Of a stretch of 64,000 nt of DNA, positions 1 through 64,000 are shown piece by piece (the stretch's first letter is position 1; every line of letters starts with the position of its first letter). The translations under genes and the position numbers were made by a program. Under the pieces are notes generated by a model. That model saw nothing but the letters and a program-made list of their open reading frames with translations, was not told the DNA's origin and searched no databases. The stretch lies in IMG/VR virus record IMGVR_UViG_3300021960_000018; one strand, given 5' to 3'. This stretch comes from a virus.

Positions 1-228
1 AGAAATATCAAATCCAAAGGCGGCTCTATTCGCTTGGTGTGCATATTCTAAAAGTCTATTTTTAATCCCCTGATCGCCTACCCACCGAATATCACTTCTT
101 CTATAATCCGCTTTAACTCCTTTTTCAGAAATACCAGCTTCGACCAATGGATATTGTTCACAGATACCTACAATTTCATCGACAATAGCGGCATCGCCGC
201 CTGGCCACATTCTCCAAATTTGATTCAT
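1..228 (-). CDS. 2OG-Fe(II) oxygenase, N-terminal part (runs off window edge)
   Basis: Not in the ORF track. ATG at 228 overlaps the TGA of 225..620 (ATGA). Translates MNQIWRMWPGG...YRRSDIRWVGD...AHQANRAAFGFDIS; R-x-S-x-I-x-W and AN-xxx-FGFDI resemble phage PKHD-type oxygenases. The HxD...H motif would lie outside the window. Confidence 0.65.
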   Translation of the reverse strand, partial: MNQIWRMWPGGDAAIVDEIVGICEQYPLVEAGISEKGVKADYRRSDIRWVGDQGIKNRLLEYAHQANRAAFGFDIS

Positions 229-620
229 GATTTATCTTTCTGCCTTTGCAATTTTGCTTGTCTAGTTTTAACTGGATTACGTTTAATCCAATTAGCATTA
301 TCTTCTAGTTCCGGGTTATGAATACCATCACCAGTAGCTCTTCTATGTTGCGGCTCAGTTAATTCGGACTTACCACCTGCGGGGGTAGGATCTGGGGTTT
401 CAAGATCCGGTGTATTCGGGGTAGGTTGATTCATAGCAATCCATTCTTCTTCAGTATAGGGGTTAACCTGTTCAGAATAATGGAATCCATAATACATTCT
501 TTCATACGCACTATCAGCCATAAGGTGCCGATGTTCATCGACCACCCTTTTTCTTTTTTCTTCATCTATATCTTTAAGTATGTCAGAAAATATTCTAACA
601 GCTTCCAGCGTGACTTCCAT
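225..620 (-). CDS. hypothetical accessory protein of the rSAM/Cys-rich locus
   Basis: 131-aa ORF tightly coupled to its neighbours; Pro/Thr-rich middle, basic tail; no recognised family. Confidence 0.7.
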   Translation of the reverse strand: MEVTLEAVRIFSDILKDIDEEKRKRVVDEHRHLMADSAYERMYYGFHYSEQVNPYTEEEWIAMNQPTPNTPDLETPDPTPAGGKSELTEPQHRRATGDGIHNPELEDNANWIKRNPVKTRQAKLQRQKDKS

Positions 621-621
621 T

Positions 622-1092
622 TTAGATTCCTAGCAGTTTATCCAAATCTTTTACTGCATCGACAAATTCCCCACCAGTACCTTCAAGAAATTCTTTATAT
701 TTTAAAGCTTCTTCGTTCAATAATCCCTGTTGATTTACATGAGGATGTGGGGGATCGTTACAAATAGTTTGGTTAGGATTACGACCATCTGTCATCATCC
801 CCTGAGATTGCCAATTTTGCATTTGCTGATGTGCATCTGCTGGATTATTAATAGTTAAAAAATCTACACCAGCTTTCGGAACTTGTGCAACTGGTCCAAA
901 ATGTCTCATCAAATCAACCGCAGATTCAATATGTTTAAGAATCATAAAGCCGGCGATAGCTGCTTTGTTATTCTGGTGTCTACTCAATTCTCCAAATTTT
1001 TGAATAGTATCACTAATTAGTTCTACTACTTCAAGCGGAAGAACTTGATTTTCAAAATCTTCATCTTCCAAATTTTCATTTTCTTCAGCCAT
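622..1092 (-). CDS. hypothetical accessory protein
   Basis: 156-aa ORF overlapping the upstream rSAM stop; acidic N-terminus. Confidence 0.7.
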   Translation of the reverse strand: MAEENENLEDEDFENQVLPLEVVELISDTIQKFGELSRHQNNKAAIAGFMILKHIESAVDLMRHFGPVAQVPKAGVDFLTINNPADAHQQMQNWQSQGMMTDGRNPNQTICNDPPHPHVNQQGLLNEEALKYKEFLEGTGGEFVDAVKDLDKLLGI

Positions 1093-1981
1093 TCAAGACT
1101 TCCCCTTCTTTAATAAAATGGTCAAATGGTAACATATTTTCATCATTTCCCAATGTAGCAAAAGTTTCAGCAGCGTAATAAGTTTTTCTAGAATGATTAC
1201 CCGTACAACCATCACAAGTATCACAGAAAAATGAACATATAGGATGTTCTAATTTACCGGTATTCCACAGTTCTCTTAATTTATCTGCTTGTGCCTTTAC
1301 TACTTCTTTTTGTTCTTCATCTAAATATTCTACGATTGATGTAATAACCCTTTTTGGATTAAACGCCTTTTGAATACGTAAAATATCTGGAGCAAAATAA
1401 TGATAATTATGCTGCTGAATAGTATAACGAATTCTAAAGTTAATAGGTAAACCTGCTAATAATTTACAAGCTTCAATCACATCAGTAGAAGATTCTTTTC
1501 CACTTCTATATATTCTATCTTTATTACCTACGCCGTCGTATGAAATATCCCAAGAGGATCTTTGATTAATCTCTGGATGGGCGGCAATATAATTTTTAAA
1601 TTCCTCGAAAAATTTAGGTTTGGTCCAACGAATTCCATTTGACACTACATTAAAATGAACATTAGATTTCTTTCTAGTAGCATATTCCATAGACCAGCAT
1701 AAATTTTCCCATTCAAGAGTTACTTCACCACCAAACATAACAAATAAAGTTTGGGATTCCATTGGTTCATTATCAATAGCTTTATCAATAGCAGCCTTTA
1801 GTTTGGCCCGGGTCATAATCTGTTTAGGCTGACCTTCTAATACCTCATAACAATATGTGCATGCAAGATTACATTGATTCGTAAAATATAAAACGTTTAC
1901 TGCAGTATCAGGAACTTCTTTATCATTTTTATGTTTATTATCGTAATAAATTTCATCCTGAATTTTCGGGGCGTTTGACAC
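1085..1981 (-). CDS. radical SAM protein with shortened Cys-rich C-terminus
   Basis: CNLACTYC (CxxxCxxC), FGGEV, ISYDG; C-terminal CSFFCDTCDGC. Confidence 0.88.
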   Translation of the reverse strand: MSNAPKIQDEIYYDNKHKNDKEVPDTAVNVLYFTNQCNLACTYCYEVLEGQPKQIMTRAKLKAAIDKAIDNEPMESQTLFVMFGGEVTLEWENLCWSMEYATRKKSNVHFNVVSNGIRWTKPKFFEEFKNYIAAHPEINQRSSWDISYDGVGNKDRIYRSGKESSTDVIEACKLLAGLPINFRIRYTIQQHNYHYFAPDILRIQKAFNPKRVITSIVEYLDEEQKEVVKAQADKLRELWNTGKLEHPICSFFCDTCDGCTGNHSRKTYYAAETFATLGNDENMLPFDHFIKEGEVLNG

Positions 1982-2258
1982 CTTTTAAAGCCTCCGACAT
2001 ATTTGTTACAAATTCAGTGAAATCAATTTGATAATCATATAGATGGTTTTGAATTACTTCTTCATCTTTAATATACGTAATATCGACTCGAGCTAATTTT
2101 TTGGATGCCACTCGATTTTGTAAATCTTGAGCCAGTTTTTCAGCAGACATAATCTTACTAGCATCATCCTCTGATATGCTATTTATCAGCTGCTTTGTAC
2201 TCTGTACAAGATCGATAACTTCTTTCTTAAGAATTGGTACAGGTAGATCAGGTCTCAT
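1953..2258 (-). CDS. hypothetical protein between rSAM genes
   Basis: 101-aa, helical-looking ORF with ATGA overlap to the upstream rSAM. Confidence 0.65.
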   Translation of the reverse strand: MRPDLPVPILKKEVIDLVQSTKQLINSISEDDASKIMSAEKLAQDLQNRVASKKLARVDITYIKDEEVIQNHLYDYQIDFTEFVTNMSEALKGVKRPENSG

Positions 2259-3340
2259 CCCATGCTCCTCATTAGATTTCTAACATAACCCTGGAATGCA
2301 GGTTCATATTTACATTCTCTTAATAATCTCATTGCTTGTTCATTAATCATATGAAATAACTCGCATACAGAATCGACTGGCGCATTGTTATTATTAATCT
2401 GTGAATAGGTACAACCCATATTACAAACTTGACGAAGGCGACATGTATCGCACTTTTTATGGTTTAAGTTTGATAATGCATTTTGCCAATATTCATAATC
2501 GTACGTAGCACCATCCATTGGCATAAGCTTTTTAGATGCGAAGCGAGCACATGGATAAAATTTTCCCTCTGGTACTAGAACCGCACCGGAATAACCTGCA
2601 AAGCAACCGAATGGTCTTTTACCTTTTGCAAGACCGATAGTCATATCCTGTAATGCAAGAGATAAGAATCCAACCGAAACGTTTCTTCCATCTTTAAAAT
2701 ATTGGATGGTTCTATCGGTTAATTTAATTAGTTCCTGATAGAATGTTCTAAGATGATCTTCTCTCCAAACATTATCACGAACAATACAGAAATCTGGATT
2801 CCATACACCCCAATCAACCAAGAATTCTAAATTCTCGGTCATTGTTCCCGCATTACCGGGATAGATCATAACTTTACAACCGGATCTACCATGCTTAAGA
2901 ACAAGATCTTTTTTGGCTTCATAGATCTCCATAATATCGTTAAACCCTTCATTCGCTTTATGGTTACGAATTAAAGGTCTTGACTCATTTGATCCAATGC
3001 CGTCAAAGCTCCAAGAGATTGAGATTTCATTATCTTCAATAAATTGGCTTTTATACTCATCGATCATAGTCATATTAGTAATAATAACTAGATGTTTACA
3101 TTTAGGATCACTTTTAAAATATTTAGTAGCATGCTCAATTAATTCCCAATTAAGCATGGGTTCTCCACCAAAGAATGATACTGCATATTCATCATTATTA
3201 CTTCTACGGATTAATTCCTGTAATTCATCTACGGAATTATCAAAAGTCTCTTTAGTAAGAAATGTCGGTTTATTCACAACATAGCAATAAGGACAAGCAA
3301 GGTTACATTGTTCCGTTGTAGATAATTCTAATGTAAACAT
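2255..3340 (-). CDS. radical SAM/SPASM peptide maturase-like
   Basis: CNLACPYC, FFGGEP, SFDG; SPASM CFAG...YPC...CDTCRLRQVCNMGC...C. Confidence 0.92.
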   Translation of the reverse strand: MFTLELSTTEQCNLACPYCYVVNKPTFLTKETFDNSVDELQELIRRSNNDEYAVSFFGGEPMLNWELIEHATKYFKSDPKCKHLVIITNMTMIDEYKSQFIEDNEISISWSFDGIGSNESRPLIRNHKANEGFNDIMEIYEAKKDLVLKHGRSGCKVMIYPGNAGTMTENLEFLVDWGVWNPDFCIVRDNVWREDHLRTFYQELIKLTDRTIQYFKDGRNVSVGFLSLALQDMTIGLAKGKRPFGCFAGYSGAVLVPEGKFYPCARFASKKLMPMDGATYDYEYWQNALSNLNHKKCDTCRLRQVCNMGCTYSQINNNNAPVDSVCELFHMINEQAMRLLRECKYEPAFQGYVRNLMRSMG

Positions 3341-4627
3341 TTATTCCCCCGGAATCACAAATTCTTTTTTAGCACTAATGCTAGATTTAACTTCTGCAGG
3401 AATCATTACGTGTTTTTTATTCGGAGAAGATTTCTGAACAGTACGTTCTTGAATATATCTAGGATCAGTTGCTTCTACTTCTACAAACTGATAAGTTGTT
3501 TGCGGAATGGCCATCGGTTGTCCAGTAGGTCTTGCTGCCATCACCGCATTAATAATAGGCGTAGCGGTTTTAAATACTGAACACATGCCGGTATTAGCTG
3601 GGTTATCCTGCCAAGCTGTACCATATCCTTTTTCTTTTTTAGCAGATTTCTCATAAGAAGAAGCTGGGCATTTTAGACAGAATGGGCTTGAGCAACTATT
3701 GCACCAGACCTCTGTATTTTTATTAAAGTCATCCAGATAGCTTTTATATTTTGCGGACATATCTTTAATGACTTCATTTAGATCTTCTTTCATTACATTT
3801 CCTAAAGCGTGATCGCTTTGGTTCCTGTACATACACCCGTGACAGGGATAACTCTGACCATCAAGATCAATAGAGATAACGTCGATACCTGCAGAACAGT
3901 TTGCTCTCGATTGTCTAAACCAACCGAAAGTAGTAAGTCGCATATTATTATCTAAAATGTGCCGCCCGATTTTAAGTAAGGAAACTTTTAAATCACTTAA
4001 CCACTCTGCGCGATCTTCTTTCGACGCAGTAGAGTGAACGTCCGGTGTAGGCATATAATCTTCGCCAACTGATTGAAAGTCGAGGAAGGCTTCATACATA
4101 TATTTAAAATTATGCCCTGATAAGGTTGGCTTAAGAGAAGCGCTGATCCCATTATCTTTTAACCATAAGAAATAATCTTTTACATTCGCAGAATATTTAG
4201 TAGAAACACCGCCTGTAGTCAAACGCTCTTTACTATTAATTGGCTCACCGTCATAAGAAATCTGGATATGAAGCCTTGGCTGACGAGTTCTTTTAGGATG
4301 TTTCATAAACTCATCGCGAAGCCATAGCAACTCTTTTTGGTATTTCTTAATATAAACCCCGTTTGTATAGAACATAAATGTTACTCTACGGTCATCCATA
4401 AGACCCTTCATAACATCCATACAAAGTTTCATATTCATCATGGGTTCACCGCCCCAGAAGTAAATGTTAATGTCATTATCATCTACTCCGCTGATCTTTT
4501 CGATAAGATCCCCAGCGCTTAATTCAGTATGTTGCTGAAAAGCAGAAGATAAACCGCAGGCGTCGCCTTCAGAACAATAGGTACACTTTAAGTTACATTT
4601 ACTTGTTGTGTTGATTTCTATATGCAA
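3341..4627 (-). CDS. radical SAM/SPASM peptide maturase-like
   Basis: CNLKCTYC, FWGGEP, ISYDG; SPASM CSAG...YPCHGC...CNSCSSPFCLKC...C. Confidence 0.92.
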   Translation of the reverse strand: MHIEINTTSKCNLKCTYCSEGDACGLSSAFQQHTELSAGDLIEKISGVDDNDINIYFWGGEPMMNMKLCMDVMKGLMDDRRVTFMFYTNGVYIKKYQKELLWLRDEFMKHPKRTRQPRLHIQISYDGEPINSKERLTTGGVSTKYSANVKDYFLWLKDNGISASLKPTLSGHNFKYMYEAFLDFQSVGEDYMPTPDVHSTASKEDRAEWLSDLKVSLLKIGRHILDNNMRLTTFGWFRQSRANCSAGIDVISIDLDGQSYPCHGCMYRNQSDHALGNVMKEDLNEVIKDMSAKYKSYLDDFNKNTEVWCNSCSSPFCLKCPASSYEKSAKKEKGYGTAWQDNPANTGMCSVFKTATPIINAVMAARPTGQPMAIPQTTYQFVEVEATDPRYIQERTVQKSSPNKKHVMIPAEVKSSISAKKEFVIPGE

Positions 4628-4922
4628 GTTTAATCTCCTCTAACTCACGTTTTAAACTTAGAACTTCTTGTCTAAGTTCTTGATTGGCTTTTAATGTTAA
4701 TACCGCCAATCCTCGATGATCGACTCTTTTAGTACCATCACTATCTATCCATATTAAAAGAGGATCTACATTTTCTAATTCATGTGCTAGTACACCGATT
4801 TCTTCGTGTCTCGGTCTAAAAGGCGAATCTATTTTATAACTATATTTGTAAATTCCAACAGTAGATAATCTATCCGCCCATTCCATATTTTTCAAACTCT
4901 CTTGTTTTCCATTCAATTCCAT
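4599..4922 (-). CDS. stand-alone body of a peptidase S74 intramolecular chaperone, lacking the N-terminal SDxxxK motif (start may be 4886, MEWADR)
   Basis: YKYSYK...IGVLAHELENVDPLLI...KRVDHRGLAVLTLKANQEL plus coiled coil fits the S74 pattern Y-x-W/Y-K...G-x-I/L-A-Q/H-E...VdY...AiqEL. Confidence 0.78.
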   Translation of the reverse strand: MELNGKQESLKNMEWADRLSTVGIYKYSYKIDSPFRPRHEEIGVLAHELENVDPLLIWIDSDGTKRVDHRGLAVLTLKANQELRQEVLSLKRELEEIKLAYRNQHNK

Positions 4923-5256
4923 TATCAGTTAGAAATTGTTCAACTTCGCTTCGAGTGACCCCGTCATATTTTAAAGTATAGGTATAACTTCTATTTTTCC
5001 ACATACAACATTCAGCAGCATAATTAAAAGTACCGGGCATAGGCTTTCGAGTAGTATTTTCTTTTTTACTCATTATAATAAGAAAGTTATTTGTAACGAT
5101 CTTTGCTCCATACTTATTCCATTCTGAAATATCTGGTAATGGTGTTTCTGGATCTACTTCTATTACCATCCCAGGTTTTAAAAAGCCTCTAACTTCTGTA
5201 AGAGCTAATTGATTAATACCCTTATCCGAAACTAATGTCATTATAGATCCCCCCAA
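4870..5256 (-). CDS. hypothetical accessory protein
   Basis: 128-aa ORF in the coupled operon; the start may be the internal MTLVS. Confidence 0.65.
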   Translation of the reverse strand: MGGSIMTLVSDKGINQLALTEVRGFLKPGMVIEVDPETPLPDISEWNKYGAKIVTNNFLIIMSKKENTTRKPMPGTFNYAAECCMWKNRSYTYTLKYDGVTRSEVEQFLTDNGIEWKTREFEKYGMGG

Positions 5257-5801
5257 AATTCATCCCATGAGGCTTTATCATCTGGACCGTGGGGTCTACA
5301 GTATTTACCATTAATTAATTCGCCTTCTCCTTTGAAATTGGGATAGATGTTTGCAACTAAATGAGGAGGAAAATCATAATCTTCGATTCTAATAATGCCC
5401 CACATAGAGCTCGGGAACATTTCCCCACCTAAATAAATCGCAGGATATGTCGTATGTCTACCAATGTGATCAGGATCGGTACGATTATATAAAGGCATGT
5501 CACCAATTTTTAGACTGGATGGATCAGCGCCTTCGATAAAATCAAATCCGAAAGCATTAAAATCTTCTAATAGTAATGCCATGTTCGATGCACCGGCAAT
5601 AGCATAATGTTCAACATATTTGTTATCTAATAAATCTTGCCAAGCATTATTTTCAGGATATATTCTTACTAAAAGTTCAGCTAAAAAATATACGGGCATA
5701 CCCACGGGCGATCCCGCTACTTCCATTCTCAGTGCTCTATCTAAAGATTTTTTCCAGCATTCTAAAATAATAGAAGCCTTTTCCTGTTTCGTCCAGCTCA
5801 T
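5241..5801 (-). CDS. hypothetical protein, possible degenerate NlpC/P60-like fold
   Basis: LKIGDMPLY...HTTYPAIYLGG resembles NlpC/P60 L-x-P-G-D...H-x-x-I-Y-x-G; no DCS catalytic motif. Confidence 0.5.
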   Translation of the reverse strand: MSWTKQEKASIILECWKKSLDRALRMEVAGSPVGMPVYFLAELLVRIYPENNAWQDLLDNKYVEHYAIAGASNMALLLEDFNAFGFDFIEGADPSSLKIGDMPLYNRTDPDHIGRHTTYPAIYLGGEMFPSSMWGIIRIEDYDFPPHLVANIYPNFKGEGELINGKYCRPHGPDDKASWDEFWGDL

Positions 5802-6169
5802 TTATTCTTTTCACTCCATATCCAAAGAATGCTATAAAGATCGCTAAGAGGATTATATAATTGCCGGGATCTTCCACCTGCAGTATTTTTAGAAGTATCT
5901 GGTTTATTCTTAATAGTTGTCATAAATTCCGAAAGAACCCGGGAAACATTGTCAGCTCCAAACCTTTCTGTTAACGGACCTTCAATATATTGAACCCCAC
6001 TTTTATAAAATGCTGGGGTATCAAATTCCACTCCGTCTACTTCCTGCCCACAGATATTATCGTTAGTTAAATATCCCCACATCATAAACAATAATAAATC
6101 ATCACTATTAGAAACTTCTGAAAAATTTCTTTTAAAAAAATCACTATTTTCAATATGTTTTACTAACAT
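5798..6169 (-). CDS. hypothetical accessory protein
   Basis: 123-aa ORF directly after the Cys-rich precursor; ATGA overlap with the next gene. Confidence 0.7.
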   Translation of the reverse strand: MLVKHIENSDFFKRNFSEVSNSDDLLLFMMWGYLTNDNICGQEVDGVEFDTPAFYKSGVQYIEGPLTERFGADNVSRVLSEFMTTIKNKPDTSKNTAGGRSRQLYNPLSDLYSILWIWSEKNK

Positions 6170-6176
6170 CTTTCAC

Positions 6177-6710
6177 TTAGTTCCTTCCATCTAGTCCTTT
6201 AATATTTTCTTTGACAACAGGATCAGAGCAGCACTTGTTGCAGTTACAGGTACAGAAGTTACAATTGCACGTGCAGAAGTTACAGTTACAAGTGCAGAAG
6301 TTACAGTTACAAGTGCAGAAGTTACAATTGCATGTACAAAAATTACAGTTACAAGTACAGAAGTTACAGTTACAAGTGCAGAAGTTACAGTTACATAGAC
6401 ATGCTGCTGACCAAGTATTCAATTGAGTAGTTAACTGATTAAATTCAGTAGCTTGAATTACTGCCGATGCTGTAGAATAGGGGAAAGTACCAATTCTAGC
6501 TGTCAAATCTGCTGCAAGATTATTTAAACGAGCAGCAGTAATTGCATTTCCTGCAGAAGCAGCAGGCCAGTTAGTACTTGTAGTAGAAGCACCTCTACGT
6601 GTTAATTCATTGATAGCTTGATCCCGAATATTATTCCAATCAACGGCATCAATAAGAGTGCCGGCAGCAACTGTTGAATATTGGTTATTAGCAGGACAGG
6701 GCGATCCCAT
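6177..6710 (-). CDS. Cys-rich repeat protein, putative rSAM-modified precursor with C-terminal S74 cleavage motif
   Basis: ~105-aa N-terminus with three AGxxIxAxxxNxL-like repeats, then 7x CNCNFCT + CNCNKCC, then SDPVVKENIKGL; 27 Cys in total. Confidence 0.85.
   Translation of the reverse strand: MGSPCPANNQYSTVAAGTLIDAVDWNNIRDQAINELTRRGASTTSTNWPAASAGNAITAARLNNLAADLTARIGTFPYSTASAVIQATEFNQLTTQLNTWSAACLCNCNFCTCNCNFCTCNCNFCTCNCNFCTCNCNFCTCNCNFCTCNCNFCTCNCNKCCSDPVVKENIKGLDGRN
6228..6395 (-). repeat. 8 x 21-bp coding tandem repeat (CNCNFCT heptads)
   Basis: Units such as TGTAACTGTAACTTCTGCACT; units 1-7 differ only at synonymous positions. Confidence 0.95.
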
Positions 6711-6713
6711 GGT

Positions 6714-7913
6714 TTATACCTTCACTTCTACTTGACCTTCACCACTATTTATAGCGACGCCAACGGTTAGTCCTGGGAGATAGGTTTCTGATGCAATTCC
6801 AAATCCAGACCCACCTGCAATAATATAATTGCCCTTTTTAGCCAAACCATGAATTTTTACAGGAATTCTACCTTTAAGAGCAATAAACGGCCAAAGTGGA
6901 TCATTTTGCTTTTCATCATCATCGTTCATTCTTAATCCAGGATTTTCGGAAACAACACCTGCAAGAGGAAGCCCAACTTGGTATAGTGTGACTTCATTTT
7001 TGCCACCAATACCTAAAACCGTACCAATAGGATATTCTTTATCTGCATGATATCTTTCTGCGAGGTCAGCAAAGTTAGCTGACGTTGCATTACCAGAGAA
7101 AGTGCTACAAGTTAAAGTATTACCTGTAAGCGTCATTTGAACCGTACCACCGGTTCCAGCATTATTCTCGGTATCACTATGCGATCCGCTAGTAAACCAA
7201 CTAAATCTGCTGGCGGATCTGAAGTATAAAGTGTTTGATTGAACGCCCAAACCGTAGCTAGAAGCATAAAGATCTACCATCTGTCTAGTTGCAGACCCGA
7301 ATGATATTTTAGAAGAAGTACCGAATTGCATATCGGTACCAGTAAACGCATCAGTAGTATCACTACGAAGGAATGATAGACTGTCAATGCCATCAAGTGT
7401 ATCTGCGTTTGATGGTCCTGGAGGCCCAACTGGTCCGGTAGGTCCCGTAGGACCTTCGGGACCGGTAGGACCAGTCGGTCCGGTTGATCCAGTGTCCCCG
7501 ACTGGAATAGTAAAGTCGAATACAGCAGCCGTTGATGTACCAGAGTTTGTAACTGATACCGAACCACCCGCTGGACCTGTAGTAACAGTTCCAACAGCAA
7601 TTGTCCCTGTTGGCCCGGTAGGTCCATTAGGTCCATTAGGACCAGTTGGTCCGGTTAAACCTCTAATCCCCCGAGTTAACCCAAAGTTAAATGTCGCAGC
7701 GGTTGTATCACCAGAATTTGTTACAGTCGGCGTTTGGTCGGAATCTAATAGAGATACAGTGCCAATAGTAATTGTTGCAGCAGTACCCTTTGGAGCATCT
7801 TTAAATGACGTGGCTTTCCAAATACCAGGATCAGAGTAATACGTATAGGTATTACCATTTATAGTATAAACCTGTCCATTCGTAGGACTGCCAGGAAAAT
7901 TTAATCTAGCCAT
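6714..7913 (-). CDS. tail fibre with collagen-like G-P-T repeats and C-terminal peptidase G2-type chaperone
   Basis: N-terminal [12 protein letters not shown] fibre motif; GPT/GPN triplets; C-terminal FADLAERY...GVVS.NP...[10 protein letters not shown]. Confidence 0.8.
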
Positions 7914-9541
7914 TATGCTCCTGCTCCGTATAGTGTTTTAACAGCAGATCCTGCTGAGTTATATATGACAAGCGTTACTGCACTTTGCAACATTGCTTGA
8001 TTGACCTGAACCTCGGAAACTTGCCCTCCGGCACTCGTTGAACCAAGAACCCGGTTGGCTGTTGCCACATTTTGCATACGGTTATATGTTACTGCATCAA
8101 ATGCAATCTTATCCGTAGTAACAGCCGAATCGGCCAATTTAAGATTAGATACGATGCCATCTGGGAGAATAGAAGGCGAAGCTTGAACCCATTGGGAGGT
8201 ATCACTATCTTGGAAGTAAATGTAAAGATCCCCAGCTGAATCATCCCACCAAAGCGCGCCAGAAGAAGGAGATGCAGGCGGGGTAGTACCAGTAGGAACA
8301 GCAGCCGAAGCCGCGATTGTAACTGTATCAGTAGTTGCATTCGTTGTAAGAGTAACACCAGCCCCAGCAGCTAATGTTAAGGTGTCATCATTTGTATCTG
8401 CTACAATAGTTGATTGACCGCTAACTGCAATATTTTTAAAGATATTCTGCGAAGAACCTTTATCGGTGTTAGTAATAGTGATATCACTATCAAGCGGATT
8501 GTTAATGCTAAACGTTGCACTTCCGCTAATACCGGATCCAGCAAATACCTTAATTGTACTATTATACACGGTTGGGATCGTTGGCGTATTCGAGAAGTTA
8601 TTATAATTTAAATAATAAGATCCAGCTTGTCCGCCTAATGTATCAGCATCCACTCCGCTTAGAGTATTAATAAACGAAGCATTAACTCTTAAATCGATAT
8701 CGCTATCGACTCTTGATTTCAAATAATATAGATTAGTTCCTTCGGATAAATCGGTAGTACTAGATGCGGCGATTGCTACTCCGAAATCAGAATCAAATCC
8801 TAAATAAATTCCAGATAGATTTCCTGCAGTTAATGTTCCGGCAATCGTAACATTGCCAGAGCCATCTTTTGATACAAGAGTACCAGAAGTTGGCAAAGTA
8901 ACTGAAGTATTTCCTGATGTAGTTAAAGTAGTTGTATGTGCACCAGAAGTAGTGAATGCACCTCCAAGAGTTAACCCGCCCCCAAGTGTAATTGTCTTAT
9001 CGCCATTTTTAATATCGAATGTTAATAGTCTATCTTGGGTAAGAGCAGTTGTACTAGTCGATGCGAATCTTGTATCATAACTTGTAGTTGTAGTATCTCT
9101 AAGACCGAACGTAGAAATCTTAGTAAGAGATGCAGGTCCAGTAATAGTAGGACCAGTAATAGTAGGAGACGTTAGTGTTTTATTAGTAAGAGTTTGAGTA
9201 GCACCAATACCCACAAGAGTTTCACCAGAAACGGCGGCATTAATCTGGTTAAATGTCGAAACTAAAGTGTTATTTGATAGGTTAATGGTTTTATTCGTTA
9301 AGGTTTGGGTAGAAGTTAGATATGCAACTTTTGAAGAATCTACATTGATGGTAGCAGTAGCTTCATGAGAACCACTACCGGTTACTATAATACCATTACC
9401 GTGAATAACCCCAGCTAAGTATGGCCCGCTAGTACCGGAGTCTAGCGGGATTACCGATGCATCGATGATATTTGTAACCGTAGCAGAATCTAGACCTTGA
9501 GCTAGAGACGTGCTTAAGAAACTGCTTAGTTTAACTACCAT
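7913..9541 (-). CDS. tail fibre/virion structural protein
   Basis: TQTLTNKT repeats, [12 protein letters not shown] module, PxSPxxGxLWWD module; Ser/Thr/Gly rich. Confidence 0.8.
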
Positions 9542-9555
9542 TCTTTATTCTTTCT

Positions 9556-12468
9556 TTATGCCTGAGCTTCAGACCATCTTAACATTGTTGACACCCGAGC
9601 GTTACCTGTAGTAGTTCTAATATTAATAGCTAGAATGTCAGGACCATCTGGGAATTTAAAGTCACCTCCCAATGGTGCGCCCGTAAGTTCTTTTAGATCG
9701 GTAAGAGGAAGCGTTTCAGAAATAGATCCCGTATCTGCACATGGGAACACCGCACCGAAGATCTGTTCACCGGGTAGAGCATATGTTCCAGTTGAATATG
9801 TAACCGATGTGGCAATCTGAGCAAAGCTAGGCTGTCCACCATCCGCTTGGGATGTTAAGCTTTGCCACGTTGCTGATACATAATTCCTTGGATTTAGAAT
9901 GCCTTCAACGATAATAGCACCTGAAGAAGTACCGTTCGCTCCGGCAATTGTAATAGCCTGTAGCAATAGTTGTGATCTATTCAAAAGCTGTTTAGCCCCC
10001 AGTCGTCCAACTAGCCCGTTATCAACAGAAGGAGCCAAACGAATTAAGAACTGAGTTAGTTTAGTTGTAGTTGTATAGATATGTTCACGTTGAAAGTTAA
10101 ACATATAACCACGATCATATGTAAATCCACCATCCATCATTAAAGCTGAACCCCAGTGAGTTAGGGTCGGCGAACAGGTATTGGAAACCTCTAATACCCC
10201 GGTTCCAGATGTATGAGGAACTGCCGAACCCGCGGTTAGGTTATTAGTAGAACCCTGTTGATATTGTACTAATGTACCGGCTCGAGTACACCCAGTAAAG
10301 TTACCGGGCCCGTCAGTAGCAGATCTCCCGGTATAATTGATAATTTCGTTGTCAATATATAAGGTACCGGTGTCCGTAAATTCCTGAAGATCTGCACATG
10401 GAATTGTCGTAGCAGATGAATCGATATTAGAAGTTAAGTAAGTTAAAGGCGCATCATTGTCAATAGAGTAACGAACCGGAAGGTTGCCGGATCTCATATA
10501 GGCTTCATTATTTACGTTGTTATTTTTAATTCTATGGACATATACCCACTTACCATCAGAACCGCGAACCATAAAGTGAATAAAGCCTGCACCATACCAA
10601 GAATATTCAATGCCGACCATCTGCATTTTATTAAAGTTCCAGTTATATCCGGAAGGGCCTGTACCATCGCATTTGTCAAGGTTCCACTTCACTTGCGGAA
10701 TTCTTCTTTCAGTAATCGCCTGCGCACGCACGCCTGAAGCAGTAATACCTCTATAGTCTGGAGAAATATAAATCTGGGTATTACTTACTACTTGTGTAAC
10801 AAAGTGGGTCATACCTCTGATAATAATTCTTTCACCGGCATGGAGTTGTTCCGAGAATCTGGTATTGGTGCCAGTAATTGACTGACTATTCTGAGTGACC
10901 GCCAAAGTACCGGAAATATTATTAGTTGATGTACGAGAAACGCAGAACATTTGGTTGCCGTCAAATTCGAAGAACACGCCGTTTTGGTCATCGAATAATC
11001 CACCACGAACCGCAGCACCAATCCAAGATTTTACGTAAACCGAGGATCTTGCCGCAAGAACTGCAGTTGTATCGCCTAATGCTCCAGTAGCTAAAACTTT
11101 AAATGTATAGTCGTCTACAATACTATCAACGGTATATTGGCCTTCATATCCACTAGTTAATACCCCAGAAAGTTGAACGACGGCGCCGGGCTGAAGGCCG
11201 TGATCAATATCGTCGGTTTTAACAGTAATTTCTGATCCTGAAGTAGTTCCGGATGCCGTAATGCTTTGGATATCATAGTTCGGTGCAAATAATGTACCCG
11301 AAGACCAAAGGAAACCTTTACCAGATTGATATCTGAAATACCGTTTGGTTTGACGGACCACCTGAGCCGCATATGTTGGGGTTTTTGTAGAAAGAATAAC
11401 ACCACCATCAGCAGGTCTATGAACAATAGTAGAGTTAGAAAGTGCATAGAAAGTGGCATTAGAAGGAGAAGTAACTGAAGCACCCGGTCTTGCAGTATAC
11501 GTCAATGAAGTTAAACTAGGGGTAGATTTAATAAAGAATGGACCAGAGGCATATGATACATTTGTACCAGAAGCGATATCAACGTGGATATTTGTTCCTG
11601 GAATTAGACCATGAGGGGCAGAAAAGTTAACCGTAATTACAGATGGATCAGAACCATCTGATGAAACGCTGCTTACGGGAATACTCGCATTTTCATATAA
11701 AGCCCCTAATTTTACTAGAGTTTCTTCTGTATATAATGATTGACCACTGGCTGTACCTACTAAGCCACGAGCAAAATAACTAAGGCTAGTAGAAGACGGA
11801 ACAGCATAGATAATAAAACTACCATCGGCACGAGAGAATCCTGACGTACCGGCATTTAATCCGGATACGTTTACTACATTACCAACTGAAAGACCGTGGC
11901 TTGTTGTGAATGTAACAGTAATAACACTATTTGTAGTAGAAGTAGTCTGATAATCTGTTGTCATAGTGCTAACAACTAGATCAACACCCGGTAATTCATA
12001 TACTGATGGATAACCTTTCACAGTACCATAACCAGCCCATTTAGTAGGTTGCAGGCCATATTCAAAGTCAGCATCGATCATTGCCTGTGGATTAGATACC
12101 CGCATACGTTCAATAGCGTCTGTACCAAATGCCCATGGTCTAATTGTTTGCCCGTAATCTTCTTGATCTTCAACATAAATTTGTAGTTTATCAGTTGAAC
12201 TCATTGCAGAAGCATTATACTGCAAAGTAAATGTGGTATAACCATCATGAGCCTGAGTAATCCTAGGGAAGTTAGTACCATCAGCTTCTGTAAATACGGC
12301 AGTAGTTCCGGCAAATGAAGCATCTGCAAAGTTATATAAAACAACATTATCGGTTACGTTAGTAATCAAAAGAAGTTTATCTAAAGTATATCGACCAGGA
12401 ACTTCAATTGTTGCAGATCCAGCAACTCCCGGTGTAAAATAATATTCTCTAATAAGCTTTTTAGCCAT
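9556..12468 (-). CDS. large virion structural/fibre-associated protein
   Basis: MAKKLI...LLLITNVTDNVVLYNFAD N-terminus, IDADFEYGLQPTKW, repeated HGLxxG beta modules, YSWYGAG; style typical of marine T4-like virion proteins. Confidence 0.75.
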   Translation of the reverse strand: MAKKLIREYYFTPGVAGSATIEVPGRYTLDKLLLITNVTDNVVLYNFADASFAGTTAVFTEADGTNFPRITQAHDGYTTFTLQYNASAMSSTDKLQIYVEDQEDYGQTIRPWAFGTDAIERMRVSNPQAMIDADFEYGLQPTKWAGYGTVKGYPSVYELPGVDLVVSTMTTDYQTTSTTNSVITVTFTTSHGLSVGNVVNVSGLNAGTSGFSRADGSFIIYAVPSSTSLSYFARGLVGTASGQSLYTEETLVKLGALYENASIPVSSVSSDGSDPSVITVNFSAPHGLIPGTNIHVDIASGTNVSYASGPFFIKSTPSLTSLTYTARPGASVTSPSNATFYALSNSTIVHRPADGGVILSTKTPTYAAQVVRQTKRYFRYQSGKGFLWSSGTLFAPNYDIQSITASGTTSGSEITVKTDDIDHGLQPGAVVQLSGVLTSGYEGQYTVDSIVDDYTFKVLATGALGDTTAVLAARSSVYVKSWIGAAVRGGLFDDQNGVFFEFDGNQMFCVSRTSTNNISGTLAVTQNSQSITGTNTRFSEQLHAGERIIIRGMTHFVTQVVSNTQIYISPDYRGITASGVRAQAITERRIPQVKWNLDKCDGTGPSGYNWNFNKMQMVGIEYSWYGAGFIHFMVRGSDGKWVYVHRIKNNNVNNEAYMRSGNLPVRYSIDNDAPLTYLTSNIDSSATTIPCADLQEFTDTGTLYIDNEIINYTGRSATDGPGNFTGCTRAGTLVQYQQGSTNNLTAGSAVPHTSGTGVLEVSNTCSPTLTHWGSALMMDGGFTYDRGYMFNFQREHIYTTTTKLTQFLIRLAPSVDNGLVGRLGAKQLLNRSQLLLQAITIAGANGTSSGAIIVEGILNPRNYVSATWQSLTSQADGGQPSFAQIATSVTYSTGTYALPGEQIFGAVFPCADTGSISETLPLTDLKELTGAPLGGDFKFPDGPDILAINIRTTTGNARVSTMLRWSEAQA

Positions 12469-12478
12469 TATAAATTTC

Positions 12479-15400
12479 CTATCCTAGTGCAATTGCATAT
12501 GCGATTGATTGTGTTTGTGTTGCAAAACTAGCAACGTCTGCTGAATCACCTTTTAATCCCTGTGGTCCTCTTTGACCGATAGATGAGTAAATGTTCCATG
12601 TGTTATTTATGTAGATAAATTCAACTATACTTTGTCCCAAATCTAATTCAAAGTTATCAGAATATCCTTCGATCGTCGAACCGTTACGATTAACTAAGAC
12701 CGTATTAGCGCCACTCCAGTTAGATACATCGATTAATTTAACATAATCCCCCGTTGTAGGATTAATAGGCAAGGTACATTGTACCTGCCCGTTCGTTGTA
12801 TTTACTGCATATCTACCAGCTGAAACAGCAGTGAAATCGGAATCATATACGGTATAATTCGTCGAGAATACTCGGAAGTCAGAATCGAAGCCAAGATATT
12901 GACCGCGTAGCCTACCAAAGTTCCAAGTAGGAAGATTCCAACCAGGTCCTCCAATATTAATAGTAGTTGCAGGTGGGGAACTATCTAAGGTGTCCTGAAT
13001 CAATCCATCAAAGACATACCATTCACCGTTTGTAGCATCACGAATAAAACCAGTGTGACGGGATGTTGTACCACCATCATCAGAGTAGTGACCAATAATA
13101 CCGATATCCACTACGTCGTCAGTATTACTATCTGCAACGTGAATGAATGAGCTATTAACAGAAAGCGTAGACTGTGATACAGTTGTTTGAGTACCAGCAA
13201 CGTAAAGGTCGCCTTCGATAACCACGTTATTCAGAACAGTCATACCGCTGAATTGGACGGAGTCGTTGGTGCCTACTGCTTGCCCAATGCTAATTTGACC
13301 GTTAGTAAGTGTTACGCCCGTACCCGCGCTGAAGTGCGACCGCACCTCCGCCGCGCTCGGGCCCGTATACGTAAGAACGCCAGTAGTAGCATTATATGTA
13401 ATAGAACCGTCACCACCATTATCACTTATGCTAATTGCATGACGAGCAGTAGATGTTGTGGTAGCAGAGTCGTAATACTTATTAGTAGAACCTTGTGGAA
13501 GATCGTCAGTAGTCGAAGCACCAAGATCAGAATCAAATCTTGCTGTAGTATAATACTTATTTGTGCCTTCTGCAAGAGCAGTAGTAGTGTGGTTAGCAAT
13601 GCTAGAAACGGTGCCAGTTACGCCCCCGATAAACTTACCAGTGCCATTTGTACCTGCTGTGATATTATTTGCAACAACGATATCCTGTGCTCTGATAGTC
13701 TTATCAACACCTAGACCCCCGACCAGCGTAACCGATGCCGAGGTTTTTGTGGTTGCTTCAGTTGAAGATTTAAATGAAGTATTACCAGTATTTGCTGCGA
13801 TTGTAAGAAGATCGTCACCTGTGGTTAAACCAATAGGGCTGGTGCCCATATTTTTTCTAAATGCAAATCCAGTTGCAGCAGCTTGAGTACCAAATACGAA
13901 TTGAGAATTAGGAGTAACTCCGATAGCATGCGTATATTTGTTATGAACACCGATACCAATAATAGAGGCTGTGGTAGAATCTTGAGATACAAATTCAAAT
14001 AAGGTTTCAGTACTATCTCCTAGACTTCTATCATGATTGAATGAAAGTCCGCCGTATTGCTGACCGTAAATAGGAGAACTATCTACAGTAACCGAATTAA
14101 ACGTAACATCCGCAGTTGTTCCAACATCCTGTCCAATTGCGATCTGGCCTGAAGTAATTGTAACACCGGTTCCTTGGGAGAAGTGGGCTCTGACTTCTGA
14201 AGCGGAAGGTCCAGTATAGGTAATAACACCAGTTCCGGAATTATAGGCGAGAGATCCATCCCCGCCAGCATCTGTTACCGAAATAGCAGATCTTGCTCTG
14301 GCATTAGTAAAGTATTGGTTTGTACCTTCAGCTAAATTTGTAGTAGTATTATCGGCAAAATCAGAATCGAATCTTGCTGTAGTATAATACTTATTTGTTT
14401 CACCTTCAAGAATATCATCTGTATCAGGAATATGATCTTGTCTAACAAAGATAGAACCATTAATCCCATCTTTTTTAGTAACAACAGCAATTTGTTGAAC
14501 GTGATTTCCAACGGAGGGCTTAACGTTGGTTAAAGCGCCTTTAGTCGAAGTATGCATATAGAGGAAATCGCCTTCATTAAATGCAGACGTATCAATACCT
14601 CTAACTTTACCGTAGATAGTAATATATCCAGCTTCATCTGAATTAAAATCTTGAGTAGTAATACCCAAAATCTTTTCAGGGTCAAATCCTACAGAATTAG
14701 GATCACACTTAGAAATCCAAATAGTATCAAATCCGGCACTATCGAACATAACCAACGAACCGTCTGGAATGATTTCAGTCGATTTAACATACATATGTTG
14801 TTCTTGGCCAACTTGCAGGGTAACACCTGTTCCTGCATAAGCTAAGTCAACCGTATGATCAACGTTATTCCAACTAAAGGTCGCATTGTTACCTAGTCCG
14901 ATAGCTGTTAAATGACCGTCACCGATATCGGAATCCGCTCTGGATCTATAATAAAATTTATTAATTGAACCTTCAGAGAAGTCATCAGTTGTATTAGGTC
15001 TTCCTGTGATATTAGACCATGCTACTGAACCGATAAATTCTGAAGCTTGTACTGGGGCAAGAGTATATCCTGTAGCACTTGTATTAACATAGGTGCTATC
15101 GATAAACTGTTGAGTTGAACCTTTAAAGAATTTCCAACGACCGTCTGTAGCATCATGGAATACACCAGAGTTTAGTGTTTGCCCGCCTGAGTAATAGCTA
15201 CCAATAAGACCCACGTCAACGTATGTTGTCGCACTATCGTTAAGAATAATAAGTGGGCTGGCAGTAGAAACCGAAGCAACGTTATTAACGGTTTGCGTTC
15301 CAGTAACCGTTAGGTTTTCAACCGTGACCGAAGCAAAGTTTACGCTGTCTTTATTATAAAGGTTCGTCCAATTAAGTAAACCGTCAAATTCCCCAGCTTT

Positions 15401-16975
15401 CAGCGTTGGGAGATTAAAGCTAATGTGGTTCGTATTGATCGTGCTACCAATAGCCTGATTATATCCATCAAATACTGTAATAGCTTCTGTAGAAGCATCT
15501 CTGAAAATACCAGCAAATAAACTATCGGCATCATAATAGTTAAAGAAAATACCTACGTCAATAGCATCACTTGGGTTACCATCGGCAAGGAAGATCTTCG
15601 AATCAGAGACGGTCAGCGTTGCTTGGTTAACGGTCGTCGTAGTACCTTGAACATTAAGATTACCCGTAATATCAGCATTAGTAGCAGAAAGATCCCCACT
15701 TATACTAATATCAACAACAGTACCACCAGATAGAAGTGATCTAACAGAGCTATCTTTATAGTAAAGATTGGTAGAACCTTCGCTTAAATTATCTGTTGAC
15801 TTTGTAGCTAATCTATTATCAAAATCGGTATTCTTATAAGTTGTAACACTGAATTGACCTGTAGAAGAATCATAAGAAATATCACCTGTTACTGAGAATA
15901 GGTTTCGTACTTGTTGATTCGTTCTTTGGGTAAAGCTAAATTGCCCAGTAGAAGAATCATATGCAAGATCCCCGGAAACTGAGAATAGATCCCGCACACC
16001 TTGATCCGTCCGCCCAGTATAGGAGAACTGACCGGTGGCAGAATCATATGCAAGATCGCCTGCAACGCTAAAGATATTTCTTATATTAGCACTATCAAGG
16101 ACGTTTGGTGTATTTGTAAAATTGGTATAATCTAAGTAATATCCGGGAGAAGCACTATCAAGAGTAATAGCATTAACTCCGAGACCATTAATAAATCCAG
16201 ATGTTACACGATTATCAATTGCAGTATATGCACGGTTATCAGTAAAGTAAAGATTCGTAGAACCTTCACCTAAACTATCAGTAGTAGCAACACCAAAACG
16301 AGTATTAAAATCAGAATCGAATTCTGACTTAGTATAATAATCCGTATTATAACTAAATGTACCAGTAGAGGAATCATAAGAAAGATCCCCGCCAGCATTG
16401 AATAACGCCCTGACCTGAGTATCGGTTCTCTCAGTATAAGAAAATACGCCAGTTGCCTGATTATAACTTAATGAGCCAGAAGCACCGAATAATGCTCTAA
16501 CTTCAGAGTCTGTAATTTCAGGGGTTTCTGTAAAGCTAAACTGACCAGTAGCAGAATCATATAAAAGATCACCAGAAACACTAAAGATTGATTTAATGTT
16601 ATCAGAATCTAAATTTTGTCCTGCTGGAACGTTAGTTAGATTATTATAATCTAAATAATAAGAACCTAACTGACCATTTAACGTTTTTGCGTCAATGTGT
16701 TTATTATTTAAATAGCTTGAATCAATAAGGGAATACACTTCCGCAGGAGTAGTATAAGCACTATCTGCATATGCAAGAATACCACTCTGAAGATTGGCTC
16801 CGATGATTGCAACACGATCAGAGTCAATAAAATGTTTAATTTGGTTGGAAGAGTTTTTATAATAGAGTCTACCATCGGCATAGTTAAGAGCAACTTCACC
16901 GTAATCAAGATCTCCTACTGCCGGCGCATTAGAAGATACCGAAGATTTTTTAAGTATAATCTTAGTTGTAGACAT
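12479..16975 (-). CDS. long tail fibre protein
   Basis: Mtd_N-like N-terminus (IILKKSS...GEVALNYADG); repeated YDSxTGQFS and TDxLxEGxxNxYYT modules; C-terminal TLPxNPTTGD domain and AYAIALG end. Confidence 0.82.
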   Translation of the reverse strand: MSTTKIILKKSSVSSNAPAVGDLDYGEVALNYADGRLYYKNSSNQIKHFIDSDRVAIIGANLQSGILAYADSAYTTPAEVYSLIDSSYLNNKHIDAKTLNGQLGSYYLDYNNLTNVPAGQNLDSDNIKSIFSVSGDLLYDSATGQFSFTETPEITDSEVRALFGASGSLSYNQATGVFSYTERTDTQVRALFNAGGDLSYDSSTGTFSYNTDYYTKSEFDSDFNTRFGVATTDSLGEGSTNLYFTDNRAYTAIDNRVTSGFINGLGVNAITLDSASPGYYLDYTNFTNTPNVLDSANIRNIFSVAGDLAYDSATGQFSYTGRTDQGVRDLFSVSGDLAYDSSTGQFSFTQRTNQQVRNLFSVTGDISYDSSTGQFSVTTYKNTDFDNRLATKSTDNLSEGSTNLYYKDSSVRSLLSGGTVVDISISGDLSATNADITGNLNVQGTTTTVNQATLTVSDSKIFLADGNPSDAIDVGIFFNYYDADSLFAGIFRDASTEAITVFDGYNQAIGSTINTNHISFNLPTLKAGEFDGLLNWTNLYNKDSVNFASVTVENLTVTGTQTVNNVASVSTASPLIILNDSATTYVDVGLIGSYYSGGQTLNSGVFHDATDGRWKFFKGSTQQFIDSTYVNTSATGYTLAPVQASEFIGSVAWSNITGRPNTTDDFSEGSINKFYYRSRADSDIGDGHLTAIGLGNNATFSWNNVDHTVDLAYAGTGVTLQVGQEQHMYVKSTEIIPDGSLVMFDSAGFDTIWISKCDPNSVGFDPEKILGITTQDFNSDEAGYITIYGKVRGIDTSAFNEGDFLYMHTSTKGALTNVKPSVGNHVQQIAVVTKKDGINGSIFVRQDHIPDTDDILEGETNKYYTTARFDSDFADNTTTNLAEGTNQYFTNARARSAISVTDAGGDGSLAYNSGTGVITYTGPSASEVRAHFSQGTGVTITSGQIAIGQDVGTTADVTFNSVTVDSSPIYGQQYGGLSFNHDRSLGDSTETLFEFVSQDSTTASIIGIGVHNKYTHAIGVTPNSQFVFGTQAAATGFAFRKNMGTSPIGLTTGDDLLTIAANTGNTSFKSSTEATTKTSASVTLVGGLGVDKTIRAQDIVVANNITAGTNGTGKFIGGVTGTVSSIANHTTTALAEGTNKYYTTARFDSDLGASTTDDLPQGSTNKYYDSATTTSTARHAISISDNGGDGSITYNATTGVLTYTGPSAAEVRSHFSAGTGVTLTNGQISIGQAVGTNDSVQFSGMTVLNNVVIEGDLYVAGTQTTVSQSTLSVNSSFIHVADSNTDDVVDIGIIGHYSDDGGTTSRHTGFIRDATNGEWYVFDGLIQDTLDSSPPATTINIGGPGWNLPTWNFGRLRGQYLGFDSDFRVFSTNYTVYDSDFTAVSAGRYAVNTTNGQVQCTLPINPTTGDYVKLIDVSNWSGANTVLVNRNGSTIEGYSDNFELDLGQSIVEFIYINNTWNIYSSIGQRGPQGLKGDSADVASFATQTQSIAYAIALG

Positions 16976-17010
16976 TTATTATATCTTCCTTAAAAAAGGT
17001 ATTAGTTTAA

Positions 17011-17038
17011 AGTCTGGGATATAAAAATATCCCAGACT
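17011..17038 (-). terminator. intergenic hairpin (weak terminator or mRNA stability element)
   Basis: Perfect 12-bp inverted repeat AGTCTGGGATAT-AAAA-ATATCCCAGACT between two fibre genes; only a short U-tract follows. Confidence 0.6.
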
Positions 17039-17047
17039 GTTTATATA

Positions 17048-18646
17048 TTAGTAAGTACCGCCGTCTAAAACTGATACAGTAACAAGACCACCGGTAACTG
17101 TAAACTGATCAGAGTCAAAGTTTGCAACACCCTTATTAGTAACCGAAGCATCTTCGGCTGCAATAGTAAAGGTACGAGAGCCGACGTTATAAGATAGATC
17201 AATGCCTTCGCCCTCGAATAGAGAAGTAGCAATAAGATCCAAAGTAGCATGGCTAAGTTTAGTACCAGAGAAATAAACGGTATTTGTCCCACCGATTGAA
17301 TCAGCAAACTCTAGACCTTTATTGAGATCCCAACGATCTGTAGCGCCATCGTATAGAATGGTAGCTTTAGTGCCAGAGTAGCCAGCACCACCGATCGTAA
17401 TACCGGCACCATCCGCAGCAGCAGCATTTGCAGCAGAATCAGCAAGTACTAGATTTAGATCGTTGATAGAAACTGTTGTCGAGTTAACAGTTGTGGTACT
17501 ACCTTGAACAACTAGATCACCGCGAATAACAAGTTGACCAGCAAAGCCACCGGCAGAATCACCAACTGGAGCTGGGTCAATGTATAGTGAATTAGAAGCT
17601 GAAAGGTTAGAAATAACACTTCCGTCGATCTTGATATCATCAACGATAAGAGAAGTTAATCCGTCAACATCAGTTGTCGCTGCACCTAGGGTTAGGGTAG
17701 AAGAACCTAAGGTGATAGTAGAATTAGCAAGCTGTGCATTCGAAACACCGCCTTCTTTAATTCTAACATGACCGGCAGTTACAATAAAGTCGCTATCTTC
17801 GAAGCTTGCAATACCTTTATTAGAGGTAGTTGCATCTTCACCTGAAATGGTAATAGTTGTGCCTGAAGCAACTGTATTAATACCTTCGCCAGCTGCGATA
17901 GTTAAATCAGAATCAAGGATTGATACTGAACCAGTACCAGTCTCGCCTGCAAGGTTAAGTGTAGTAGCAACGCTAACAGTACTTGCAGCAGTTAAACGAC
18001 CCTGTTGATCAACCGTAAATGTTGGAATAGCAGTTGCAGAACCGTATGAACCTGGAGAAACTGAAGTATTATCAAGATTAATTGTAACAGTATTATTTGT
18101 TACGGCAGATGATAGACCAGTTCCGCCAGTAATTGTAACGGCCGAATCCGCTAGATTAACGGTGTCTGAACCCGTGTCACCATTTACTGTAAAATATGAT
18201 GCACCTGAAACCGCATCAACATAAGCCTTTGTAGCAGCATCTGTAGAAAGGGTTGGAGTTGCAAGATTCTTAATCTGATTGCTGCTAGCATCAATATCGC
18301 CAGTAGGATTAAGAATTAAATCACCAGAAGTAGTACTAATGGTATTACCATTAATATCGACGTTATCAACAATTAACTGATCAATCTTGCTACTACCATC
18401 TGTGATAATAGCACTGTTGGCAGTAAGAGTACCGGGTGTATGATCCGCAAGATTTGCGAAATAGGCACCACCGATAACTTCTACGGTTGTTGCGTTACCC
18501 GAACCATCATCGCCTTTACCAAAGAATAAGCGATCACCGAAGTTAGCTGATGTACCGGTACCGGCTGAGTATGCTAATTCACCGGTTTTAAGCGTTCCTG
18601 GCGCAGCGGTACCGGTAGACCTTTTAATCCTAATAATGGACGCCAT
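17048..18646 (-). CDS. tail fibre protein
   Basis: Mtd_N-like IRIKRSTG...GELAY, DAATKAYVD, GDLVVQGSTTTVNS, ends LDGGTY. Confidence 0.82.
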   Translation of the reverse strand: MASIIRIKRSTGTAAPGTLKTGELAYSAGTGTSANFGDRLFFGKGDDGSGNATTVEVIGGAYFANLADHTPGTLTANSAIITDGSSKIDQLIVDNVDINGNTISTTSGDLILNPTGDIDASSNQIKNLATPTLSTDAATKAYVDAVSGASYFTVNGDTGSDTVNLADSAVTITGGTGLSSAVTNNTVTINLDNTSVSPGSYGSATAIPTFTVDQQGRLTAASTVSVATTLNLAGETGTGSVSILDSDLTIAAGEGINTVASGTTITISGEDATTSNKGIASFEDSDFIVTAGHVRIKEGGVSNAQLANSTITLGSSTLTLGAATTDVDGLTSLIVDDIKIDGSVISNLSASNSLYIDPAPVGDSAGGFAGQLVIRGDLVVQGSTTTVNSTTVSINDLNLVLADSAANAAAADGAGITIGGAGYSGTKATILYDGATDRWDLNKGLEFADSIGGTNTVYFSGTKLSHATLDLIATSLFEGEGIDLSYNVGSRTFTIAAEDASVTNKGVANFDSDQFTVTGGLVTVSVLDGGTY

Positions 18647-18900
18647 TAGTAGCTTCCTCCGTTAATATTTTGATTTTCTAAATCGTTAGAAGCTGTCCAC
18701 TTACTAGTTGAAGAATTATATATTAAAATGCTTCCGTTAATTTTACTTGTCGTATCTACATCACCAAGTGTTTCAATGCCAGCACCCGCAGCATTTACTC
18801 TCCGAATTGGAGTACCAACCTTAATTGTTTTTACAATAGTAGTTTGGTCTGGTACAACTCTTTGAACTAGTGTTTGGTTGCTAGTTACCGTAATCGCCAT
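18646..18900 (-). CDS. small virion/fibre adaptor protein
   Basis: LGDVD...NGSILIYNSSTSKW...INGGSY fibre module. Confidence 0.7.
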   Translation of the reverse strand: MAITVTSNQTLVQRVVPDQTTIVKTIKVGTPIRRVNAAGAGIETLGDVDTTSKINGSILIYNSSTSKWTASNDLENQNINGGSY

Positions 18901-18904
18901 TCTA

Positions 18905-19258
18905 TCACCTCGTTACTGACGGAGTGACTTGGGCTCTACCCTCCAAAATTCTTTCAATAACAGTATTTCCATCACTGTCAAGATATGAAAGTTCCACATC
19001 ATAAACGTACCGACCCGCTTTAAGCAGATCAGTTTGGGTATTATTTAAAGAGATCGTAAGGATTCCGTCTTCTTCTGGTACAGAAATAATAGACGTAAAA
19101 GAAACCGTATCATCACTATCACTAGTGTAGGTTTTCTTTAGCTTTGCGGATACTGAATATCCGGTAAGGTCTTTCTTAGACCCATCCTTATCAACGCAGT
19201 GTATTTCGACTGCCACATCAGACCCTTGGTCGATGGTAAATTCTTCGTACTGGGCCAT
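18905..19258 (-). CDS. conserved T4-like virion protein (fibre-operon first gene)
   Basis: IDQGSD...DLTGYSV...GRYVYDVE...RILEG..VTPSVTR; likely start MAQYEEF at 19258 behind GAAAGG (track start 19309). Confidence 0.75.
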   Translation of the reverse strand: MAQYEEFTIDQGSDVAVEIHCVDKDGSKKDLTGYSVSAKLKKTYTSDSDDTVSFTSIISVPEEDGILTISLNNTQTDLLKAGRYVYDVELSYLDSDGNTVIERILEGRAQVTPSVTR

Positions 19259-19319
19259 GAAATACCTTTCGATTTCTTTGTCGGACGCGCGATCACGCCC
19301 CTGCTCCATATGTTAGTAT

Positions 19320-19327
19320 TATTTATA
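19320..19327 (-). promoter_or_regulatory. T4-type late promoter TATAAATA (fibre operon)
   Basis: Exact TATAAATA on the minus strand in the intergenic gap. Confidence 0.8.
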
Positions 19328-19339
19328 ATAATTTACATT

Positions 19340-19861
19340 TTAAAATTTTACTAATCCGGATTTATATTCAGGATTTTCAATTTTGGATGGATCGACAACG
19401 AAATAGTTATAGGTAAATCTTTGGCCTTTGCTAGTATAATCATGCCAAGTTACATCGTTCTTTCCGCAGAATACGAATAATCTGTTAGGCTTCCAGTCAA
19501 CTTCTGCTACAACCTCACCGTCTTTTTCTGCATAAATCCGAGTACCATTATTGTCTTCCCCCAGATATAATACCGCAGACATAATCTTGAATTCAGAATC
19601 GACGTGCATAGGATGCACAAAGTTGGCTTTAGTAGAAGTTAAATGTATAAACTTAGCTAGGTTATAATATCCTCTTTTTTCATTAAAGTAGTTCATGTAA
19701 TTCTTAATCTGCGGAGTTGGATCATGATCCAAGATATAGCGGTCTACATCTTTCGTACTATCTTTAAAAAGGGATTTACATTGATCCAACAAAGAGTTAT
19801 ATTGATCTTCCGGAAGAAAGTTATCGGTATAATAGTATTCCCACGGTTTATTAACTTTCAT
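19340..19861 (-). CDS. 2OG-Fe(II) oxygenase
   Basis: HVD...VLYL...GT...WKPNRLFVF...TWH...R facial-triad pattern. Confidence 0.82.
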   Translation of the reverse strand: MKVNKPWEYYYTDNFLPEDQYNSLLDQCKSLFKDSTKDVDRYILDHDPTPQIKNYMNYFNEKRGYYNLAKFIHLTSTKANFVHPMHVDSEFKIMSAVLYLGEDNNGTRIYAEKDGEVVAEVDWKPNRLFVFCGKNDVTWHDYTSKGQRFTYNYFVVDPSKIENPEYKSGLVKF

Positions 19862-19862
19862 T

Positions 19863-20879
19863 TTATTTATCCCTAGGATGATTTAACAGATAAGAATCCG
19901 TTGAGGGGCATTCTATTGAAAATCTAGATAAACGATCAAGATTGTCTATAATTTCTTTAATATGATCTGGGCTATTTGTATCTATCATACTAATGACTGG
20001 ATAATTGTAAAGTTTTCCATCCGGAAAAAGATGTTGTACTCTTCCACTATCAGATATTGTTCTACCATATAGATGATTTTTAATATCCATATATCTTTCA
20101 GATAAGTCCATAGTATCTGCAAACGGATTACGATAAAGAATAGAATGATCTTTTGCTGGTCTACCTATCCCAATAGTAGGAATACCTATGTGCGGCGCCA
20201 AAGAATAAAAAGAACCGGTATAAGAAAAATGTGCTTTTGCTTTTAAAAGAGTTCTATACACATCTTCATATTTTTGTGTATAATCTAGATATTTAATGTC
20301 TAAATTTTTTTCCGAAGCATAAGTCTCGATTGTATTAATACATTTTTTTATATTAATTCTATTCCAAGAAACTTTATTAGGATTTGCTTCGGGTTTTTGA
20401 AATGTGATATAGTTTTCTGTATTATTTTTATTCCATTGTTCTTTTGTCGGCCATAACCAAAACAGACTAAATGTTCCATCAATGTTAATATCCATCTCCT
20501 CACCGGTATAGACAGATATTCTCATTCCTATATTTGGAAGTTTAAAATTGTTAATCATCCAATAGATTCGATCCACAGATGATTCGCTATCTTTATGCCC
20601 ATAGATATTCCAAAAACAAGCGGGGGTTAATAATAAGACTATATTAACTATATCTGTCGATCGCATTAGTCCATCTTGCTGCATAAGATGCGCATCACAA
20701 AACATTTTTCCTATTTTAGATACTTGAGTTACCACTGTGTGGATAGAATGCCGATCAAATCTTACGATATAACTCTGGCCTAATTCTGCTCTTTTCCCAT
20801 CAGATTCACAATTAATATAAATGGTTTTTAAATGTTCAACATGCATATTGCCTAAAGTCCATATATTCGTCTGCTTCAC
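19863..20879 (-). CDS. putative GT-B glycosyltransferase-like protein (paralog of 27865..28827)
   Basis: LDYT...KAKAHFSYTGS..SLAPHIGIPTIGI resembles the GT9 C-terminal motif; true start probably ~20846. Confidence 0.45.
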   Translation of the reverse strand: MKQTNIWTLGNMHVEHLKTIYINCESDGKRAELGQSYIVRFDRHSIHTVVTQVSKIGKMFCDAHLMQQDGLMRSTDIVNIVLLLTPACFWNIYGHKDSESSVDRIYWMINNFKLPNIGMRISVYTGEEMDINIDGTFSLFWLWPTKEQWNKNNTENYITFQKPEANPNKVSWNRINIKKCINTIETYASEKNLDIKYLDYTQKYEDVYRTLLKAKAHFSYTGSFYSLAPHIGIPTIGIGRPAKDHSILYRNPFADTMDLSERYMDIKNHLYGRTISDSGRVQHLFPDGKLYNYPVISMIDTNSPDHIKEIIDNLDRLSRFSIECPSTDSYLLNHPRDK

Positions 20880-22404
20880 ATGCCCATTTACTCTTTTTAC
20901 GAGAGGCTACGTGTTCATCACCATATTGAGCAATGGGACTAGAAAAGAATTCCTCTTGGTATATTTTTTCGTATTTAGAAAGATCTTTTGCAGCGTCGAT
21001 CTCTGGCCACATACTTTCTTTAAAATATGCGTAATATTTAAATTTCTCAGTAAGATCCTGCATTTCATCCAACTGCAAATAGGGTTTCGGCATTCTCATA
21101 AATGGTAACCCCTGGAATCCCCCGTTGCTACCAATCTGATCCTCTTTAATAAATCCATGCTCTAGTGCTACTTTCCTTAGACCAGTACCATGATATGGAA
21201 CAAATAAAGAAACGCCCAATCCATCATATCCTCCGATATCTTTACAGAGTCTAGCAGTATCCATTACCATAGATCTGGTTTCTAGAGGTAAACCAATAAT
21301 AACATTCATACCATAAGGAATACCAGAAGCATTCATGATTTCTGCCTTTTTATAATATACTTCTTGTCTCACATTTCTTTTTAGATAATTAATACGATAA
21401 TACTCATTACCGCTTTCTAAACCGAACTGGATTCTTTCACAATGTCCCTCTTTCATTGCGGCAAGAATCTCTTCATCAATATCGTCAAATCTAGTATTAC
21501 ACCACCAGGGAATACCAGCATCTTTTAAAATATCTAAAAGAGGAAACAATTCCCTTTTTGGCCTAGCAGTAAACGAATCATCTAAGATAAACCAGAATTG
21601 AGGATTATTATCTTTAATAGTTCTTTCTATTTTTCTTTTAACAGAATCTAAAGAATCTCTTCTTACAAATTTTTTATCCATATCACGAGTAGTAGGAGAA
21701 TTGCAATATGTACAGCTATATGGACAGCCCCTATAAGTTTCTAATTGTAGTGTTCGTCTAACTTTTCCTCCTATAGGTCTATAGAATCTTTTTTCACTAA
21801 ACAATCTGTAATTAGTATAGTACTCGGACAAGTCTACTAGAGGCTGTGGAGGATTTTTTAATATTGTGCCATCTTCATTTTTAATCCACAATCCCTTTAC
21901 ATCCTGAATAGATTCGCCGCCCTTCATTTTACGAATAACATCTCTTACGACATATTCGCCCTCATATCGACACATAACTTTTACTAGTGGATTGGCAATA
22001 ACAAGATCAGGTGCATTAATAGGAAATACGCCGCCCACAATATGAGGAATATTTAGGTGGTTAACCGATTCTAACATTTTCATACCATCAAAGTAAGTAT
22101 CCTCGACGATGGATAATAGAATTAAGTCCGGTTTATATTCATTGACCTTTTTCACAAAATCAGGAATCATTTCTTGTGTAGGCTTTAACATTTCAAAGGC
22201 GTCTTCGTAATCAACCATAGCTCTACCGGCACCCAACTGTTCTTTACGAGTCTGGGCATCTGCAAAGCTTGCGTCATCATATGTTGATGTTTCGAATAGC
22301 TGAAATTCAACTTCTTCCCTGTCGCAAATATCAGTAAAGTATGCTACTGATAAAGGTGGACTTAGCATCATGGGAAGATTTGGATAAGCCATTAATATTT
22401 TCAT
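20836..22404 (-). CDS. B12-binding domain radical SAM protein
   Basis: N-terminal PPLSVAY...VGGVFP...EGE domain, then RGCPYSCTYC, DDSF, GLESG, IIGLP.ET, PYHGT. Confidence 0.88.
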   Translation of the reverse strand: MKILMAYPNLPMMLSPPLSVAYFTDICDREEVEFQLFETSTYDDASFADAQTRKEQLGAGRAMVDYEDAFEMLKPTQEMIPDFVKKVNEYKPDLILLSIVEDTYFDGMKMLESVNHLNIPHIVGGVFPINAPDLVIANPLVKVMCRYEGEYVVRDVIRKMKGGESIQDVKGLWIKNEDGTILKNPPQPLVDLSEYYTNYRLFSEKRFYRPIGGKVRRTLQLETYRGCPYSCTYCNSPTTRDMDKKFVRRDSLDSVKRKIERTIKDNNPQFWFILDDSFTARPKRELFPLLDILKDAGIPWWCNTRFDDIDEEILAAMKEGHCERIQFGLESGNEYYRINYLKRNVRQEVYYKKAEIMNASGIPYGMNVIIGLPLETRSMVMDTARLCKDIGGYDGLGVSLFVPYHGTGLRKVALEHGFIKEDQIGSNGGFQGLPFMRMPKPYLQLDEMQDLTEKFKYYAYFKESMWPEIDAAKDLSKYEKIYQEEFFSSPIAQYGDEHVASRKKSKWACEADEYMDFRQYAC

Positions 22405-23360
22405 ATTCTAAACTCTTTCATACTGAAAGCCCCTCCAGTTAATTTGTCATAACTTGTTTCAAAGTTAGACCAAACCAATGCTTCTGGCGCGTCATATAAC
22501 ATATCACAGTTTTTGCAAAAGTCGATTTCATCAAAGCGATGGTCTCTATGCATTTGTCTTAGCCATTGATATTTATCCCCGTTCCAAACCTCTTCTATGG
22601 TTTGATCTGATAAATGACCTAAGACGCCTTTGCTATCTTGTCCCAATACCATACAGCAAGGAACCACGGCACCTTGTTTACCATCATTCCCGCCCGCGCG
22701 AACAATTAGGTCAGGAGAAAATGGTCTACCGCAAGATCTTTTCTCTGGTTTCTTTCTCCAGTTAATCTCATCATACACCCCGGACCAATTGTGCATTTTC
22801 CAAATTGAAGACTTAATACCGGGAACATGATTAATCCAATTATTCTGATATTCCTGGGATTCAAACTCTGCTTGATTATTATCTAGTATAAGATGATAAG
22901 ATCCAATTTTACCTGCGCCTCCATATTCAATAGCGGCATTAGCGTTATCCATAACTTCATAAAAAGCGTCTTTGCTCATCCACTTGTGATAAAGTTCTGG
23001 ATTATAACCAGTAACAGAAATACGAGCGAAATGCAATCCTGCATCTACTACTCGTTTCATTAGATCATCTTTAAACCAAAAGCCATTCGTAATAAAACAC
23101 ATTCGGAATCCACGATCAGTACCAGCCTGAACATAATCGGCAAGTCTTTTATTCATAGTCGGCTCACCAGAACCTTCGAGATAGATTTCTTCTACCTCAC
23201 TATCTTTTAACTGATCGAGAGTATTACAAAACAAATCGAAGTTCATCATTCGTTTAAATGGGGATTCTCTACCACCCATTTCTAATGACTGTGGACAAAA
23301 CTTACATGAATAGTTGCATGATCCACATACTTCAATTACTGCCTTTTTAATCGGCAACAT
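22401..23360 (-). CDS. radical SAM/SPASM(twitch) protein
   Basis: CNYSCKFC, GSGEP, TNG; C-terminal CGRPF...VPCC...CKNC. Confidence 0.9.
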   Translation of the reverse strand: MLPIKKAVIEVCGSCNYSCKFCPQSLEMGGRESPFKRMMNFDLFCNTLDQLKDSEVEEIYLEGSGEPTMNKRLADYVQAGTDRGFRMCFITNGFWFKDDLMKRVVDAGLHFARISVTGYNPELYHKWMSKDAFYEVMDNANAAIEYGGAGKIGSYHLILDNNQAEFESQEYQNNWINHVPGIKSSIWKMHNWSGVYDEINWRKKPEKRSCGRPFSPDLIVRAGGNDGKQGAVVPCCMVLGQDSKGVLGHLSDQTIEEVWNGDKYQWLRQMHRDHRFDEIDFCKNCDMLYDAPEALVWSNFETSYDKLTGGAFSMKEFRI

Positions 23361-23370
23361 AGTGGGTTCC

Positions 23371-23490
23371 TTATTCGTCTAAATCGTCTTCGTAAATAAA
23401 ATTATAAGTTCGATCCGGTTCCTTTTTGCGGAATCTACTTAAAAACAGTAGGATTCTATATTTCCAAATTCTTAGTTTTTTTATTTTCAT
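23371..23490 (-). CDS. small basic protein ending ...NFIYEDDLDE (39 aa)
   Basis: Not in the track. ATG overlaps the TGA of 23487..24377; MKIKKLRIWKYRILLFLSRFRKKEPDRTYNFIYEDDLDE fills the gap. Confidence 0.65.
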   Translation of the reverse strand: MKIKKLRIWKYRILLFLSRFRKKEPDRTYNFIYEDDLDE

Positions 23491-24377
23491 AGAGTTGATC
23501 CTATATGTTTGATAAAATGTTCAGCCATAAATTCTTGACCTAATTTATTTGGGTGCCCATCCGTTGGCGATATAACATGTTTATCATGCTCATCCCAGTT
23601 CCAATTTGTTAAAACATGACCGCCAAAGGTTTCTATAAATGGCCATCCGATAATCTTAGAGTAATATTTAGGGTCTTGATCTATCTTTTTAAAATATGGA
23701 TTTTTTAAAAATTCTGTGTTAAAATTATCTCTGTCTACCATATAAGGATCTTTTAAATCGAAATTTCTGACTTGCGATATATATTTTGCATACCTAATTC
23801 CTTGGTATCTGTCAAAGCTGAATTTTCCGTCAACTGATGTTGGTGAAGGAAGTGTTACACCTGAAGCGTGGGGAGCAAACGCAAGACCCACTGTAATAGG
23901 AATATTTAAAAGTTCACAGGTATCTATTAATCTAATTAATAGTTTAAAGTTATAATCTATAAAGAGTCTGGTATCAAAATAAATTTGAAGACCCAAATCT
24001 ATGATATATCTTCTTATATTATAATCTTCAGCACTCTGATTAGGATCTGGATATCCGTTTTCCATTGAAAACTGAACAAATTGATCGTAGGACATTTGAT
24101 TCGAAGAAGAAAAAACTCTAAAATTTTCATCTTCTGGAAATTGCGCATAAAATCTATAAAATTCCGTCATTGCATATAATAAATGCTTGGGTTTATTATT
24201 TTTTTTCTTTATTAGAACATCTATAATTTTATCAAATTGGGAATCGTTAGCTCCTCCACCTACTCCCACATTATTAACTCTTATATTGTAATGTTTTCCT
24301 ACTAATGCGGGCCACACTGGAAAATCATATTGATCAGCCGTGAAACTGCAGCCTCCGCAAAGAATATAATCATTCAT
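23487..24377 (-). CDS. SGNH/GDSL-like hydrolase or acyltransferase
   Basis: GGCSFT, WP, NVGVGGGAN, C-terminal DGHPNxxG. Confidence 0.72.
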   Translation of the reverse strand: MNDYILCGGCSFTADQYDFPVWPALVGKHYNIRVNNVGVGGGANDSQFDKIIDVLIKKKNNKPKHLLYAMTEFYRFYAQFPEDENFRVFSSSNQMSYDQFVQFSMENGYPDPNQSAEDYNIRRYIIDLGLQIYFDTRLFIDYNFKLLIRLIDTCELLNIPITVGLAFAPHASGVTLPSPTSVDGKFSFDRYQGIRYAKYISQVRNFDLKDPYMVDRDNFNTEFLKNPYFKKIDQDPKYYSKIIGWPFIETFGGHVLTNWNWDEHDKHVISPTDGHPNKLGQEFMAEHFIKHIGSTL

Positions 24378-25308
24378 TTATTCTATCCCTATATTCTTTA
24401 AGAAAGTATTTTTTAATTAACATTTGACCATTTCCATTAGGATGCCTATCTAAAAGCGATATCCTATATGGTGTTGTTTCATAAGTATAATTATTATCTT
24501 TCTCTAAACGACTTATAATATGATCTAGATAATATCCCCCTAACTCTGGAAAAAATGGCCATCCGATTGGTCTATCTTCTCTATCATCTATATTATTAAA
24601 ATATTGATTACCCATTAAAGCTTTGTGAAAAAGTTTATAATTAAAAAGGTTCAAACCGTTGATTTTGCCTTCCGATTGTAATTTTTTAATATAATCTGGT
24701 ATTCTATTTTCAATTGCGTAAAATCCAGTAGGGGTTAACCCTTGCATTATAAAAAGAGGAATATTCATAGAATCACAAATCATATATAAGTATTCAACAG
24801 GTCTTAGATTAGAACTTATAATAGTTTCCGGCTTCATACTATGCCGGTTGGCTTCTATTTGATATTTTGTAAATGCAAGTTTTAGTTTTAAATGCTTTAT
24901 ATGATCACTTTCTTTAATAGAAGGATCATAATTTTCCATACCTTTAATAACATTTCTTAATTCTATTTGATCATGTGTTATCTTATTTTCCTCAATTTTT
25001 GCATAAAGTGATGTTAATTCATTAGTAGGGTTAAAATTTACTGCTCCTAAAATATGATGCCTATCCCAGCCAGATAGTAATACAAATACAGCTTTTGGTT
25101 TTTCTTTAGCTGCAAATAAATAATCTACTGTTTCCATGCAAATTCTATGATTACCATGGCCATTAGATCCCAAGTTGACTACATCACAATTTAAATCTAT
25201 CCCAAGAAGTTCTGGCCAAAATAAAAAATCAATTATAACATCTGGATCTACATAGGGTTTATAATTTTTATTAGTATAACTACACCCGTGAGCTAAAATA
25301 TAAGACAT
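24370..25308 (-). CDS. SGNH/GDSL-like hydrolase or acyltransferase
   Basis: HGCSYT, WP, NLGSNGHGN, DRHPNxxG; tandem paralog of the previous gene. Confidence 0.72.
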   Translation of the reverse strand: MSYILAHGCSYTNKNYKPYVDPDVIIDFLFWPELLGIDLNCDVVNLGSNGHGNHRICMETVDYLFAAKEKPKAVFVLLSGWDRHHILGAVNFNPTNELTSLYAKIEENKITHDQIELRNVIKGMENYDPSIKESDHIKHLKLKLAFTKYQIEANRHSMKPETIISSNLRPVEYLYMICDSMNIPLFIMQGLTPTGFYAIENRIPDYIKKLQSEGKINGLNLFNYKLFHKALMGNQYFNNIDDREDRPIGWPFFPELGGYYLDHIISRLEKDNNYTYETTPYRISLLDRHPNGNGQMLIKKYFLKEYRDRINE

Positions 25309-26624
25309 TAAAAAACCTTTACTTTATATTCTTTTTCGAAATCTTCTGCATCTTTCTCATTATTAACGATTGGCTGTCCTTTAATATTTAGGGATGTATT
25401 AAGTAACATAGGGCAGGATGTTTGTTCGTACCACTCTTCAAGAATAGGTCGCAATATAGATTTACAATCAGACTTTACTATTTGTACCCGCGCGGTACCG
25501 TCCACGTGCGTCACGCTCGCGTGATCGTGCTTTGCGATTGCGACGTATTGCATATATTCATTCATAGGACCTTCGAAATAGTCCTCAGCAAATTCTTCCA
25601 GGATCGCCGGCGCAAAGGGTCGAAATTTTTGTCGCCGCTTAATTTGATTAACCGTATCCTTAACATCTCGTCTAGGGTCAGCAAGCAAGCTACGATTGCC
25701 AAGGGCACGAGGGCCAAACTCACCACGACCATTTGCAATGCCACAATAAGAATGATCAATAAGATGTTGTACAACTTCTTTAACATTTACATTCCTCCTG
25801 ATATCATATCCTAGATATGGCCCTTGCCAATCTAGCATATGTCCATTAATTGCTGCTGCAGCACCCAACGATGATCCGGCATCACCGGGACATGGCATAA
25901 TCCACATATCCTTAAACATGGGTCGGATCTTAGAATTAGCCACGCAGTTTAAAGCCACACCGCCGCCATAGCAAAGATAGTCAGAATACTTTCTGGCTTT
26001 TTCCATAATGTGAAGAATCTCTTGTTCTACTCTTAACTGTGCGCTTGCAGCGAGATCTTCATAGTTATCTCCGAGATCTAAATCTCTCGCCCCTCTATGA
26101 CAATTCGAATCAAATACATGATATAAAGATTGTGTCGGCTTACCGAATGCAGCCATACCCATAAGGATATACTCATCCTCCATAGGTTTTAGTCCGACGT
26201 AATCTGTAATAGCACTGTAGAACAAACCAATAGATTTGGGGTATTTCATACTCCAAACCTTTTTCTTCTTCCACCAAATAGATGCCGTATCCCACTCGCC
26301 GATTGCGTCAATTATAACACAAACTGGTTCACTTGTAAATGGTCTAGTATAATAGGCTGCGGCTGCATGAGACCAATGATGTTCTACATAATGATCATGC
26401 TTAGGCATAGATTTCCATTTCTGCCCAGCATATAGTCTACGAAGATTCTTTTTAAATGGCTTTTCATAATATACTGACTCGCCTTTAATCTCCCAGTCTT
26501 CAATGCGATGTCTGTCGTTTTTCTTACGACTTATCCTTTCAGCATGTTCAGCAAATAGGATCTGATCATCCTCAATATATGCTATAGCCGCATCATGAAA
26601 TCCGTATGATAATCCAGTATACAT
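25308..26624 (-). CDS. O-carbamoyltransferase (NodU/CmcH/TobZ family)
   Basis: HDAA, ERISRKKND, EHHWSHAA, DAIGE, GGVALNC, GDAG, EFGPRALGNRS, FRPFAP, HVDGTAR, LNTSLN. Confidence 0.95.
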   Translation of the reverse strand: MYTGLSYGFHDAAIAYIEDDQILFAEHAERISRKKNDRHRIEDWEIKGESVYYEKPFKKNLRRLYAGQKWKSMPKHDHYVEHHWSHAAAAYYTRPFTSEPVCVIIDAIGEWDTASIWWKKKKVWSMKYPKSIGLFYSAITDYVGLKPMEDEYILMGMAAFGKPTQSLYHVFDSNCHRGARDLDLGDNYEDLAASAQLRVEQEILHIMEKARKYSDYLCYGGGVALNCVANSKIRPMFKDMWIMPCPGDAGSSLGAAAAINGHMLDWQGPYLGYDIRRNVNVKEVVQHLIDHSYCGIANGRGEFGPRALGNRSLLADPRRDVKDTVNQIKRRQKFRPFAPAILEEFAEDYFEGPMNEYMQYVAIAKHDHASVTHVDGTARVQIVKSDCKSILRPILEEWYEQTSCPMLLNTSLNIKGQPIVNNEKDAEDFEKEYKVKVF

Positions 26625-27868
26625 TACATAGCCATCGCGTCTTTTAAGTCGGGTTGGATATCAAAAATATTAGAACCTCTAACCTTATTTAAATTATTTG
26701 TATAATCTGTAAACGCTTGATAATAATTTCGTTTTTTCTCTTTGTCCCAATCGTTCATTTCTAATTCATAAGAGTTTAAATTAAGTAGGTTTTTAATTAT
26801 AGTCTTATATGGATAGTATCGTAATCCCTTTTCCGGATGAAAATATTTATCCTCAATAAATTTTTTTTCTGCTTGTCTCTCTGTATGTTTAACCTCGGTA
26901 TAAAAGTCTAAAATATATTCATCTAATATATCCTGACTTAGTAGTTTAGGAGAACCATAATAAGGAGATTCTATAATATTTTCGAAATTGATTTTAGTAA
27001 GATAAGGCTTATCTTTAAAATACTGATAGATTTCTTTTAACCTAAGTATATTCCAAACGGAGACAGTAACTTGAATAGCAAATTTCGCTTGCGTTTCTTT
27101 GTAATATCTTTCCATAGTTTTTACGGTAGTCTGAAAAGCCCCACCTCGAATCCAATCATAGGTTTCTCCGACCCCATCAATACTAACCGAAAGAGAAATT
27201 TTATTACCTTGTTTATGTAAGGCTTTCATAATATCCAGATTTTCTTTTGACATGGTGTGCATATTACTAACAATAGTTATCTTGCAATTTTTATTCACGC
27301 CGATTAAACTTTTTAGGATCTTTGTATTTGCTTTATCCGCAAATGGTTCACCGCCTTTAATCATTAGGACTTCTAAGTCAGGAATAACTTTTAATACTTT
27401 TTCTAAGTCATGATCAGATATTTTATTTAGAGCATTAGGATCGAGAGGCGTACCGAGCACCTGCTCATGAATTTTATGCCACATTGAACTAAAATAACTG
27501 TTGCACATCGCACAACTAAGATTACAGATATTACTAGTGGTAACTTCTAAAAATCTAAATTTTAGATTATCTCTATAATATTCGTAAGGTTTATCTAATT
27601 GGGTTTCAAACCAATGTACATTCGACTCTCTGTTTAGTTTTTTATCGCGTATGCATCCATAGCATTCAGTGATATTATCCCAGCCCTTATCATTATTAAT
27701 CTCTCTATAATTTTTATATTTTTCATCTAGGAAAAAATCCTTAATTGAACTAATATCAGATAATTTAGTGCCGACCCTTCTTGAATTACAGCACAACGCA
27801 ATCTCACCTTTAGGATCTAATGTAAATCCAACAACAGGCGCAATACATGATTTAGGATATACTTTCAT
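26624..27868 (-). CDS. radical SAM protein with N-terminal twitch/SPASM-like domain
   Basis: N-terminal CIAP...LCC...CYGC; CNLSCAMC; GGEP; SIDG. Confidence 0.87.
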   Translation of the reverse strand: MKVYPKSCIAPVVGFTLDPKGEIALCCNSRRVGTKLSDISSIKDFFLDEKYKNYREINNDKGWDNITECYGCIRDKKLNRESNVHWFETQLDKPYEYYRDNLKFRFLEVTTSNICNLSCAMCNSYFSSMWHKIHEQVLGTPLDPNALNKISDHDLEKVLKVIPDLEVLMIKGGEPFADKANTKILKSLIGVNKNCKITIVSNMHTMSKENLDIMKALHKQGNKISLSVSIDGVGETYDWIRGGAFQTTVKTMERYYKETQAKFAIQVTVSVWNILRLKEIYQYFKDKPYLTKINFENIIESPYYGSPKLLSQDILDEYILDFYTEVKHTERQAEKKFIEDKYFHPEKGLRYYPYKTIIKNLLNLNSYELEMNDWDKEKKRNYYQAFTDYTNNLNKVRGSNIFDIQPDLKDAMAM

Positions 27869-28827
27869 AAGTTTTCCAATGCTTCAGGTAAGGTTATTTC
27901 ATACTCATCTGCATGAATATCTATTTGGTATCTGATAGGGTCTTGTACTATTCTTTTCCATTCTTGATGATATCTAATTAAATGGCCATATTCAGGATAA
28001 GATACGAATCCAATAGCATGATCTGGAAGTCTTTCGTAAGTTCCACCAGGAATTCTATTAATTTTATCGCGGCTAAGCTCGGTCTTGCCAATATCCCTAT
28101 GAATATCTAGATAATTAAACCGTCTTCCAATGTATAGAGTTTTAGTGCCACAAATAGCGGGGATATAACTAGTTGCACCAAGATATCCTATATGGGCCTT
28201 TGCTCCAAGCATAAAATTATATACTTCGTCGATTGGACTCGTATAATCTACATTGATTATTTCAATGTTATTATATGAAGCCCATTCTTTAACAATTTCA
28301 ACTTGTTCCCTGATTTTAATGCGGTGTGGCGATTCTCGATCATTATATTGCCATCTTTCACTATGAGGTTGCAATGTAATATAATTACTTTTTTTGCCTA
28401 CTTCCGGATCCCACTGTTTTTTTGTATGCCACAAAGTATTTGCTATCCATGGGGTATCAAAACATCCATCATTCCAATATGATGAACTAATATAAACAGA
28501 AATAATAGCCCCATTGGGAGGATCTGCAAAATTTTCTAAAAACCAAATAATTCTATGATAGATTTCTTCAGAATCTCCTTCTTTAAATTTTCCATAAGCC
28601 TTTACGGGAAGTATTACCGATAATCTTAAAGGGCCCTTATAAAAACCATCTTCATGCATAACTTGCGCCATGCAAAAGTAATATGATAATAGAAAAATAA
28701 TATTTGCATAAGGTCCCACATCCTGTCTACTAAATCTACAAATTTGACCAGCACCGATTTCCACAATTTCGTTGCTATCTTTTATTCCTTTATAAATTGT
28801 TTTGATATAATGCGTGAACTCATTCAT
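27865..28827 (-). CDS. putative GT-B glycosyltransferase-like protein (paralog of 19863..20879)
   Basis: VDYT...GAKAHIGYLGA..YIPAICG; start MNEF at 28827 gives an ATGA overlap (track start 28854). Confidence 0.45.
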   Translation of the reverse strand: MNEFTHYIKTIYKGIKDSNEIVEIGAGQICRFSRQDVGPYANIIFLLSYYFCMAQVMHEDGFYKGPLRLSVILPVKAYGKFKEGDSEEIYHRIIWFLENFADPPNGAIISVYISSSYWNDGCFDTPWIANTLWHTKKQWDPEVGKKSNYITLQPHSERWQYNDRESPHRIKIREQVEIVKEWASYNNIEIINVDYTSPIDEVYNFMLGAKAHIGYLGATSYIPAICGTKTLYIGRRFNYLDIHRDIGKTELSRDKINRIPGGTYERLPDHAIGFVSYPEYGHLIRYHQEWKRIVQDPIRYQIDIHADEYEITLPEALENL

Positions 28828-29966
28828 AGATGTTTTTCCAAAACAGTATACCACTCTGGATAAGTGTCTTCAAAAGATTCTTTTCGCTTTAAATCCAAAA
28901 TTCTCATTTTTGATAAAAATGCATTCATTGATTCGTAACAGTAAAGGCTATCCTCACTCAGCATGTATTTTATAATTTCTTTTAATTTATGAGATTGATT
29001 ATACAATTTAACAAATATTTCAGATTTTATTCTTGGGGATAAATTTTTTACGTTTAAAATTGCAGGAGTATCAAGAGGTGAAAACCCATAGGATATTTCT
29101 GGGAATTCCGTTTCCATAAATTCTATAAATTCAGTTAAGTAATATATATTCATAAGCCCAACTGTATTATGAACTCTTAGTTTAATCTTATTACTATCTA
29201 ATTCACTAATAGCGGTTTTTAAGTTCTCTACGATACTATCGAAAGAATGGCCGTGTCTGGCATATTCAGCTCTTTCGTAGATATCATCTAAGCTAAAAGC
29301 AATGTCAACTTTTTTAAACTGATTTAGATTTTCAATAATCTTTCGGTCAAACGTTGTACCATTAGTAGTAATTGCCAAATGAATATTCTTAGCCACATCT
29401 AATTCTGCTAACTTAAAAATCAAATTCCTATTTTCAGGACTTACAAAGGGTTCTCCTCCGGTTAACTCGATGAAAGTAATATTATTAATATAGTCTATAA
29501 ACTCTTTTTCATTGCGAGTACCCAGTATTTTATTTGATAAAAGATAATTACGGCGTTCCTTCGTAAATTTTTTTTCTTCCTTTTCTATCAAGCTAGAAGA
29601 ATAACCATTACAATTTCTACACTTAAGATTACAGATATTAGATAATTTAAGATCGAATCGAGTTGGGTATTCAGCAGTTTCAGTAAATTCATTAATATCA
29701 AATTTTTCTATATTGTTATGTTTAATTCTGTGGCTTTCACTGCCAGACTGCTCTATGTCCCAACATCTTTTACATGTATCAGGCTTTTCACCCTTAAGAA
29801 ATTGATTTCTTAAATCTTTAAAATATTGAGAGTTATATATTTCTCCTATAGTTTTATTTTCAATATAAGGCATTAAGTTTCTATCATGGGAAAAATAACA
29901 GCAAGGACGAACAAATCCATCTGGCTCAATACAAAAATTTTTCCACGGTGCTACACAGAAACTCAT
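28824..29966 (-). CDS. radical SAM protein with N-terminal twitch/SPASM-like domain
   Basis: FCVAPW...RPCC...CKRC; CNLKCRNC; GGEP; TNGT. Confidence 0.87.
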   Translation of the reverse strand: MSFCVAPWKNFCIEPDGFVRPCCYFSHDRNLMPYIENKTIGEIYNSQYFKDLRNQFLKGEKPDTCKRCWDIEQSGSESHRIKHNNIEKFDINEFTETAEYPTRFDLKLSNICNLKCRNCNGYSSSLIEKEEKKFTKERRNYLLSNKILGTRNEKEFIDYINNITFIELTGGEPFVSPENRNLIFKLAELDVAKNIHLAITTNGTTFDRKIIENLNQFKKVDIAFSLDDIYERAEYARHGHSFDSIVENLKTAISELDSNKIKLRVHNTVGLMNIYYLTEFIEFMETEFPEISYGFSPLDTPAILNVKNLSPRIKSEIFVKLYNQSHKLKEIIKYMLSEDSLYCYESMNAFLSKMRILDLKRKESFEDTYPEWYTVLEKHL

Positions 29967-31036
29967 AACTTAATGTCGATCCTTCCGGCATAATCACCAA
30001 CATAACTATCAAGTAGCCACATCTTTACTTGATTTTCGACTAAGTGTTCGGCAATATGTCTGTTACGACCTTCTTTATAATTTTTCATTTGGTATGACAT
30101 AGTAGCATAAATGTTTTTCAATTCATCTGAAGATCTATTCCAAATAGCAAGATGCTCTGGATATAGGATAGTATTAAACCATAAATTTACCTCTTTACTA
30201 TCACACCACTTTGCGGCATTAACCATTTCATCCCAGTTATTGTTCATGGGATTAACCATTACAGCAATCTCTCGATCGAAGTCTTTGCAATACTTATTAA
30301 ATTTGTCAAAGTTCTTCATGAGTTTATCGAACTTACCGTTAATACGAATTTGTTCATATCTCTCTGGAATAAAACTATCAATACTGATATTTAAATGAAT
30401 GTTACACGAATCTAAAATTCGTTGTACACGTTTGTTGTAAACTGTTCCATTAGTAGCGATATTAATTTTTAGAGACGGTTTAATCACTGCAACCATTTCA
30501 CAGATTTCTAGAACGATAGGTTGTGCAAATGGTTCACCGCCATTAAATCTTAATTCTTCAAGATGCGGTATAAACTCTTCTAACTGATCTTTAAATACTT
30601 GAGTATAGATCATTGGGATAGGAGGTAAATTTTCGCGATTCTTTCTGATACCACTACTCAAGGTTCCATTACACATTACACATTCGAGGTTGCATTGGTT
30701 ACTTAATTCCAATTCCATAAGAGAAGGATATTCTCTAACTGGAAACTTTTCATATGCTTTAGCGAGTGGCCACACTTCGCACTTAATATCCTTTTCACAC
30801 TCTTGGCATCTATTAATAAATTTGTTTTCAGATAATGCATCACGATACATTTGGAACTTGTCACCTTTCCAAATGTCCATGATAGATCTGTCTTCTGACC
30901 ATTGATCACATAATCCGGGTAGTTTCCAGCAAGGTGAACATTTACCCCATACGGTAAAATACATATTATTCCACGGGGCATTACACGGACCGTTTACACC
31001 GTAACTATCCTTCGGTTCTTCTTCATTTAAACTCAT
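29963..31036 (-). CDS. radical SAM protein with N-terminal twitch/SPASM-like domain
   Basis: CNAPW...SPC...CQEC; CNLECVMC; GGEP; TNGT. Confidence 0.87.
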   Translation of the reverse strand: MSLNEEEPKDSYGVNGPCNAPWNNMYFTVWGKCSPCWKLPGLCDQWSEDRSIMDIWKGDKFQMYRDALSENKFINRCQECEKDIKCEVWPLAKAYEKFPVREYPSLMELELSNQCNLECVMCNGTLSSGIRKNRENLPPIPMIYTQVFKDQLEEFIPHLEELRFNGGEPFAQPIVLEICEMVAVIKPSLKINIATNGTVYNKRVQRILDSCNIHLNISIDSFIPERYEQIRINGKFDKLMKNFDKFNKYCKDFDREIAVMVNPMNNNWDEMVNAAKWCDSKEVNLWFNTILYPEHLAIWNRSSDELKNIYATMSYQMKNYKEGRNRHIAEHLVENQVKMWLLDSYVGDYAGRIDIKL

Positions 31037-31395
31037 TCTTCATCGTCCAAATATCGAGAACACATTACCATACAAAGTCTATGTGGGTTATCAGTATCCC
31101 AAGATTCTGGCAATGTCTTTTTAAACCAATCATGATTTAAAATATCTTCTAATGAATTGTTCATTAGATTTAGTTCTTTTTCGTTCTTATAATACTCTTG
31201 CATTACCGGATTAGTAATATCATCTACACCTCTATGAAGAATATCAGGATCGTTATACTTACCAGTAACTCTCCACTTATATCCTTGATTCGCAAGATAG
31301 CAGCATGGCCAAACTTGTTTATCAGGGTTTACTAGAAACTTATCTTCTTCCATCCATCGACAAACAATATTATTTTTATTCGGAGTGTTGCTCAT
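31033..31395 (-). CDS. stand-alone SPASM/twitch-like Fe-S domain
   Basis: VC...VNPDKQVWPCCY...LEDIL...CMVMC. Confidence 0.7.
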   Translation of the reverse strand: MSNTPNKNNIVCRWMEEDKFLVNPDKQVWPCCYLANQGYKWRVTGKYNDPDILHRGVDDITNPVMQEYYKNEKELNLMNNSLEDILNHDWFKKTLPESWDTDNPHRLCMVMCSRYLDDEE

Positions 31396-32194
31396 TTTCT
31401 ACCTTATTACTAGGTGTCCACAATCCCCATGTGAGGTTATGTTTTCCAATCTTTTCCCACCATTCATGATCACGGGTAGGAACAATGTCTTGAAGAAGGG
31501 GATGTTCTTTATTCGTTACTTCTTCTATAGTAATCTTTTCACCATCTTCATTTGTAAATGTCATCTTACCATCCTTGTGGAATCTATTCGATGCCTGGAT
31601 AATAATATCACCTTTAATTTCTAACTCATTATCAATCATATGAAGAATATCATATAGGTGTTCTTCGTTATGTTTAAATACAATCACGTGCGCGTTCGCG
31701 CGGGCGCCCGAGGCCACGTATGCGTGAATATTAGCTTTTAGTTTTTCTAGATCTACTTTCTGTCTATATCTAGAATGCATTTCGGGGGTAACGCCTTCAA
31801 TATCAAAATAGACTTCTAATCTTTTTCGGCCGATACATCCCAGTTCCCACCACCAATCTTCATCACGTATTCCACCATTCGTATTAATCTGAATATAGCA
31901 TTCGCTAAATTTTATAATATATGCAATGATCTCTTTTAGATCTTTATTCATAGCGGGATCTCCCCATGTCCCACAAATTTCAAATTTCCATATTTTTTCC
32001 ATATCCTGGGGGGTAAAAGTTTTCATAAATTCGCTTAAAGTCCACTGAGTAAGTGGAAGCCAATCTATTTTGCCTAACCCCTCTGGATTAGTTCTATGAC
32101 ACTGAGGACAAGCAGCATTGCAAAATGTGGATATATCAATCCAAGCGACGAGCTCTTTTTCTTTATATGTATTTGACATATTCTTTCCACTCAT
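31376..32194 (-). CDS. radical SAM core domain
   Basis: CNAACPQC, GTWGDP, TNGG, VFKHN; no C-terminal SPASM in this ORF. Confidence 0.85.
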   Translation of the reverse strand: MSGKNMSNTYKEKELVAWIDISTFCNAACPQCHRTNPEGLGKIDWLPLTQWTLSEFMKTFTPQDMEKIWKFEICGTWGDPAMNKDLKEIIAYIIKFSECYIQINTNGGIRDEDWWWELGCIGRKRLEVYFDIEGVTPEMHSRYRQKVDLEKLKANIHAYVASGARANAHVIVFKHNEEHLYDILHMIDNELEIKGDIIIQASNRFHKDGKMTFTNEDGEKITIEEVTNKEHPLLQDIVPTRDHEWWEKIGKHNLTWGLWTPSNKVENEQHSE

Positions 32195-32828
32195 GCGGCT
32201 TGTTTAGGCTATTTGTAAAATGAACCATTTTAATTTCAGGATTGAATTCTCCATTCTTATATATCCAACCTTTATAAAGACGTTCCATTTCATTCTTCCA
32301 CTCGTCAGACATAAACTTATCTGAAACCCAACGAGTAATCCATTCATTTGGAATGTATTTAAGTTTTAATTCTAACTCATTTATAGAATCGAATACAAAG
32401 TTCTGTTCCCCATTTACTGGACCTACAGTCATTTTATTCTTAATATAATAACTCTGCCAGTAAGCAGGGTCTTTCATAAACTTATCATAAATGGGATTGC
32501 AATCAATAGGATAATACTTAAAGAATCCCCCGTTAATTTTGCAAGGACTATCTCTCCACCAAGATGGAATGCTTAAAAACTCTCCGCGTCTTATGGGATA
32601 ATCGAATATCTGTTTATAGTCATTGACTAATAGAATATCTACGTCAATAACGCAAATGGGTTCATCTAGAGACAAACCCATCGCATACATTTTATTCCAT
32701 TGTAAGACTACCGATGGATGGAACGGTTCATGGATCCAAATCACCTCGTAATCTTTTAATTTTTGATTTATATAATTCTCGTATTCGATTCCATATTTGT
32801 CACCGATACGAACACAAAATATTTTCAT
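32163..32828 (-). CDS. GT-A glycosyltransferase
   Basis: CVRIGDKY, WNK, IDVDI (DxD), INGG, GEQNF, VHF. Confidence 0.72.
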   Translation of the reverse strand: MKIFCVRIGDKYGIEYENYINQKLKDYEVIWIHEPFHPSVVLQWNKMYAMGLSLDEPICVIDVDILLVNDYKQIFDYPIRRGEFLSIPSWWRDSPCKINGGFFKYYPIDCNPIYDKFMKDPAYWQSYYIKNKMTVGPVNGEQNFVFDSINELELKLKYIPNEWITRWVSDKFMSDEWKNEMERLYKGWIYKNGEFNPEIKMVHFTNSLNKPHEWKEYVKYI

Positions 32829-33706
32829 GGATCATATGGCATTACTGTAGAGAATAGTTTACTAATGACATGGTACATTTTTGCGCCATCAGTAGAAGTA
32901 TCAATATCAAAGACTCTTCTGTGCCAATAATCGTCAAAGAATTGGATGGGCACTTCGTTAACTACTCGTTTATATGAGAACACGGTTTCGTTATCGTAAT
33001 TAAATACTCTACGAATGTTTGTAGGATACATCGAATCTTCATCATGTTTAAGATCTGTCATAAGCTCTAAAACCTCTTCAAAATTACCAAAGTAATCAAG
33101 CTTATTAATCATATCTTTACTTGCAACCATAATACCAGTATTAAACACATCGTTATCTGGTTCATATCCTTCTTCGAATAACATTGCATGGGTGTTCCAA
33201 TATTTCGAAGCAGGATTTCTAATACAGAAATTATATCTGTCCGCTTCTATCTCTTTTCCGCGGATGGCTTCGTCATTTGATTCAGCACAACAGAAATTAT
33301 TCCACGGATCATGCTCATCAAAAATGTCTTCAGATGTATTTGGAATAACATCGAAATCCATATAACAGATTAAGTCATAATCCTCTTTTTCGGCAATCTC
33401 TTTCATAAGATGATGCTTATAAAAATTAATAATATCGTATTCGGAAATCTGAGGATATTTTTTATGAAAAGTTTCGTAATATTCTTTATAGTCTTCGCTA
33501 CTTTGATAAAGTCTATAATCTGCACCAATCGTTTCAGCATACCATTTATGCCGCTTTATAATGGTAGAACTCCATCTTTTAAAGGCTAACTTAGCCTCCA
33601 AACTTTTACGTGTTTGTACTTGTACTCCGTTTTCCCACCAACCTGGATTATCCAAATTCTCTTCTGGAATATCAACGTAGATACTAAAGATTATTTTATT
33701 AGTCAT
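32825..33706 (-). CDS. GT-A glycosyltransferase
   Basis: YAETIGADY, YMDFDV (DxD), FNTGIM, terminal H motif. Confidence 0.68.
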   Translation of the reverse strand: MTNKIIFSIYVDIPEENLDNPGWWENGVQVQTRKSLEAKLAFKRWSSTIIKRHKWYAETIGADYRLYQSSEDYKEYYETFHKKYPQISEYDIINFYKHHLMKEIAEKEDYDLICYMDFDVIPNTSEDIFDEHDPWNNFCCAESNDEAIRGKEIEADRYNFCIRNPASKYWNTHAMLFEEGYEPDNDVFNTGIMVASKDMINKLDYFGNFEEVLELMTDLKHDEDSMYPTNIRRVFNYDNETVFSYKRVVNEVPIQFFDDYWHRRVFDIDTSTDGAKMYHVISKLFSTVMPYDP

Positions 33707-33713
33707 TTATTCC

Positions 33714-34361
33714 TCACTGAGCAATTAGGGTGTAACGAGTAAAGTCACCAAGATCCATTGCACCTTTATAGGCAATCCATCTCTTCGACAAATGTGGTTC
33801 AATATATCCCACAAATTCATCTAGATAGGGTGAACAATTAATATGTGAATCTAAATCGTAATAGTTATTACTTTGTAATACTACAAAAGCATTCTCTGGT
33901 TTTTTACTTACCAATTCACATAAATCTTCTCTGTCGATGTGCTCACAACTAGTAGAGATTAAAGCTGTAACATTCGATATATCTATTTCTTCGGTAATAT
34001 CTTCTATTTTAAAATGAAACTTATGATCCGGAAAAATCTTCTGTCCTAGCATATCTGAAAACGGATCCATATCGGCAGAAGTAACATGGTAATTATCTTG
34101 AGGATATGCTTTTTTTAATAGATCACCTAATAACCCATACCACCCGCCGGCGATATAAAAATTACCACCTGAGTTTTGACCATATACGCCATCATAGATT
34201 TCTTTAAATGTATTAACTAACCATTGCTTACTGCGAAAATGATTATTATCTAAAGAATGTACAATGTCCACGATACGATATAAATCGTTTATGCCGTATT
34301 GAGATTCTTTATATACAGTTTCAATCGTCTTCAGAGCGTGATACAATGGCGAATTTATCAT
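33714..34361 (-). CDS. class I SAM-dependent methyltransferase-like
   Basis: SKQWL, IAGGWYG, ADMDP, TSCEH, QSNNY, HINC; likely start MINSP (track start 34391). Confidence 0.68.
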   Translation of the reverse strand: MINSPLYHALKTIETVYKESQYGINDLYRIVDIVHSLDNNHFRSKQWLVNTFKEIYDGVYGQNSGGNFYIAGGWYGLLGDLLKKAYPQDNYHVTSADMDPFSDMLGQKIFPDHKFHFKIEDITEEIDISNVTALISTSCEHIDREDLCELVSKKPENAFVVLQSNNYYDLDSHINCSPYLDEFVGYIEPHLSKRWIAYKGAMDLGDFTRYTLIAQ

Positions 34362-34977
34362 GAACTTCCTCAAATGTAGTAATAGGCGCAATCTTATCTA
34401 ATTCGTATTTATATGAATGAATAAACTCTGAGGGGAATGTATTATATTCAAATTCTTCGTGCACGATGAATCGGTCAATACCTACATATTTACGAAGATA
34501 ATAATCCTTTAACCCGCCTAGATAAAAATGATTCCAAAGTTGATGGATATCGGAATTTCCTGCAGTCCACGTAATAACCGAAGAATTAATCCTGACGTCA
34601 TAATTAGTGGCTCTATCGTAAATCTTTCCTGATTTCCAATGGCAGTTAATCAAAGTTAACTTATCCCAATCGACACTATCTAAAATGCCAAAGGGATCTG
34701 AATTTATCATAATATCCAAATCAAAATAGATAGTTTTCCCCACAAGAGGAAACTCCGGACTAAACATCCGAAGTTTATTCCACCATTTTTTTAATGCTGG
34801 TTTGAATGGGATATCAATAATAGTAATTCGAGAATCGATATCTTTTTTGCTATCACCTGGGATTTCAGTATAGCAATAATAATTAAAATCTGGCCGATAT
34901 TTGTATAAAGATTCAAATAATCTATTTACATCATCAATGGAGTACTTTGTACCCCATTTCACAAAGATTACATTCAT
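34321..34977 (-). CDS. GT-A glycosyltransferase
   Basis: VKWGTKY, WWNKL, YFDLDI (DxD), NSSV, GIDRFI, SYK. Confidence 0.75.
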   Translation of the reverse strand: MNVIFVKWGTKYSIDDVNRLFESLYKYRPDFNYYCYTEIPGDSKKDIDSRITIIDIPFKPALKKWWNKLRMFSPEFPLVGKTIYFDLDIMINSDPFGILDSVDWDKLTLINCHWKSGKIYDRATNYDVRINSSVITWTAGNSDIHQLWNHFYLGGLKDYYLRKYVGIDRFIVHEEFEYNTFPSEFIHSYKYELDKIAPITTFEEVHDKFAIVSRSEDD

Positions 34978-35681
34978 TCAAAAGCCCCGACCCCTTGTGC
35001 AAAAGAAATAAGTTCAGCAATAGATTTAGCTTTACGGATATTAGTTTTTAATGTACGATCTTTAGAATTCTTAATAGAGGGTATTTCAAAAATAGATAAC
35101 TTCGCTCTAAATATAGCTTCTTCATCAGAGTTATTTTGTGCAATATATTGAATAATATCACTTTGCTTCATTTCACGTCTTTCTAATTGAGTTTTCATTT
35201 CTTCGAAAGAAAGCTTTTGTTTTTCTTTTAGATCTATAAGAAATTTCTCTTCTAATTCTACTACAGAGATTTTTTCTCTATATTCGCTTTCGATCTGTCT
35301 AAATGAAGATTCATAATCTTGTTTAATCTTTTCGTGATATCCTTCATAATCATCTATAAGTTGCTTTTTAAACTTTTCAAAATTAGTTTCATATTCCTCT
35401 TTCATCTTCTTAACATATGGGTCAGCATATTGTTGAATCATTTGAACAAAGTTTTTAGCATCAGCGGCATTCATATCCCGCGTGTTTTCATAAATTACTT
35501 CATGACCATAATCATTATCAGTTAACCACTTATTAAAAGATGGATCCGATGGATCACCGAAAAAAGAAAGTAATTCAGGAGATTCTTTTGTTCCTTCATT
35601 CCAAACTAATTCAACTGTATCATTTTCTTTATTAGTATATGTAACACTATAAATTTGTTTTCCTTCAAAGGGATATGCCAT
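34974..35681 (-). CDS. hypothetical coiled-coil protein
   Basis: E/K-rich central helix; first gene of the enzyme island. Confidence 0.7.
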   Translation of the reverse strand: MAYPFEGKQIYSVTYTNKENDTVELVWNEGTKESPELLSFFGDPSDPSFNKWLTDNDYGHEVIYENTRDMNAADAKNFVQMIQQYADPYVKKMKEEYETNFEKFKKQLIDDYEGYHEKIKQDYESSFRQIESEYREKISVVELEEKFLIDLKEKQKLSFEEMKTQLERREMKQSDIIQYIAQNNSDEEAIFRAKLSIFEIPSIKNSKDRTLKTNIRKAKSIAELISFAQGVGAFE

Positions 35682-35696
35682 AATTTTAATACCTTA

Positions 35697-36650
35697 TTAT
35701 GTTTGATTCAATTTTAAATAATGCGTTGCAATAGTAACTGCAGTACCATCTGGGAATTCTTGTGCTCGATAATCATCAACTCCGCCAAAGAACGTTTGAT
35801 AATTTCCGGATCCGTTTAGTCTTGTGTCTACCATACCAGAACCCTGTATCGTTCCGCTACCATTAAAATTATATCTTAGTCTTGTACCAACAATAGAAGC
35901 GGCTGCATATCTCATAAAGTCTTGGAATTGAGTATCAAAGTTAGCTTGACTAAATTGTTGAAGATCTCCGTCAGATCTAACAAAGATCGGAACCGACATA
36001 GAGGGTGCTGCAATATTATTTGCGGCTAATAGATAATAGTTATTAATTGTAGTAGGTTGATCTAATGCTTCTGGAATGCCAGCCGCAGTATATAGAGAGG
36101 TATCAGCTCGCGTGTCACTAAATATAATAGATCCGCTTACTGAAGTATATCCTGTAAGAGACGTAGATGTATGAACGTAATATGTTCCGGGCTGACCAAC
36201 TGAGCCCTGGAGAGTATCAACAGCATCATAAATGAATGTATCGTAAATATCCGTAGCGGTCATAGCTTGAATATTTCCGCTATTATTAAATACTGGAAAT
36301 GCTCTAGAATTCGTATCAGCTGGCTCAGTTACTGTAGCTACTGTTTCACTAACTCTGGCGTGACCAACAGTGACGACTGAAGGTTCAGCAGTTGTAGTTT
36401 CTGGTGGATATTCTCCAGCACCCGCGTCACCTGCCACCCCGTCACCAACCCTTGTACTATATGCACCTGCTTGTAATCTGGTATCATTGATAGTACCAAG
36501 AGATCCGCCAGAAGCAACTACTGAAAGGGTGACAGAAGGAGAAGCGCCATAGAGATACCTACAACGATTTTTTACTTCTAAAATTTGGGCATCGGTCATC
36601 TCGATGAGATTATTTGATCCATCGAGAATAAGTGGTCTTCTTACTGCCAT
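35697..36650 (-). CDS. virion structural protein
   Basis: MAVRRPL N-terminus; internal repeats (DTRL/DTRA, GNIQAM/GDLQQF); within the late operon. Confidence 0.65.
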   Translation of the reverse strand: MAVRRPLILDGSNNLIEMTDAQILEVKNRCRYLYGASPSVTLSVVASGGSLGTINDTRLQAGAYSTRVGDGVAGDAGAGEYPPETTTAEPSVVTVGHARVSETVATVTEPADTNSRAFPVFNNSGNIQAMTATDIYDTFIYDAVDTLQGSVGQPGTYYVHTSTSLTGYTSVSGSIIFSDTRADTSLYTAAGIPEALDQPTTINNYYLLAANNIAAPSMSVPIFVRSDGDLQQFSQANFDTQFQDFMRYAAASIVGTRLRYNFNGSGTIQGSGMVDTRLNGSGNYQTFFGGVDDYRAQEFPDGTAVTIATHYLKLNQT

Positions 36651-36652
36651 TA

Positions 36653-37453
36653 TTAAGATCCTGCGCCATAGAGTGTCTTTACTGCTGTCCCTGCTGAGTT
36701 ATAAATTATCAATGAAACTTCATCAGCCAATTTTGCTCTTGTGATTGCGTCATCTGCAACCATTGCAGTAGCAACTTGAACTTCGCTAACAATACCGCCG
36801 GAACTCGTCGAACCCAATAACCTATTAGCAGTAACAACGTTCTGGATCTTAGCATATGTTATGGCATCATCTGCAACCATTGCAGTAGCAACTTGAACTT
36901 CACTAACAATACCGCCAGCTGATGTAGACCCTAGTAATCTATTCGCTGTAGCAACGTTCTGGATTTTGGCATATGTTACGGCATCATCAACAATATCACC
37001 GGTATTAATACTTAGCGCTTTTAACGAAACCGCGCCACTGGTAACAGTAAAATCATTTGCATCAAAAGATGCAATACCCTTAACAGTAGTAGTGGCATCT
37101 GTATATGTTATCGTAGAGAATTGTCCTGTCGCACTATCATAAGATAAACTTCCGTCTGTGGAAAATAGGTCTCTAATCTGTTGATCTGTTCTTTGAGTGT
37201 ATGATATAACGCCAGTTGAAGAATTATATGAAATGCTTCCACTGGCTGAAATTTTAGATCTAACCTCACTTGCACTTGGCCCGGTATAAGTAAACTGACC
37301 AGTAGCAGAATCATAAGTAAATGATCCATCGCCACCGGCATCTACTACAGAAAGAGAATTTCTGAACAAAGCATTGGCTCTAACATCAGAATCTAGCGCA
37401 TTATACGCTAGTCTCCAAGCATTAAAGGTATCAGAAGTGTTAATTTGCGTCAT
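36653..37453 (-). CDS. fibre-like structural protein
   Basis: SDTFNAWR N-terminus, YDSATGQF modules; C-terminus shared with 7913..9541. Confidence 0.72.
   Translation of the reverse strand: MTQINTSDTFNAWRLAYNALDSDVRANALFRNSLSVVDAGGDGSFTYDSATGQFTYTGPSASEVRSKISASGSISYNSSTGVISYTQRTDQQIRDLFSTDGSLSYDSATGQFSTITYTDATTTVKGIASFDANDFTVTSGAVSLKALSINTGDIVDDAVTYAKIQNVATANRLLGSTSAGGIVSEVQVATAMVADDAITYAKIQNVVTANRLLGSTSSGGIVSEVQVATAMVADDAITRAKLADEVSLIIYNSAGTAVKTLYGAGS
36745..36990 (-). repeat. ~117-bp (39-aa) tandem duplication
   Basis: DDAxTYAKIQNVxTANRLLGSTSxGGIVSEVQVATAMVA occurs twice; DNA copies are 117 bp apart. Confidence 0.85.
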
Positions 37454-37476
37454 CTAAATTTCCCTAAGGTTTATTT

Positions 37477-37484
37477 TATTTATA
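37477..37484 (-). promoter_or_regulatory. T4-type late promoter TATAAATA
   Basis: Exact match 24 bp upstream of the 37453 start. Confidence 0.78.
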
Positions 37485-38046
37485 AGATACCTATGTCGCG
37501 AATTCTCATATACCATTGGTCTTTATCTTTTTTACAAGAAAAACCTTTCCAAAGTTTTCTTTCATTACAAATATTAATTAATTCTACAGGTCCTGGCCAT
37601 TCTTTTTCTAGGATCTGTGACTCGATCTGTTTATCCATTTGAACTTCCTCGCCCTTTTTGCTAGCACGAAGATATTCATCTGACTGATAATATTCTTTTA
37701 CTTCATAAATGCCTTCACTATTAAGATTATATCCTGTAGCTACTTTATCGGCATTTAAAAAATATTCATAATATTTCCCCATATTGGGATTATCCAAATA
37801 TTCTAAATCCACTGCCCAACCATTCGCACCACGATTAACTCTTTCAAGAATTATATCTTTATGCGGTCCATCAAGCATCGATTCAAAAGCGTCAAAGTTA
37901 AAAGTACATACTGTAACAGATAAATCGCCATTACGAATACACCAAATCAATTCAACAATATTTGATTTCGCGAAATTATTTAAACTATCTAATTTTTCAG
38001 AAAACCCGTGAAAGGGTCCTACGTCCATTAAATTTCTTATTGCCAT
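37480..38046 (-). CDS. hypothetical protein
   Basis: 188-aa ORF coupled to its neighbours. Confidence 0.7.
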   Translation of the reverse strand: MAIRNLMDVGPFHGFSEKLDSLNNFAKSNIVELIWCIRNGDLSVTVCTFNFDAFESMLDGPHKDIILERVNRGANGWAVDLEYLDNPNMGKYYEYFLNADKVATGYNLNSEGIYEVKEYYQSDEYLRASKKGEEVQMDKQIESQILEKEWPGPVELINICNERKLWKGFSCKKDKDQWYMRIRDIGIL

Positions 38047-38047
38047 A

Positions 38048-38248
38048 TTATAATTTGCTTAGAATTTTTTCTAGCATTCCCTTAATTTCAGTTACATCAC
38101 TTTCTAATTGTTCAATCCTATTATTTTTTGCTTTCATGCGTTCTTTTCGCATTCTGGCTGTTTGCATGTCTTGAACATTTGTATTTATTACGGCACCAGA
38201 TCTAGGATCTTTTACTAGATCTGGATGCCCTTCAATCTTTATATTCAT
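38048..38248 (-). CDS. conserved small protein downstream of the VrlC-like gene
   Basis: IKIEGHPDLVKDPRSGAVIN plus coiled coil. Confidence 0.75.
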   Translation of the reverse strand: MNIKIEGHPDLVKDPRSGAVINTNVQDMQTARMRKERMKAKNNRIEQLESDVTEIKGMLEKILSKL

Positions 38249-38249
38249 A

Positions 38250-41200
38250 TTATACCGTTAGCGCGATAGCTCTGAAATCCCTAAAGACTGGAACTTTAGA
38301 ACTATTAGTAGAGTTCATAACAATTTTAACTTGGAAGGTCGTAAAGGCATCTAAGAAGCCACCTTCACCACCGATAGTATAGCGATATTCTCTAAAGCGA
38401 TTTGGATTTTCATCAGTCTGTACAGTGTTATCTGCCGTAGCGAGAATCCAGTTAGTATCGTTTAGTGAACCATCACTTGTAATTGTCTTATAGTAGATAT
38501 CAAAGTATGTACCATTTGGTCTGTTAGCAGCAAGAATAATCTTAAGACCAACAGCAGCTTCTTCTAGTGTTACCGGTTTAGTAACATATTTAGCAAGAGA
38601 TGAACCGCCGAATGGATCAGTTTCTGCAATGTAACTAATTGGAACGTTATAGTTTGTGGTAGATGATGAATCAGGTCTATCAATAACGTTATTCATGGCA
38701 GTAATAGAGCATCTAGTTGCTGAGATAACAGGAGAAACCCATGTAGAACCTGAATTCAGAGTGGCTTTAATGTAAGTACTATGAGTAGGATTCCCTCCAA
38801 CACCTTCGAGCTCTTCCGAAGCAACCATGCGAGGTGCATCAAAATTATATTCCTCAAATGGGGCCAGGTCGTGACCGTATGTGCTTTCTAGAGCATAAGG
38901 GGTTTCAGCGCCAGCAAAAGATTTACCGGACATAAACTTGCCTTTATAAGAAACGGTAGTAGTTGGTGGATTTTCAGTTTCCATCGAAAGATAAATCGTA
39001 TCCATAAGCACGTTATCAGCAGTATATACACCATAGCCGCCAGTTCTAGTAGAGGCGGTTGCTGCCGAATCTGCTTCAAATGTAAAGCCAGAACCATCGA
39101 CTTTAGTAATTGTTCTATCACCGACGATAGAATTAATATTAGTTAATGGGTAGTTTGCATCCGAGTCAATGTTATGAAGTTGGATAACGTCGTTAACCAT
39201 TAGACCGTGGTTAGGATCGATAATACGAACAGTAGCATCACCGCTGTCGAATAAGATTGGATTTGGCACTAGAAGTTTAGGATGAAGTTTATCGTTATGG
39301 AAAACTGCAACACCACTTGTAGCAAAGTTAGCACGATAGATATCAAACTTAAGGTCATCCCACTGAGAAGCTTCCCATGTTGAACCGTTCTGAGATTTAA
39401 AGAATGATCCAATTGACGGTTGCTTAGTAATCTTCTTATCAGTTGTACCAAGTACAAAGTCGCCGACATGAGAGATCCAAACGTTATAAGCATCGGTTGC
39501 TGCTCTTAGGATCATAGCATATTCAGTACCACCACCAATTAGATAAACTGGGTTATCGAATTCAAAATATGTTACCGAAGAAGCATTAGAAGAAACGTTA
39601 ACATCCGAAGGAGATAGCTGTTTAAATCCGTTTGCCACAATGGTATCAGATGATGGATATCCGTTGACGACCGGACGGATTTCGCAATCGACTGGGATAT
39701 TATTTAACGTATCTTTTGATTGGAAGTAAACCCCAATTTTGGTAACAAAAGCACCTTCAGGATTATTCACTCTAAATGTTTGTGCGATAGGGTCAAATCT
39801 AAATAGACCGTAAAGACCGCGGCGGCGTTGTCTTATTTGTTGTACTGGATCAGGAATTCTTTCGAAGTTTACTGGATTCGTACCTTCAACCGTATATGTT
39901 GCAAAACATCTTGAAGTAGAATTTTCAGTGTCTTCTGCAGTTATATCAAAGAGACTGAATACCCGAGCGCCCGCGAAGAACTGTAAATTATCGTCGTTAG
40001 GAATAAAGAACGATCCTTCGATTACGCCGTTATCATTTGAAATAAGAGCTGCTTGGTTCGAAGTTGGCTGCGTAGCATCCCAATGTGGGTGCCAATATTG
40101 CCAAGCATATCTTCTGAAAAGTCTTCCGCCAAAAGATGGCCACGTCCACCAATCACCTCTGCGGGCCCATCTCCATACGCCTCTGTCAACCGGACCAAAA
40201 TCAACACCGATCCGGCTGAACTGAACGCAATAGCTATCTACACGAACCCCGTCAAAGAATGGATAGTGTTTAGTATTAGGTAGAAGACCGGAAGCACGGA
40301 ATCTTACTTCACGCGCGCGGATACGAGGAATGAAGAGACGAGTAGCAAAACGACCGAAGGTTTGTTCATTAGTAGAACCAATGCCACCGTTTAGAAGTTT
40401 TTCTTCTGTTTCTCTAGAATCGATACCAGCCCAACCCCAAGCATATTCTCTCCAGGTTGGAGAAATACGGTCAAAGACGCTAGCAAGGATTTGGCCAACT
40501 GAAGGCGGTAAAGTTGTAAGAGCCGCCGCTAAAGAACCCTGCGAGGTAAAGTTATTAGCATTTTGTAGAGAAATATTATTACGAATAAATTCTTCACGTC
40601 CACCAAATTCAGGGTTATTTGAGATGGTATTAAGGACGTTCTGAGTATCCTGTGTACCAAGAACGTTATTAAGGAATGTTTCAATACTGATTTCACTCTG
40701 GCCATTAGTACGAAGCGAGATAGTTTGGGGATCGCGAGATTCGTCTGAGTTAGGTGAAAGAGTAAGAGTACCGTTATAATTAATAACAGTATAGGGATTG
40801 ACGTTATGAATACGCGAAGCTTGGGTTTGCTGAGCCATTAGGGTCTCAGTATAGCTTAGCATAATATTATCGCCCAGTAGAACGGTATTAGAAATAGAAC
40901 CATCTGCGGAATCGAAAACGAGCGGAATGTTCTTTTCTCTATATCCAGGTCTCATAATACCAGCAGTAGGATCGATAGAAGCACGATATTCTAAATCGTC
41001 AACGTTTGCGGCACGATGATCTTTAAAATCATCAGTTAAGAAACCTGCTTTGGTTCTTGAAAGACCGTTAGAGTCTAGAACTTCAAGAGTCGAAGCTGCT
41101 ATATCAAGTAGGCTAAGAGTAGCAAGCTCTTCTACTTTATTAATCTTCTTATGGAGTTTACCGATATCTCTCATTGTATAACGACGGTTGTCGATATAGC

Positions 41201-43541
41201 GAGTAATAAGATCTTTATTATCCAACGTATTAGGATTAAGTGAAATCTGATAAAGCTCTAGTGATCCATCGGGCACTTTGGGATATTTAGCATCGAACGA
41301 TGGAGCGCCTTCGATATATTGGAAGCTGCCGGTTTGTTCGATAGTAAGTTTATCTTTACGTGGTACATAATATGTAGGATCGATAGTAACCAGATCAGTA
41401 TTAGCAGGAAGATCTGCAACAATACCGCCCGTACCACTATAAGCTGCACCAGTATTATCAATGGTGCCACGGAAGTCTAATACGTCACGCAGATCAATTC
41501 TATCACCGTTTCTTTGACGATAGGATGGGATTTCCGCATAAGTGATTTGATTGGCGCCTGAACCAACTGGATAGGAGTTTACTGCAAAGAAGTCTCCAGT
41601 ACCAGAGTGGGCAAAATATTTAAAGCGGACGAAGACGTCAGTACCAGGATCTGATTGGCCCGGCGCAAGAACCATACGACCATGATCATAGAAGTTATCA
41701 CGCTGGCCATTGTCAAGATAGAAGCGAGAAGATACATCAGTACCATCTGAATCTGTTGTACGAACTCTTAAAACTTCCCAGATGTCTGATTTACCAAGAT
41801 CAACATAGGTACCATCAGAATCCGTAATAACATCTGCAGTAACAGTTGTTTCTGTTAGGGTCTTTGTTTTATATGGGACTGGTGATCCTGCACCCTTTTG
41901 AACGATAGCCATAACTTCAAGAGTAACACCATCACCGATACCTGTGGTATTAATAACAGCATTCGGTTCCGAAACCGAAACACTTGAAGGAGTTACGATA
42001 GCACCAGTATCACCTCTTGTAACGATCCATTGACCGGTATTAGCCCAAGCCTCACTTGAACCTGCATTAGAAATTGTGGTCTGGTTTGAACTTACTGTAC
42101 CCGAAGCATAACGAATAACATCATAGGTATGATCGTTGCCGATTGAAGAAGGTCTGGTTTTAGACAAGGCAAAAAATACGTTGTTATTATTCGCCTCTTT
42201 GATTACCGCCACCCCATTCTCAAGTACTAATTGAGCATTACGGACTGAACTTGTACCAATAGATCTTACATCACGGAAATTCTTTCCGGTGTGCATTTTA
42301 AGATCGAAAACATAGAATCTATAATTACCAGCATTTTCTGTAACTGCACGAATGCGAAGAGTACCAATAGTATTACCGCTGGCATATGTAGCATTATCTC
42401 TTAGATTCCATTTTTCATATGTGCCAATATTCGGTAAGCCTTTAATTGAGGTAACATTAATAAAGTTACCATAATTAGCTGGAACAGCTTCATTATTAAA
42501 TGTTTCGGTAGTTGTCGGTTTTGCTACTCTAATTTTTTGAGGGCCTGGCGCAGCTCTATAACCATTGATATATCCAATACCATCAGCAATATTTAATTTA
42601 AGATAAGCATCATCAGAATCAGTTTCAAAGAATGCTGTAAATGGTTTAACTACATAGCTACCAGATTCTTCACGAGTTCTTTCAGCAAGAAGATCTAGAA
42701 TTTTACTATAGTCATCACGACCAGTATTTAATTCTTCTACTATACCATTTACGACATTGCAAACATAAATGAATGTATCAGTCGCAGCAACATCAGCTTG
42801 ATCAATAAGGATTAGTCTGATTCTATATCTGTGTGCACCAGGAGCAGTTAGGTTAGGATTACCTTTAGAGTTATCATAAAGACCAATATCATCTGATTCC
42901 GTGACGATATCTTCAATAACTTTAAATCCTAATACGGCAGAAGCATTTGGAGAATATTTGTTTAAAATAATTTCCTGAGCTTCAGCAAATACAAAGTGAC
43001 CTGCGGCAAAGAAATCGCCTTGGCCAACGCTTGCTTTTGTTCCAACACCAATTGCTGGATTAACAGTAGTATTAGTAGTTTGAACAGTAAATGAATCCGT
43101 ACCGTTATTAATAGTTTCACCGGCTTGAAAGGTAGAATAAGATGAAATACCCGAGCCGTAGATATACTGAACATATAGCGTAGCGGGATCAGAATCTACT
43201 GCAGATACAGTTTTAAGAACCTTAGCTTTAACGCCGGATGTGCCTTCAAAGACTGTACCAACTAAAGATTCAGAATCAAGTGTGGTTTCATCTTGTAATT
43301 TAACGAATGAGTAATTATTATCAATAAGGACGTTATGAACAGGGTTAACCGCTCCGCCATCTTTAAAGATATTATTACCAAATCTTTCCATTTCCCTTTG
43401 GATGATGGTCTGCATTTGAGTAAGTTCACGTGGTTGAACTGCTCTACCACCATTAAAAAGGATACGGTGATAATGATCACTATCCCTAAAATCATCCCTA
43501 TAGGTATTCGCAAACGTATTTTGGATAAGTGTAGTTGCCAT
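38250..43541 (-). CDS. VrlC/DUF4815-like large virion protein
   Basis: YRDDF...RILF..GRAVQPRELTQMQT, APGAHR, LAERTREESGSY, RRYTMRDIGKL, DPIAQTF, GSFFKSQNGSTW, FRDFRAIAL. Confidence 0.88.
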   Translation of the reverse strand: MATTLIQNTFANTYRDDFRDSDHYHRILFNGGRAVQPRELTQMQTIIQREMERFGNNIFKDGGAVNPVHNVLIDNNYSFVKLQDETTLDSESLVGTVFEGTSGVKAKVLKTVSAVDSDPATLYVQYIYGSGISSYSTFQAGETINNGTDSFTVQTTNTTVNPAIGVGTKASVGQGDFFAAGHFVFAEAQEIILNKYSPNASAVLGFKVIEDIVTESDDIGLYDNSKGNPNLTAPGAHRYRIRLILIDQADVAATDTFIYVCNVVNGIVEELNTGRDDYSKILDLLAERTREESGSYVVKPFTAFFETDSDDAYLKLNIADGIGYINGYRAAPGPQKIRVAKPTTTETFNNEAVPANYGNFINVTSIKGLPNIGTYEKWNLRDNATYASGNTIGTLRIRAVTENAGNYRFYVFDLKMHTGKNFRDVRSIGTSSVRNAQLVLENGVAVIKEANNNNVFFALSKTRPSSIGNDHTYDVIRYASGTVSSNQTTISNAGSSEAWANTGQWIVTRGDTGAIVTPSSVSVSEPNAVINTTGIGDGVTLEVMAIVQKGAGSPVPYKTKTLTETTVTADVITDSDGTYVDLGKSDIWEVLRVRTTDSDGTDVSSRFYLDNGQRDNFYDHGRMVLAPGQSDPGTDVFVRFKYFAHSGTGDFFAVNSYPVGSGANQITYAEIPSYRQRNGDRIDLRDVLDFRGTIDNTGAAYSGTGGIVADLPANTDLVTIDPTYYVPRKDKLTIEQTGSFQYIEGAPSFDAKYPKVPDGSLELYQISLNPNTLDNKDLITRYIDNRRYTMRDIGKLHKKINKVEELATLSLLDIAASTLEVLDSNGLSRTKAGFLTDDFKDHRAANVDDLEYRASIDPTAGIMRPGYREKNIPLVFDSADGSISNTVLLGDNIMLSYTETLMAQQTQASRIHNVNPYTVINYNGTLTLSPNSDESRDPQTISLRTNGQSEISIETFLNNVLGTQDTQNVLNTISNNPEFGGREEFIRNNISLQNANNFTSQGSLAAALTTLPPSVGQILASVFDRISPTWREYAWGWAGIDSRETEEKLLNGGIGSTNEQTFGRFATRLFIPRIRAREVRFRASGLLPNTKHYPFFDGVRVDSYCVQFSRIGVDFGPVDRGVWRWARRGDWWTWPSFGGRLFRRYAWQYWHPHWDATQPTSNQAALISNDNGVIEGSFFIPNDDNLQFFAGARVFSLFDITAEDTENSTSRCFATYTVEGTNPVNFERIPDPVQQIRQRRRGLYGLFRFDPIAQTFRVNNPEGAFVTKIGVYFQSKDTLNNIPVDCEIRPVVNGYPSSDTIVANGFKQLSPSDVNVSSNASSVTYFEFDNPVYLIGGGTEYAMILRAATDAYNVWISHVGDFVLGTTDKKITKQPSIGSFFKSQNGSTWEASQWDDLKFDIYRANFATSGVAVFHNDKLHPKLLVPNPILFDSGDATVRIIDPNHGLMVNDVIQLHNIDSDANYPLTNINSIVGDRTITKVDGSGFTFEADSAATASTRTGGYGVYTADNVLMDTIYLSMETENPPTTTVSYKGKFMSGKSFAGAETPYALESTYGHDLAPFEEYNFDAPRMVASEELEGVGGNPTHSTYIKATLNSGSTWVSPVISATRCSITAMNNVIDRPDSSSTTNYNVPISYIAETDPFGGSSLAKYVTKPVTLEEAAVGLKIILAANRPNGTYFDIYYKTITSDGSLNDTNWILATADNTVQTDENPNRFREYRYTIGGEGGFLDAFTTFQVKIVMNSTNSSKVPVFRDFRAIALTV

Positions 43542-43553
43542 ATTTCTTTAACC

Positions 43554-44894
43554 TTAAAGTTGGATGATCACTTTTAAATCTTCGGTTTGAACTAACGATC
43601 TAGTAATCGCTGCTCTATTTTCTAGATATAGAATTTCACCAGAGAATGGATTAACGTCTGAACTATCTATGACTGATCTAACAGTACCAGCGCCGCCGTT
43701 ATCAGATGTAATTGCTCCAGTAATATCTGAAATGAAAGATCCATATCCTGTTGTATCTGTTTGATGGTAATATAGAGTATCAGAATCGACCCAATCTAAA
43801 ACAGCCGATGAGCCACTAGTGCCGCCAGTAATAATATCGTCATTTGCAAAAGTGCTAGCATCGCCAGTTAATGTAAGACGGATAGTTTTAAGCGCAAGGC
43901 CGCTAGTTCCAGTATAGAAATCACTATCATTAGCATACGTAGTTGGATTTTTTAGAATAGCAATTTGACGATAATCATTTAGAATAAAGTCGCCATTTTC
44001 AAGACCATCTGGTTTAGAGTTTAACATGACCGCTTTAGCACGGAAATCGATAATAGGATTATCACCTATGCCTTGTTTATTAGCAGCAATGACTGCCCTT
44101 GCTGACGCACCGGATCCACCCCCGCCCGTGAAGCTAATAGAAGCAAATTGATATCCAGAACCACGATTGCTCATTTCAAGTTTTGTAACTTGGCCACCAG
44201 ATACAAATGCGGTAGCAGCTGCCGATGAACCATTGCCATCAATAGTCACTGTTGGTGCAGAAGTATATCCACTACCACCATTAACTACTTTAATCTGTGT
44301 AATTTGTCCACCAACCGCCGCATTTTGAACGGCCCACTGAAGACCGTCAGTAGTTGGGTTTGCAACGGCAAGATCCGAATCAACTTGTTGAACCGGCATA
44401 TAGTTTGAAGAAAGGAATTTTTGTGCAGATGCTGTTGGCACCGAATACATATATTTCCAAACGTAACCGTCACCGGTAGAAAGTAATGAGGTAGAAGTAC
44501 CAGTAGGTTTAACGGATGATTGCTTTGTTGTACCATCTGTATTTAAACCACGTTGAATACAAAGATAAACGTTTTGTTCATCAGTAATTACGAAATAGGG
44601 TTGTGTTGGGTGGCCGATTACTTTATCATCATAAGCCGAATATACCGAACCAGCTGTCCAGTTATTACGGGGAACCACGTATGAAGCATCTTCTGCAGAT
44701 TTAACAGATTGCATTGAAAGACGGAAATTTCTTTCATCATGTTCATGATTTTCTGGGGTAGTGGCTACGTCAGAGTCATTCCACTGTTCCGATCTCCCGA
44801 TCGCGATATAATACGTGTCCGAGTCAGAGCCAATAGAATATAAAACTCTGTCTAGGATTTGTCTCTTAAGTGGATCTGTAAGAGTTGCTGTCAT
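43554..44894 (-). CDS. gp8: baseplate wedge subunit
   Basis: YIAIGR, VVPRNNW, VYLCI, DGYVWKYMY, YRQIAI, SGEILYLENR, QTEDLKVI. Confidence 0.88.
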   Translation of the reverse strand: MTATLTDPLKRQILDRVLYSIGSDSDTYYIAIGRSEQWNDSDVATTPENHEHDERNFRLSMQSVKSAEDASYVVPRNNWTAGSVYSAYDDKVIGHPTQPYFVITDEQNVYLCIQRGLNTDGTTKQSSVKPTGTSTSLLSTGDGYVWKYMYSVPTASAQKFLSSNYMPVQQVDSDLAVANPTTDGLQWAVQNAAVGGQITQIKVVNGGSGYTSAPTVTIDGNGSSAAATAFVSGGQVTKLEMSNRGSGYQFASISFTGGGGSGASARAVIAANKQGIGDNPIIDFRAKAVMLNSKPDGLENGDFILNDYRQIAILKNPTTYANDSDFYTGTSGLALKTIRLTLTGDASTFANDDIITGGTSGSSAVLDWVDSDTLYYHQTDTTGYGSFISDITGAITSDNGGAGTVRSVIDSSDVNPFSGEILYLENRAAITRSLVQTEDLKVIIQL

Positions 44895-44906
44895 TGTTAA
44901 TTCCTA

Positions 44907-45689
44907 TTAGCTTACGGTAACGCCGGATGGAGCGGCAGTAATGTACCAATTAGTACCATCCCATATGATTGATGTTGCAGCATATTGTGCGATAGCAATT
45001 GAAGTGCCTGCAGCAAAATTAGCAGGGGTTACAGTTGCTGTACCTGCACCCTTGTTTGAAATATATTTAATCTCTCCAACTACAGTACCATCTGCAACTG
45101 ACACCGCTAATGCAGTAGCTTTATTACAGATAATATAACTTGCAGTATCTGAAGCAGCGCCATCACCAGTAATAGTAGAAGAAGTAAATGCAGCCTTTTG
45201 AATCTCAACGGAACCAGTGCCCTTTGGTACAAGTTGCATCGAAATGTTAGTACCGCCGCCGGTGGCAGAGATCTTAGGTTTACCGCCAGATGCGGCATTC
45301 GCAATAGTAAATTCGTTGATTGCGCTTGCTGTCGTAGTAAACTTAATCAATTCATTATTATTAGTATCATTAATTGCTGGAGACTGAATTGTTTTATTTG
45401 TAAGAGTCTGAGTAGCAGTATTTAATGTAATAGTACCAGCGGCATCTGGTAGTGTGATAGCTCTATTTGCAGAAGGATCTGTAGCACCAAGAGAAGTACT
45501 ATAAGACGTACCGGCAAAAACAACATTATCACTATCTAAAGTCACGTTAACAGAAAGGTTATCATTGCTGATACCAAACGCATTATAAATTTCGATAAAG
45601 TTGTTATTGATCTTAGTAGCGGCGGCGCGGAGGGTATCTCCAGTGCCATCGTTAGCCGATCCGCCGGTATAAATGTTTTCTCTAGTCAT
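44907..45689 (-). CDS. gp9: baseplate-tail fibre connector, gp9/gp10-like N-terminus
   Basis: GGSANDGTGDTLRAAATKINNNFIEIY. Confidence 0.65.
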   Translation of the reverse strand: MTRENIYTGGSANDGTGDTLRAAATKINNNFIEIYNAFGISNDNLSVNVTLDSDNVVFAGTSYSTSLGATDPSANRAITLPDAAGTITLNTATQTLTNKTIQSPAINDTNNNELIKFTTTASAINEFTIANAASGGKPKISATGGGTNISMQLVPKGTGSVEIQKAAFTSSTITGDGAASDTASYIICNKATALAVSVADGTVVGEIKYISNKGAGTATVTPANFAAGTSIAIAQYAATSIIWDGTNWYITAAPSGVTVS

Positions 45690-45719
45690 TTTTTGCCCAA
45701 TGTTAAAGATCTTTGATTT

Positions 45720-45727
45720 TATTTATG
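45720..45727 (-). promoter_or_regulatory. late promoter variant CATAAATA
   Basis: Intergenic, 31 bp upstream of the gp9-like start. Confidence 0.6.
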
Positions 45728-45743
45728 TACTTTTTATAACGAA

Positions 45744-46691
45744 TTACCACGTAGAATCGTAATTATCCATATCCATAGTTTCAAATGCCGCATCAAACTG
45801 AACACCTCCGGAAGTCGATGAATCATCAAATGTAAATCTCACCAATTGTGATGAATGGAATATATCATCATATGCCGAATTTATAAAACTAATCGTGAAA
45901 TCCGCAAAATAAGATATAGTTCTATGAATGCTTGTAATAAATGTTGTTCCACCCGAATCCGTTAGGAAAGTAATCTCTGGATATGGGGTTCCAAAATCCA
46001 TAGTGGCAGGAAGTTCGAATTGAATAGTTGTTTCTACTTCGTTAATAACAGAAGCTGCTGAAAACGGAGAGATAGCGACTCCTTGGGTGCCAATTTCTGA
46101 TGAAAGATACCAACCAGCTGGATGAACAAATCGTTTATATAATTCTGCCCATTTATCTAAACTTTGACCAGACTTAATTAAAATAGACAAGATCTGGAAT
46201 TTTGCGCCGTCCTGCATATAACGAAGGCCTTCAGGACCAATAATAGCCTCGCCTAATCTATCACTGTCACCACTAAAGGTATAAAGGATATTATCCTTTG
46301 GGAACGTAATCTCTGGTTCTTCATTAAAGAAAAGTCCGAAGAATAATTGGGAAGAAAAGGTGTTACCCTTATTCTGAATAATAAAAGAAATAACTTTAGC
46401 AGCAAATCGAGGATCACTAAAATAATCTTTTGCTGCACCATTACCGATCTCAAAGAAAAGTCTATCCATATACTGTAGACTAATTTCGTCAATATCACGT
46501 AAAGATACTAGACCGTATTCAAGAGTATCCGTAAGTTCCCCTTCCTGGTCCATCGCCTCATAATATTCATCTAGAAAGGCAATTAGATTCGGGTATGACT
46601 CACCAAAATATTCCGGAAGAACTTCCGTGATTTTAGATTTTCTTAGGTTAGGAAACCTACGATTTTTCTCAATTAAAGTTCTAGAAGACAT
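45744..46691 (-). CDS. gp7: baseplate wedge subunit, short gp7-like
   Basis: LPEYF..YPNLIAFLDEYY, KG...FF.LFFNE, YKRFVHPAGW; lies between gp6 and gp9/gp8. Confidence 0.62.
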   Translation of the reverse strand: MSSRTLIEKNRRFPNLRKSKITEVLPEYFGESYPNLIAFLDEYYEAMDQEGELTDTLEYGLVSLRDIDEISLQYMDRLFFEIGNGAAKDYFSDPRFAAKVISFIIQNKGNTFSSQLFFGLFFNEEPEITFPKDNILYTFSGDSDRLGEAIIGPEGLRYMQDGAKFQILSILIKSGQSLDKWAELYKRFVHPAGWYLSSEIGTQGVAISPFSAASVINEVETTIQFELPATMDFGTPYPEITFLTDSGGTTFITSIHRTISYFADFTISFINSAYDDIFHSSQLVRFTFDDSSTSGGVQFDAAFETMDMDNYDSTW

Positions 46692-48526
46692 TATAGACTT
46701 ACTCTAACGGTTTGATAATCAATATTACCTTTAACTGTAGATTCTTCGTCTAAAGAAAGAATATAGTTTCTTAAAGGTTTAATGGTAGCTGGATTGGCAG
46801 GAGTGGCTTGGATTTTAATATAACTAATACCACCAATAATGCTTTCAGGATTAAAGCTTGTTAATTCTACGACACCTGTACCTGGATAATAAGTACCAAT
46901 ATTATTTAAAAGAACTTCACCGCCCGCAGTTGTTACCTGTAAATTATATCCAGATAAAGCGTTTTGGATAATACATACCTGGTTATTATAAATGAATCTT
47001 GAAGATGTAATGATTCTGTTTACGTCATCAGTACCAGCAATTGTAGTTGGGAAATTAATGGTATAATTTCTATTCGTGTATAATTTAGGTGTAAATCTCT
47101 GAACCATTCTAACATCTATTTTAGAGGATAGAACAGCAGGACTAATATCATCAATAATAGTTAAAAGATTGGATCTTCTAAACTCTTTCTTAAATGCGTC
47201 TAGATTACTTCCGAAATAAGAGTTAATTGTCGAAGTAACATTTTGCTGCATAGTTTGTAGAGTAACACCCGAAAGTGTAGGATTAAAATCAAAAGTAGTA
47301 TTAAGTTTTAGATAAGTTGTTTCAGGATCCACAAATTTGGGACGAATAGAAAGAACAGCCAAAGGTGTTACAAGATTAGAAGCGATATCGTTTTTAGTGG
47401 TCGTAATAGTAGATGCATCGGTGCCAGAAGGAAATTTAAGAGAAATATAAACTACACCGTAATCAACTGGAATATTGTCTTGTCCACCCCACGAGGTAAC
47501 ATCCTGTACTACTGGATAATTACTACGGATTAAAGTATCATAATCTGTTGCTGTAACCATTCTATGCTGAGTAGCATAAGTTAAAGGTGCATTATTTCTA
47601 ATTTCGGCTAATGTTTCTTTTTCGGCGCCACCTGCAGATCTTGTTGTAGTTGTAGCGGTTAAGGGGAAAGTCTGACCACTAACTGTAATACCCGAGGAAG
47701 GTGTGAAAACTTTACCATTATTTGCATCCGCACCTGAACTAGAAAGATATGTTACAGTAACTTTATATCCAGGTTGGGGTTTGTTACCAAAGTTATCTCC
47801 TACGCCAAATTGAAGTTCATAATATCCATTTGGGGATTCTTTTAAAAGAAAATAACGGGAATCATTATTAATAGCAACAGCGTCTTTAATATTAGTATAG
47901 GTTTCATAACTTGTAGTAGAAGTATTAGGATAAACCCTTACATCAACAGTCGAAGTATCTAAACCCAGATCTGGGATAACATATATTTGATCGTCTGCGG
48001 TATCTGGTACAAAGAACGTTTTGGTTTTCTCAGTTCCTTCGTAAATGTAAAAATTCTGAGATCCTTCTGCTGTGGTAAATCTATAAATCCCATTACCATC
48101 ATCTTCAGCTGAGAGAGTTTCTCTTGTTCTAAACGTATATGTTGTTCCATCAATATTAGATGTAAATGTTTTACCAGTAGCTATAGTAAGAGCAACGGGT
48201 CTAGAACCAACAAAGGATGAAAGATTCGTTGATAGTTTAATATAACCCTTCGCGGACGTACGCGAGCGGGGGAAGTACCCGAGCGAGTGCGCGTGAGTGA
48301 TTAAGCTCGATCTGAGCTGTGCCGTTTCAAGGAAAGATTCGTTAATCGCCAGGTTAGCAACCAACGAGTTAAAATGTGTGTTATATGCTAATACGTCAAG
48401 GATATTTGAAAGACCTGCGCCTTCAAAATCGTAATCCGCAAACTGATCAGATGCCGCAAAGAAATCTTTTAATTTATTTCTAATAGCGTTAAAATCTAGA
48501 TCTGTTGATTGAACTGTAGTAACCAT
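46691..48526 (-). CDS. gp6: baseplate wedge subunit
   Basis: LDFNAI..LK, DYDFEGAGLSNILDVLAYNTH, NESFLETAQLRSS, QHRMVTATDY, WGGQDN. Confidence 0.93.
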   Translation of the reverse strand: MVTTVQSTDLDFNAIRNKLKDFFAASDQFADYDFEGAGLSNILDVLAYNTHFNSLVANLAINESFLETAQLRSSLITHAHSLGYFPRSRTSAKGYIKLSTNLSSFVGSRPVALTIATGKTFTSNIDGTTYTFRTRETLSAEDDGNGIYRFTTAEGSQNFYIYEGTEKTKTFFVPDTADDQIYVIPDLGLDTSTVDVRVYPNTSTTSYETYTNIKDAVAINNDSRYFLLKESPNGYYELQFGVGDNFGNKPQPGYKVTVTYLSSSGADANNGKVFTPSSGITVSGQTFPLTATTTTRSAGGAEKETLAEIRNNAPLTYATQHRMVTATDYDTLIRSNYPVVQDVTSWGGQDNIPVDYGVVYISLKFPSGTDASTITTTKNDIASNLVTPLAVLSIRPKFVDPETTYLKLNTTFDFNPTLSGVTLQTMQQNVTSTINSYFGSNLDAFKKEFRRSNLLTIIDDISPAVLSSKIDVRMVQRFTPKLYTNRNYTINFPTTIAGTDDVNRIITSSRFIYNNQVCIIQNALSGYNLQVTTAGGEVLLNNIGTYYPGTGVVELTSFNPESIIGGISYIKIQATPANPATIKPLRNYILSLDEESTVKGNIDYQTVRVSL

Positions 48527-48527
48527 A

Positions 48528-48968
48528 TTATCTTAACCTTGCCAGTGTGACGTTTAGTGTAACCAACTCCTCGACGTTGACTACATAGAACTCGACAGTT
48601 ACATACAATGCATTTTGTTCTTCGAGTTTTTTGACTTTTACGCTTTCTAATTTTGCACGAGGTTCGAAAGCTTCTATAGCTAATTCTATATCTAAAGCAA
48701 TTCTAGATTCAGTAGTAGATGAAAAAAGTTCAAATAGTTGATTCCCAACAGATGTACCAAAAAGTGGATTAAAAGGTTTTTCTTGGTAATTTGTTAGAAT
48801 GATATTTTTCACTGATTGCTTAACAGCTGCAGCATCTTTTTTCTTGTACACATCACCAACGTTATTGATACCAAATAGTAGATCGATGTCACTATACGAT
48901 TTAGTACCACGTGCGCTAATGATACTATTCGATAGGTTACCGTCTTCTACTGAAAAGGCTCTTGCCAT
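48528..48968 (-). CDS. gp25: baseplate wedge/sheath initiator
   Basis: YSDIDL, AVKQSVKNIILT..EKPFNPLFG, FEPR. Confidence 0.92.
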   Translation of the reverse strand: MARAFSVEDGNLSNSIISARGTKSYSDIDLLFGINNVGDVYKKKDAAAVKQSVKNIILTNYQEKPFNPLFGTSVGNQLFELFSSTTESRIALDIELAIEAFEPRAKLESVKVKKLEEQNALYVTVEFYVVNVEELVTLNVTLARLR

Positions 48969-48999
48969 GTATTCTATCCTGCCCTAAAAGGTCTTTTAT

Positions 49000-49028
49000 A
49001 TTATACCGGAAATTTACGATTTGTAAAC
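49000..49028 (-). promoter_or_regulatory. T4 early-type promoter GTTTAC-17-TATAAT (late-type CATAAATA also at 49041-49048)
   Basis: Minus strand GTTTAC (49028-49023), 17 bp, TATAAT (49005-49000). Confidence 0.6.
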
Positions 49029-49055
49029 CCCCATTTTTATTATTTATGTGTTATA

Positions 49056-49898
49056 TTAAGAAATATCTAGCAATAATAAGGTTTCGCTCATTGTTTTCAA
49101 ATTAAAACTTGTATTTAATCTTCTAGTCCAATTTCCGTTATATGCATTATCCAATTCAGGTAAAATCAAAAATGTTCTAATTTTTGTATCGCCTTCAAAA
49201 GTATAATAATCAACTTGGATTTTACCATACCACGGAAGCCCCGCCCAGTATTCTGCTAACTGGAAAGTTTTAAGGATATCAGTAGCTCCAGTCTTAAAGT
49301 ATTTAGCCGTATATGAAATAGCCCGTGCGTATGCACCATAATCTGCTAGGTCTCCGGTTTTCCTAGTTTCAACATCTTCATATACATATATTCCATCTTC
49401 AACCTTAATATCATATCCCTGAAACTCTGGTCGCGATCTAGCTGCTTTTAACATCTCTGCTTGAACGTAAGCGTATTTTAACATTTTGCCCTGATCTTCA
49501 GGTTTAATATCGTCAAAGACAGTTCTTTGGGTTTCTCCATTTAGATATGTTCCTAAAGGAATATCTTTAGTCAACATTGTTTGGCCAGAAACTTCTCCAC
49601 CTTCGTGCATCGATACGAATGGATTAAATTGAGTATTGGGAATAAACTTAGATAGTTTAGGGGATGGAGTAAATTCTTTGGATGTTGAAACCCCACTACC
49701 AAGTCGTGTTATACCAGATACAGGCTTTTTTCCCCCGGTTCTAATTAAAGGAAATGAAGGCGGAGAACCTGTAATTGAACTAGCATCTAATGTACCTTCA
49801 CCAATTTGATTTTGTAAAAATAGCGCACTACTTCTATTGTTATCGTTTCTTAAACGGCTAACTACTGCACGTGAATCTAATCTATTTCTTGTAGCCAT
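49056..49898 (-). CDS. hypothetical baseplate/gp5-associated protein
   Basis: Coupled to the gp5 C-terminal ORF and precedes gp25. Confidence 0.6.
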   Translation of the reverse strand: MATRNRLDSRAVVSRLRNDNNRSSALFLQNQIGEGTLDASSITGSPPSFPLIRTGGKKPVSGITRLGSGVSTSKEFTPSPKLSKFIPNTQFNPFVSMHEGGEVSGQTMLTKDIPLGTYLNGETQRTVFDDIKPEDQGKMLKYAYVQAEMLKAARSRPEFQGYDIKVEDGIYVYEDVETRKTGDLADYGAYARAISYTAKYFKTGATDILKTFQLAEYWAGLPWYGKIQVDYYTFEGDTKIRTFLILPELDNAYNGNWTRRLNTSFNLKTMSETLLLLDIS

Positions 49899-51181
49899 TA
49901 TTGTTGTGTCCCTGTAGTAGCATAGGATCTATCGATCGAATTTCGAATATAATTTCCAGGATCAACTTGTACCTGTCTAACACCATTGAGTAATGTTTTT
50001 AGTCTTGCATCAGCAATTGCGGAGGTTGGTAGGAATGTAGCTTTATCATCAAGCTCTACGTCATCTTGTGTCGTATTCGTAATAGACCCAGCCGTACCAC
50101 TGCTACCAAGACTACCTGCAGTAGTAGCTCCAGTTGCCTTATCAGCTAAAGCTGCAGTCGATGCTTTACCGTTCAAATCTCCGTGGAATGTAGTAGCATG
50201 CATACTTATAGCATTTACCCTATCTGCATGAACAGCTTGCGTCTCCAGCGTATCCCCAGCTGTTATGGTATGGCTTGTGTACATATTATAGTTATACATG
50301 ACAATATCACCACCGCCAATCGTACCAGTCGCGCCAATGATTTGCATATTATTCGAGTTAATAGCAACAGAAGGCGAAGACATAAATGCTCTTGTTTGTG
50401 CCGTTAAACCTAGATTTCCACTAGAATAAATTCCACCATTACCATCCACTCTGAGTGTGAGATCGCCTCGTACGGACTGCTGCATGCCTCCTAGGTTGGT
50501 TATAGTTTGGGCTCCGACGTGAGTTGCAGTGGTAGTTCCTCGGACTAATGTATTCGAATTACCCCTAATAGATACGTCTTTTCTACCGCTAATACTTTCT
50601 ACTGCGCTGCCTTCAACAATATTCTGATAACCTGTATTCTTGGTTACGAGTTGTCCCCCGGTATCAAATGTAACATTACCTCTAGAATTAAAATTCAAAT
50701 TACCTGTAGCAACAAAATTTAAATCGCCTTCGACGTCAAAAACAATATTTTTACTAGATATTAAAATGGAACCATCAGCTCTAATTTCCACGCCGCTACC
50801 GTTTACGTGTTTAATTAGAATTCTCTCAGATCCCAATGTATCATTTAATTCAATAACATGACCGCCTTCGGTCTGAGTAACAGAGACTTGACCGTATTGA
50901 GAACCACGTTCAGAATTACATGAAAGATTCTGCCCAGCAATTGAAGAATTGGTTCTTAGTTGTGCACCAGAACCGGTGGTAACATAAGAATTAGTAGTAG
51001 GTTGATTGGCATTTTCAACTCTTGGTAAACCTTCAGACCTAATCAATCTTAGAATTCTGTCATCATATATGTCTGCAGAATCTACAACTCTAGTTTGACG
51101 ATTAATGATATCAAATACCTCATCGTCAGTATAAGTTCTTTGATAATTTGGACCTAATTTAGATAAATCGTCATATGACAT
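49898..51181 (-). CDS. gp5: gp5 C-terminal part (beta-helix spike)
   Basis: TEGGHVIELNDTLGSERILIKHVNGSGVEIRADG, then V-x-G octapeptide beta-helix repeats. Confidence 0.8.
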   Translation of the reverse strand: MSYDDLSKLGPNYQRTYTDDEVFDIINRQTRVVDSADIYDDRILRLIRSEGLPRVENANQPTTNSYVTTGSGAQLRTNSSIAGQNLSCNSERGSQYGQVSVTQTEGGHVIELNDTLGSERILIKHVNGSGVEIRADGSILISSKNIVFDVEGDLNFVATGNLNFNSRGNVTFDTGGQLVTKNTGYQNIVEGSAVESISGRKDVSIRGNSNTLVRGTTTATHVGAQTITNLGGMQQSVRGDLTLRVDGNGGIYSSGNLGLTAQTRAFMSSPSVAINSNNMQIIGATGTIGGGDIVMYNYNMYTSHTITAGDTLETQAVHADRVNAISMHATTFHGDLNGKASTAALADKATGATTAGSLGSSGTAGSITNTTQDDVELDDKATFLPTSAIADARLKTLLNGVRQVQVDPGNYIRNSIDRSYATTGTQQ

Positions 51182-51191
51182 TTTCTATTCC

Positions 51192-53075
51192 TTAATACAT
51201 ATCTACTAGCCACTGGGGAGGCGCTCCATGTGGACTTGACTGTCCCCAAGTAGCAGGAGATACCTGTTTTACTGTAGTTCTTCCAGCAGCAATATCAAAA
51301 TGGAAATGATCACCGCCCATATAAAGTCTTCTATTAGGTATAGCTGGGTTAGCTACCCCAACGGAAGGTTGGAATCCTTCCGATTTGGATTTAGCAATAA
51401 ACAACCTGCAGAAGTTTTGAATAATTTCTAAATCCTCTGGATGATTGGCATCAGCAACATGAAGTTTTCTACCACCTTGTCCAAGAATGGCAGTGTCAGA
51501 TGCCCAGCCCTCATAATGTCTTCCAGAACCGATTGAAGCTCGTCTTACTCCTGAAGTAGTTTGAAGACCGGTAACTCCCTGAGTATTTGCTGCAGCATAT
51601 TCAAGAATAGCAATAAGATCCGGCTGTAGGTTTTTAGCCAACCCTGGTTGACCGTAGGCTGCTACTCTAGGAACAACACCTTGTCCGGGTACATATGTTC
51701 CAGCATCACCGCCTGCACCACTAATGCAATTATTAACTGTACCCGGATTAAATCCAATTTGTTTAGGAGCTGATGGTGATCGTGTTTCAATATTAGAAAG
51801 CTGCGCTGACTCTATAAATTGGGCGCCAGGGATAATTCTATAAACGGCTTTAGTAATATGCTTATATGAAATTGACTGTGGTATGTTAATTCCGGAAGTT
51901 CCTACAAATGCTATAGTTACAACTTCGGTTCCACTAATTCCGGAAGTCGAAGATCCAGCAGTGTTTATAGGTCTTCCCTTTTGTACAATACCGTCTCTTC
52001 TAATAATAAAGTGATATTGATTACCGTCGTATCCTGCCTGATTATGGATTTGGTTGAATTCATCGGACGAAAGATCTTTCTCTGTTCCAGTAGACTGAAG
52101 AATAAACGTGCTAATGGTTCTTGTTGATCCGGCAATAATAGCTTCAAATTCTTCAGAAGTTCCTACATATTCAAATTTATGTTGGAGAGTGCCAAAGGTT
52201 TTATCACCAGAATTAATAGAAGAAGCAGTATGGCCTCTCCCCCCGATAACAACATTTGGATCTAGTTCAATCTTTTTCAATTCGGTAATAATTTCAGAAA
52301 TATCCGTTAATCCAGTAGGATAACTCTGTACAATTTTCGCCGCCGCGTCCAAATTACCTGAATAGATATTAGATAAAATACTTGCTTTTACTTTTTTGGG
52401 AACCCTGTTCGCATCTAATACTAATTGTAGTCTTTCCTGAATATCAGGATCAATATCAATTGCAATATTATCGATTATGGCTGGACCTACTGGTAAAACT
52501 AATGAATCTAAAACCCCTGCAGTATTTTCCAAAACGTTTTTAATTTTAGGTGTAGTAATGGCCGATTCATCAAACTCTTTTAATCCGTCTAGAACCTGAC
52601 CGGATACTCCCTTTGGTGAAATCTTTTTTAAAATAGGTTCTAATTCTTGAGATGATTTACCGGTTAAGTTTCCTAGGACATTATTAATTGCTTGAGGAGT
52701 AGCCATTGTTACTACTTCATGTAAAAAATTGGGCTTAGCGGTACCAGCCCCATCAATAGTTCCTTCTAATGCATTTAGACCAGATTGCAATCCACTAGGA
52801 ATTGGATCTACGAGATCATCGTATAACCCCGGGATTTTATCCGTAAGTACTGCAAAAGGTTGCTGGAAGACTTGTGGTGTTAAACCATTCTGTGATAAAT
52901 TCTCAGTAATAGTAGTAATCCCAGCGATCGTTTGTCCGGAACTTTGACCGAATTCACTATTTCTTACCGCCTGGGCCAATTTAGGTAATGGTGCAGTAAT
53001 ACCAACCGAGGAAGAAACAACCCCGTTTGCAATACTTTTCATTGCTGAACTAAGTGATTTAATAGATACTACCAT
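51192..53075 (-). CDS. gp5-region protein: degenerate amidase_2-like domain plus M15-like Zn peptidase
   Basis: QYHFIIRRDGIVQKGRP (T7-lysozyme-like, first Zn His replaced: ILQST); C-terminal TSGVR...RHYEGWASD...HFHFD. Confidence 0.7.
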   Translation of the reverse strand: MVVSIKSLSSAMKSIANGVVSSSVGITAPLPKLAQAVRNSEFGQSSGQTIAGITTITENLSQNGLTPQVFQQPFAVLTDKIPGLYDDLVDPIPSGLQSGLNALEGTIDGAGTAKPNFLHEVVTMATPQAINNVLGNLTGKSSQELEPILKKISPKGVSGQVLDGLKEFDESAITTPKIKNVLENTAGVLDSLVLPVGPAIIDNIAIDIDPDIQERLQLVLDANRVPKKVKASILSNIYSGNLDAAAKIVQSYPTGLTDISEIITELKKIELDPNVVIGGRGHTASSINSGDKTFGTLQHKFEYVGTSEEFEAIIAGSTRTISTFILQSTGTEKDLSSDEFNQIHNQAGYDGNQYHFIIRRDGIVQKGRPINTAGSSTSGISGTEVVTIAFVGTSGINIPQSISYKHITKAVYRIIPGAQFIESAQLSNIETRSPSAPKQIGFNPGTVNNCISGAGGDAGTYVPGQGVVPRVAAYGQPGLAKNLQPDLIAILEYAAANTQGVTGLQTTSGVRRASIGSGRHYEGWASDTAILGQGGRKLHVADANHPEDLEIIQNFCRLFIAKSKSEGFQPSVGVANPAIPNRRLYMGGDHFHFDIAAGRTTVKQVSPATWGQSSPHGAPPQWLVDMY

Positions 53076-53077
53076 TA

Positions 53078-53911
53078 TTAACTCCAGTTAGTTACGGCTC
53101 TTGCGCCGTTAAGACCCTGCCTATAATGAGCAGGATCGCTTGGTCTATTTCTACTATCCCGTCTTGCTCCGTAAACGGCATCATAGCCATACCACGGACT
53201 CCAACCACCAGTAGCAGCTTGATCTAATGCGAATCTGATCTGATTTCGAATACCTTCTCTAGTGTTATCAGTAACGAGATCCCGCCCGGTCGATCTTTCG
53301 TATGTATTTCCCAATCCTGCACCTGTAAACAATTGATAAGGGCCAAAGGAAGCTTCTCTTCCATTTAATGAACCATTCCCAGATCTAGCAATAGTTGATT
53401 GGTACGATCCAGCGCCTTCAGCTCTAAATACTGCAATAGCAACTTGGGGATCTATATTTCTAAGAGTTGCTTCTTCCGTAATCCACTGTTCTATTTCGCC
53501 CTGACTTAAATCATCCGGATATCCTCCAGCGATTCTATTTGGATTAGATACTGGTATTCCGGTTTGACTCTGTTGATTACTTCCGGAAGTTCCGGCAGCA
53601 CGTGAATAGGGGCTAAGAGATATATCCCCTTCCACCCCTGGAACCGATCCCCAAATAATTGGATTTTGTTTTAAGTATCCATCTAAAAAGAATCCGATCA
53701 CCCTAGCGCCAGGTTTTAATTGGGCATTCTGACCAATTCCAGAAACTCCACCTTCAGTTGTTGGCACAATTACTGAAGCCCAGGGGAGTTCTTCATCCTG
53801 AATATCCTGGCCGTGAACCCCCTGGATTCTAACTGTAGCTCTGCCTAATTGTAATGGATCGTTAGCAGTATTAATTACTACGCCATACCACCAGATAAAA
53901 TTTCCACTCAT
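53078..53911 (-). CDS. gp5: gp5 N-terminal OB fold fused to a lysozyme/transglycosylase-like domain
   Basis: WWYGVV..DPLQLGR..VRIQGVH..LPWA...VIGFFLDG..QNPIIWGS; then RAEG...GPYQL...GWSPW. Confidence 0.82.
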   Translation of the reverse strand: MSGNFIWWYGVVINTANDPLQLGRATVRIQGVHGQDIQDEELPWASVIVPTTEGGVSGIGQNAQLKPGARVIGFFLDGYLKQNPIIWGSVPGVEGDISLSPYSRAAGTSGSNQQSQTGIPVSNPNRIAGGYPDDLSQGEIEQWITEEATLRNIDPQVAIAVFRAEGAGSYQSTIARSGNGSLNGREASFGPYQLFTGAGLGNTYERSTGRDLVTDNTREGIRNQIRFALDQAATGGWSPWYGYDAVYGARRDSRNRPSDPAHYRQGLNGARAVTNWS

Positions 53912-55254
53912 GGTCCTACTGTCTCCGGATCTACGTTCGAACCGCTAGAGAATTTTGTACATGTCAAATATACATCATACCGATTGCGATTGAAATGGTG
54001 TCGACAATGCGTAATAATATGTTCACCCGACATTTTTTTATCTATAGTAGTTTCTGGACCAGAATTATCAACATCAGCATCTACATAGTTGTTATAGAAA
54101 ACTAATGGTATAACATGACCGATACTTTTACCCTTTTGATCCTTAGGCCAGAAATGATATCCTGGGATTTTAACATCAATAGGATCTTTAGAAAGTAACG
54201 ATCTAAATGCATGAGAGGTGGATCTTCTATTGTATCCATCTTGATCATCTACGTCATTAATATTAAACTCGTAATCACTATAAAGATTACTTAGATAAGG
54301 ATAAACAATTCTGGCACTTTTTTTATTATGCATTCCATCAAAAGCTAATTCATCGTATAAAACTGTTTGTTGATTTCGCGGTAAATGCTTTTGTAATAAA
54401 GGAATCTTTTCAACAATAGAATGATGTTTATCATTTGTAGAAAATTGATTTAAATTTAAGAATGTCCAATCAGAACCAATTGCACCGTTTTCAGATTGTC
54501 TTAAAATGTTTACTGAATTATAATGGTTGTAATCTTCAATAATTCTAGAAGAAATATTTAATGAAATAGCATCCTGCTTACCAGTTTTTTGCTGTCTAAA
54601 AGTAAATCCGATTTTACCATGTGGGCGATCTTCGAGGATTTCCCCCAATGATTTTAGTACAAGTTTATCGGATCCTAATTCTGAATAGCAATAGTAAGGA
54701 AGTCCATCCTCATCAGTGCAGACCAAGGAAATATTTTCTACGGCTTCTAAAGGTGGGATATTCGGGGTAATATATCTAAACCTAGACTGCACTGGATTAG
54801 ATAATACATCTAACGTTTTTTCTAATTTAGAATCTGATAGAATCTGGGAAATCATTTCATGCGGTTGACCCACATAAGATTTATTACTAAGTTCTATAGC
54901 GCTCTTAAAATAGATATCTTCTACTAATTGTAGGACATATACCGCAGAGGCATCAGTACCTTTTCTTGATTCGTTAATTTGAATAACCACAAAATTTTTA
55001 TGGAATTCATTTTCTTCATCAACCCCGTTATTAATTCTGATTTCAAGCTTTTCAGTACCCTGCCAATTTACAATCTCGTTAATATTGACGGTATCAGCAA
55101 TAATAATTTCACCAGTAAGATAGTTAGAAGATATGGATTCATAGATATTCAATTCTAAAATAGCGTCAATTAAATTCAATTCACCACCTCGATCAGCTGT
55201 TAATCGGGCGGTTTCATATTTAAAAGTATAAGGCGTCTGAACGAATTCTGCCAT
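53908..55254 (-). CDS. baseplate hub protein, gp27-like
   Basis: LNIYESI..LTGEI.IAD...GTEK; C-terminal DKKMSGEHIIT..RHHF; lies between gp53 and gp5. Confidence 0.65.
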   Translation of the reverse strand: MAEFVQTPYTFKYETARLTADRGGELNLIDAILELNIYESISSNYLTGEIIIADTVNINEIVNWQGTEKLEIRINNGVDEENEFHKNFVVIQINESRKGTDASAVYVLQLVEDIYFKSAIELSNKSYVGQPHEMISQILSDSKLEKTLDVLSNPVQSRFRYITPNIPPLEAVENISLVCTDEDGLPYYCYSELGSDKLVLKSLGEILEDRPHGKIGFTFRQQKTGKQDAISLNISSRIIEDYNHYNSVNILRQSENGAIGSDWTFLNLNQFSTNDKHHSIVEKIPLLQKHLPRNQQTVLYDELAFDGMHNKKSARIVYPYLSNLYSDYEFNINDVDDQDGYNRRSTSHAFRSLLSKDPIDVKIPGYHFWPKDQKGKSIGHVIPLVFYNNYVDADVDNSGPETTIDKKMSGEHIITHCRHHFNRNRYDVYLTCTKFSSGSNVDPETVGP

Positions 55255-55256
55255 TA

Positions 55257-55970
55257 TTATTCTCTCATAATTTTCTTAAATTGAGCTACCAACTGAGAAA
55301 TATTAGATGGCTTTAATATAATCATATTGCGATGATCTTCGTTATTATTTTCCATGTAATTAGCATAAGAAACCTTAGTTAGCAATTCGCCGGGACCTGT
55401 AAATGGATCGATATCTGTCTGTACTTCATCGGCATCTACATAATAAATTGCTGCTTCTCTTTCAGATGAATATGAGTGCAATGTAATAAATTCCCCATTA
55501 GCATCTTCTAAAAGCTCACCGGCAGTAAATGTTTTTGTACCAGAAATCCAGATCTGACCTAAATCAAGATTACGTTTAATAACAGTTCCAGTGGTTTCAG
55601 ATGATAATCCCGTAATGGTTTGACCGACTTTGAATTTATTGTGAATTGCATCATGAGTAACTAATACCGTATTTGGAAAGTTTTCGTTAATCTTTTTTTC
55701 AAGATTAGAATGATCAAGCGGCCAACCTTGTTCCCGGATATGGTCGTTTAAAAGATAGAAGGTCCAATGATAATCTGGTGTACCGTATAATTCATATGAG
55801 ACGTGATCTGGTCTCATACCTTCCTTAATATAGTATTTGCTATAAAATACATTTGACTTTTTTACTTCATCAAGAATATTAGAATAAGCTGCAAGATTTG
55901 GAAATAAAACATCATATGTCTCATTTCCAAATTTATAATTAACTGTTGGGAAATTAGGAAAATAAGGCAT
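55257..55970 (-). CDS. gp53: baseplate wedge subunit
   Basis: YFPNFPTVNY, RPDHVSYELYGTPDYHW, WP. Confidence 0.9.
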   Translation of the reverse strand: MPYFPNFPTVNYKFGNETYDVLFPNLAAYSNILDEVKKSNVFYSKYYIKEGMRPDHVSYELYGTPDYHWTFYLLNDHIREQGWPLDHSNLEKKINENFPNTVLVTHDAIHNKFKVGQTITGLSSETTGTVIKRNLDLGQIWISGTKTFTAGELLEDANGEFITLHSYSSEREAAIYYVDADEVQTDIDPFTGPGELLTKVSYANYMENNNEDHRNMIILKPSNISQLVAQFKKIMRE

Positions 55971-56827
55971 TAGAATCCATCCGCAATATCTTGTTGATCC
56001 AAAGTTTCTGCTTCTGAGAAACTAATAGTGATAGTTGTTTCTACTGGTGCACCGCCACTGTGATACATTTGAGATCCTGGATTATATGAGGTACTAGCAT
56101 TAATTAAAAAAGCCGGTTTAAACTTAATTACGTGCTGAGAATCAGTTTGATCTGGACCTGGATCAATTCTGATTATCCACTTAGGAGGATATTTCACAGT
56201 AATACTATCGGTGGTTCTTTCAGGATAAACTCCTGCGCGGAAAGCTTTAACAATAGAAGCAACTTCATCAGCCTCTTCTTTACTTTGAGGGATCATTTGG
56301 AATTGGAACGTGAAACCTCTAATGTTTACGCCCTGGAACAATGATTTAGTATTTGGGTTAAAGATACGTCCAACCCCAAAGTTAATGCCATTTTGAACGC
56401 CTAAACCCCCGATTGCTGCTCCAGGAGCTCCCGATCCAAATATTTGACCAATCGCATTACCTACCAATGAAGCTCCTGAAGTTACAAGACCTCTTGCAAG
56501 CATTGATCTTACGTCTTCTGATGTAATATTCTGCACGGTAGCTGCTAAATCTTCTCCTGCTGTTCCTCTGGCAAATGCCCCGGCGGCTGCCCCAATTAAA
56601 CCAAGATCAGTATTCGAATAAGAAGCGCCATCTGGAAAAACTAGACCCTGAGGAACATACATAGTAATACTATCGCCATCAGCCACTAATCTTCTTCCAG
56701 TACCAGGATCGCTTGCTAGCCCAATGGCCCTCGACGCCGACCTATTTGGCAAAGCCCGAGTTCTAGTGAAGGTAATTCTAGAGTTACCTAAATTATCTTC
56801 ATTGAAATGTAGCGGAAAAGATGGCAT
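55970..56827 (-). CDS. gp48: baseplate tail tube cap
   Basis: NPNTKSLFQGVNIRGFTFQFQMIPQS.EEA..V.SIVKAFR, G.PVET.I..SFSE; likely start MPSF. Confidence 0.85.
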   Translation of the reverse strand: MPSFPLHFNEDNLGNSRITFTRTRALPNRSASRAIGLASDPGTGRRLVADGDSITMYVPQGLVFPDGASYSNTDLGLIGAAAGAFARGTAGEDLAATVQNITSEDVRSMLARGLVTSGASLVGNAIGQIFGSGAPGAAIGGLGVQNGINFGVGRIFNPNTKSLFQGVNIRGFTFQFQMIPQSKEEADEVASIVKAFRAGVYPERTTDSITVKYPPKWIIRIDPGPDQTDSQHVIKFKPAFLINASTSYNPGSQMYHSGGAPVETTITISFSEAETLDQQDIADGF

Positions 56828-56837
56828 TATTTTATCC

Positions 56838-56870
56838 AATAAATAGTTAAAATCTTTCTAATTATTTATG
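56838..56870. promoter_or_regulatory. divergent late promoter variants
   Basis: AATAAATA (+, 56838-45) toward gp4 and CATAAATA (-, 56870-63) toward gp48. Confidence 0.6.
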
Positions 56871-56879
56871 TACAAATTT

Positions 56880-57374
56880 ATGGCTTATTCAGGTATATAC
56901 ACGTTAAAAAATAAACAGAAGTACAAAGGCAATCCGAATGGTATTGTCTATCGATCCCTATGGGAAAAGCAATGCTTTATGTGGTGCGATACGAATAGCA
57001 GTGTTAAGTCCTGGGTTAGTGAAGAGGTTGTTATTCCGTATTTCTATGATGTCGATAAACGCTATCACAGATACTTTGTCGATTTACTTATACAGTTTGA
57101 AGATAAAACTGTTTTAGTAGAAATTAAACCAAAGAAAGAAACTCTACCCCCGGAATTCAAAGGCAGACGTACTAAACGTTATCTTGAAGAATCTTTTACC
57201 TTTGTCAAGAATCAAAACAAATGGGCAGCTGCAAAAGAATATGCGGAAGATCGTGGATGGAAGTTTGAAGTGTGGACAGAAGATACATTAAGAGCTATAG
57301 GTATTATGAAACAGCAAAAACTTCCAGCGTTAAAACCTCTGAAAAATAACATAAATAAAAGGAAGAAGTCTTAG
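56880..57374 (+). CDS. gp4: head completion nuclease
   Basis: MAYSG...KYKGNP..IVYRSLWE, WVSEE..IPY, HRYFVD, VEIKP, NQNKW.AA, TE. Confidence 0.93.
   Translation: MAYSGIYTLKNKQKYKGNPNGIVYRSLWEKQCFMWCDTNSSVKSWVSEEVVIPYFYDVDKRYHRYFVDLLIQFEDKTVLVEIKPKKETLPPEFKGRRTKRYLEESFTFVKNQNKWAAAKEYAEDRGWKFEVWTEDTLRAIGIMKQQKLPALKPLKNNINKRKKS
57350..57357 (+). promoter_or_regulatory. late promoter variant CATAAATA
   Basis: 27 bp upstream of the gp2 start. Confidence 0.5.
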
Positions 57375-57383
57375 GAATTATAA

Positions 57384-57968
57384 ATGGATAATATCTTCCA
57401 ACAGTTAGAGTTAGAAGCCTTTCGAAAAGGTATTCAACCTCGCACCAAGCAATCTATCGAATGGTTTCGTAAGAAAGCCGGTGCCATGACTGGTTTTAGT
57501 AATGAATCTTTAATGCGGCAAGATCCTTTGAAGCAGGTTAGTTCTTTTAAACCTGGTTCAATGTATATGTATTTTTATGATCCTAAACACAAAGACACAT
57601 TGCCATATTATGATACGTTTCCTCTTGTAGTTCTGGTAGGTCCAGCACCTGGTGGGTTCCATGGTTTGAATTTACATTATCTTCCACCGACCCTACGCGC
57701 TAAAATGCTCGATGGATTGATGGATAACATAAACAATAAAAAGTTCGATGAGACAACACGTATGGCCGCAAATTATGAGCTGCTACAAGGATCTAGCAAG
57801 TTGAAGTACTTTAAGCCCTGCTTTAAACACTATTTAAGTAACCAAGTAAAAAGTAGGTTCGCGTACGTGCCGCCGCCCGAGTGGGAGATCGCAACTTTCT
57901 TACCGACCGCACAGTTTAAGAAAGCTTCGGAGAGTAAGGTATATAGAGATTCTAGGAGAGCAGTCTAA
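57384..57968 (+). CDS. gp2: DNA end protector
   Basis: YDPKHKDTLPYYDTFPL, GLNLHYLPP, KPCFKHYL, FLPTAQF. Confidence 0.93.
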   Translation: MDNIFQQLELEAFRKGIQPRTKQSIEWFRKKAGAMTGFSNESLMRQDPLKQVSSFKPGSMYMYFYDPKHKDTLPYYDTFPLVVLVGPAPGGFHGLNLHYLPPTLRAKMLDGLMDNINNKKFDETTRMAANYELLQGSSKLKYFKPCFKHYLSNQVKSRFAYVPPPEWEIATFLPTAQFKKASESKVYRDSRRAV

Positions 57969-58546
57969 TGCCAACATTTAGTGTAGATACTTTATTGGCG
58001 CAAGCGAAAGCAGATGGTGGTTTCGCTAAACAAAACCGATTTATGATTAACTTACCTAATCTTGCGTTTGGGACTCTTATTCCAGGAACCAATACGACTT
58101 CTGCACTTTTTGATCAAAACGCCGAACAAGTCGCAAATATATTTTCAATATATTGTCGTGCAACAAATATGCCAGGTAAACAGATTTTAAGTGTTGATCG
58201 TCGTGTCGGCCTAACCTATAATAAAATTGCATACGGGTATGCCTCTGATGATGTCGGATTAAGTTTCCAATTAACTGAAAACTATTTTATTAAATCTTAT
58301 TTTGAAGCTTGGCAACAGTCAGCCGTTGTGTCTAATGGTCCCGGCGCGCATTTCCCCAAATTTAGAGACGAATACGTTCAAGATGTTTCTATCATCCAAC
58401 TAGGAATGGATGGAGAGAGGAAACATAAAATTAAACTTTTAAAGGCTTATCCAACCACTGTCAATGCTATTCAATTTAATGACGCTAGTGGTGAGCCTAC
58501 TGAATTGAGTGTACAATTATCATATAAGAGATGGATTGAAGAATGA
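57968..58546 (+). CDS. gp54: tail tube initiator (gp54/gp19 family)
   Basis: GGFAKQNRF, CRATNMPG, FEAWQ, AYPTTVNAI, LSVQLSYKRW. Confidence 0.72.
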   Translation: MPTFSVDTLLAQAKADGGFAKQNRFMINLPNLAFGTLIPGTNTTSALFDQNAEQVANIFSIYCRATNMPGKQILSVDRRVGLTYNKIAYGYASDDVGLSFQLTENYFIKSYFEAWQQSAVVSNGPGAHFPKFRDEYVQDVSIIQLGMDGERKHKIKLLKAYPTTVNAIQFNDASGEPTELSVQLSYKRWIEE

Positions 58547-59250
58547 TTCCTACGTTAAACGATACCCCAAAATATGACTTAGTTATTCCTTCAACGGGTA
58601 AGGAGATTCGTTTCCGGCCCTATAAGGTAAAAGAAGAAAAAGTGCTTCTAACAGCTTTTCAGTCGGAAGACAAAAAGCATGGATATAAAGCAATCGCTGA
58701 AACAGTACAAGCTTGTATTGGCGATCAAGCGGATATTAGTAAACTGACAATGTACGATCTTGAATATATGTTTACTAAGATTCGTTCTAAATCGTCAGGA
58801 GAAGAAGCAAATCTAAAAGTAAAATGTTCTAAGTGCAATACCTCAAATGAAGTATCTGTAAATATAGATTCGGTAATTAGTGAACAAAAAGAGGCTAATA
58901 AAAAAATTAAATTAGACGAGAGCATCTCAGTAGAATTAAAAATCCCATCATTTTTACAATTGATCGATGATGAAGATCTAATGAATACAGTACAACGTCA
59001 TGAAAAGGTAATTAAAACTATTGCGCATTCAATCAAATTAATATACACCAGTGATGAAGTTATTGATGTATCAGAGGAGAAATTTGAAGATGTTGTTAAC
59101 TTCGTAGAATCTTTAAATGAACAACAGTTTAAAGAGATTCATAAGTTTGTCGAGGATCGCCCTAAATTAATTTATAATATTGATTTTAGATGTATCTCGT
59201 GTTCGCACGATAATCATTACGAAGTGAAAGAAGCTAAACATTTTTTTTAA
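58543..59250 (+). CDS. gp26: baseplate hub assembly protein
   Basis: PKYDLVIPSTGKEIRFRPY.VKEEK, DLEYMF.KIRSKS.GE, two CxxC, ends HFF. Confidence 0.85.
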   Translation: MIPTLNDTPKYDLVIPSTGKEIRFRPYKVKEEKVLLTAFQSEDKKHGYKAIAETVQACIGDQADISKLTMYDLEYMFTKIRSKSSGEEANLKVKCSKCNTSNEVSVNIDSVISEQKEANKKIKLDESISVELKIPSFLQLIDDEDLMNTVQRHEKVIKTIAHSIKLIYTSDEVIDVSEEKFEDVVNFVESLNEQQFKEIHKFVEDRPKLIYNIDFRCISCSHDNHYEVKEAKHFF

Positions 59251-59423
59251 TTTGGTCAAGTAATGATAATCTCCTCAATCATTATAAGACCAATTTCGCA
59301 TTAATGCAGCACCACAAATACAGTCTAACTGAACTGGATAATATGCTACCCTATGAAAGAGACATTTATGTCGGCTTGCTATTACAGCATCTAGAAGAGA
59401 AAAAAGCAAAGGCTAACAAATGA
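59247..59423 (+). CDS. gp51: gp51-like hub assembly chaperone; -1 frame extension of gp26 (first ATG only at 59304)
   Basis: Not in the track: LIWSSNDNLLNHYKTNFALMQHHKYSLTELDNMLPYERDIYVGLLLQHLEE. Confidence 0.8.
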   Translation, partial: LIWSSNDNLLNHYKTNFALMQHHKYSLTELDNMLPYERDIYVGLLLQHLEEKKAKANK

Positions 59424-60877
59424 GCTTATCCGCACTAAATACCTCACTTTCTGCTTCGAAGGGCGCCTTTGATGCGAGCGATTTTATTGTTACGCAATTA
59501 AGTATTTTAAATATTAAATCTCAAAGGATCACTGAAGGAACTGGCGAGATGGTCGAACAATTAAATCGACTAAACGAGGTTTCAGATAAAATCTTAGAAG
59601 CATTGGTATCTAATTTAGACGATCTTGAAACCAGATTGGAATCAAAAACTACTGCTGCAAGCGGATCTTTTATTCCGAATGATACTGCTATCCCCGCATC
59701 GGCTTCAGGCGCTGGTGGTGGAGCGGCTTCTTCTTTTATTTCTGGTGCACTTGGAGGTCTTGGCGCAGGAATGCTATCCCGAGCAGGTGCGGCTAGGGCA
59801 TTGGGATTTGCATCAAGAGGATTAGCCGCCGGTGTCGCATATTTTGCAGCAGAGGAACTTGGAGATTTTCTTACGGAATTAACGGGAAATGAGTCATTGG
59901 GTGACGTTGCAGAATGGACTACAAAAGGGGGGGCTCTCGGATCCATATTCGGTCCTCCTGGCATAGTTGTGGGTTCTATTGCAGGATTTGCATATGGCGC
60001 AGCCCAAGCATTGACTAATTGGATGGATGAAAAACGTGCTGAATTTGAAAGAGATGTTAATGATACTTTGGCCGCCATGGGCGCTGACCCATCCACATCT
60101 GCATCTGATTTTCTAGCTCCTAGATTAACTCCCGAACAACGAAATGCGATTTCTTCAATGCCGATTGAATTAACACCCGGAATTACTGCACCTCAAGCAG
60201 TAGATGCGGCACTAGAAGGCATGACTCCTACTGAAAGAGATAAATTTTCAGAAATAGCGGCGGCTGCTCAAGCAGGGGATCCTTCTGCGCAAGAAGCTTT
60301 TACGCAGGTAGTGCAAGAAGGATATCTGAAATTACAAAACCAAGAATATCTGGCGCCCGTACGGGATACCGCATATAATGCAGCGAATATGGTGGCAGAG
60401 AATTATGGGGTAGACGATGAAAACTATAATACAATAATCAGAGCTTTAACTGATTTTAGACTTGGAGGAGAAGCTGGGCTTATAAATCTAGCTACTGAAT
60501 ACAACCTCCTTTCTAATCGTATTAAAGACCATGTATTACAGGGTATGAGCACGGAAGAGATTATGGCTGAAGGTCCTGAAGGGTTCCAAGTTGATCAAAA
60601 TACTTTTAATAGAATAGTAGAACTGTCCAGATTAGTAACTGAAAATAATGATTTATCTGTATTACCTTCTTCCGTTAGAGAAACTGCAGGTAGTATGCTT
60701 TCTGAAGAAGGTGGTAGCGGTAATGTAGTAATAGTTCAGGGCGGAAGCCAGCCAGCTCCCGCCCCAGTTGTTAATGTTGAAGCTCCGAAAGTTCCTATGG
60801 GTGATACTATCGATAATAGATTTAACCGAATGTATCGAGGAATTCCTGGCGGAGGGATGTACGGTTATACTCGTTAA
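59420..60877 (+). CDS. putative tape-measure/hub protein (gp29-like position)
   Basis: Ala/Gly-rich helical protein directly after gp26/gp51. Confidence 0.5.
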   Translation: MSLSALNTSLSASKGAFDASDFIVTQLSILNIKSQRITEGTGEMVEQLNRLNEVSDKILEALVSNLDDLETRLESKTTAASGSFIPNDTAIPASASGAGGGAASSFISGALGGLGAGMLSRAGAARALGFASRGLAAGVAYFAAEELGDFLTELTGNESLGDVAEWTTKGGALGSIFGPPGIVVGSIAGFAYGAAQALTNWMDEKRAEFERDVNDTLAAMGADPSTSASDFLAPRLTPEQRNAISSMPIELTPGITAPQAVDAALEGMTPTERDKFSEIAAAAQAGDPSAQEAFTQVVQEGYLKLQNQEYLAPVRDTAYNAANMVAENYGVDDENYNTIIRALTDFRLGGEAGLINLATEYNLLSNRIKDHVLQGMSTEEIMAEGPEGFQVDQNTFNRIVELSRLVTENNDLSVLPSSVRETAGSMLSEEGGSGNVVIVQGGSQPAPAPVVNVEAPKVPMGDTIDNRFNRMYRGIPGGGMYGYTR

Positions 60878-61812
60878 CCGGCAGCCAGCTTAGCAAAATA
60901 GGATAGCGTATCCTCTTCTTCAGCTGGCTCTTTCGATGCGGTGTCGTTACTATTAAAACGATCGTAAGGAATATCATCATCCAATTCGACGTCTTCTGCA
61001 CGGTAGCTAGGAGCAGCTGCTTGATTACCAAGCTGTGCTTCTTGCCGCATAGTAGCAGTACCACCATTTGCTTCTTCACCCAGTACGGTCATTAGGCGAG
61101 ACTTAAGTTCGTCATATGACTTATACTTCTTGGGATCAGTAAACTCACGAAGATCGTGGAGCTTATTGTAGATACGCTCTAGTTCTTCGTCATCTTCGGA
61201 TAGGGCACGAGGTGCAGCAAACTCCGACTTATCATAGTTCACCCAACCATCGACGACACGAGCCTTTAGTTTAAAGTCCGCGCCGGACCAAAAATCAAAT
61301 GGGTTCAAAGGCTCTTCATCTTGAAACTCAGGCTTCATTGCATCCATGAGTTTATCGAAGATCTTTTTACCAAACTGATAGATCATCACACGACCTTCAT
61401 TCTGGGGATTAGCAGGATCGCTAACAACCAGAACGTTAGCCACATAGTGTAGTCGACGTTTCTGCTTACGTGCTTTTTCCTTATCAGCCTCATGTCCAGA
61501 ATTCCAAAGGCGAGCGTTCAGCTGACCAACTGGATCTTCTTGACCAAGAGATGTAAGGGAGTTTTCGATGTACCACTGACCAGTAGGTCCTTGGAAGCCA
61601 TGGTCCCAGAATCGGTTCCATGGAAGCTCGTTACCTTCCGCAGCAGGAAGGAAGCGAAGGACAGCGTAACCATTACCTTGTTTGTCACGCTGGAATTTCC
61701 AGATTCGGTCGTCTGTGTAGCTTTTCTTTTCACCACCACCAACTGCTTCGGCTGCTGCGGTAAGTTTCGAGATAGACGATTGACGACGACTTTTAAGATC
61801 TGCAAATGACAT
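60874..61812 (-). CDS. gp32: single-stranded DNA-binding protein
   Basis: DDRIWK..DKQGNGYAVLRFLP, HGFQGPTGQWYIENS, FGKKIFDK, NYDKSEF, acidic tail YFAKLA. Confidence 0.96.
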   Translation of the reverse strand: MSFADLKSRRQSSISKLTAAAEAVGGGEKKSYTDDRIWKFQRDKQGNGYAVLRFLPAAEGNELPWNRFWDHGFQGPTGQWYIENSLTSLGQEDPVGQLNARLWNSGHEADKEKARKQKRRLHYVANVLVVSDPANPQNEGRVMIYQFGKKIFDKLMDAMKPEFQDEEPLNPFDFWSGADFKLKARVVDGWVNYDKSEFAAPRALSEDDEELERIYNKLHDLREFTDPKKYKSYDELKSRLMTVLGEEANGGTATMRQEAQLGNQAAAPSYRAEDVELDDDIPYDRFNSNDTASKEPAEEEDTLSYFAKLAAG

Positions 61813-61848
61813 GTGTATTTTCTCCGTATTACTGAATTATAGAACTGT

Positions 61849-61877
61849 ATTATATCAGATATATTTTGGTTTGTACA
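61849..61877 (-). promoter_or_regulatory. sigma70-like promoter of gp32
   Basis: TGTACA-17 bp-TATAAT with extended TGn. Confidence 0.6.
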
Positions 61878-61885
61878 TAACAAAG

Positions 61886-62116
61886 TTACTCGAACATCAA
61901 AGTATTTTGTCGAGGCAGTAGGTTTAACCTGATCGCCTCACCTTCGAGTTTTTCCTTGACCACGGGGGAAATAAACTTTTTAGAATCCTCTGGGTCAATT
62001 CCATAATGTTCGCACACGTGCACGACCGCATCGATGTACGAAAGTTTTTTCTTAAAGACTGCTTCTTCCACCATTTTAGTAAAGGTGGCTCGATTCATAA
62101 ACTTACTCTCAATCAT
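61886..62116 (-). CDS. gp33: late transcription coactivator
   Basis: SYIDAVVHVCE..GIDPE..KFIS..VKEKLEGEA..LNLLPR; upstream of gp32. Confidence 0.88.
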   Translation of the reverse strand: MIESKFMNRATFTKMVEEAVFKKKLSYIDAVVHVCEHYGIDPEDSKKFISPVVKEKLEGEAIRLNLLPRQNTLMFE

Positions 62117-62118
62117 AT

Positions 62119-62586
62119 TTATATCCTACTGTAATCAACACCAAAAGATTTTTTTAGATTACCTTCACTATCGTAGGATGGTTTAACACATTTCCACCTG
62201 ACAATGGATTTACCTTCAGCTCCATAGAATCCAGAGACGTAAATACCGTTCTTAAGATAGTATTCGAGTTCTCGGATATACGCTAGAGCATTATCAAGTT
62301 TAGATTCAGCGCCCTTATCTTGCATCTTAACTTGTTTACGCTGGAAAGCAACTTCTTCTTTTTGCCGCTTAATCCAGTCCATTACATTCTTACGACTAAA
62401 TGTGTTGTCATCAGGAAGAGCGACAACATCTGGATCTAGGCTTTTATACTGCGGAGGGTTGACGGTTTCTCGTTTAGCACGAGCTTTTTCCAGAGCCTTA
62501 ACAGCTTTCGCCTTTTGCTCCGGAGTCATTGGTTTGCGGGGTTTACGAGGTTTTTTTGCTACAGGTTCTTTAGCCATCAATTTCAT
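62119..62586 (-). CDS. conserved hypothetical protein (basic N-terminus)
   Basis: KPRKPMTPEQK...YLKNGIY; probable start MAKEP. Confidence 0.7.
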   Translation of the reverse strand: MKLMAKEPVAKKPRKPRKPMTPEQKAKAVKALEKARAKRETVNPPQYKSLDPDVVALPDDNTFSRKNVMDWIKRQKEEVAFQRKQVKMQDKGAESKLDNALAYIRELEYYLKNGIYVSGFYGAEGKSIVRWKCVKPSYDSEGNLKKSFGVDYSRI

Positions 62587-62782
62587 TCCACTTCAGCATT
62601 TCCATTTCCCCTTCATCATTGTATCGATAACGGAGGTAACCATCCGCGATAAGCTTATCAATAGTTGATTCGATAACATCACCGATCAACTGATGTTTAG
62701 ATCCTCGACCATACCAATATCCCAAACCGCAAGTAACACCAGTTACAACAATTGCGGATAAAAGCGGGTCGAATCCAAACAT
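62570..62782 (-). CDS. hypothetical membrane protein
   Basis: One N-terminal hydrophobic segment. Confidence 0.65.
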   Translation of the reverse strand: MFGFDPLLSAIVVTGVTCGLGYWYGRGSKHQLIGDVIESTIDKLIADGYLRYRYNDEGEMEMLKWNEIDG

Positions 62783-63024
62783 CAGACAATCTCCTTAATT
62801 GAATCGATACGGAATGACCGCCAACCGTTGGATTCGATATCCCAAACGGCACAGACTTCGTCATTCTTTTTACGTGAAATATATTCTTCTACATCCATCT
62901 GTTCAGGTAGATAAGAATCCATCAAAGTGCACTTCATGACACGTTCTGTGCCATCTGCTTTCGTGAACGTGACCGTCCGCACGCCCTCGCGAAGCATTGC
63001 ATTAATCTCTTGTTTATTTATCAT
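62782..63024 (-). CDS. WYL_2/DUF2693-like SH3-fold protein
   Basis: VTFTKADGTERVMKCTL...VWDIESNGWRSFR. Confidence 0.75.
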   Translation of the reverse strand: MINKQEINAMLREGVRTVTFTKADGTERVMKCTLMDSYLPEQMDVEEYISRKKNDEVCAVWDIESNGWRSFRIDSIKEIV

Positions 63025-63027
63025 GAT

Positions 63028-63297
63028 TTAATCCCAATCATTATCAAACTTAGTGGTGTGATACATGGTTTCGCCATAATACTCCTTAGCGTACTTAGGA
63101 GCGTCCGTATAGGCGTAGATATTGGTTTCTTCAGGGATATTCATGAAATCCCTTTTAACCTTCTTACGCGCGGCGGCGGATGCGCTAGCGCTCGACTTTT
63201 TTACCGCCTTCCGCATTTTTGCCCGAGCGTTATATTTAGGGGCAAGAGAAGCGATAAGAGCAAGGCGTTCAGCATGTGTAGTAGCAGTAGTCATCAT
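63028..63297 (-). CDS. hypothetical early protein
   Basis: Coupled ORF, Lys/Ala-rich. Confidence 0.65.
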   Translation of the reverse strand: MMTTATTHAERLALIASLAPKYNARAKMRKAVKKSSASASAAARKKVKRDFMNIPEETNIYAYTDAPKYAKEYYGETMYHTTKFDNDWD

Positions 63298-63494
63298 TAA
63301 GTCCTTTGAGAGATGAATCGTTTCCAGTCTTGGCGTTCGAAAAAGTAAGGGTCCTCATTCAACAGGTCAACAGAACGAGCAGCCTCTTCTTCCGTCCTAC
63401 ATGTTGTATAGAGTATTTTCCTTGCTAAGTAAACGCCCCATAATGTCTCACCCTTACGTTCATAAGTGCGGTAGGTAAAATCTTTTTTGGCCAT
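63297..63494 (-). CDS. hypothetical early protein
   Basis: Coupled 65-aa ORF. Confidence 0.65.
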   Translation of the reverse strand: MAKKDFTYRTYERKGETLWGVYLARKILYTTCRTEEEAARSVDLLNEDPYFFERQDWKRFISQRT

Positions 63495-63859
63495 TATGCC
63501 GCCTCCAACATTTCAACTTCATCATTGAACAAACGAAGCTCTTCAAAGCCGAACGAATCGACCATGAAGAACCGACCATCACGAGCAAAGATGTCACCAA
63601 CAGATGACGAATGACCGCGAGTGCCAGGAAGGGCACGAACAAGATGGCCATTGTTCCAGAGATTGGTAAGTTCAAAGGCCTTATCAAGATCGTCAGTCTC
63701 AACTTCAAAAACAGGAGTGAAGTGCTGAAGCATATCAGGGGTGAACCCTTTGGAACCGAACATCAACTTACGGCTTGCTTCGATCGAAGGGACCGAAATA
63801 CCAGCATTGAAATCATCTGCTTGGCGGTTGGTGATTTGGATCTGATAGATGGTGATCAT
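63494..63859 (-). CDS. YodL-like protein
   Basis: ITIYQI...FELTN...GHSSSVGDI...FMVDSFGF; ATG at 63859 behind GGAGA. Confidence 0.68.
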   Translation of the reverse strand: MITIYQIQITNRQADDFNAGISVPSIEASRKLMFGSKGFTPDMLQHFTPVFEVETDDLDKAFELTNLWNNGHLVRALPGTRGHSSSVGDIFARDGRFFMVDSFGFEELRLFNDEVEMLEAA

Positions 63860-63884
63860 AGTGTATCTCCTTTTTGATAATAGT

Positions 63885-63968
63885 AATATAATCATTCAGA
63901 GAAGCTTTGTTAACCCCCCTCCCCCCAACTTTTTTCACTTTTTTCTGATTTTTTTTCTTTTTTTTCCT
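63885..63968 (-). promoter_or_regulatory. early sigma70 promoter with upstream A-tracts
   Basis: TTAACA (63913-08)-17 bp-TATATT (63890-85), preceded by repeated A-tracts (UP-like). Confidence 0.68.
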
Positions 63969-64000
63969 TAGCTTCCCGCTCTTCCCTGTTCCTTCTAGTG

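Follow-up and report, generated by a model that had tools for sequence, protein, structure and literature searches.

The window analysed here is a 64,000-nucleotide stretch of a T4-like estuarine phage (IMG/VR record IMGVR_UViG_3300021960_000018). At its start, minus-strand genes form a tight cassette of a cysteine-heptad protein, a free-standing Peptidase_S74 body, three radical SAM (rSAM) enzymes that we call A, B and C, and several small proteins (Table 1). Our ORF check returned the genes, their order and their spacing as the first-pass annotation had given them. Both genes upstream of the heptad gene encode tail-fibre proteins, and the heptad gene itself is located between tail-fibre and neck genes, behind the T4-type late promoter motif TATAAATA. 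The window has fewer copies of this motif (5) than expected from shuffled sequence (11.6); all five sites are on the coding (minus) strand, and four closely precede a start codon. As one site lies 35 nt before the ATG of the heptad protein, the putative precursor, the cassette has a late-promoter-like site of its own, whereas the first-pass annotation had seen no promoter after the one at 19320. Between estuarine populations the cassette diverges by 0.24%, compared with 3.7% for the adjoining fibre gene.

The 101-aa protein encoded between B and C belongs to a family found in 38 related loci; its AF2 model is all-helical, at low confidence, and hence shows no likeness to an RRE. The 2OG-Fe(II) oxygenase had previously been counted as part of the system. 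Since no homologue was found in 44 related loci, we place it outside; it is probably a neighbour. The 156-aa and 131-aa orphan ORFs are no more than possible members. No transporter or protease family was matched among the cassette proteins, in line with the earlier view that a transporter is missing.

Table 1. Features of the cassette, with positions in the window.
Feature	Position	Strand	Remarks
T4-type late promoter motif	6746..6753	-	Within the end of the preceding fibre gene
Cys-heptad fibre-type protein	6177..6710	-	177 aa, 27 Cys
Heptad array	6228..6395	-	7 x CNCNFCT + CNCNKCC; aa 104-161
Putative first strand of Peptidase_S74 intramolecular chaperone (SDxxxK...)	6180..6227	-	Left on heptad protein; MAFFT alignment
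123-aa ORF	5798..6169	-	No homologue detected; occupies the place of relatives' ~125-aa ORF beside the heptad gene
186-aa ORF	5241..5801	-	Single weak homologue, adjoining the heptad gene of locus L036
128-aa orphan ORF	4870..5256	-	
Free-standing S74 chaperone body	4599..4922	-	107 aa, with C-terminal helix; putative other half of split S74, from Pfam/PHROG matches and the L053 parallel
rSAM A	3341..4627	-	428 aa; CX3CX2C at residues 11-18; full 7-Cys SPASM; without N-terminal RRE
rSAM B	2255..3340	-	361 aa; full SPASM; best match PapB, end to end; best PDB match CteB (5WGG)
Conserved accessory protein	1953..2258	-	101 aa, between B and C; motif HLF[DE]Y..D[YF]..FL..M
rSAM C	1085..1981	-	298 aa; CX3CX2C at residues 37-44; C-terminal CX3CX2CX2C replaces full SPASM
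156-aa orphan ORF	622..1092	-	
131-aa orphan ORF	225..620	-	
2OG-Fe(II) oxygenase (PF13640; 2OG-FeII_Oxy_3)	1..228	-	First 76 codons of 181 aa; runs off the window start

The heptad protein consists of an N-terminal three-helix domain (residues ~5-105), the heptad array and the tail SDPVVKENIKGLDGRN. Eight units are present, as described before, but they are not all alike: seven are perfect CNCNFCT (residues 106-154, window 6395-6249), and the eighth is the variant CNCNKCC (6248-6228). By Tandem Repeats Finder, the period is 21 bp, with 7.6 copies and 85% nucleotide matches. The seven perfect units occur in six DNA versions, and the differences between these versions are all synonymous, which points to purifying selection on the repeat peptide and away from chance or recent slippage. 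A profile search with the heptad protein found 656 clusters at 50% identity (E ≤ 0.001), and its neighbour clusters in the ESM Atlas were 99-100% viral. In the family logo (305 heptads), the cysteines at positions 1, 3 and 6 are invariant (100%), N or D occupies positions 2 (96%) and 4 (94%), position 5 is aromatic in 98% and position 7 is T in 76%. Each heptad contains two C-x-x-N motifs. AF2 folds the N-terminal ~100-aa domain confidently (pLDDT 85-92); the heptads reach a pLDDT of ~40, which counts against the fibre-stapling interpretation developed below.

All three enzymes match the Radical_SAM family. As stated in the first-pass annotation, two of them have a full SPASM domain: in A and B all seven SPASM cysteines are present and 100% conserved among orthologues, while C has the CX3CX2CX2C motif only. 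PapB is the top NCBIfam match for A, B and C alike, followed for B by QhpD and other peptide maturases. The PapB model (NF047865, cut-off 340) scores 150.8 bits with B, of which residues 4-317 align to model positions 5-323 of 330, and 69.5 and 62.2 bits with the other two. A match to TIGR04463 (CrpC) is marginal (C only, 26.5 bits, cut-off 525). None of A, B and C reached the curated cut-off of a named rSAM family in NCBIfam, all scores being far below, so that the reaction type is extrapolated; the proposed membership in TIGR04114 and TIGR04115 was not borne out by the HMM search, and the same holds for the PapB family. The strongest and sole end-to-end matches of the enzymes are the thioether formers PapB, QhpD and CteB, and these comparisons support A, B and C as SPASM-type enzymes closest to such Cys-thioether formers.

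With the reaction class not fixed by these scores, the enzymes might modify the heptad protein by other chemistry, i.e., an aromatic-to-Cβ cyclophane on Tyr/Phe, conversion of Cys to formylglycine as by anaerobic sulfatase maturase (anSME), epimerisation or another radical change. The aromatic residue at heptad position 5 would suit a cyclophane, and there are weaker NCBIfam matches to the cyclophane-forming YhhB and AmcB, to DarE, DynA and anSME, the last of which is also among the PDB matches. We nevertheless consider such chemistry unlikely in view of the end-to-end matches to thioether formers. Moreover, proven thioether substrates have C-X-X-Q/D and CX3D motifs, to which the heptad, with its three invariant Cys and near-invariant Asn/Asp in C-x-x-N spacing, is similar.

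A, B and C form three separate orthologue groups, each about 40-55% identical where the heptad proteins are only 35-41% identical. In related loci, orthologues of A share 40-46% and those of B 49-57% identity; gp136 and gp023 of the cultured Campylobacter phage CP220 share 31% with A and 36% with B, respectively. With a profile of enzyme B we collected 33 viral loci from IMG/VR, and a C[ND]C[ND][YF]C heptad gene lies within ~3 kb in 30 of them. The three others are a deleted remnant (L010) and two loci in which the contig ends on the expected side (L030, L032). The reverse search, starting from heptad proteins, found flanking rSAM genes in 7/7 contexts. Adjacency is kept despite reordering, as A-B-x-C-pre, pre-A-B-C and B-C-A-pre all occur (pre, heptad gene). 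This strict co-occurrence in divergent phages, through changes of gene order, supports the heptad gene and the three rSAM genes as one functional unit, as had been suggested. Among 185,579 species genomes, the best relative of B shares 25-28% identity with it, and heptads were absent from all 80 cellular loci with such relatives; from these searches the system looks virus-only. Further rSAM genes are numerous in these phages, which counts against our main reading, and part of the adjacency could be an effect of a general rSAM gene island.

Those other rSAM genes adjoin genes for a UDP-glucose-dehydrogenase-like protein, a GT2, a carbamoyltransferase and a transketolase. The rSAM enzymes could hence act elsewhere, on sugars or cofactors, and the heptad rod could be a structural element that binds metal, holds iron-sulfur or is laddered by disulfides, or it could serve the at least 10 phage rSAMs as an Fe-S store or scaffold. 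C-x-C and C-x-x-C spacings are typical of metal thiolate sites, and the operon of CrpA, a Cys-repeat protein, is induced on pyrite (PMC13692751). However, the A, B, C trio keeps company with the heptad gene when gene order changes, while the presence of other rSAM genes and of sugar genes varies, and the nearest enzyme relatives are peptide or protein maturases. The fusions to S74 and Hint and the presence in virions, both described below, are also at odds with a cytoplasmic Fe-S scaffold, and we regard this explanation as quite improbable.

The tail SDPVVKENIKGLDGRN aligns with SDxRLKxNIxFIxxxN of the fused S74 domains of relatives. The Pfam match of the 107-aa ORF is confined to the body of Peptidase_S74 and stays below the cut-off (E 0.006); PHROG tail-fibre C-termini are matched with E 1e-8. 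In locus L053 the S74 domain is equally split: two heptad genes, each with the end SDIRLKK.IEY., are followed by a separate 99-aa Peptidase_S74 ORF. In most relatives the heptads continue directly into a fused S74 chaperone that cleaves itself, or into a Hint domain. An SDxxxK S74 start immediately follows the last repeat in 47 of 84 heptad-family proteins, many members having PF13884 matches; others have a Hint domain there, and 18 of the 84 stop right behind the repeats. Fused S74 domains of tailspikes and fibres bring about trimerisation of their client and are then released. In these proteins (endosialidase, T5 pb1 type; PF13884), S74 likewise lies directly behind a trimeric C-terminal segment and starts with a conserved Ser-Asp...Lys. 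In contrast, here and in L053 the client retains one strand and the body has a gene of its own; in L053 a single body serves two client genes. The client segment here is a Cys heptad array beside rSAM enzymes, which to our knowledge has not been described for S74 proteins.

Close GenBank phage homologues of B were found in 15 Campylobacter Firehammervirus records only, and the same 15 also encode a heptad protein, gp140 (PHROG 26958). The T4-like phages CP220 and CPt10 encode 11-12 rSAM enzymes (Timms et al. 2010, PMC2853527). Like the estuarine phage, they have A- and B-type relatives, a C-like gene and gp140; in CP220, however, rSAM and heptad genes are dispersed, and gp140 (534 aa) features an additional Cys-rich C-terminal half and no S74. 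ESI-MS/MS of purified virions detected the product of gene 3-9 of phage IBB_35, which is 94% identical to CP220 gp140 (PMC3322345, Table S2). Two points count against our main reading here: sequence coverage was only 2.6% (PMC3322345), and this homologue is distant, being similar only in the repeats and the helix before them. Neither PMC2853527 nor PMC3322345 draws a link between the rSAM genes and the repeat protein. The virion detection, together with the S74 and Hint domains fused behind the repeats in relatives, strongly favours display on the virion over release, the two fates considered in the first-pass annotation.

The system had also been labelled RiPP-like. As a classical phage RiPP, the protein would have a leader in its N-terminal 105 aa, and a cross-linked Cys core would be cleaved off and, when the cell lyses, set free to act as a toxin or signal. 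The layout does resemble a leader with a repeat core, three maturases are encoded, and the 18 relatives that end behind the repeats would also agree with it. The label is nonetheless a loose fit, and we hold a released peptide to be highly improbable: leader protease and exporter are missing, and so is an RRE in A, B and C, which counts against our main reading as well. The supposed leader is a confidently folded domain, and the pre-repeat region extends to 290 aa in CP220. Furthermore, the processing domains S74 and Hint lie C-terminal to the repeats, a homologue is present in virions, and the gene is placed between fibre and neck genes. The 177-aa protein is thus best read as a small fibre-type structural protein rather than a leader-plus-core peptide.

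PapB, QhpD and CrpC make Cys thioethers, QhpD and CrpC on proteins (PMC12373016; PMC13692751). The phage system shares with PapB/PapA (freyrasin ranthipeptide) and CteB/CteA (SCIFF) an rSAM core with 7-Cys SPASM and tandem Cys-containing repeats with Asp/Asn-type acceptors, and probably also several links per substrate. It differs from both in having three different enzymes per putative substrate instead of one and in having been found only in viruses. In place of a short peptide for export, its putative substrate is a viral structural protein of 150-530 aa that has a folded N-domain and a C-terminal S74 or Hint. CrpC/CrpA of Methanococcus voltae (TIGR04463) and QhpD/QhpC also rely on SPASM rSAM enzymes, which put ranthionine links on proteins. 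CrpA contains its Cys motif, C-X-X-Q/D, ten times in a predicted beta-helix (PMC13692751), reminiscent of the C-x-x-N motifs in the phage heptad, although the repeat has 17 residues in CrpA and 7 in the phage. An RRE is used by CrpC and QhpD but absent from the phage enzymes, whose setting is viral, tied to the virion and accompanied by an autoprocessing chaperone. In the literature searched we found no account of this heptad-rSAM gene set.

We favour, with a probability of roughly 0.6, a late-expressed cassette that matures a virion protein by thioether stapling of a fibre module, not a released peptide. This retains the gene unit, the thioether-type enzyme kinship and the virion display of the first-pass annotation and drops its oxygenase, named families, promoter statement and RiPP label. 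Thioether rings are usually formed on unfolded peptides, which may fit poorly with S74-driven trimer folding and counts against our reading. The folded N-terminal domain would probably dock the heptad protein on the particle or on the enzymes, the C-N-C-N-F-C-T heptads would form a rod, and the first S74 strand would terminate the protein. The free-standing body may then provide the remaining S74 in trans, drive trimerisation of the repeat rod and then be released. A and B, with presumably two auxiliary SPASM clusters each, and C, with one, would generate 5'-deoxyadenosyl radicals that take hydrogen from carbons in the side chains or backbone of repeat residues, most likely the near-invariant Asn/Asp of both C-x-x-N motifs per heptad. 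Joining the attacked carbons to Cys sulfurs would yield sactionine- or ranthionine-type thioether bridges. As a result, the phage may carry a covalently laddered fibre segment that is reduction-proof and protease-resistant.

The genes at 1-6710 on the minus strand are best read as a cassette that matures a virion protein late in infection. Three dedicated radical SAM (rSAM) enzymes, A, B and C, would cross-link the heptad rod of a fibre-type protein, most likely via thioethers, and an S74 chaperone supplied in trans would help the heptad protein to fold or trimerise. We consider the functional linkage of heptad gene and rSAM enzymes very likely and a virion location of the heptad protein likely; the cross-linking chemistry is the weakest step. 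All ORFs of the cassette, i.e., the heptad gene and the genes downstream of it, agree with their description in the first-pass annotation. Of the eight CNCNFCT units proposed there, seven are perfect and the eighth is a variant, CNCNKCC.

Features of the cassette and of further loci discussed; positions are those of the window unless a locus is named
Feature	Position	Strand	Details
T4-type late promoter motif TATAAATA	6746-6753	-	35 nt before precursor ATG
Collagen-repeat fibre gene	6714-7913		
Heptad gene (precursor)	6177-6710	-	177 aa
S74 body	4599-4922	-	107 aa
A (rSAM)	3341-4627	-	428 aa; CX3CX2C = C11/15/18; SPASM Cys = C244, 262, 309, 312, 317, 320, 349
B (rSAM)	2255-3340	-	361 aa; CX3CX2C = C12/16/19; SPASM Cys = C246, 264, 297, 300, 306, 310, 326
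101-aa accessory protein	1953-2258	-	
C (rSAM)	1085-1981	-	298 aa
2OG oxygenase	1-228	-	runs off the window
Second rSAM cluster	20836-32194	-	seven rSAM genes: one B12-binding (HpnJ/PhpK-like), one rSAM/SPASM, a split rSAM + SPASM pair, three matches to N-terminal-twitch model NF033640 (202, 297, 130 bits; cut-off 170, two exceed); carbamoyltransferase; several paralogous unknowns
UDP-glucose-dehydrogenase-like gene	G000:C1:105091-105933		whole genome, outside the window; E 3e-71, family profile
Genes after cassette, closest T4-like relatives	L003:17919-20612		
Heptad-S74 paralogues	L011:12660-15257		four
Heptad-S74 paralogues	L012:9489-11555		three
gp140 of CP220	L049:8933-10537		
Hint-fused member P0085	L051:10001-11416		
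Tandem heptad genes with detached S74	L053:10001-11484		

The seven perfect units are encoded by six DNA versions that differ at synonymous positions only, which argues that the exact peptide register is under selection. Word-based searching retrieved 77 relatives that are about as long and six that are longer. Run against 1.84 billion representatives, a profile matched 656 clusters (50% identity) at E ≤ 0.001, 116 of them at E ≤ 1e-30; neighbour clusters in the ESM Atlas were 99-100% viral. Family members have an N-terminal domain that varies except for a conserved E..RRG helix, followed by a pre-repeat helix and C[ND]C[ND][YF]C[TP] heptads. All 305 family heptads examined have C1, C3 and C6; Asn or Asp occupies position 2 in 96% and position 4 in 94% of them, and 98% have an aromatic residue at position 5. 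Each heptad of the window's protein holds two C-x-x-N motifs, one running from C1 to N4 and the other from C6 to N2 of the unit that follows. In the AF2 model of the monomer, the N-terminal 100 residues are confidently placed in three helices (pLDDT 85-92), and the heptads, at pLDDT ~40, gave no usable rod model. Foldseek with this model returned no PDB match at E ≤ 0.001 and, from BFVD, only weak matches, all to uncharacterised viral proteins. The precursor matched no NCBIfam model. Neither Megablast with 1-7000 nor tblastn with the precursor matched any GenBank phage, likely owing to the low-complexity filter and absence of the genome, and an IMG/VR scan with the single precursor sequence yielded no confirmed relative. 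Particular to this window are the long seven-unit Phe-type array, the order heptad gene-A-B-C, the split S74 with three intervening orphan genes, and the cassette's own late promoter motif.

The association of heptad gene and enzymes holds from both directions. The three enzymes fall into separate orthologue groups: each is 40-55% identical between loci, against 22-27% among A, B and C. Scanning IMG/VR with B as a single protein gave no confirmed relative; relatives came only from a profile of B, which found 33 loci, 30 of them with a heptad ORF within ~3 kb. Two loci (L030, L032) end at a contig edge on the side where the heptad gene is expected, and in L010 both ends of the heptad gene flank a deletion. 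Compared with L029:12638-13378, L010:12500-13200 keeps the N-terminal and S74 parts, has lost the heptads and ~280 nt, and is broken in frame; it could be a natural deletion variant or, alternatively, an assembly collapse. In the reverse search from heptad proteins, which covered S74-fused, Hint-fused and bare forms and included jumbo-size contigs, rSAM genes flanked the heptad gene in seven of seven contexts. The co-occurrence of Cys repeats with rSAM triplets proposed as a check was borne out. Between lineages the gene order varies and the adjacency is kept. A metal or Fe-S role for the repeats is an unlikely rival reading; against it stands the persistence of the A, B and C trio beside the heptad gene.

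B's best relative among 185,579 species genomes was 25-28% identical, and none of 80 loci around such cellular relatives contained heptads. Of the window's small ORFs, the one for the 101-aa protein between B and C is conserved, in 38 loci; the others are not conserved in related loci. Nor is the 2OG oxygenase, which we consequently removed from the system to which the first-pass annotation had assigned it. Tandem heptad-S74 paralogues, three or four per locus, occur at some loci; in L011 and L012 these have differing N-terminal domains and stand behind one set of A, B, the ORF between B and C, and C, which suggests that one maturation machine may serve several fibre variants. In the closest T4-like relatives (L003), the cassette is followed by genes for an Asp/Asn beta-hydroxylase, an acyl carrier protein, an SDR, a KASIII/chalcone-synthase-like enzyme and a phosphopantetheinyl transferase, a possible lipid or polyketide add-on that the window lacks. 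A UDP-glucose-dehydrogenase-like protein heads the cassette in most relatives and is encoded elsewhere in this genome.

Pfam assigned Radical_SAM to all three proteins and SPASM to the first only. A and B both contain CX3CX2C and the seven-Cys motif (two auxiliary clusters) general to rSAM/SPASM maturases, and these Cys residues are 96-100% conserved in alignments of 24 to 28 orthologues, with the SPASM motif at 100%; C has the core rSAM motif and only a four-Cys C-terminal motif. The top NCBIfam model for each was PapB (NF047865), at 150.8 bits for B, 69.5 for A and 62.2 for C, all below its cut-off of 340 bits. B aligned with the PapB model end to end and had QhpD as its next model; the best solved structural match was CteB. 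The CXXX-repeat system (TIGR04114/TIGR04115), to which the first-pass annotation had pointed, does not include these proteins, since the TIGR04115 scores (79.4, 39.6 and 39.1 bits) fall short of the 350-bit cut-off and the precursor has no counterpart among the NCBIfam models. C alone matched TIGR04463 (CrpC type), at 26.5 bits versus a cut-off of 525, well outside membership. With all scores far under curated cut-offs, the enzymes represent new families inside the SPASM maturase class. PapB forms Cys thioethers (PMC12373016). So do QhpD, whose target is a protein subunit, and CrpC, which modifies a Cys-repeat protein containing C-X-X-Q/D motifs (PMC13692751). The phage heptad offers two C-x-x-N motifs per unit. 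The similarity to PapB and QhpD would favour thioethers; the distance from every curated family leaves room for the rival that other radical chemistry acts on the heptad substrate.

A released RiPP is a further rival, and the maturase-like enzymes would fit it. The rSAM motif begins at residue 11-12 in A and B and at residue 37 in C, so there is no room for an N-terminal RRE, in contrast to CrpC and QhpD. The 101-aa protein was rejected for now as a discrete RRE, as its low-confidence, all-helical model does not look RRE-like. Family searches of 1-6710 and the sequence just beyond turned up no RRE, protease or transporter, and the N-terminal region of the precursor is predicted to be a folded domain; the cassette, called RiPP-like in the first-pass annotation, hence departs from the canonical RiPP definition. 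Furthermore, autoprocessing C-terminal modules of the S74 and Hint kind are a property of trimeric fibres and spikes, not of exported peptides. In 47 of 84 family proteins the last repeat directly adjoins SDxRLK, the start of the S74 intramolecular chaperone, and many S74-fused members pass PF13884. In two long members, P0082 and P0085, the repeats run directly into a Hint autoprocessing domain (intein/hedgehog-type) instead of S74; in L051 the gene of P0085 is flanked by four rSAM genes.

Returning to a virion protein with a chaperone in trans, the precursor C-terminus SDPVVKENIKGLDGRN aligns with the first S74 strand. Immediately after its last repeat follows S162-D163-P-V-V-K167, which has the Ser-Asp-x-x-x-Lys pattern of the cleavage site; Val stands in place of the relatives' usual Arg, and cleavage competence is therefore uncertain. 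The S74 body, 1.25 kb downstream, aligns with the rest of the domain as fused in members passing Pfam. It matched PHROG tail-fibre C-termini at E 1e-8 and PF13884 at 17.3 bits (E 0.006), below the gathering cut-off of 22, where only the domain body was matched. An intron between the S74 halves is unlikely because three tightly packed orphan ORFs separate them. In L053, two tandem heptad genes, each ending in YSDIRLKK.IEY., precede a single 99-aa Peptidase_S74 ORF. This split apparently arose independently of that in the window, and one detached chaperone appears to serve two clients. Taken together, the two splits suggest that a trans-acting chaperone may be a recurrent natural form. A complex prediction for three copies each of precursor residues 80-177 and S74 body scored 0.16 against a mark of 0.34 and is evidence neither way.

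Among GenBank phages, B homologues (~36% identity) occur only in 15 Campylobacter Firehammervirus records. The same 15 encode gp140, a 534-aa protein with six CDCNYCT units that corresponds to PHROG 26958, which the window's heptad protein matches at E 2.5e-24. In CP220 an A orthologue lies 2 kb from gp140 and a C-like gene elsewhere; CP220 and CPt10 hold 11-12 rSAM genes of unknown role (Timms et al., PMC2853527). The 200-aa C-terminal half of CP220 gp140 contains irregularly spaced CxC[ND] motifs (e.g., CTCNA, CSCQ, CRCNA, CVCD) and looks like a degenerate continuation of the repeat. In phage IBB_35, gene 3-9 (1605 bp, "hypothetical protein, no homologs") is located between a poly-dA gene and RnlA (PMC3322345); from position and length we take it to be the gp140 homologue. 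Its product was among 38 virion proteins identified by ESI-MS/MS, at 2.6% coverage (PMC3322345, Table S2), which places a homologue, from another phage than this one, in the particle.

The window corresponds to positions 4251-68250, minus strand, of a 157,283-bp IMG/VR record with direct terminal repeats and completeness rated 100%. Beyond window position 1 follow the remainder of the 2OG oxygenase and genes for T4 gp14 neck, gp15, terminase, sheath, tube, portal and scaffold. The two genes that precede the heptad gene match tail-fibre PHROGs. By this neighbourhood the virus is a T4-like myovirus. The first-pass annotation saw no promoter after 19320, and we found a further TATAAATA copy ahead of the heptad gene itself. 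The motif occurs five times (6746, 19320, 34406, 37477, 62116), less often than the 11.6 expected from shuffles, always on the coding (minus) strand and in four of five cases just upstream of a start codon; as a set, it behaves like T4-type late promoters. Scans for sigma-70 promoters and terminators gave no excess over shuffled sequence. The second rSAM cluster, unrelated to the cassette and situated between fibre and other structural genes, brings the phage to at least ten rSAM genes; it had no BLAST match at E ≤ 1e-5 to the extra rSAM clusters of L008-type loci.

Near-identical stretches occurred in 19 estuarine, marine and aquatic metagenomes from nine studies (2018-2025), three of the 19 possibly being the source sample. 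No RNA dataset was listed among the public runs containing it; a run labelled metatranscriptomic, probably DNA, gave two small contigs (4511-4734 and 6482-6775) unusable as expression evidence. Comparison of estuarine populations shows 41 differences in 1107 positions (6860-7966) for the collagen-repeat fibre gene and only 15 in 6300 for the whole cassette (1-6300): the neighbouring fibre gene diversifies and the cassette is kept.

We may speculate further that each enzyme acts on one heptad Cys position, likely making two C-x-x-N links and one other, that a trimeric rod thereby becomes a continuous, thioether-laddered needle at the distal fibre end, and that paralogous clients share a detachable trans S74. 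This extended version we hold to be improbable, at about one chance in five. Radical-SAM thioether stapling is known in small bacterial peptides and very few cellular proteins (such as QhpC and CrpA). In the literature searched, on the repeat and on rSAM enzymes in connection with tail fibres, intramolecular chaperones, phage RiPPs or Firehammervirus, we found no account of the repeat, of its protein family or of a link between that family and rSAM enzymes. If phages staple a particle protein, thioether chemistry enters virus assembly; the needle outlined above would be the first structural protein in any virus to be stapled by enzymes, and would embody a new principle for natural materials. 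Protein engineers would also take an interest in a repeat rod that withstands reduction and proteases, and in a trans-acting S74 chaperone. The module is directly testable, as it is present in cultured Campylobacter phages. If our reading is true, it would establish a family of proteins, exclusive to viruses, whose repeat code is very simple, and would give a partial answer to the question raised in 2010 of why CP220-type Campylobacter phages have 11-12 rSAM genes.

Follow-up and report, generated by a model that had tools for sequence, protein, structure and literature searches.

The window, a stretch of 64,000 nt from the 157,283-bp genome of a T4-like phage (IMG/VR record IMGVR_UViG_3300021960_000018), contains a conserved cassette in which a Cys-heptad protein and three radical SAM enzymes are encoded alongside two separate pieces of an S74 domain (Table 1). 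The Cys-heptad protein consists of an N-terminal helical domain of ~100 aa, a stalk of eight C-x-C-N-C-N-F heptads and a tail that corresponds to the S74 'cable'. In an AlphaFold monomer model three helices at residues 22-102 are confident and the heptads are of low confidence; a fold search with this model returned no match for the helical domain (best E about 3). The number of heptads differs across the population (4, 7, 8 or 9 units), and the heptads are presumably modified by the three radical SAM enzymes. Nucleotide and protein searches with the region and the heptad protein found no match among GenBank phages. Homologs in IMG/VR were recovered by an alignment-based scan, single-sequence pattern scans having returned no match. 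A literature search on the heptad motif and on radical SAM enzymes with phage fibres yielded nothing relevant.

Table 1. Features of the cassette and its surroundings in the window.
Feature	Positions	Strand	Basis or remarks
Radical SAM enzyme 3, 298 aa	1085-1981	minus	Pfam; compared across loci
Conserved 101-aa ORF preceding radical SAM enzyme 3	1953-2258
Radical SAM enzyme 2, 361 aa	2255-3340	minus	Pfam; compared across loci
Radical SAM/SPASM enzyme 1, 428 aa	3341-4627	minus	Pfam; orthologs adjoin heptad genes in most loci
Free-standing S74 body, 95 aa	4599-4886	minus	Likeliest ATG at 4886, the form used by gene callers (P0080)
Intervening ORF 3, 128 aa	4870-5256	minus	Part of the lineage-specific insertion; dN/dS 0.05-0.11
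Intervening ORF 2, 186 aa	5241-5801	minus	Part of the lineage-specific insertion; dN/dS 0.06 vs L042
Intervening ORF 1, 123 aa	5798-6169	minus	No Pfam/PHROG match; no homolog in other loci; present in near relative L039
Cys-heptad protein, 177 aa	6177-6710	minus	ORF list; 79 homologs; phrog_26958 (unknown function)
16-residue tail	6180-6227	minus	S74 profile positions 1-15; Ser162, Asp163, Lys167, Asn169, Ile170
Heptad array, residues 104-161	6228-6401	minus	8 units in the window protein
Collagen-like fibre protein, 399 aa, Peptidase_G2-type C-terminal domain	6714-7913	minus	Directly upstream of the heptad gene

The tail of the Cys-heptad protein opens with Ser162-Asp163, followed by Lys167 five residues after the Ser and then by Glu-Asn-Ile, which confirms a claim of an earlier note on this DNA that the precursor ends in the start of an S74 domain. 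Cleavage is predicted before Ser162 (between residues 161 and 162). The second piece, a free-standing body, comprises the first helix, the aromatic strands, a G-x-x-A-H-E core and a putative C-terminal coiled-coil helix, without the Ser-Lys strand. The same note had proposed that this ORF supplies the rest of the domain and begins where the tail stops; indeed its match to PF13884 starts at profile position 16 (16-54; 17.3 bits, E 0.0058, against a curated cut-off of 22 bits), and Ser-Asp-x3-Lys is absent from it. The body also matches tail-fibre C-termini in 108 phage records, tail-fibre PHROGs and PDB 6F45 (residues 109-196, E 2.8e-6), where a helix-like segment can be aligned with the C-terminal helix up to residue 196; it aligns to 8JOV too. 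Seven free bodies that were compared all have Tyr15, Gly31 and Ala34, in the aromatic strand and the Gly/Ala 'donut' core. Starting instead at 4922 would give an ORF of 107 aa (4599-4922). The idea that this longer N-terminal extension contains a decayed Ser-Lys strand was rejected on inspection; the Pfam alignment begins only at profile position 16.

The body gene overlaps a neighbour on either side, at its end the start of radical SAM/SPASM enzyme 1 by 29 nt and at its start intervening ORF 3 by 17 nt. The three intact ORFs said to lie between the halves are present and are a lineage-specific insertion. A scan for promoters and terminators gave no difference from shuffles. Relatives of the C-terminal part of the collagen-like fibre protein accompany the cassette elsewhere, and from the gene neighbourhood in the window phage the heptad product may itself be a virion fibre.

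Complementarity of the two pieces

S74 domains are normally covalent C-terminal chaperones that trimerise tail fibres and spikes and then cleave themselves off at a Ser by means of a Ser-Lys dyad, and they serve as the textbook example of an 'intramolecular' chaperone, both on phage spikes and fibres and in MyRF, an animal transcription factor. To our knowledge, all mechanistic work on them assumes one chain, and no description of a split or trans-acting S74 was found in the literature searched. In the window, the heptad gene ends at a stop codon after the tail, and the body is provided with a separate start at a distance of 1.3 kb. This pair is thus a split variant of Peptidase_S74 rather than a canonical one-chain member with a covalently C-terminal domain.

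When tail and ORF were concatenated, the score against PF13884 rose from that of the ORF alone to 26.3 bits with the Met-Glu and 30.3 bits without it, covering profile positions 1-54, so that membership is reached by the two pieces jointly and not by the window body alone. In six further free-standing bodies the match likewise starts at profile position 16-20, and related free bodies score 22-38 bits on their own. Among six-frame ORFs of the whole genome, the heptad-protein tail holds the one instance of the strict motif SD-x3-K-x-[ND]-I, and PF13884 has a single match, the body ORF. A sole motif and a sole domain match place the pairing of tail and body far beyond chance.

The natural break falls at a boundary known from one-chain relatives. 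In T5 pb1, the 12 residues after Ser1264 form a loop that winds round the other chains before the first hairpin (PMC4690869), and in MyRF the cleavage-site 'cable', on which Ser587 and Lys592 are essential, threads a six-strand 'donut' (PMC8326128). With Peptidase_S74 proteins such as K1F endosialidase, T5 pb1 (PMC4690869) and S16 gp37 (PDB 6F45), the window domain shares the family PF13884, the Ser-x4-Lys start, the aromatic strands, the G-x-x-A-Q/H-E core, a putative C-terminal coiled-coil helix and a location at the C-terminus of a phage protein that is repetitive and presumably trimeric. It differs in being two polypeptides, broken after the 12-16-residue dyad segment, and in its client, which is neither a beta-helical spike nor a long fibre but a small Cys-heptad protein encoded together with three radical SAM enzymes. 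The layout of a cable through a donut, with the Ser-Lys dyad on the cable, is shared with the MyRF domain as well; there the coiled coil drives trimerisation and cleavage depends on the trimer (PMC8326128), as may also hold here. However, MyRF is a single chain, whereas here cable and donut-plus-coiled-coil are separate gene products.

Could the halves still be joined into one chain by an intron, trans-splicing, a frameshift or read-through? One related locus invites the question, since its tail and body genes (L002) are in frame across a single TAA, and read-through there would raise the score from 36.7 to 51.5 bits (profile 1-55). At the other junctions, the two genes lie in different frames, with spacers of 0-40 nt and their own Shine-Dalgarno sites and starts, which makes recoding or splicing unlikely. 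A second heptad gene adjoins in L002 and L036, three ORFs under purifying selection separate the window halves, and no Rfam intron is found in 4300-6900. We consider such joining highly improbable and rejected it on the junction frames, the separate ribosome sites and the lack of an Rfam intron in that interval.

Distribution of split and fused forms in the family

The S74 split is present in the window phage and in many uncultured relatives. A word-based search for body homologs returned only the query, whereas an exhaustive HMMER search found relatives; the initial profile, derived from fused S74 forms, proved too narrow and was iterated. Among the best 150 cluster representatives in the HMMER search, 59 are stand-alone bodies, 76-131 aa long with the first helix at their start, and all three bodies from this independent search that were looked up sit directly after a tailed heptad gene. 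Of 10 distinct tailed loci, 7 have a body ORF beside or close to the tailed gene, compared with 0 of 9-10 tail-less loci (Fisher p 0.003). No body was detectable in the available DNA of the tailed loci L003/L004, L015 and L023, of which L015 includes a 207-kb contig that is only 66% complete. The halves are adjacent in most relatives. Tagged heptad paralogs also occur: two share one body in L002 and in the contig with P0027/P0028, and L019 has two identical tags.

The tail is strongly conserved. It is exactly 12 residues long in 26 of the 27 distinct tails, all of which retain Ser, Asp and Lys, with an invariant Ile9 and an aromatic residue at position 11; an alignment of 30 tailed and fused homologs likewise shows no variation at the equivalents of Ser162 and Lys167. 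Among 47 tailed or fused forms, the Ser is preceded by Cys-Asn-Tyr in 45, and among 31 tail-less proteins 8 have this triplet as their C-terminus, exactly at the predicted cut. Tail-less members show no decayed Ser-Asp tails, with the exception of one possible remnant (P0035).

A fused S74 is carried by 12 homologs of the heptad protein. The fused locus L045, with its gene at 8001-8681, and the split locus L005, with tailed gene and body at 10001-10555 and 10555-10815, are syntenic gene for gene, and their flanking orthologs share 38-73% identity, which shows the split and fused forms to be interchangeable in such a cassette. Fused members of this family have a shortened S74 that lacks the coiled coil, and the split body is therefore not just a severed part of such a domain. 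Querying solved structures with a fused homolog produced no meaningful match. The concatenate score, the fused homologs and the conservation of the tail motif had each been named beforehand as checks on the two-chain reading, and together they leave it well supported at the level of sequence, in the window and across the whole family.

Judged by sequence, the window pair is the most divergent member of this family. Its tail is atypical, with 16 residues instead of 12, Val-Val instead of the Arg-Leu of the others and Cys instead of Tyr before the Ser, and its body, at 20 bits on the profile of the other free bodies, falls outside their main clade. Owing to this divergence of both pieces, the split in the window may be independent or replaced, and in principle weaker. 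The pair might even be a relic, in which the three-gene insertion parted the halves, the tail is vestigial and the body serves another client, such as a neighbouring fibre protein, or none. The divergence, the distance between the halves and the fibre genes just upstream are in keeping with such decay, but we judge it improbable. The body is under purifying selection (dN/dS 0.06-0.16), and among population variants the change of Lys171 to Arg, a conservative one, is the sole change in the tail while the heptad number varies. Moreover, the genome offers neither another protein with the tag motif nor another S74, the body gene shares nucleotides with the first radical SAM gene of its cassette, and in L020 the body likewise lies 5 kb from the tailed gene.

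Assembly in trans and self-cleavage as a proposed mechanism

We favour a two-piece S74 made up of a tag on the heptad protein and a separate trimerising body, with assembly in trans, Ser-Lys self-cleavage and recycling of the body, and put its probability at roughly 60%. The heptad protein would retain only the first S74 segment, a 'cable' of 12-16 residues with the scissile Ser and the catalytic Lys, the remainder (first helix, aromatic beta-strand 'donut' and trimerising C-terminal coiled coil) being a separate protein of 85-100 aa. Three body chains would trimerise through the coiled coil, and the C-terminal tags of three heptad-protein chains would insert into this trimer and complete the S74 fold. 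The completed fold would set the register and, beginning at the C-terminal end of the Cys-heptad stalk, nucleate the folding of the stalk into a trimer. The dyad of the tag would then cut before Ser162, releasing the tag and leaving the body free for another round. Binding, trimerisation, cleavage and recycling are what we infer; 'sensor' residues like those upstream of phage S74 domains were not identifiable in the Cys-heptad stalk.

A complex prediction with three tags and three bodies scored 0.35 (runs 0.40, 0.27 and 0.35), compared with 0.00 for the best control; at least 79% of contacts are common to the runs, with a partner pLDDT of 74 or more. Of 80 solved complexes 58 reach the pass mark, as do 2 of 110 mismatched pairs. 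Passes at or below 0.60 include only 7 of the 80 solved complexes but both of the passing mismatches. Thus the 3:3 complex suggested earlier scored above its controls, but in a range that both of these mismatches also reach, and the pass may be owed to likeness to solved S74 structures.

A simpler arrangement would have the tag act as a docking strand only, with no cleavage taking place and the body remaining attached non-covalently to the mature protein, as a cap or knob. Complementarity and co-occurrence fit this equally well, the window protein has Cys before the Ser and not the family's usual Tyr, and transient or lasting chaperone 'caps' are reported for other phage fibres (PMC10579305). 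Docking alone would have no need of the dyad, though, and none of the tails found has lost Ser, Asp or Lys; the predicted cut is also the exact point at which tail-less relatives often stop, and all S74 domains studied so far cleave (PMC4690869, PMC8326128). We regard docking without cleavage as unlikely.

Within the two-piece, self-cleaving reading, both catalytic residues lie on the tail of the substrate, and the separate protein would consequently supply a scaffold and not an active site. The earlier description of the body as the 'pathway protease' was in this respect imprecise. The follower protease of a RiPP pathway is a dedicated enzyme with its own active site, whereas the body has neither the Ser nor the Lys. 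By analogy of function, it may resemble follower-peptide removal in a radical SAM cassette, without being a protease gene. Other small assembly proteins provide a further comparison. T4 gp57A/gp38, Tfa and the 'caps' of Alteromonas phages (PMC7289586, PMC10579305) are likewise small separate proteins encoded just downstream of their client that aid trimer assembly and need not stay in the virion. Their folds are unrelated, and they neither complete a domain begun by the client nor act on a client-borne self-cleavage site. Split inteins and fragment-complementing domains also distribute a self-processing domain over two genes and must reassemble non-covalently to act, but here there is no splicing or ligation, the expected outcome is removal of a short tag, and one fragment has only 12-16 residues.

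More tentatively, the 12-residue 'cable' could be a portable, self-removing assembly tag, with a reusable body serving several tagged clients, a possibility we hold with considerable doubt. If it were true, multi-turnover chaperoning or mixed trimers would be possible, as would a checkpoint that holds the heptad protein back until it has been modified by the three radical SAM enzymes.

A conserved natural S74 in which cleavage strand and scaffold are separate proteins allows trans action and scaffold turnover to be tested, along with the contribution of the 12-residue strand and the need of cleavage for covalent continuity. The system would further provide a small trimerisation tag that is genetically encoded and removes itself. 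In the phages that carry it, the split S74 identifies the Cys-heptad protein, a product of the cassette with three radical SAM enzymes, as assembled and probably trimeric and not as a small diffusible peptide.

Two pieces of one S74 domain in the window

The source record of the window is 157,283 bp long with terminal repeats, and near relatives place the region just upstream of the T4-type gp13, gp14 and gp15 genes. All window genes discussed here lie on the minus strand. The Cys-heptad protein combines a confidently predicted three-helix N-terminal region, eight Cys heptads and a 16-residue tail starting at Ser162; its family is listed in PHROGs with function unknown.

The earlier note had placed the start motif of a peptidase S74 domain on this tail and the remainder in a separate ORF, and profile comparison confirmed this. 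The small ORF alone scores 17.3 bits on PF13884, below the cut-off of 22 bits, and covers profile positions 16-54 only, whereas the concatenate of tail and ORF reaches 26.3 bits (30.3 bits without the first two residues of the ORF) and starts at profile position 1. This gain of 9-13 bits and of the profile start indicates that the tail supplies the segment missing from the ORF. Each piece is unique in the genome, the small ORF being the only PF13884 match and the strict tail motif occurring once in all six frames, in the heptad-protein tail. The ORF also matches tail-fibre PHROGs, resembles tail-fibre C-termini from 108 phage records and aligns to residues 109-196 of 6F45, the structure of the S16 long-tail-fibre tip. 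Judged by its sequence and defining residues, the pair is a Peptidase_S74 domain, but one that is not a single chain, and hence a split variant.

Features of the window and of related loci
Feature	Locus	Position	Strand	Basis
970-aa virion protein	window	first in listed order	-	gene order
542-aa fibre-like protein	window	after 970-aa protein	-	gene order
399-aa collagen-like fibre protein, Peptidase_G2-type end	window	6714-7913	-	gene order
177-aa Cys-heptad protein	window	6177-6710	-	gene order
Three ORFs of 123, 186 and 128 aa	window	between heptad gene and small ORF	-	gene order
Small ORF (S74 body)	window	4599-4922, start most likely 4886	-	PF13884 match
Three radical SAM genes; 101-aa ORF between second and third	window	1085-4627	-	gene order
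~200-aa relative of 399-aa fibre protein	L003	4484-5146
~200-aa relative of 399-aa fibre protein	L024	4514-5197
~200-aa relative of 399-aa fibre protein	L015	3041-3583
~200-aa relative of 399-aa fibre protein	L019	2811-3353
~200-aa relative of 399-aa fibre protein	L002	5759-6376
Tail-less heptad protein, then directly 223-aa protein with complete S74 and own Ser-Lys strand	L027	7809-9251
Second complete-S74 protein, 180 aa, 3 kb upstream	L027	4388-4930

Orthologs of all three radical SAM genes (rSAM1-3) stand beside Cys-heptad genes in nearly every fetched locus (L002-L031), usually in the order rSAM2, small ORF, rSAM3, rSAM1, heptad gene. Some loci hold far more radical SAM genes: nine ORFs in L005 carry a CxxxCxxC signature, and L028 and L043 also have several. 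Relatives of the 399-aa fibre protein occur in several loci as ~200-aa ORFs immediately upstream of the radical SAM genes, and in L006 and L009 they form the ends of 1500-2000-aa proteins encoded right ahead of the heptad gene. This collagen-like/Peptidase_G2-type protein may belong to the cassette as another conserved partner.

Tails and bodies across the heptad family

The 79 homologs detected for the heptad protein fall into three C-terminal classes: those that end at or shortly past the last heptad, those with a short terminal Ser-Asp tail, and 12 proteins that carry both parts in one chain as a complete fused S74, with PF13884 flagged in all 12. The tail consensus is Ser-Asp-x3-Lys-x-(Asn/Asp/Glu)-Ile-x-aromatic-hydrophobic, then stop; 26 of 27 distinct tails are exactly 12 residues long, the exception being the window's, and a tail of 13 residues was seen once, in L036. 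Invariance of Ser, Asp and Lys is partly by construction because tails were picked by that pattern; the constant length, the invariance of Ile and the almost complete lack of decayed tails in tail-less members are not products of it, and the motif is in this sense conserved among precursor homologs. Of 47 tailed or fused forms, 45 have Cys-Asn-Tyr as the predicted product end, and 8 of 31 tail-less relatives end there naturally.

One protein, P0035 (L043 8001-8435), has a decayed-looking tail that retains Lys-x-x-Ile-x-hydrophobic and has lost Ser-Asp; the 8 kb on each side of its gene contain no body ORF. A 540-aa class in L017, L018 and L030 (IMG/VR records of 175-183 kb), with the length of the 534-position profile of phrog_26958, has a long Cys/Asn-rich C-terminal region past the heptads, no S74 tail and a single radical SAM gene nearby.

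Co-occurrence was scored in 26 IMG/VR loci and several metagenome contigs, with an iterated S74-body profile run against all six-frame ORFs of the fetched loci. A body ORF lacking its own Ser-Lys strand was present in 7 of 10 distinct tailed loci and in none of 9-10 distinct tail-less loci (Fisher p 0.003). It adjoins the tailed gene in L002, L005, L016, L025 and L031, and lies 1.3 kb away in the window and 5 kb away in L020. The scan found no body in L003/L004, L015 or L023, and Pfam was likewise negative over the full L015 and L023 contigs, which are 66% and 21% complete. Among tail-less loci, L027 is a special case in that the neighbours hold complete S74 domains with their own Ser. In the reverse direction, a seven-body profile was searched against 1.8 billion representatives; 59 of the best 150 matches are free-standing bodies of 76-131 aa, every one starting at the first helix. 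Four of these were traced, and the three with contig DNA directly follow a tailed heptad gene. In all six related free bodies tested, the PF13884 match begins at profile position 16-20. The reading as a two-chain S74 is thus well supported by comparative evidence.

Junctions, fused counterparts and the divergent window pair

Recoding and an assembly artefact were considered as other explanations of the break. In L002 the two are in frame and separated by one TAA, and reading through it raises the S74 score from 36.7 to 51.5 bits (profile 1-55). Junctions vary across lineages; one is a one-base overlap, and others have 10-40-nt spacers carrying clear ribosome sites. The window's three intervening ORFs, for which no homologs were found in the other fetched loci, persist in near relatives with dN/dS of 0.05-0.11 and are real genes; no Rfam family matches in 4300-6900, and so no known intron does. 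Recoding and artefact were rejected because junction frames differ, bodies have their own ribosome sites, the intervening genes are under selection and no Rfam intron was found.

The two-chain arrangement has a close fused counterpart. L045 (fused) and L005 (split) share an identical gene order (sugar dehydrogenase, two radical SAM genes, small ORF, third radical SAM gene, small ORF, heptad gene, 133-135-aa ORF) with orthologs 38-73% identical, and their sole architectural difference is one gene versus two; fused and split forms are interchangeable in gene context. In this family the fused S74 is short (65-70 residues) and lacks the coiled-coil helix, so the split body is not simply that fused domain cut in two.

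No other tail and body in the family diverge as far as those of the window. Here the tail has four extra residues and Val-Val in place of Arg-Leu, and Ser is preceded by Cys rather than the usual Tyr. A profile of the other free bodies gives the window's body only 20 bits, and in a short-sequence tree this body forms a long branch beside fused S74 domains of giant proteins, outside the main free-body clade. Tail and body together are collinear with those fused domains, with the break ~4 residues later than elsewhere in the family. In the window's lineage the pair may have been replaced, or the split may have arisen independently; whichever the origin, both pieces are kept under selection. Members of the heptad-protein cluster have 4, 7, 8 or 9 heptads, yet their tail is unchanged apart from one Lys-to-Arg substitution, and body variants show conservative changes only (dN/dS 0.06-0.16 at dS 0.20-0.43 versus four related contigs).

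The heptad number varies by whole heptads at window 6228-6401 (-) in the population variants P0230-P0234, with N-terminal domain and tail near identical. Against window 2255-6400, L038/L039 form a mosaic in which identity is 100% for the end of the heptad gene, two of the intervening ORFs and rSAM2 but only 94-97% for the body, third intervening ORF and rSAM1, which suggests recent recombination within the cassette.

A possible mechanism and its clients

In T5 pb1, the scissile Ser1264 is followed by a 12-residue loop winding round the other chains before the first hairpin, Ser is activated by Lys1269, and trimer folding is started by a C-terminal coiled coil (PMC4690869). In MyRF, a cleavage-site 'cable' threads a six-strand 'donut' lined with aromatic residues, Ser587 and Lys592 are essential, and a coiled coil drives trimerisation (PMC8326128). 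The natural break in the split S74 falls exactly between cable and donut, and from this we infer four steps. The body would trimerise; the trimer would take three C-terminal tags and set the register of the Cys-heptad stalk; each tag's own dyad would cleave before Ser162; and the freed body could act again.

Assembly of a two-chain trimer, as proposed in the earlier note, is weakly supported by a predicted 3:3 tag-body complex (at least 79% contact agreement between runs, partner pLDDT at least 74). The score of 0.35, against 0.00 for the best control, is a pass: the mark was cleared by 58 of 80 solved complexes and by 2 of 110 mismatched pairs. Passes at 0.60 or less, however, came from just 7 of the solved complexes and included both of those mismatched pairs. 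The pass may reflect resemblance to solved S74 structures.

The literature searched yielded no account of a split S74 or of the Cys-heptad family. Trans-acting fibre chaperones have a similar gene layout, but the split S74 body, unlike them, completes a domain begun on its client. Tandem heptad paralogs are common (L002 9986-11484; L036 2996-4674; L019 7168-8339), and in L036 the order is tagged paralog, body, untagged paralog. Tagged pairs also occur in L019 and on the contig of P0027/P0028, and in L002 two tagged paralogs precede and share one body. A plausible benefit of splitting the domain is that one body could then serve several clients.
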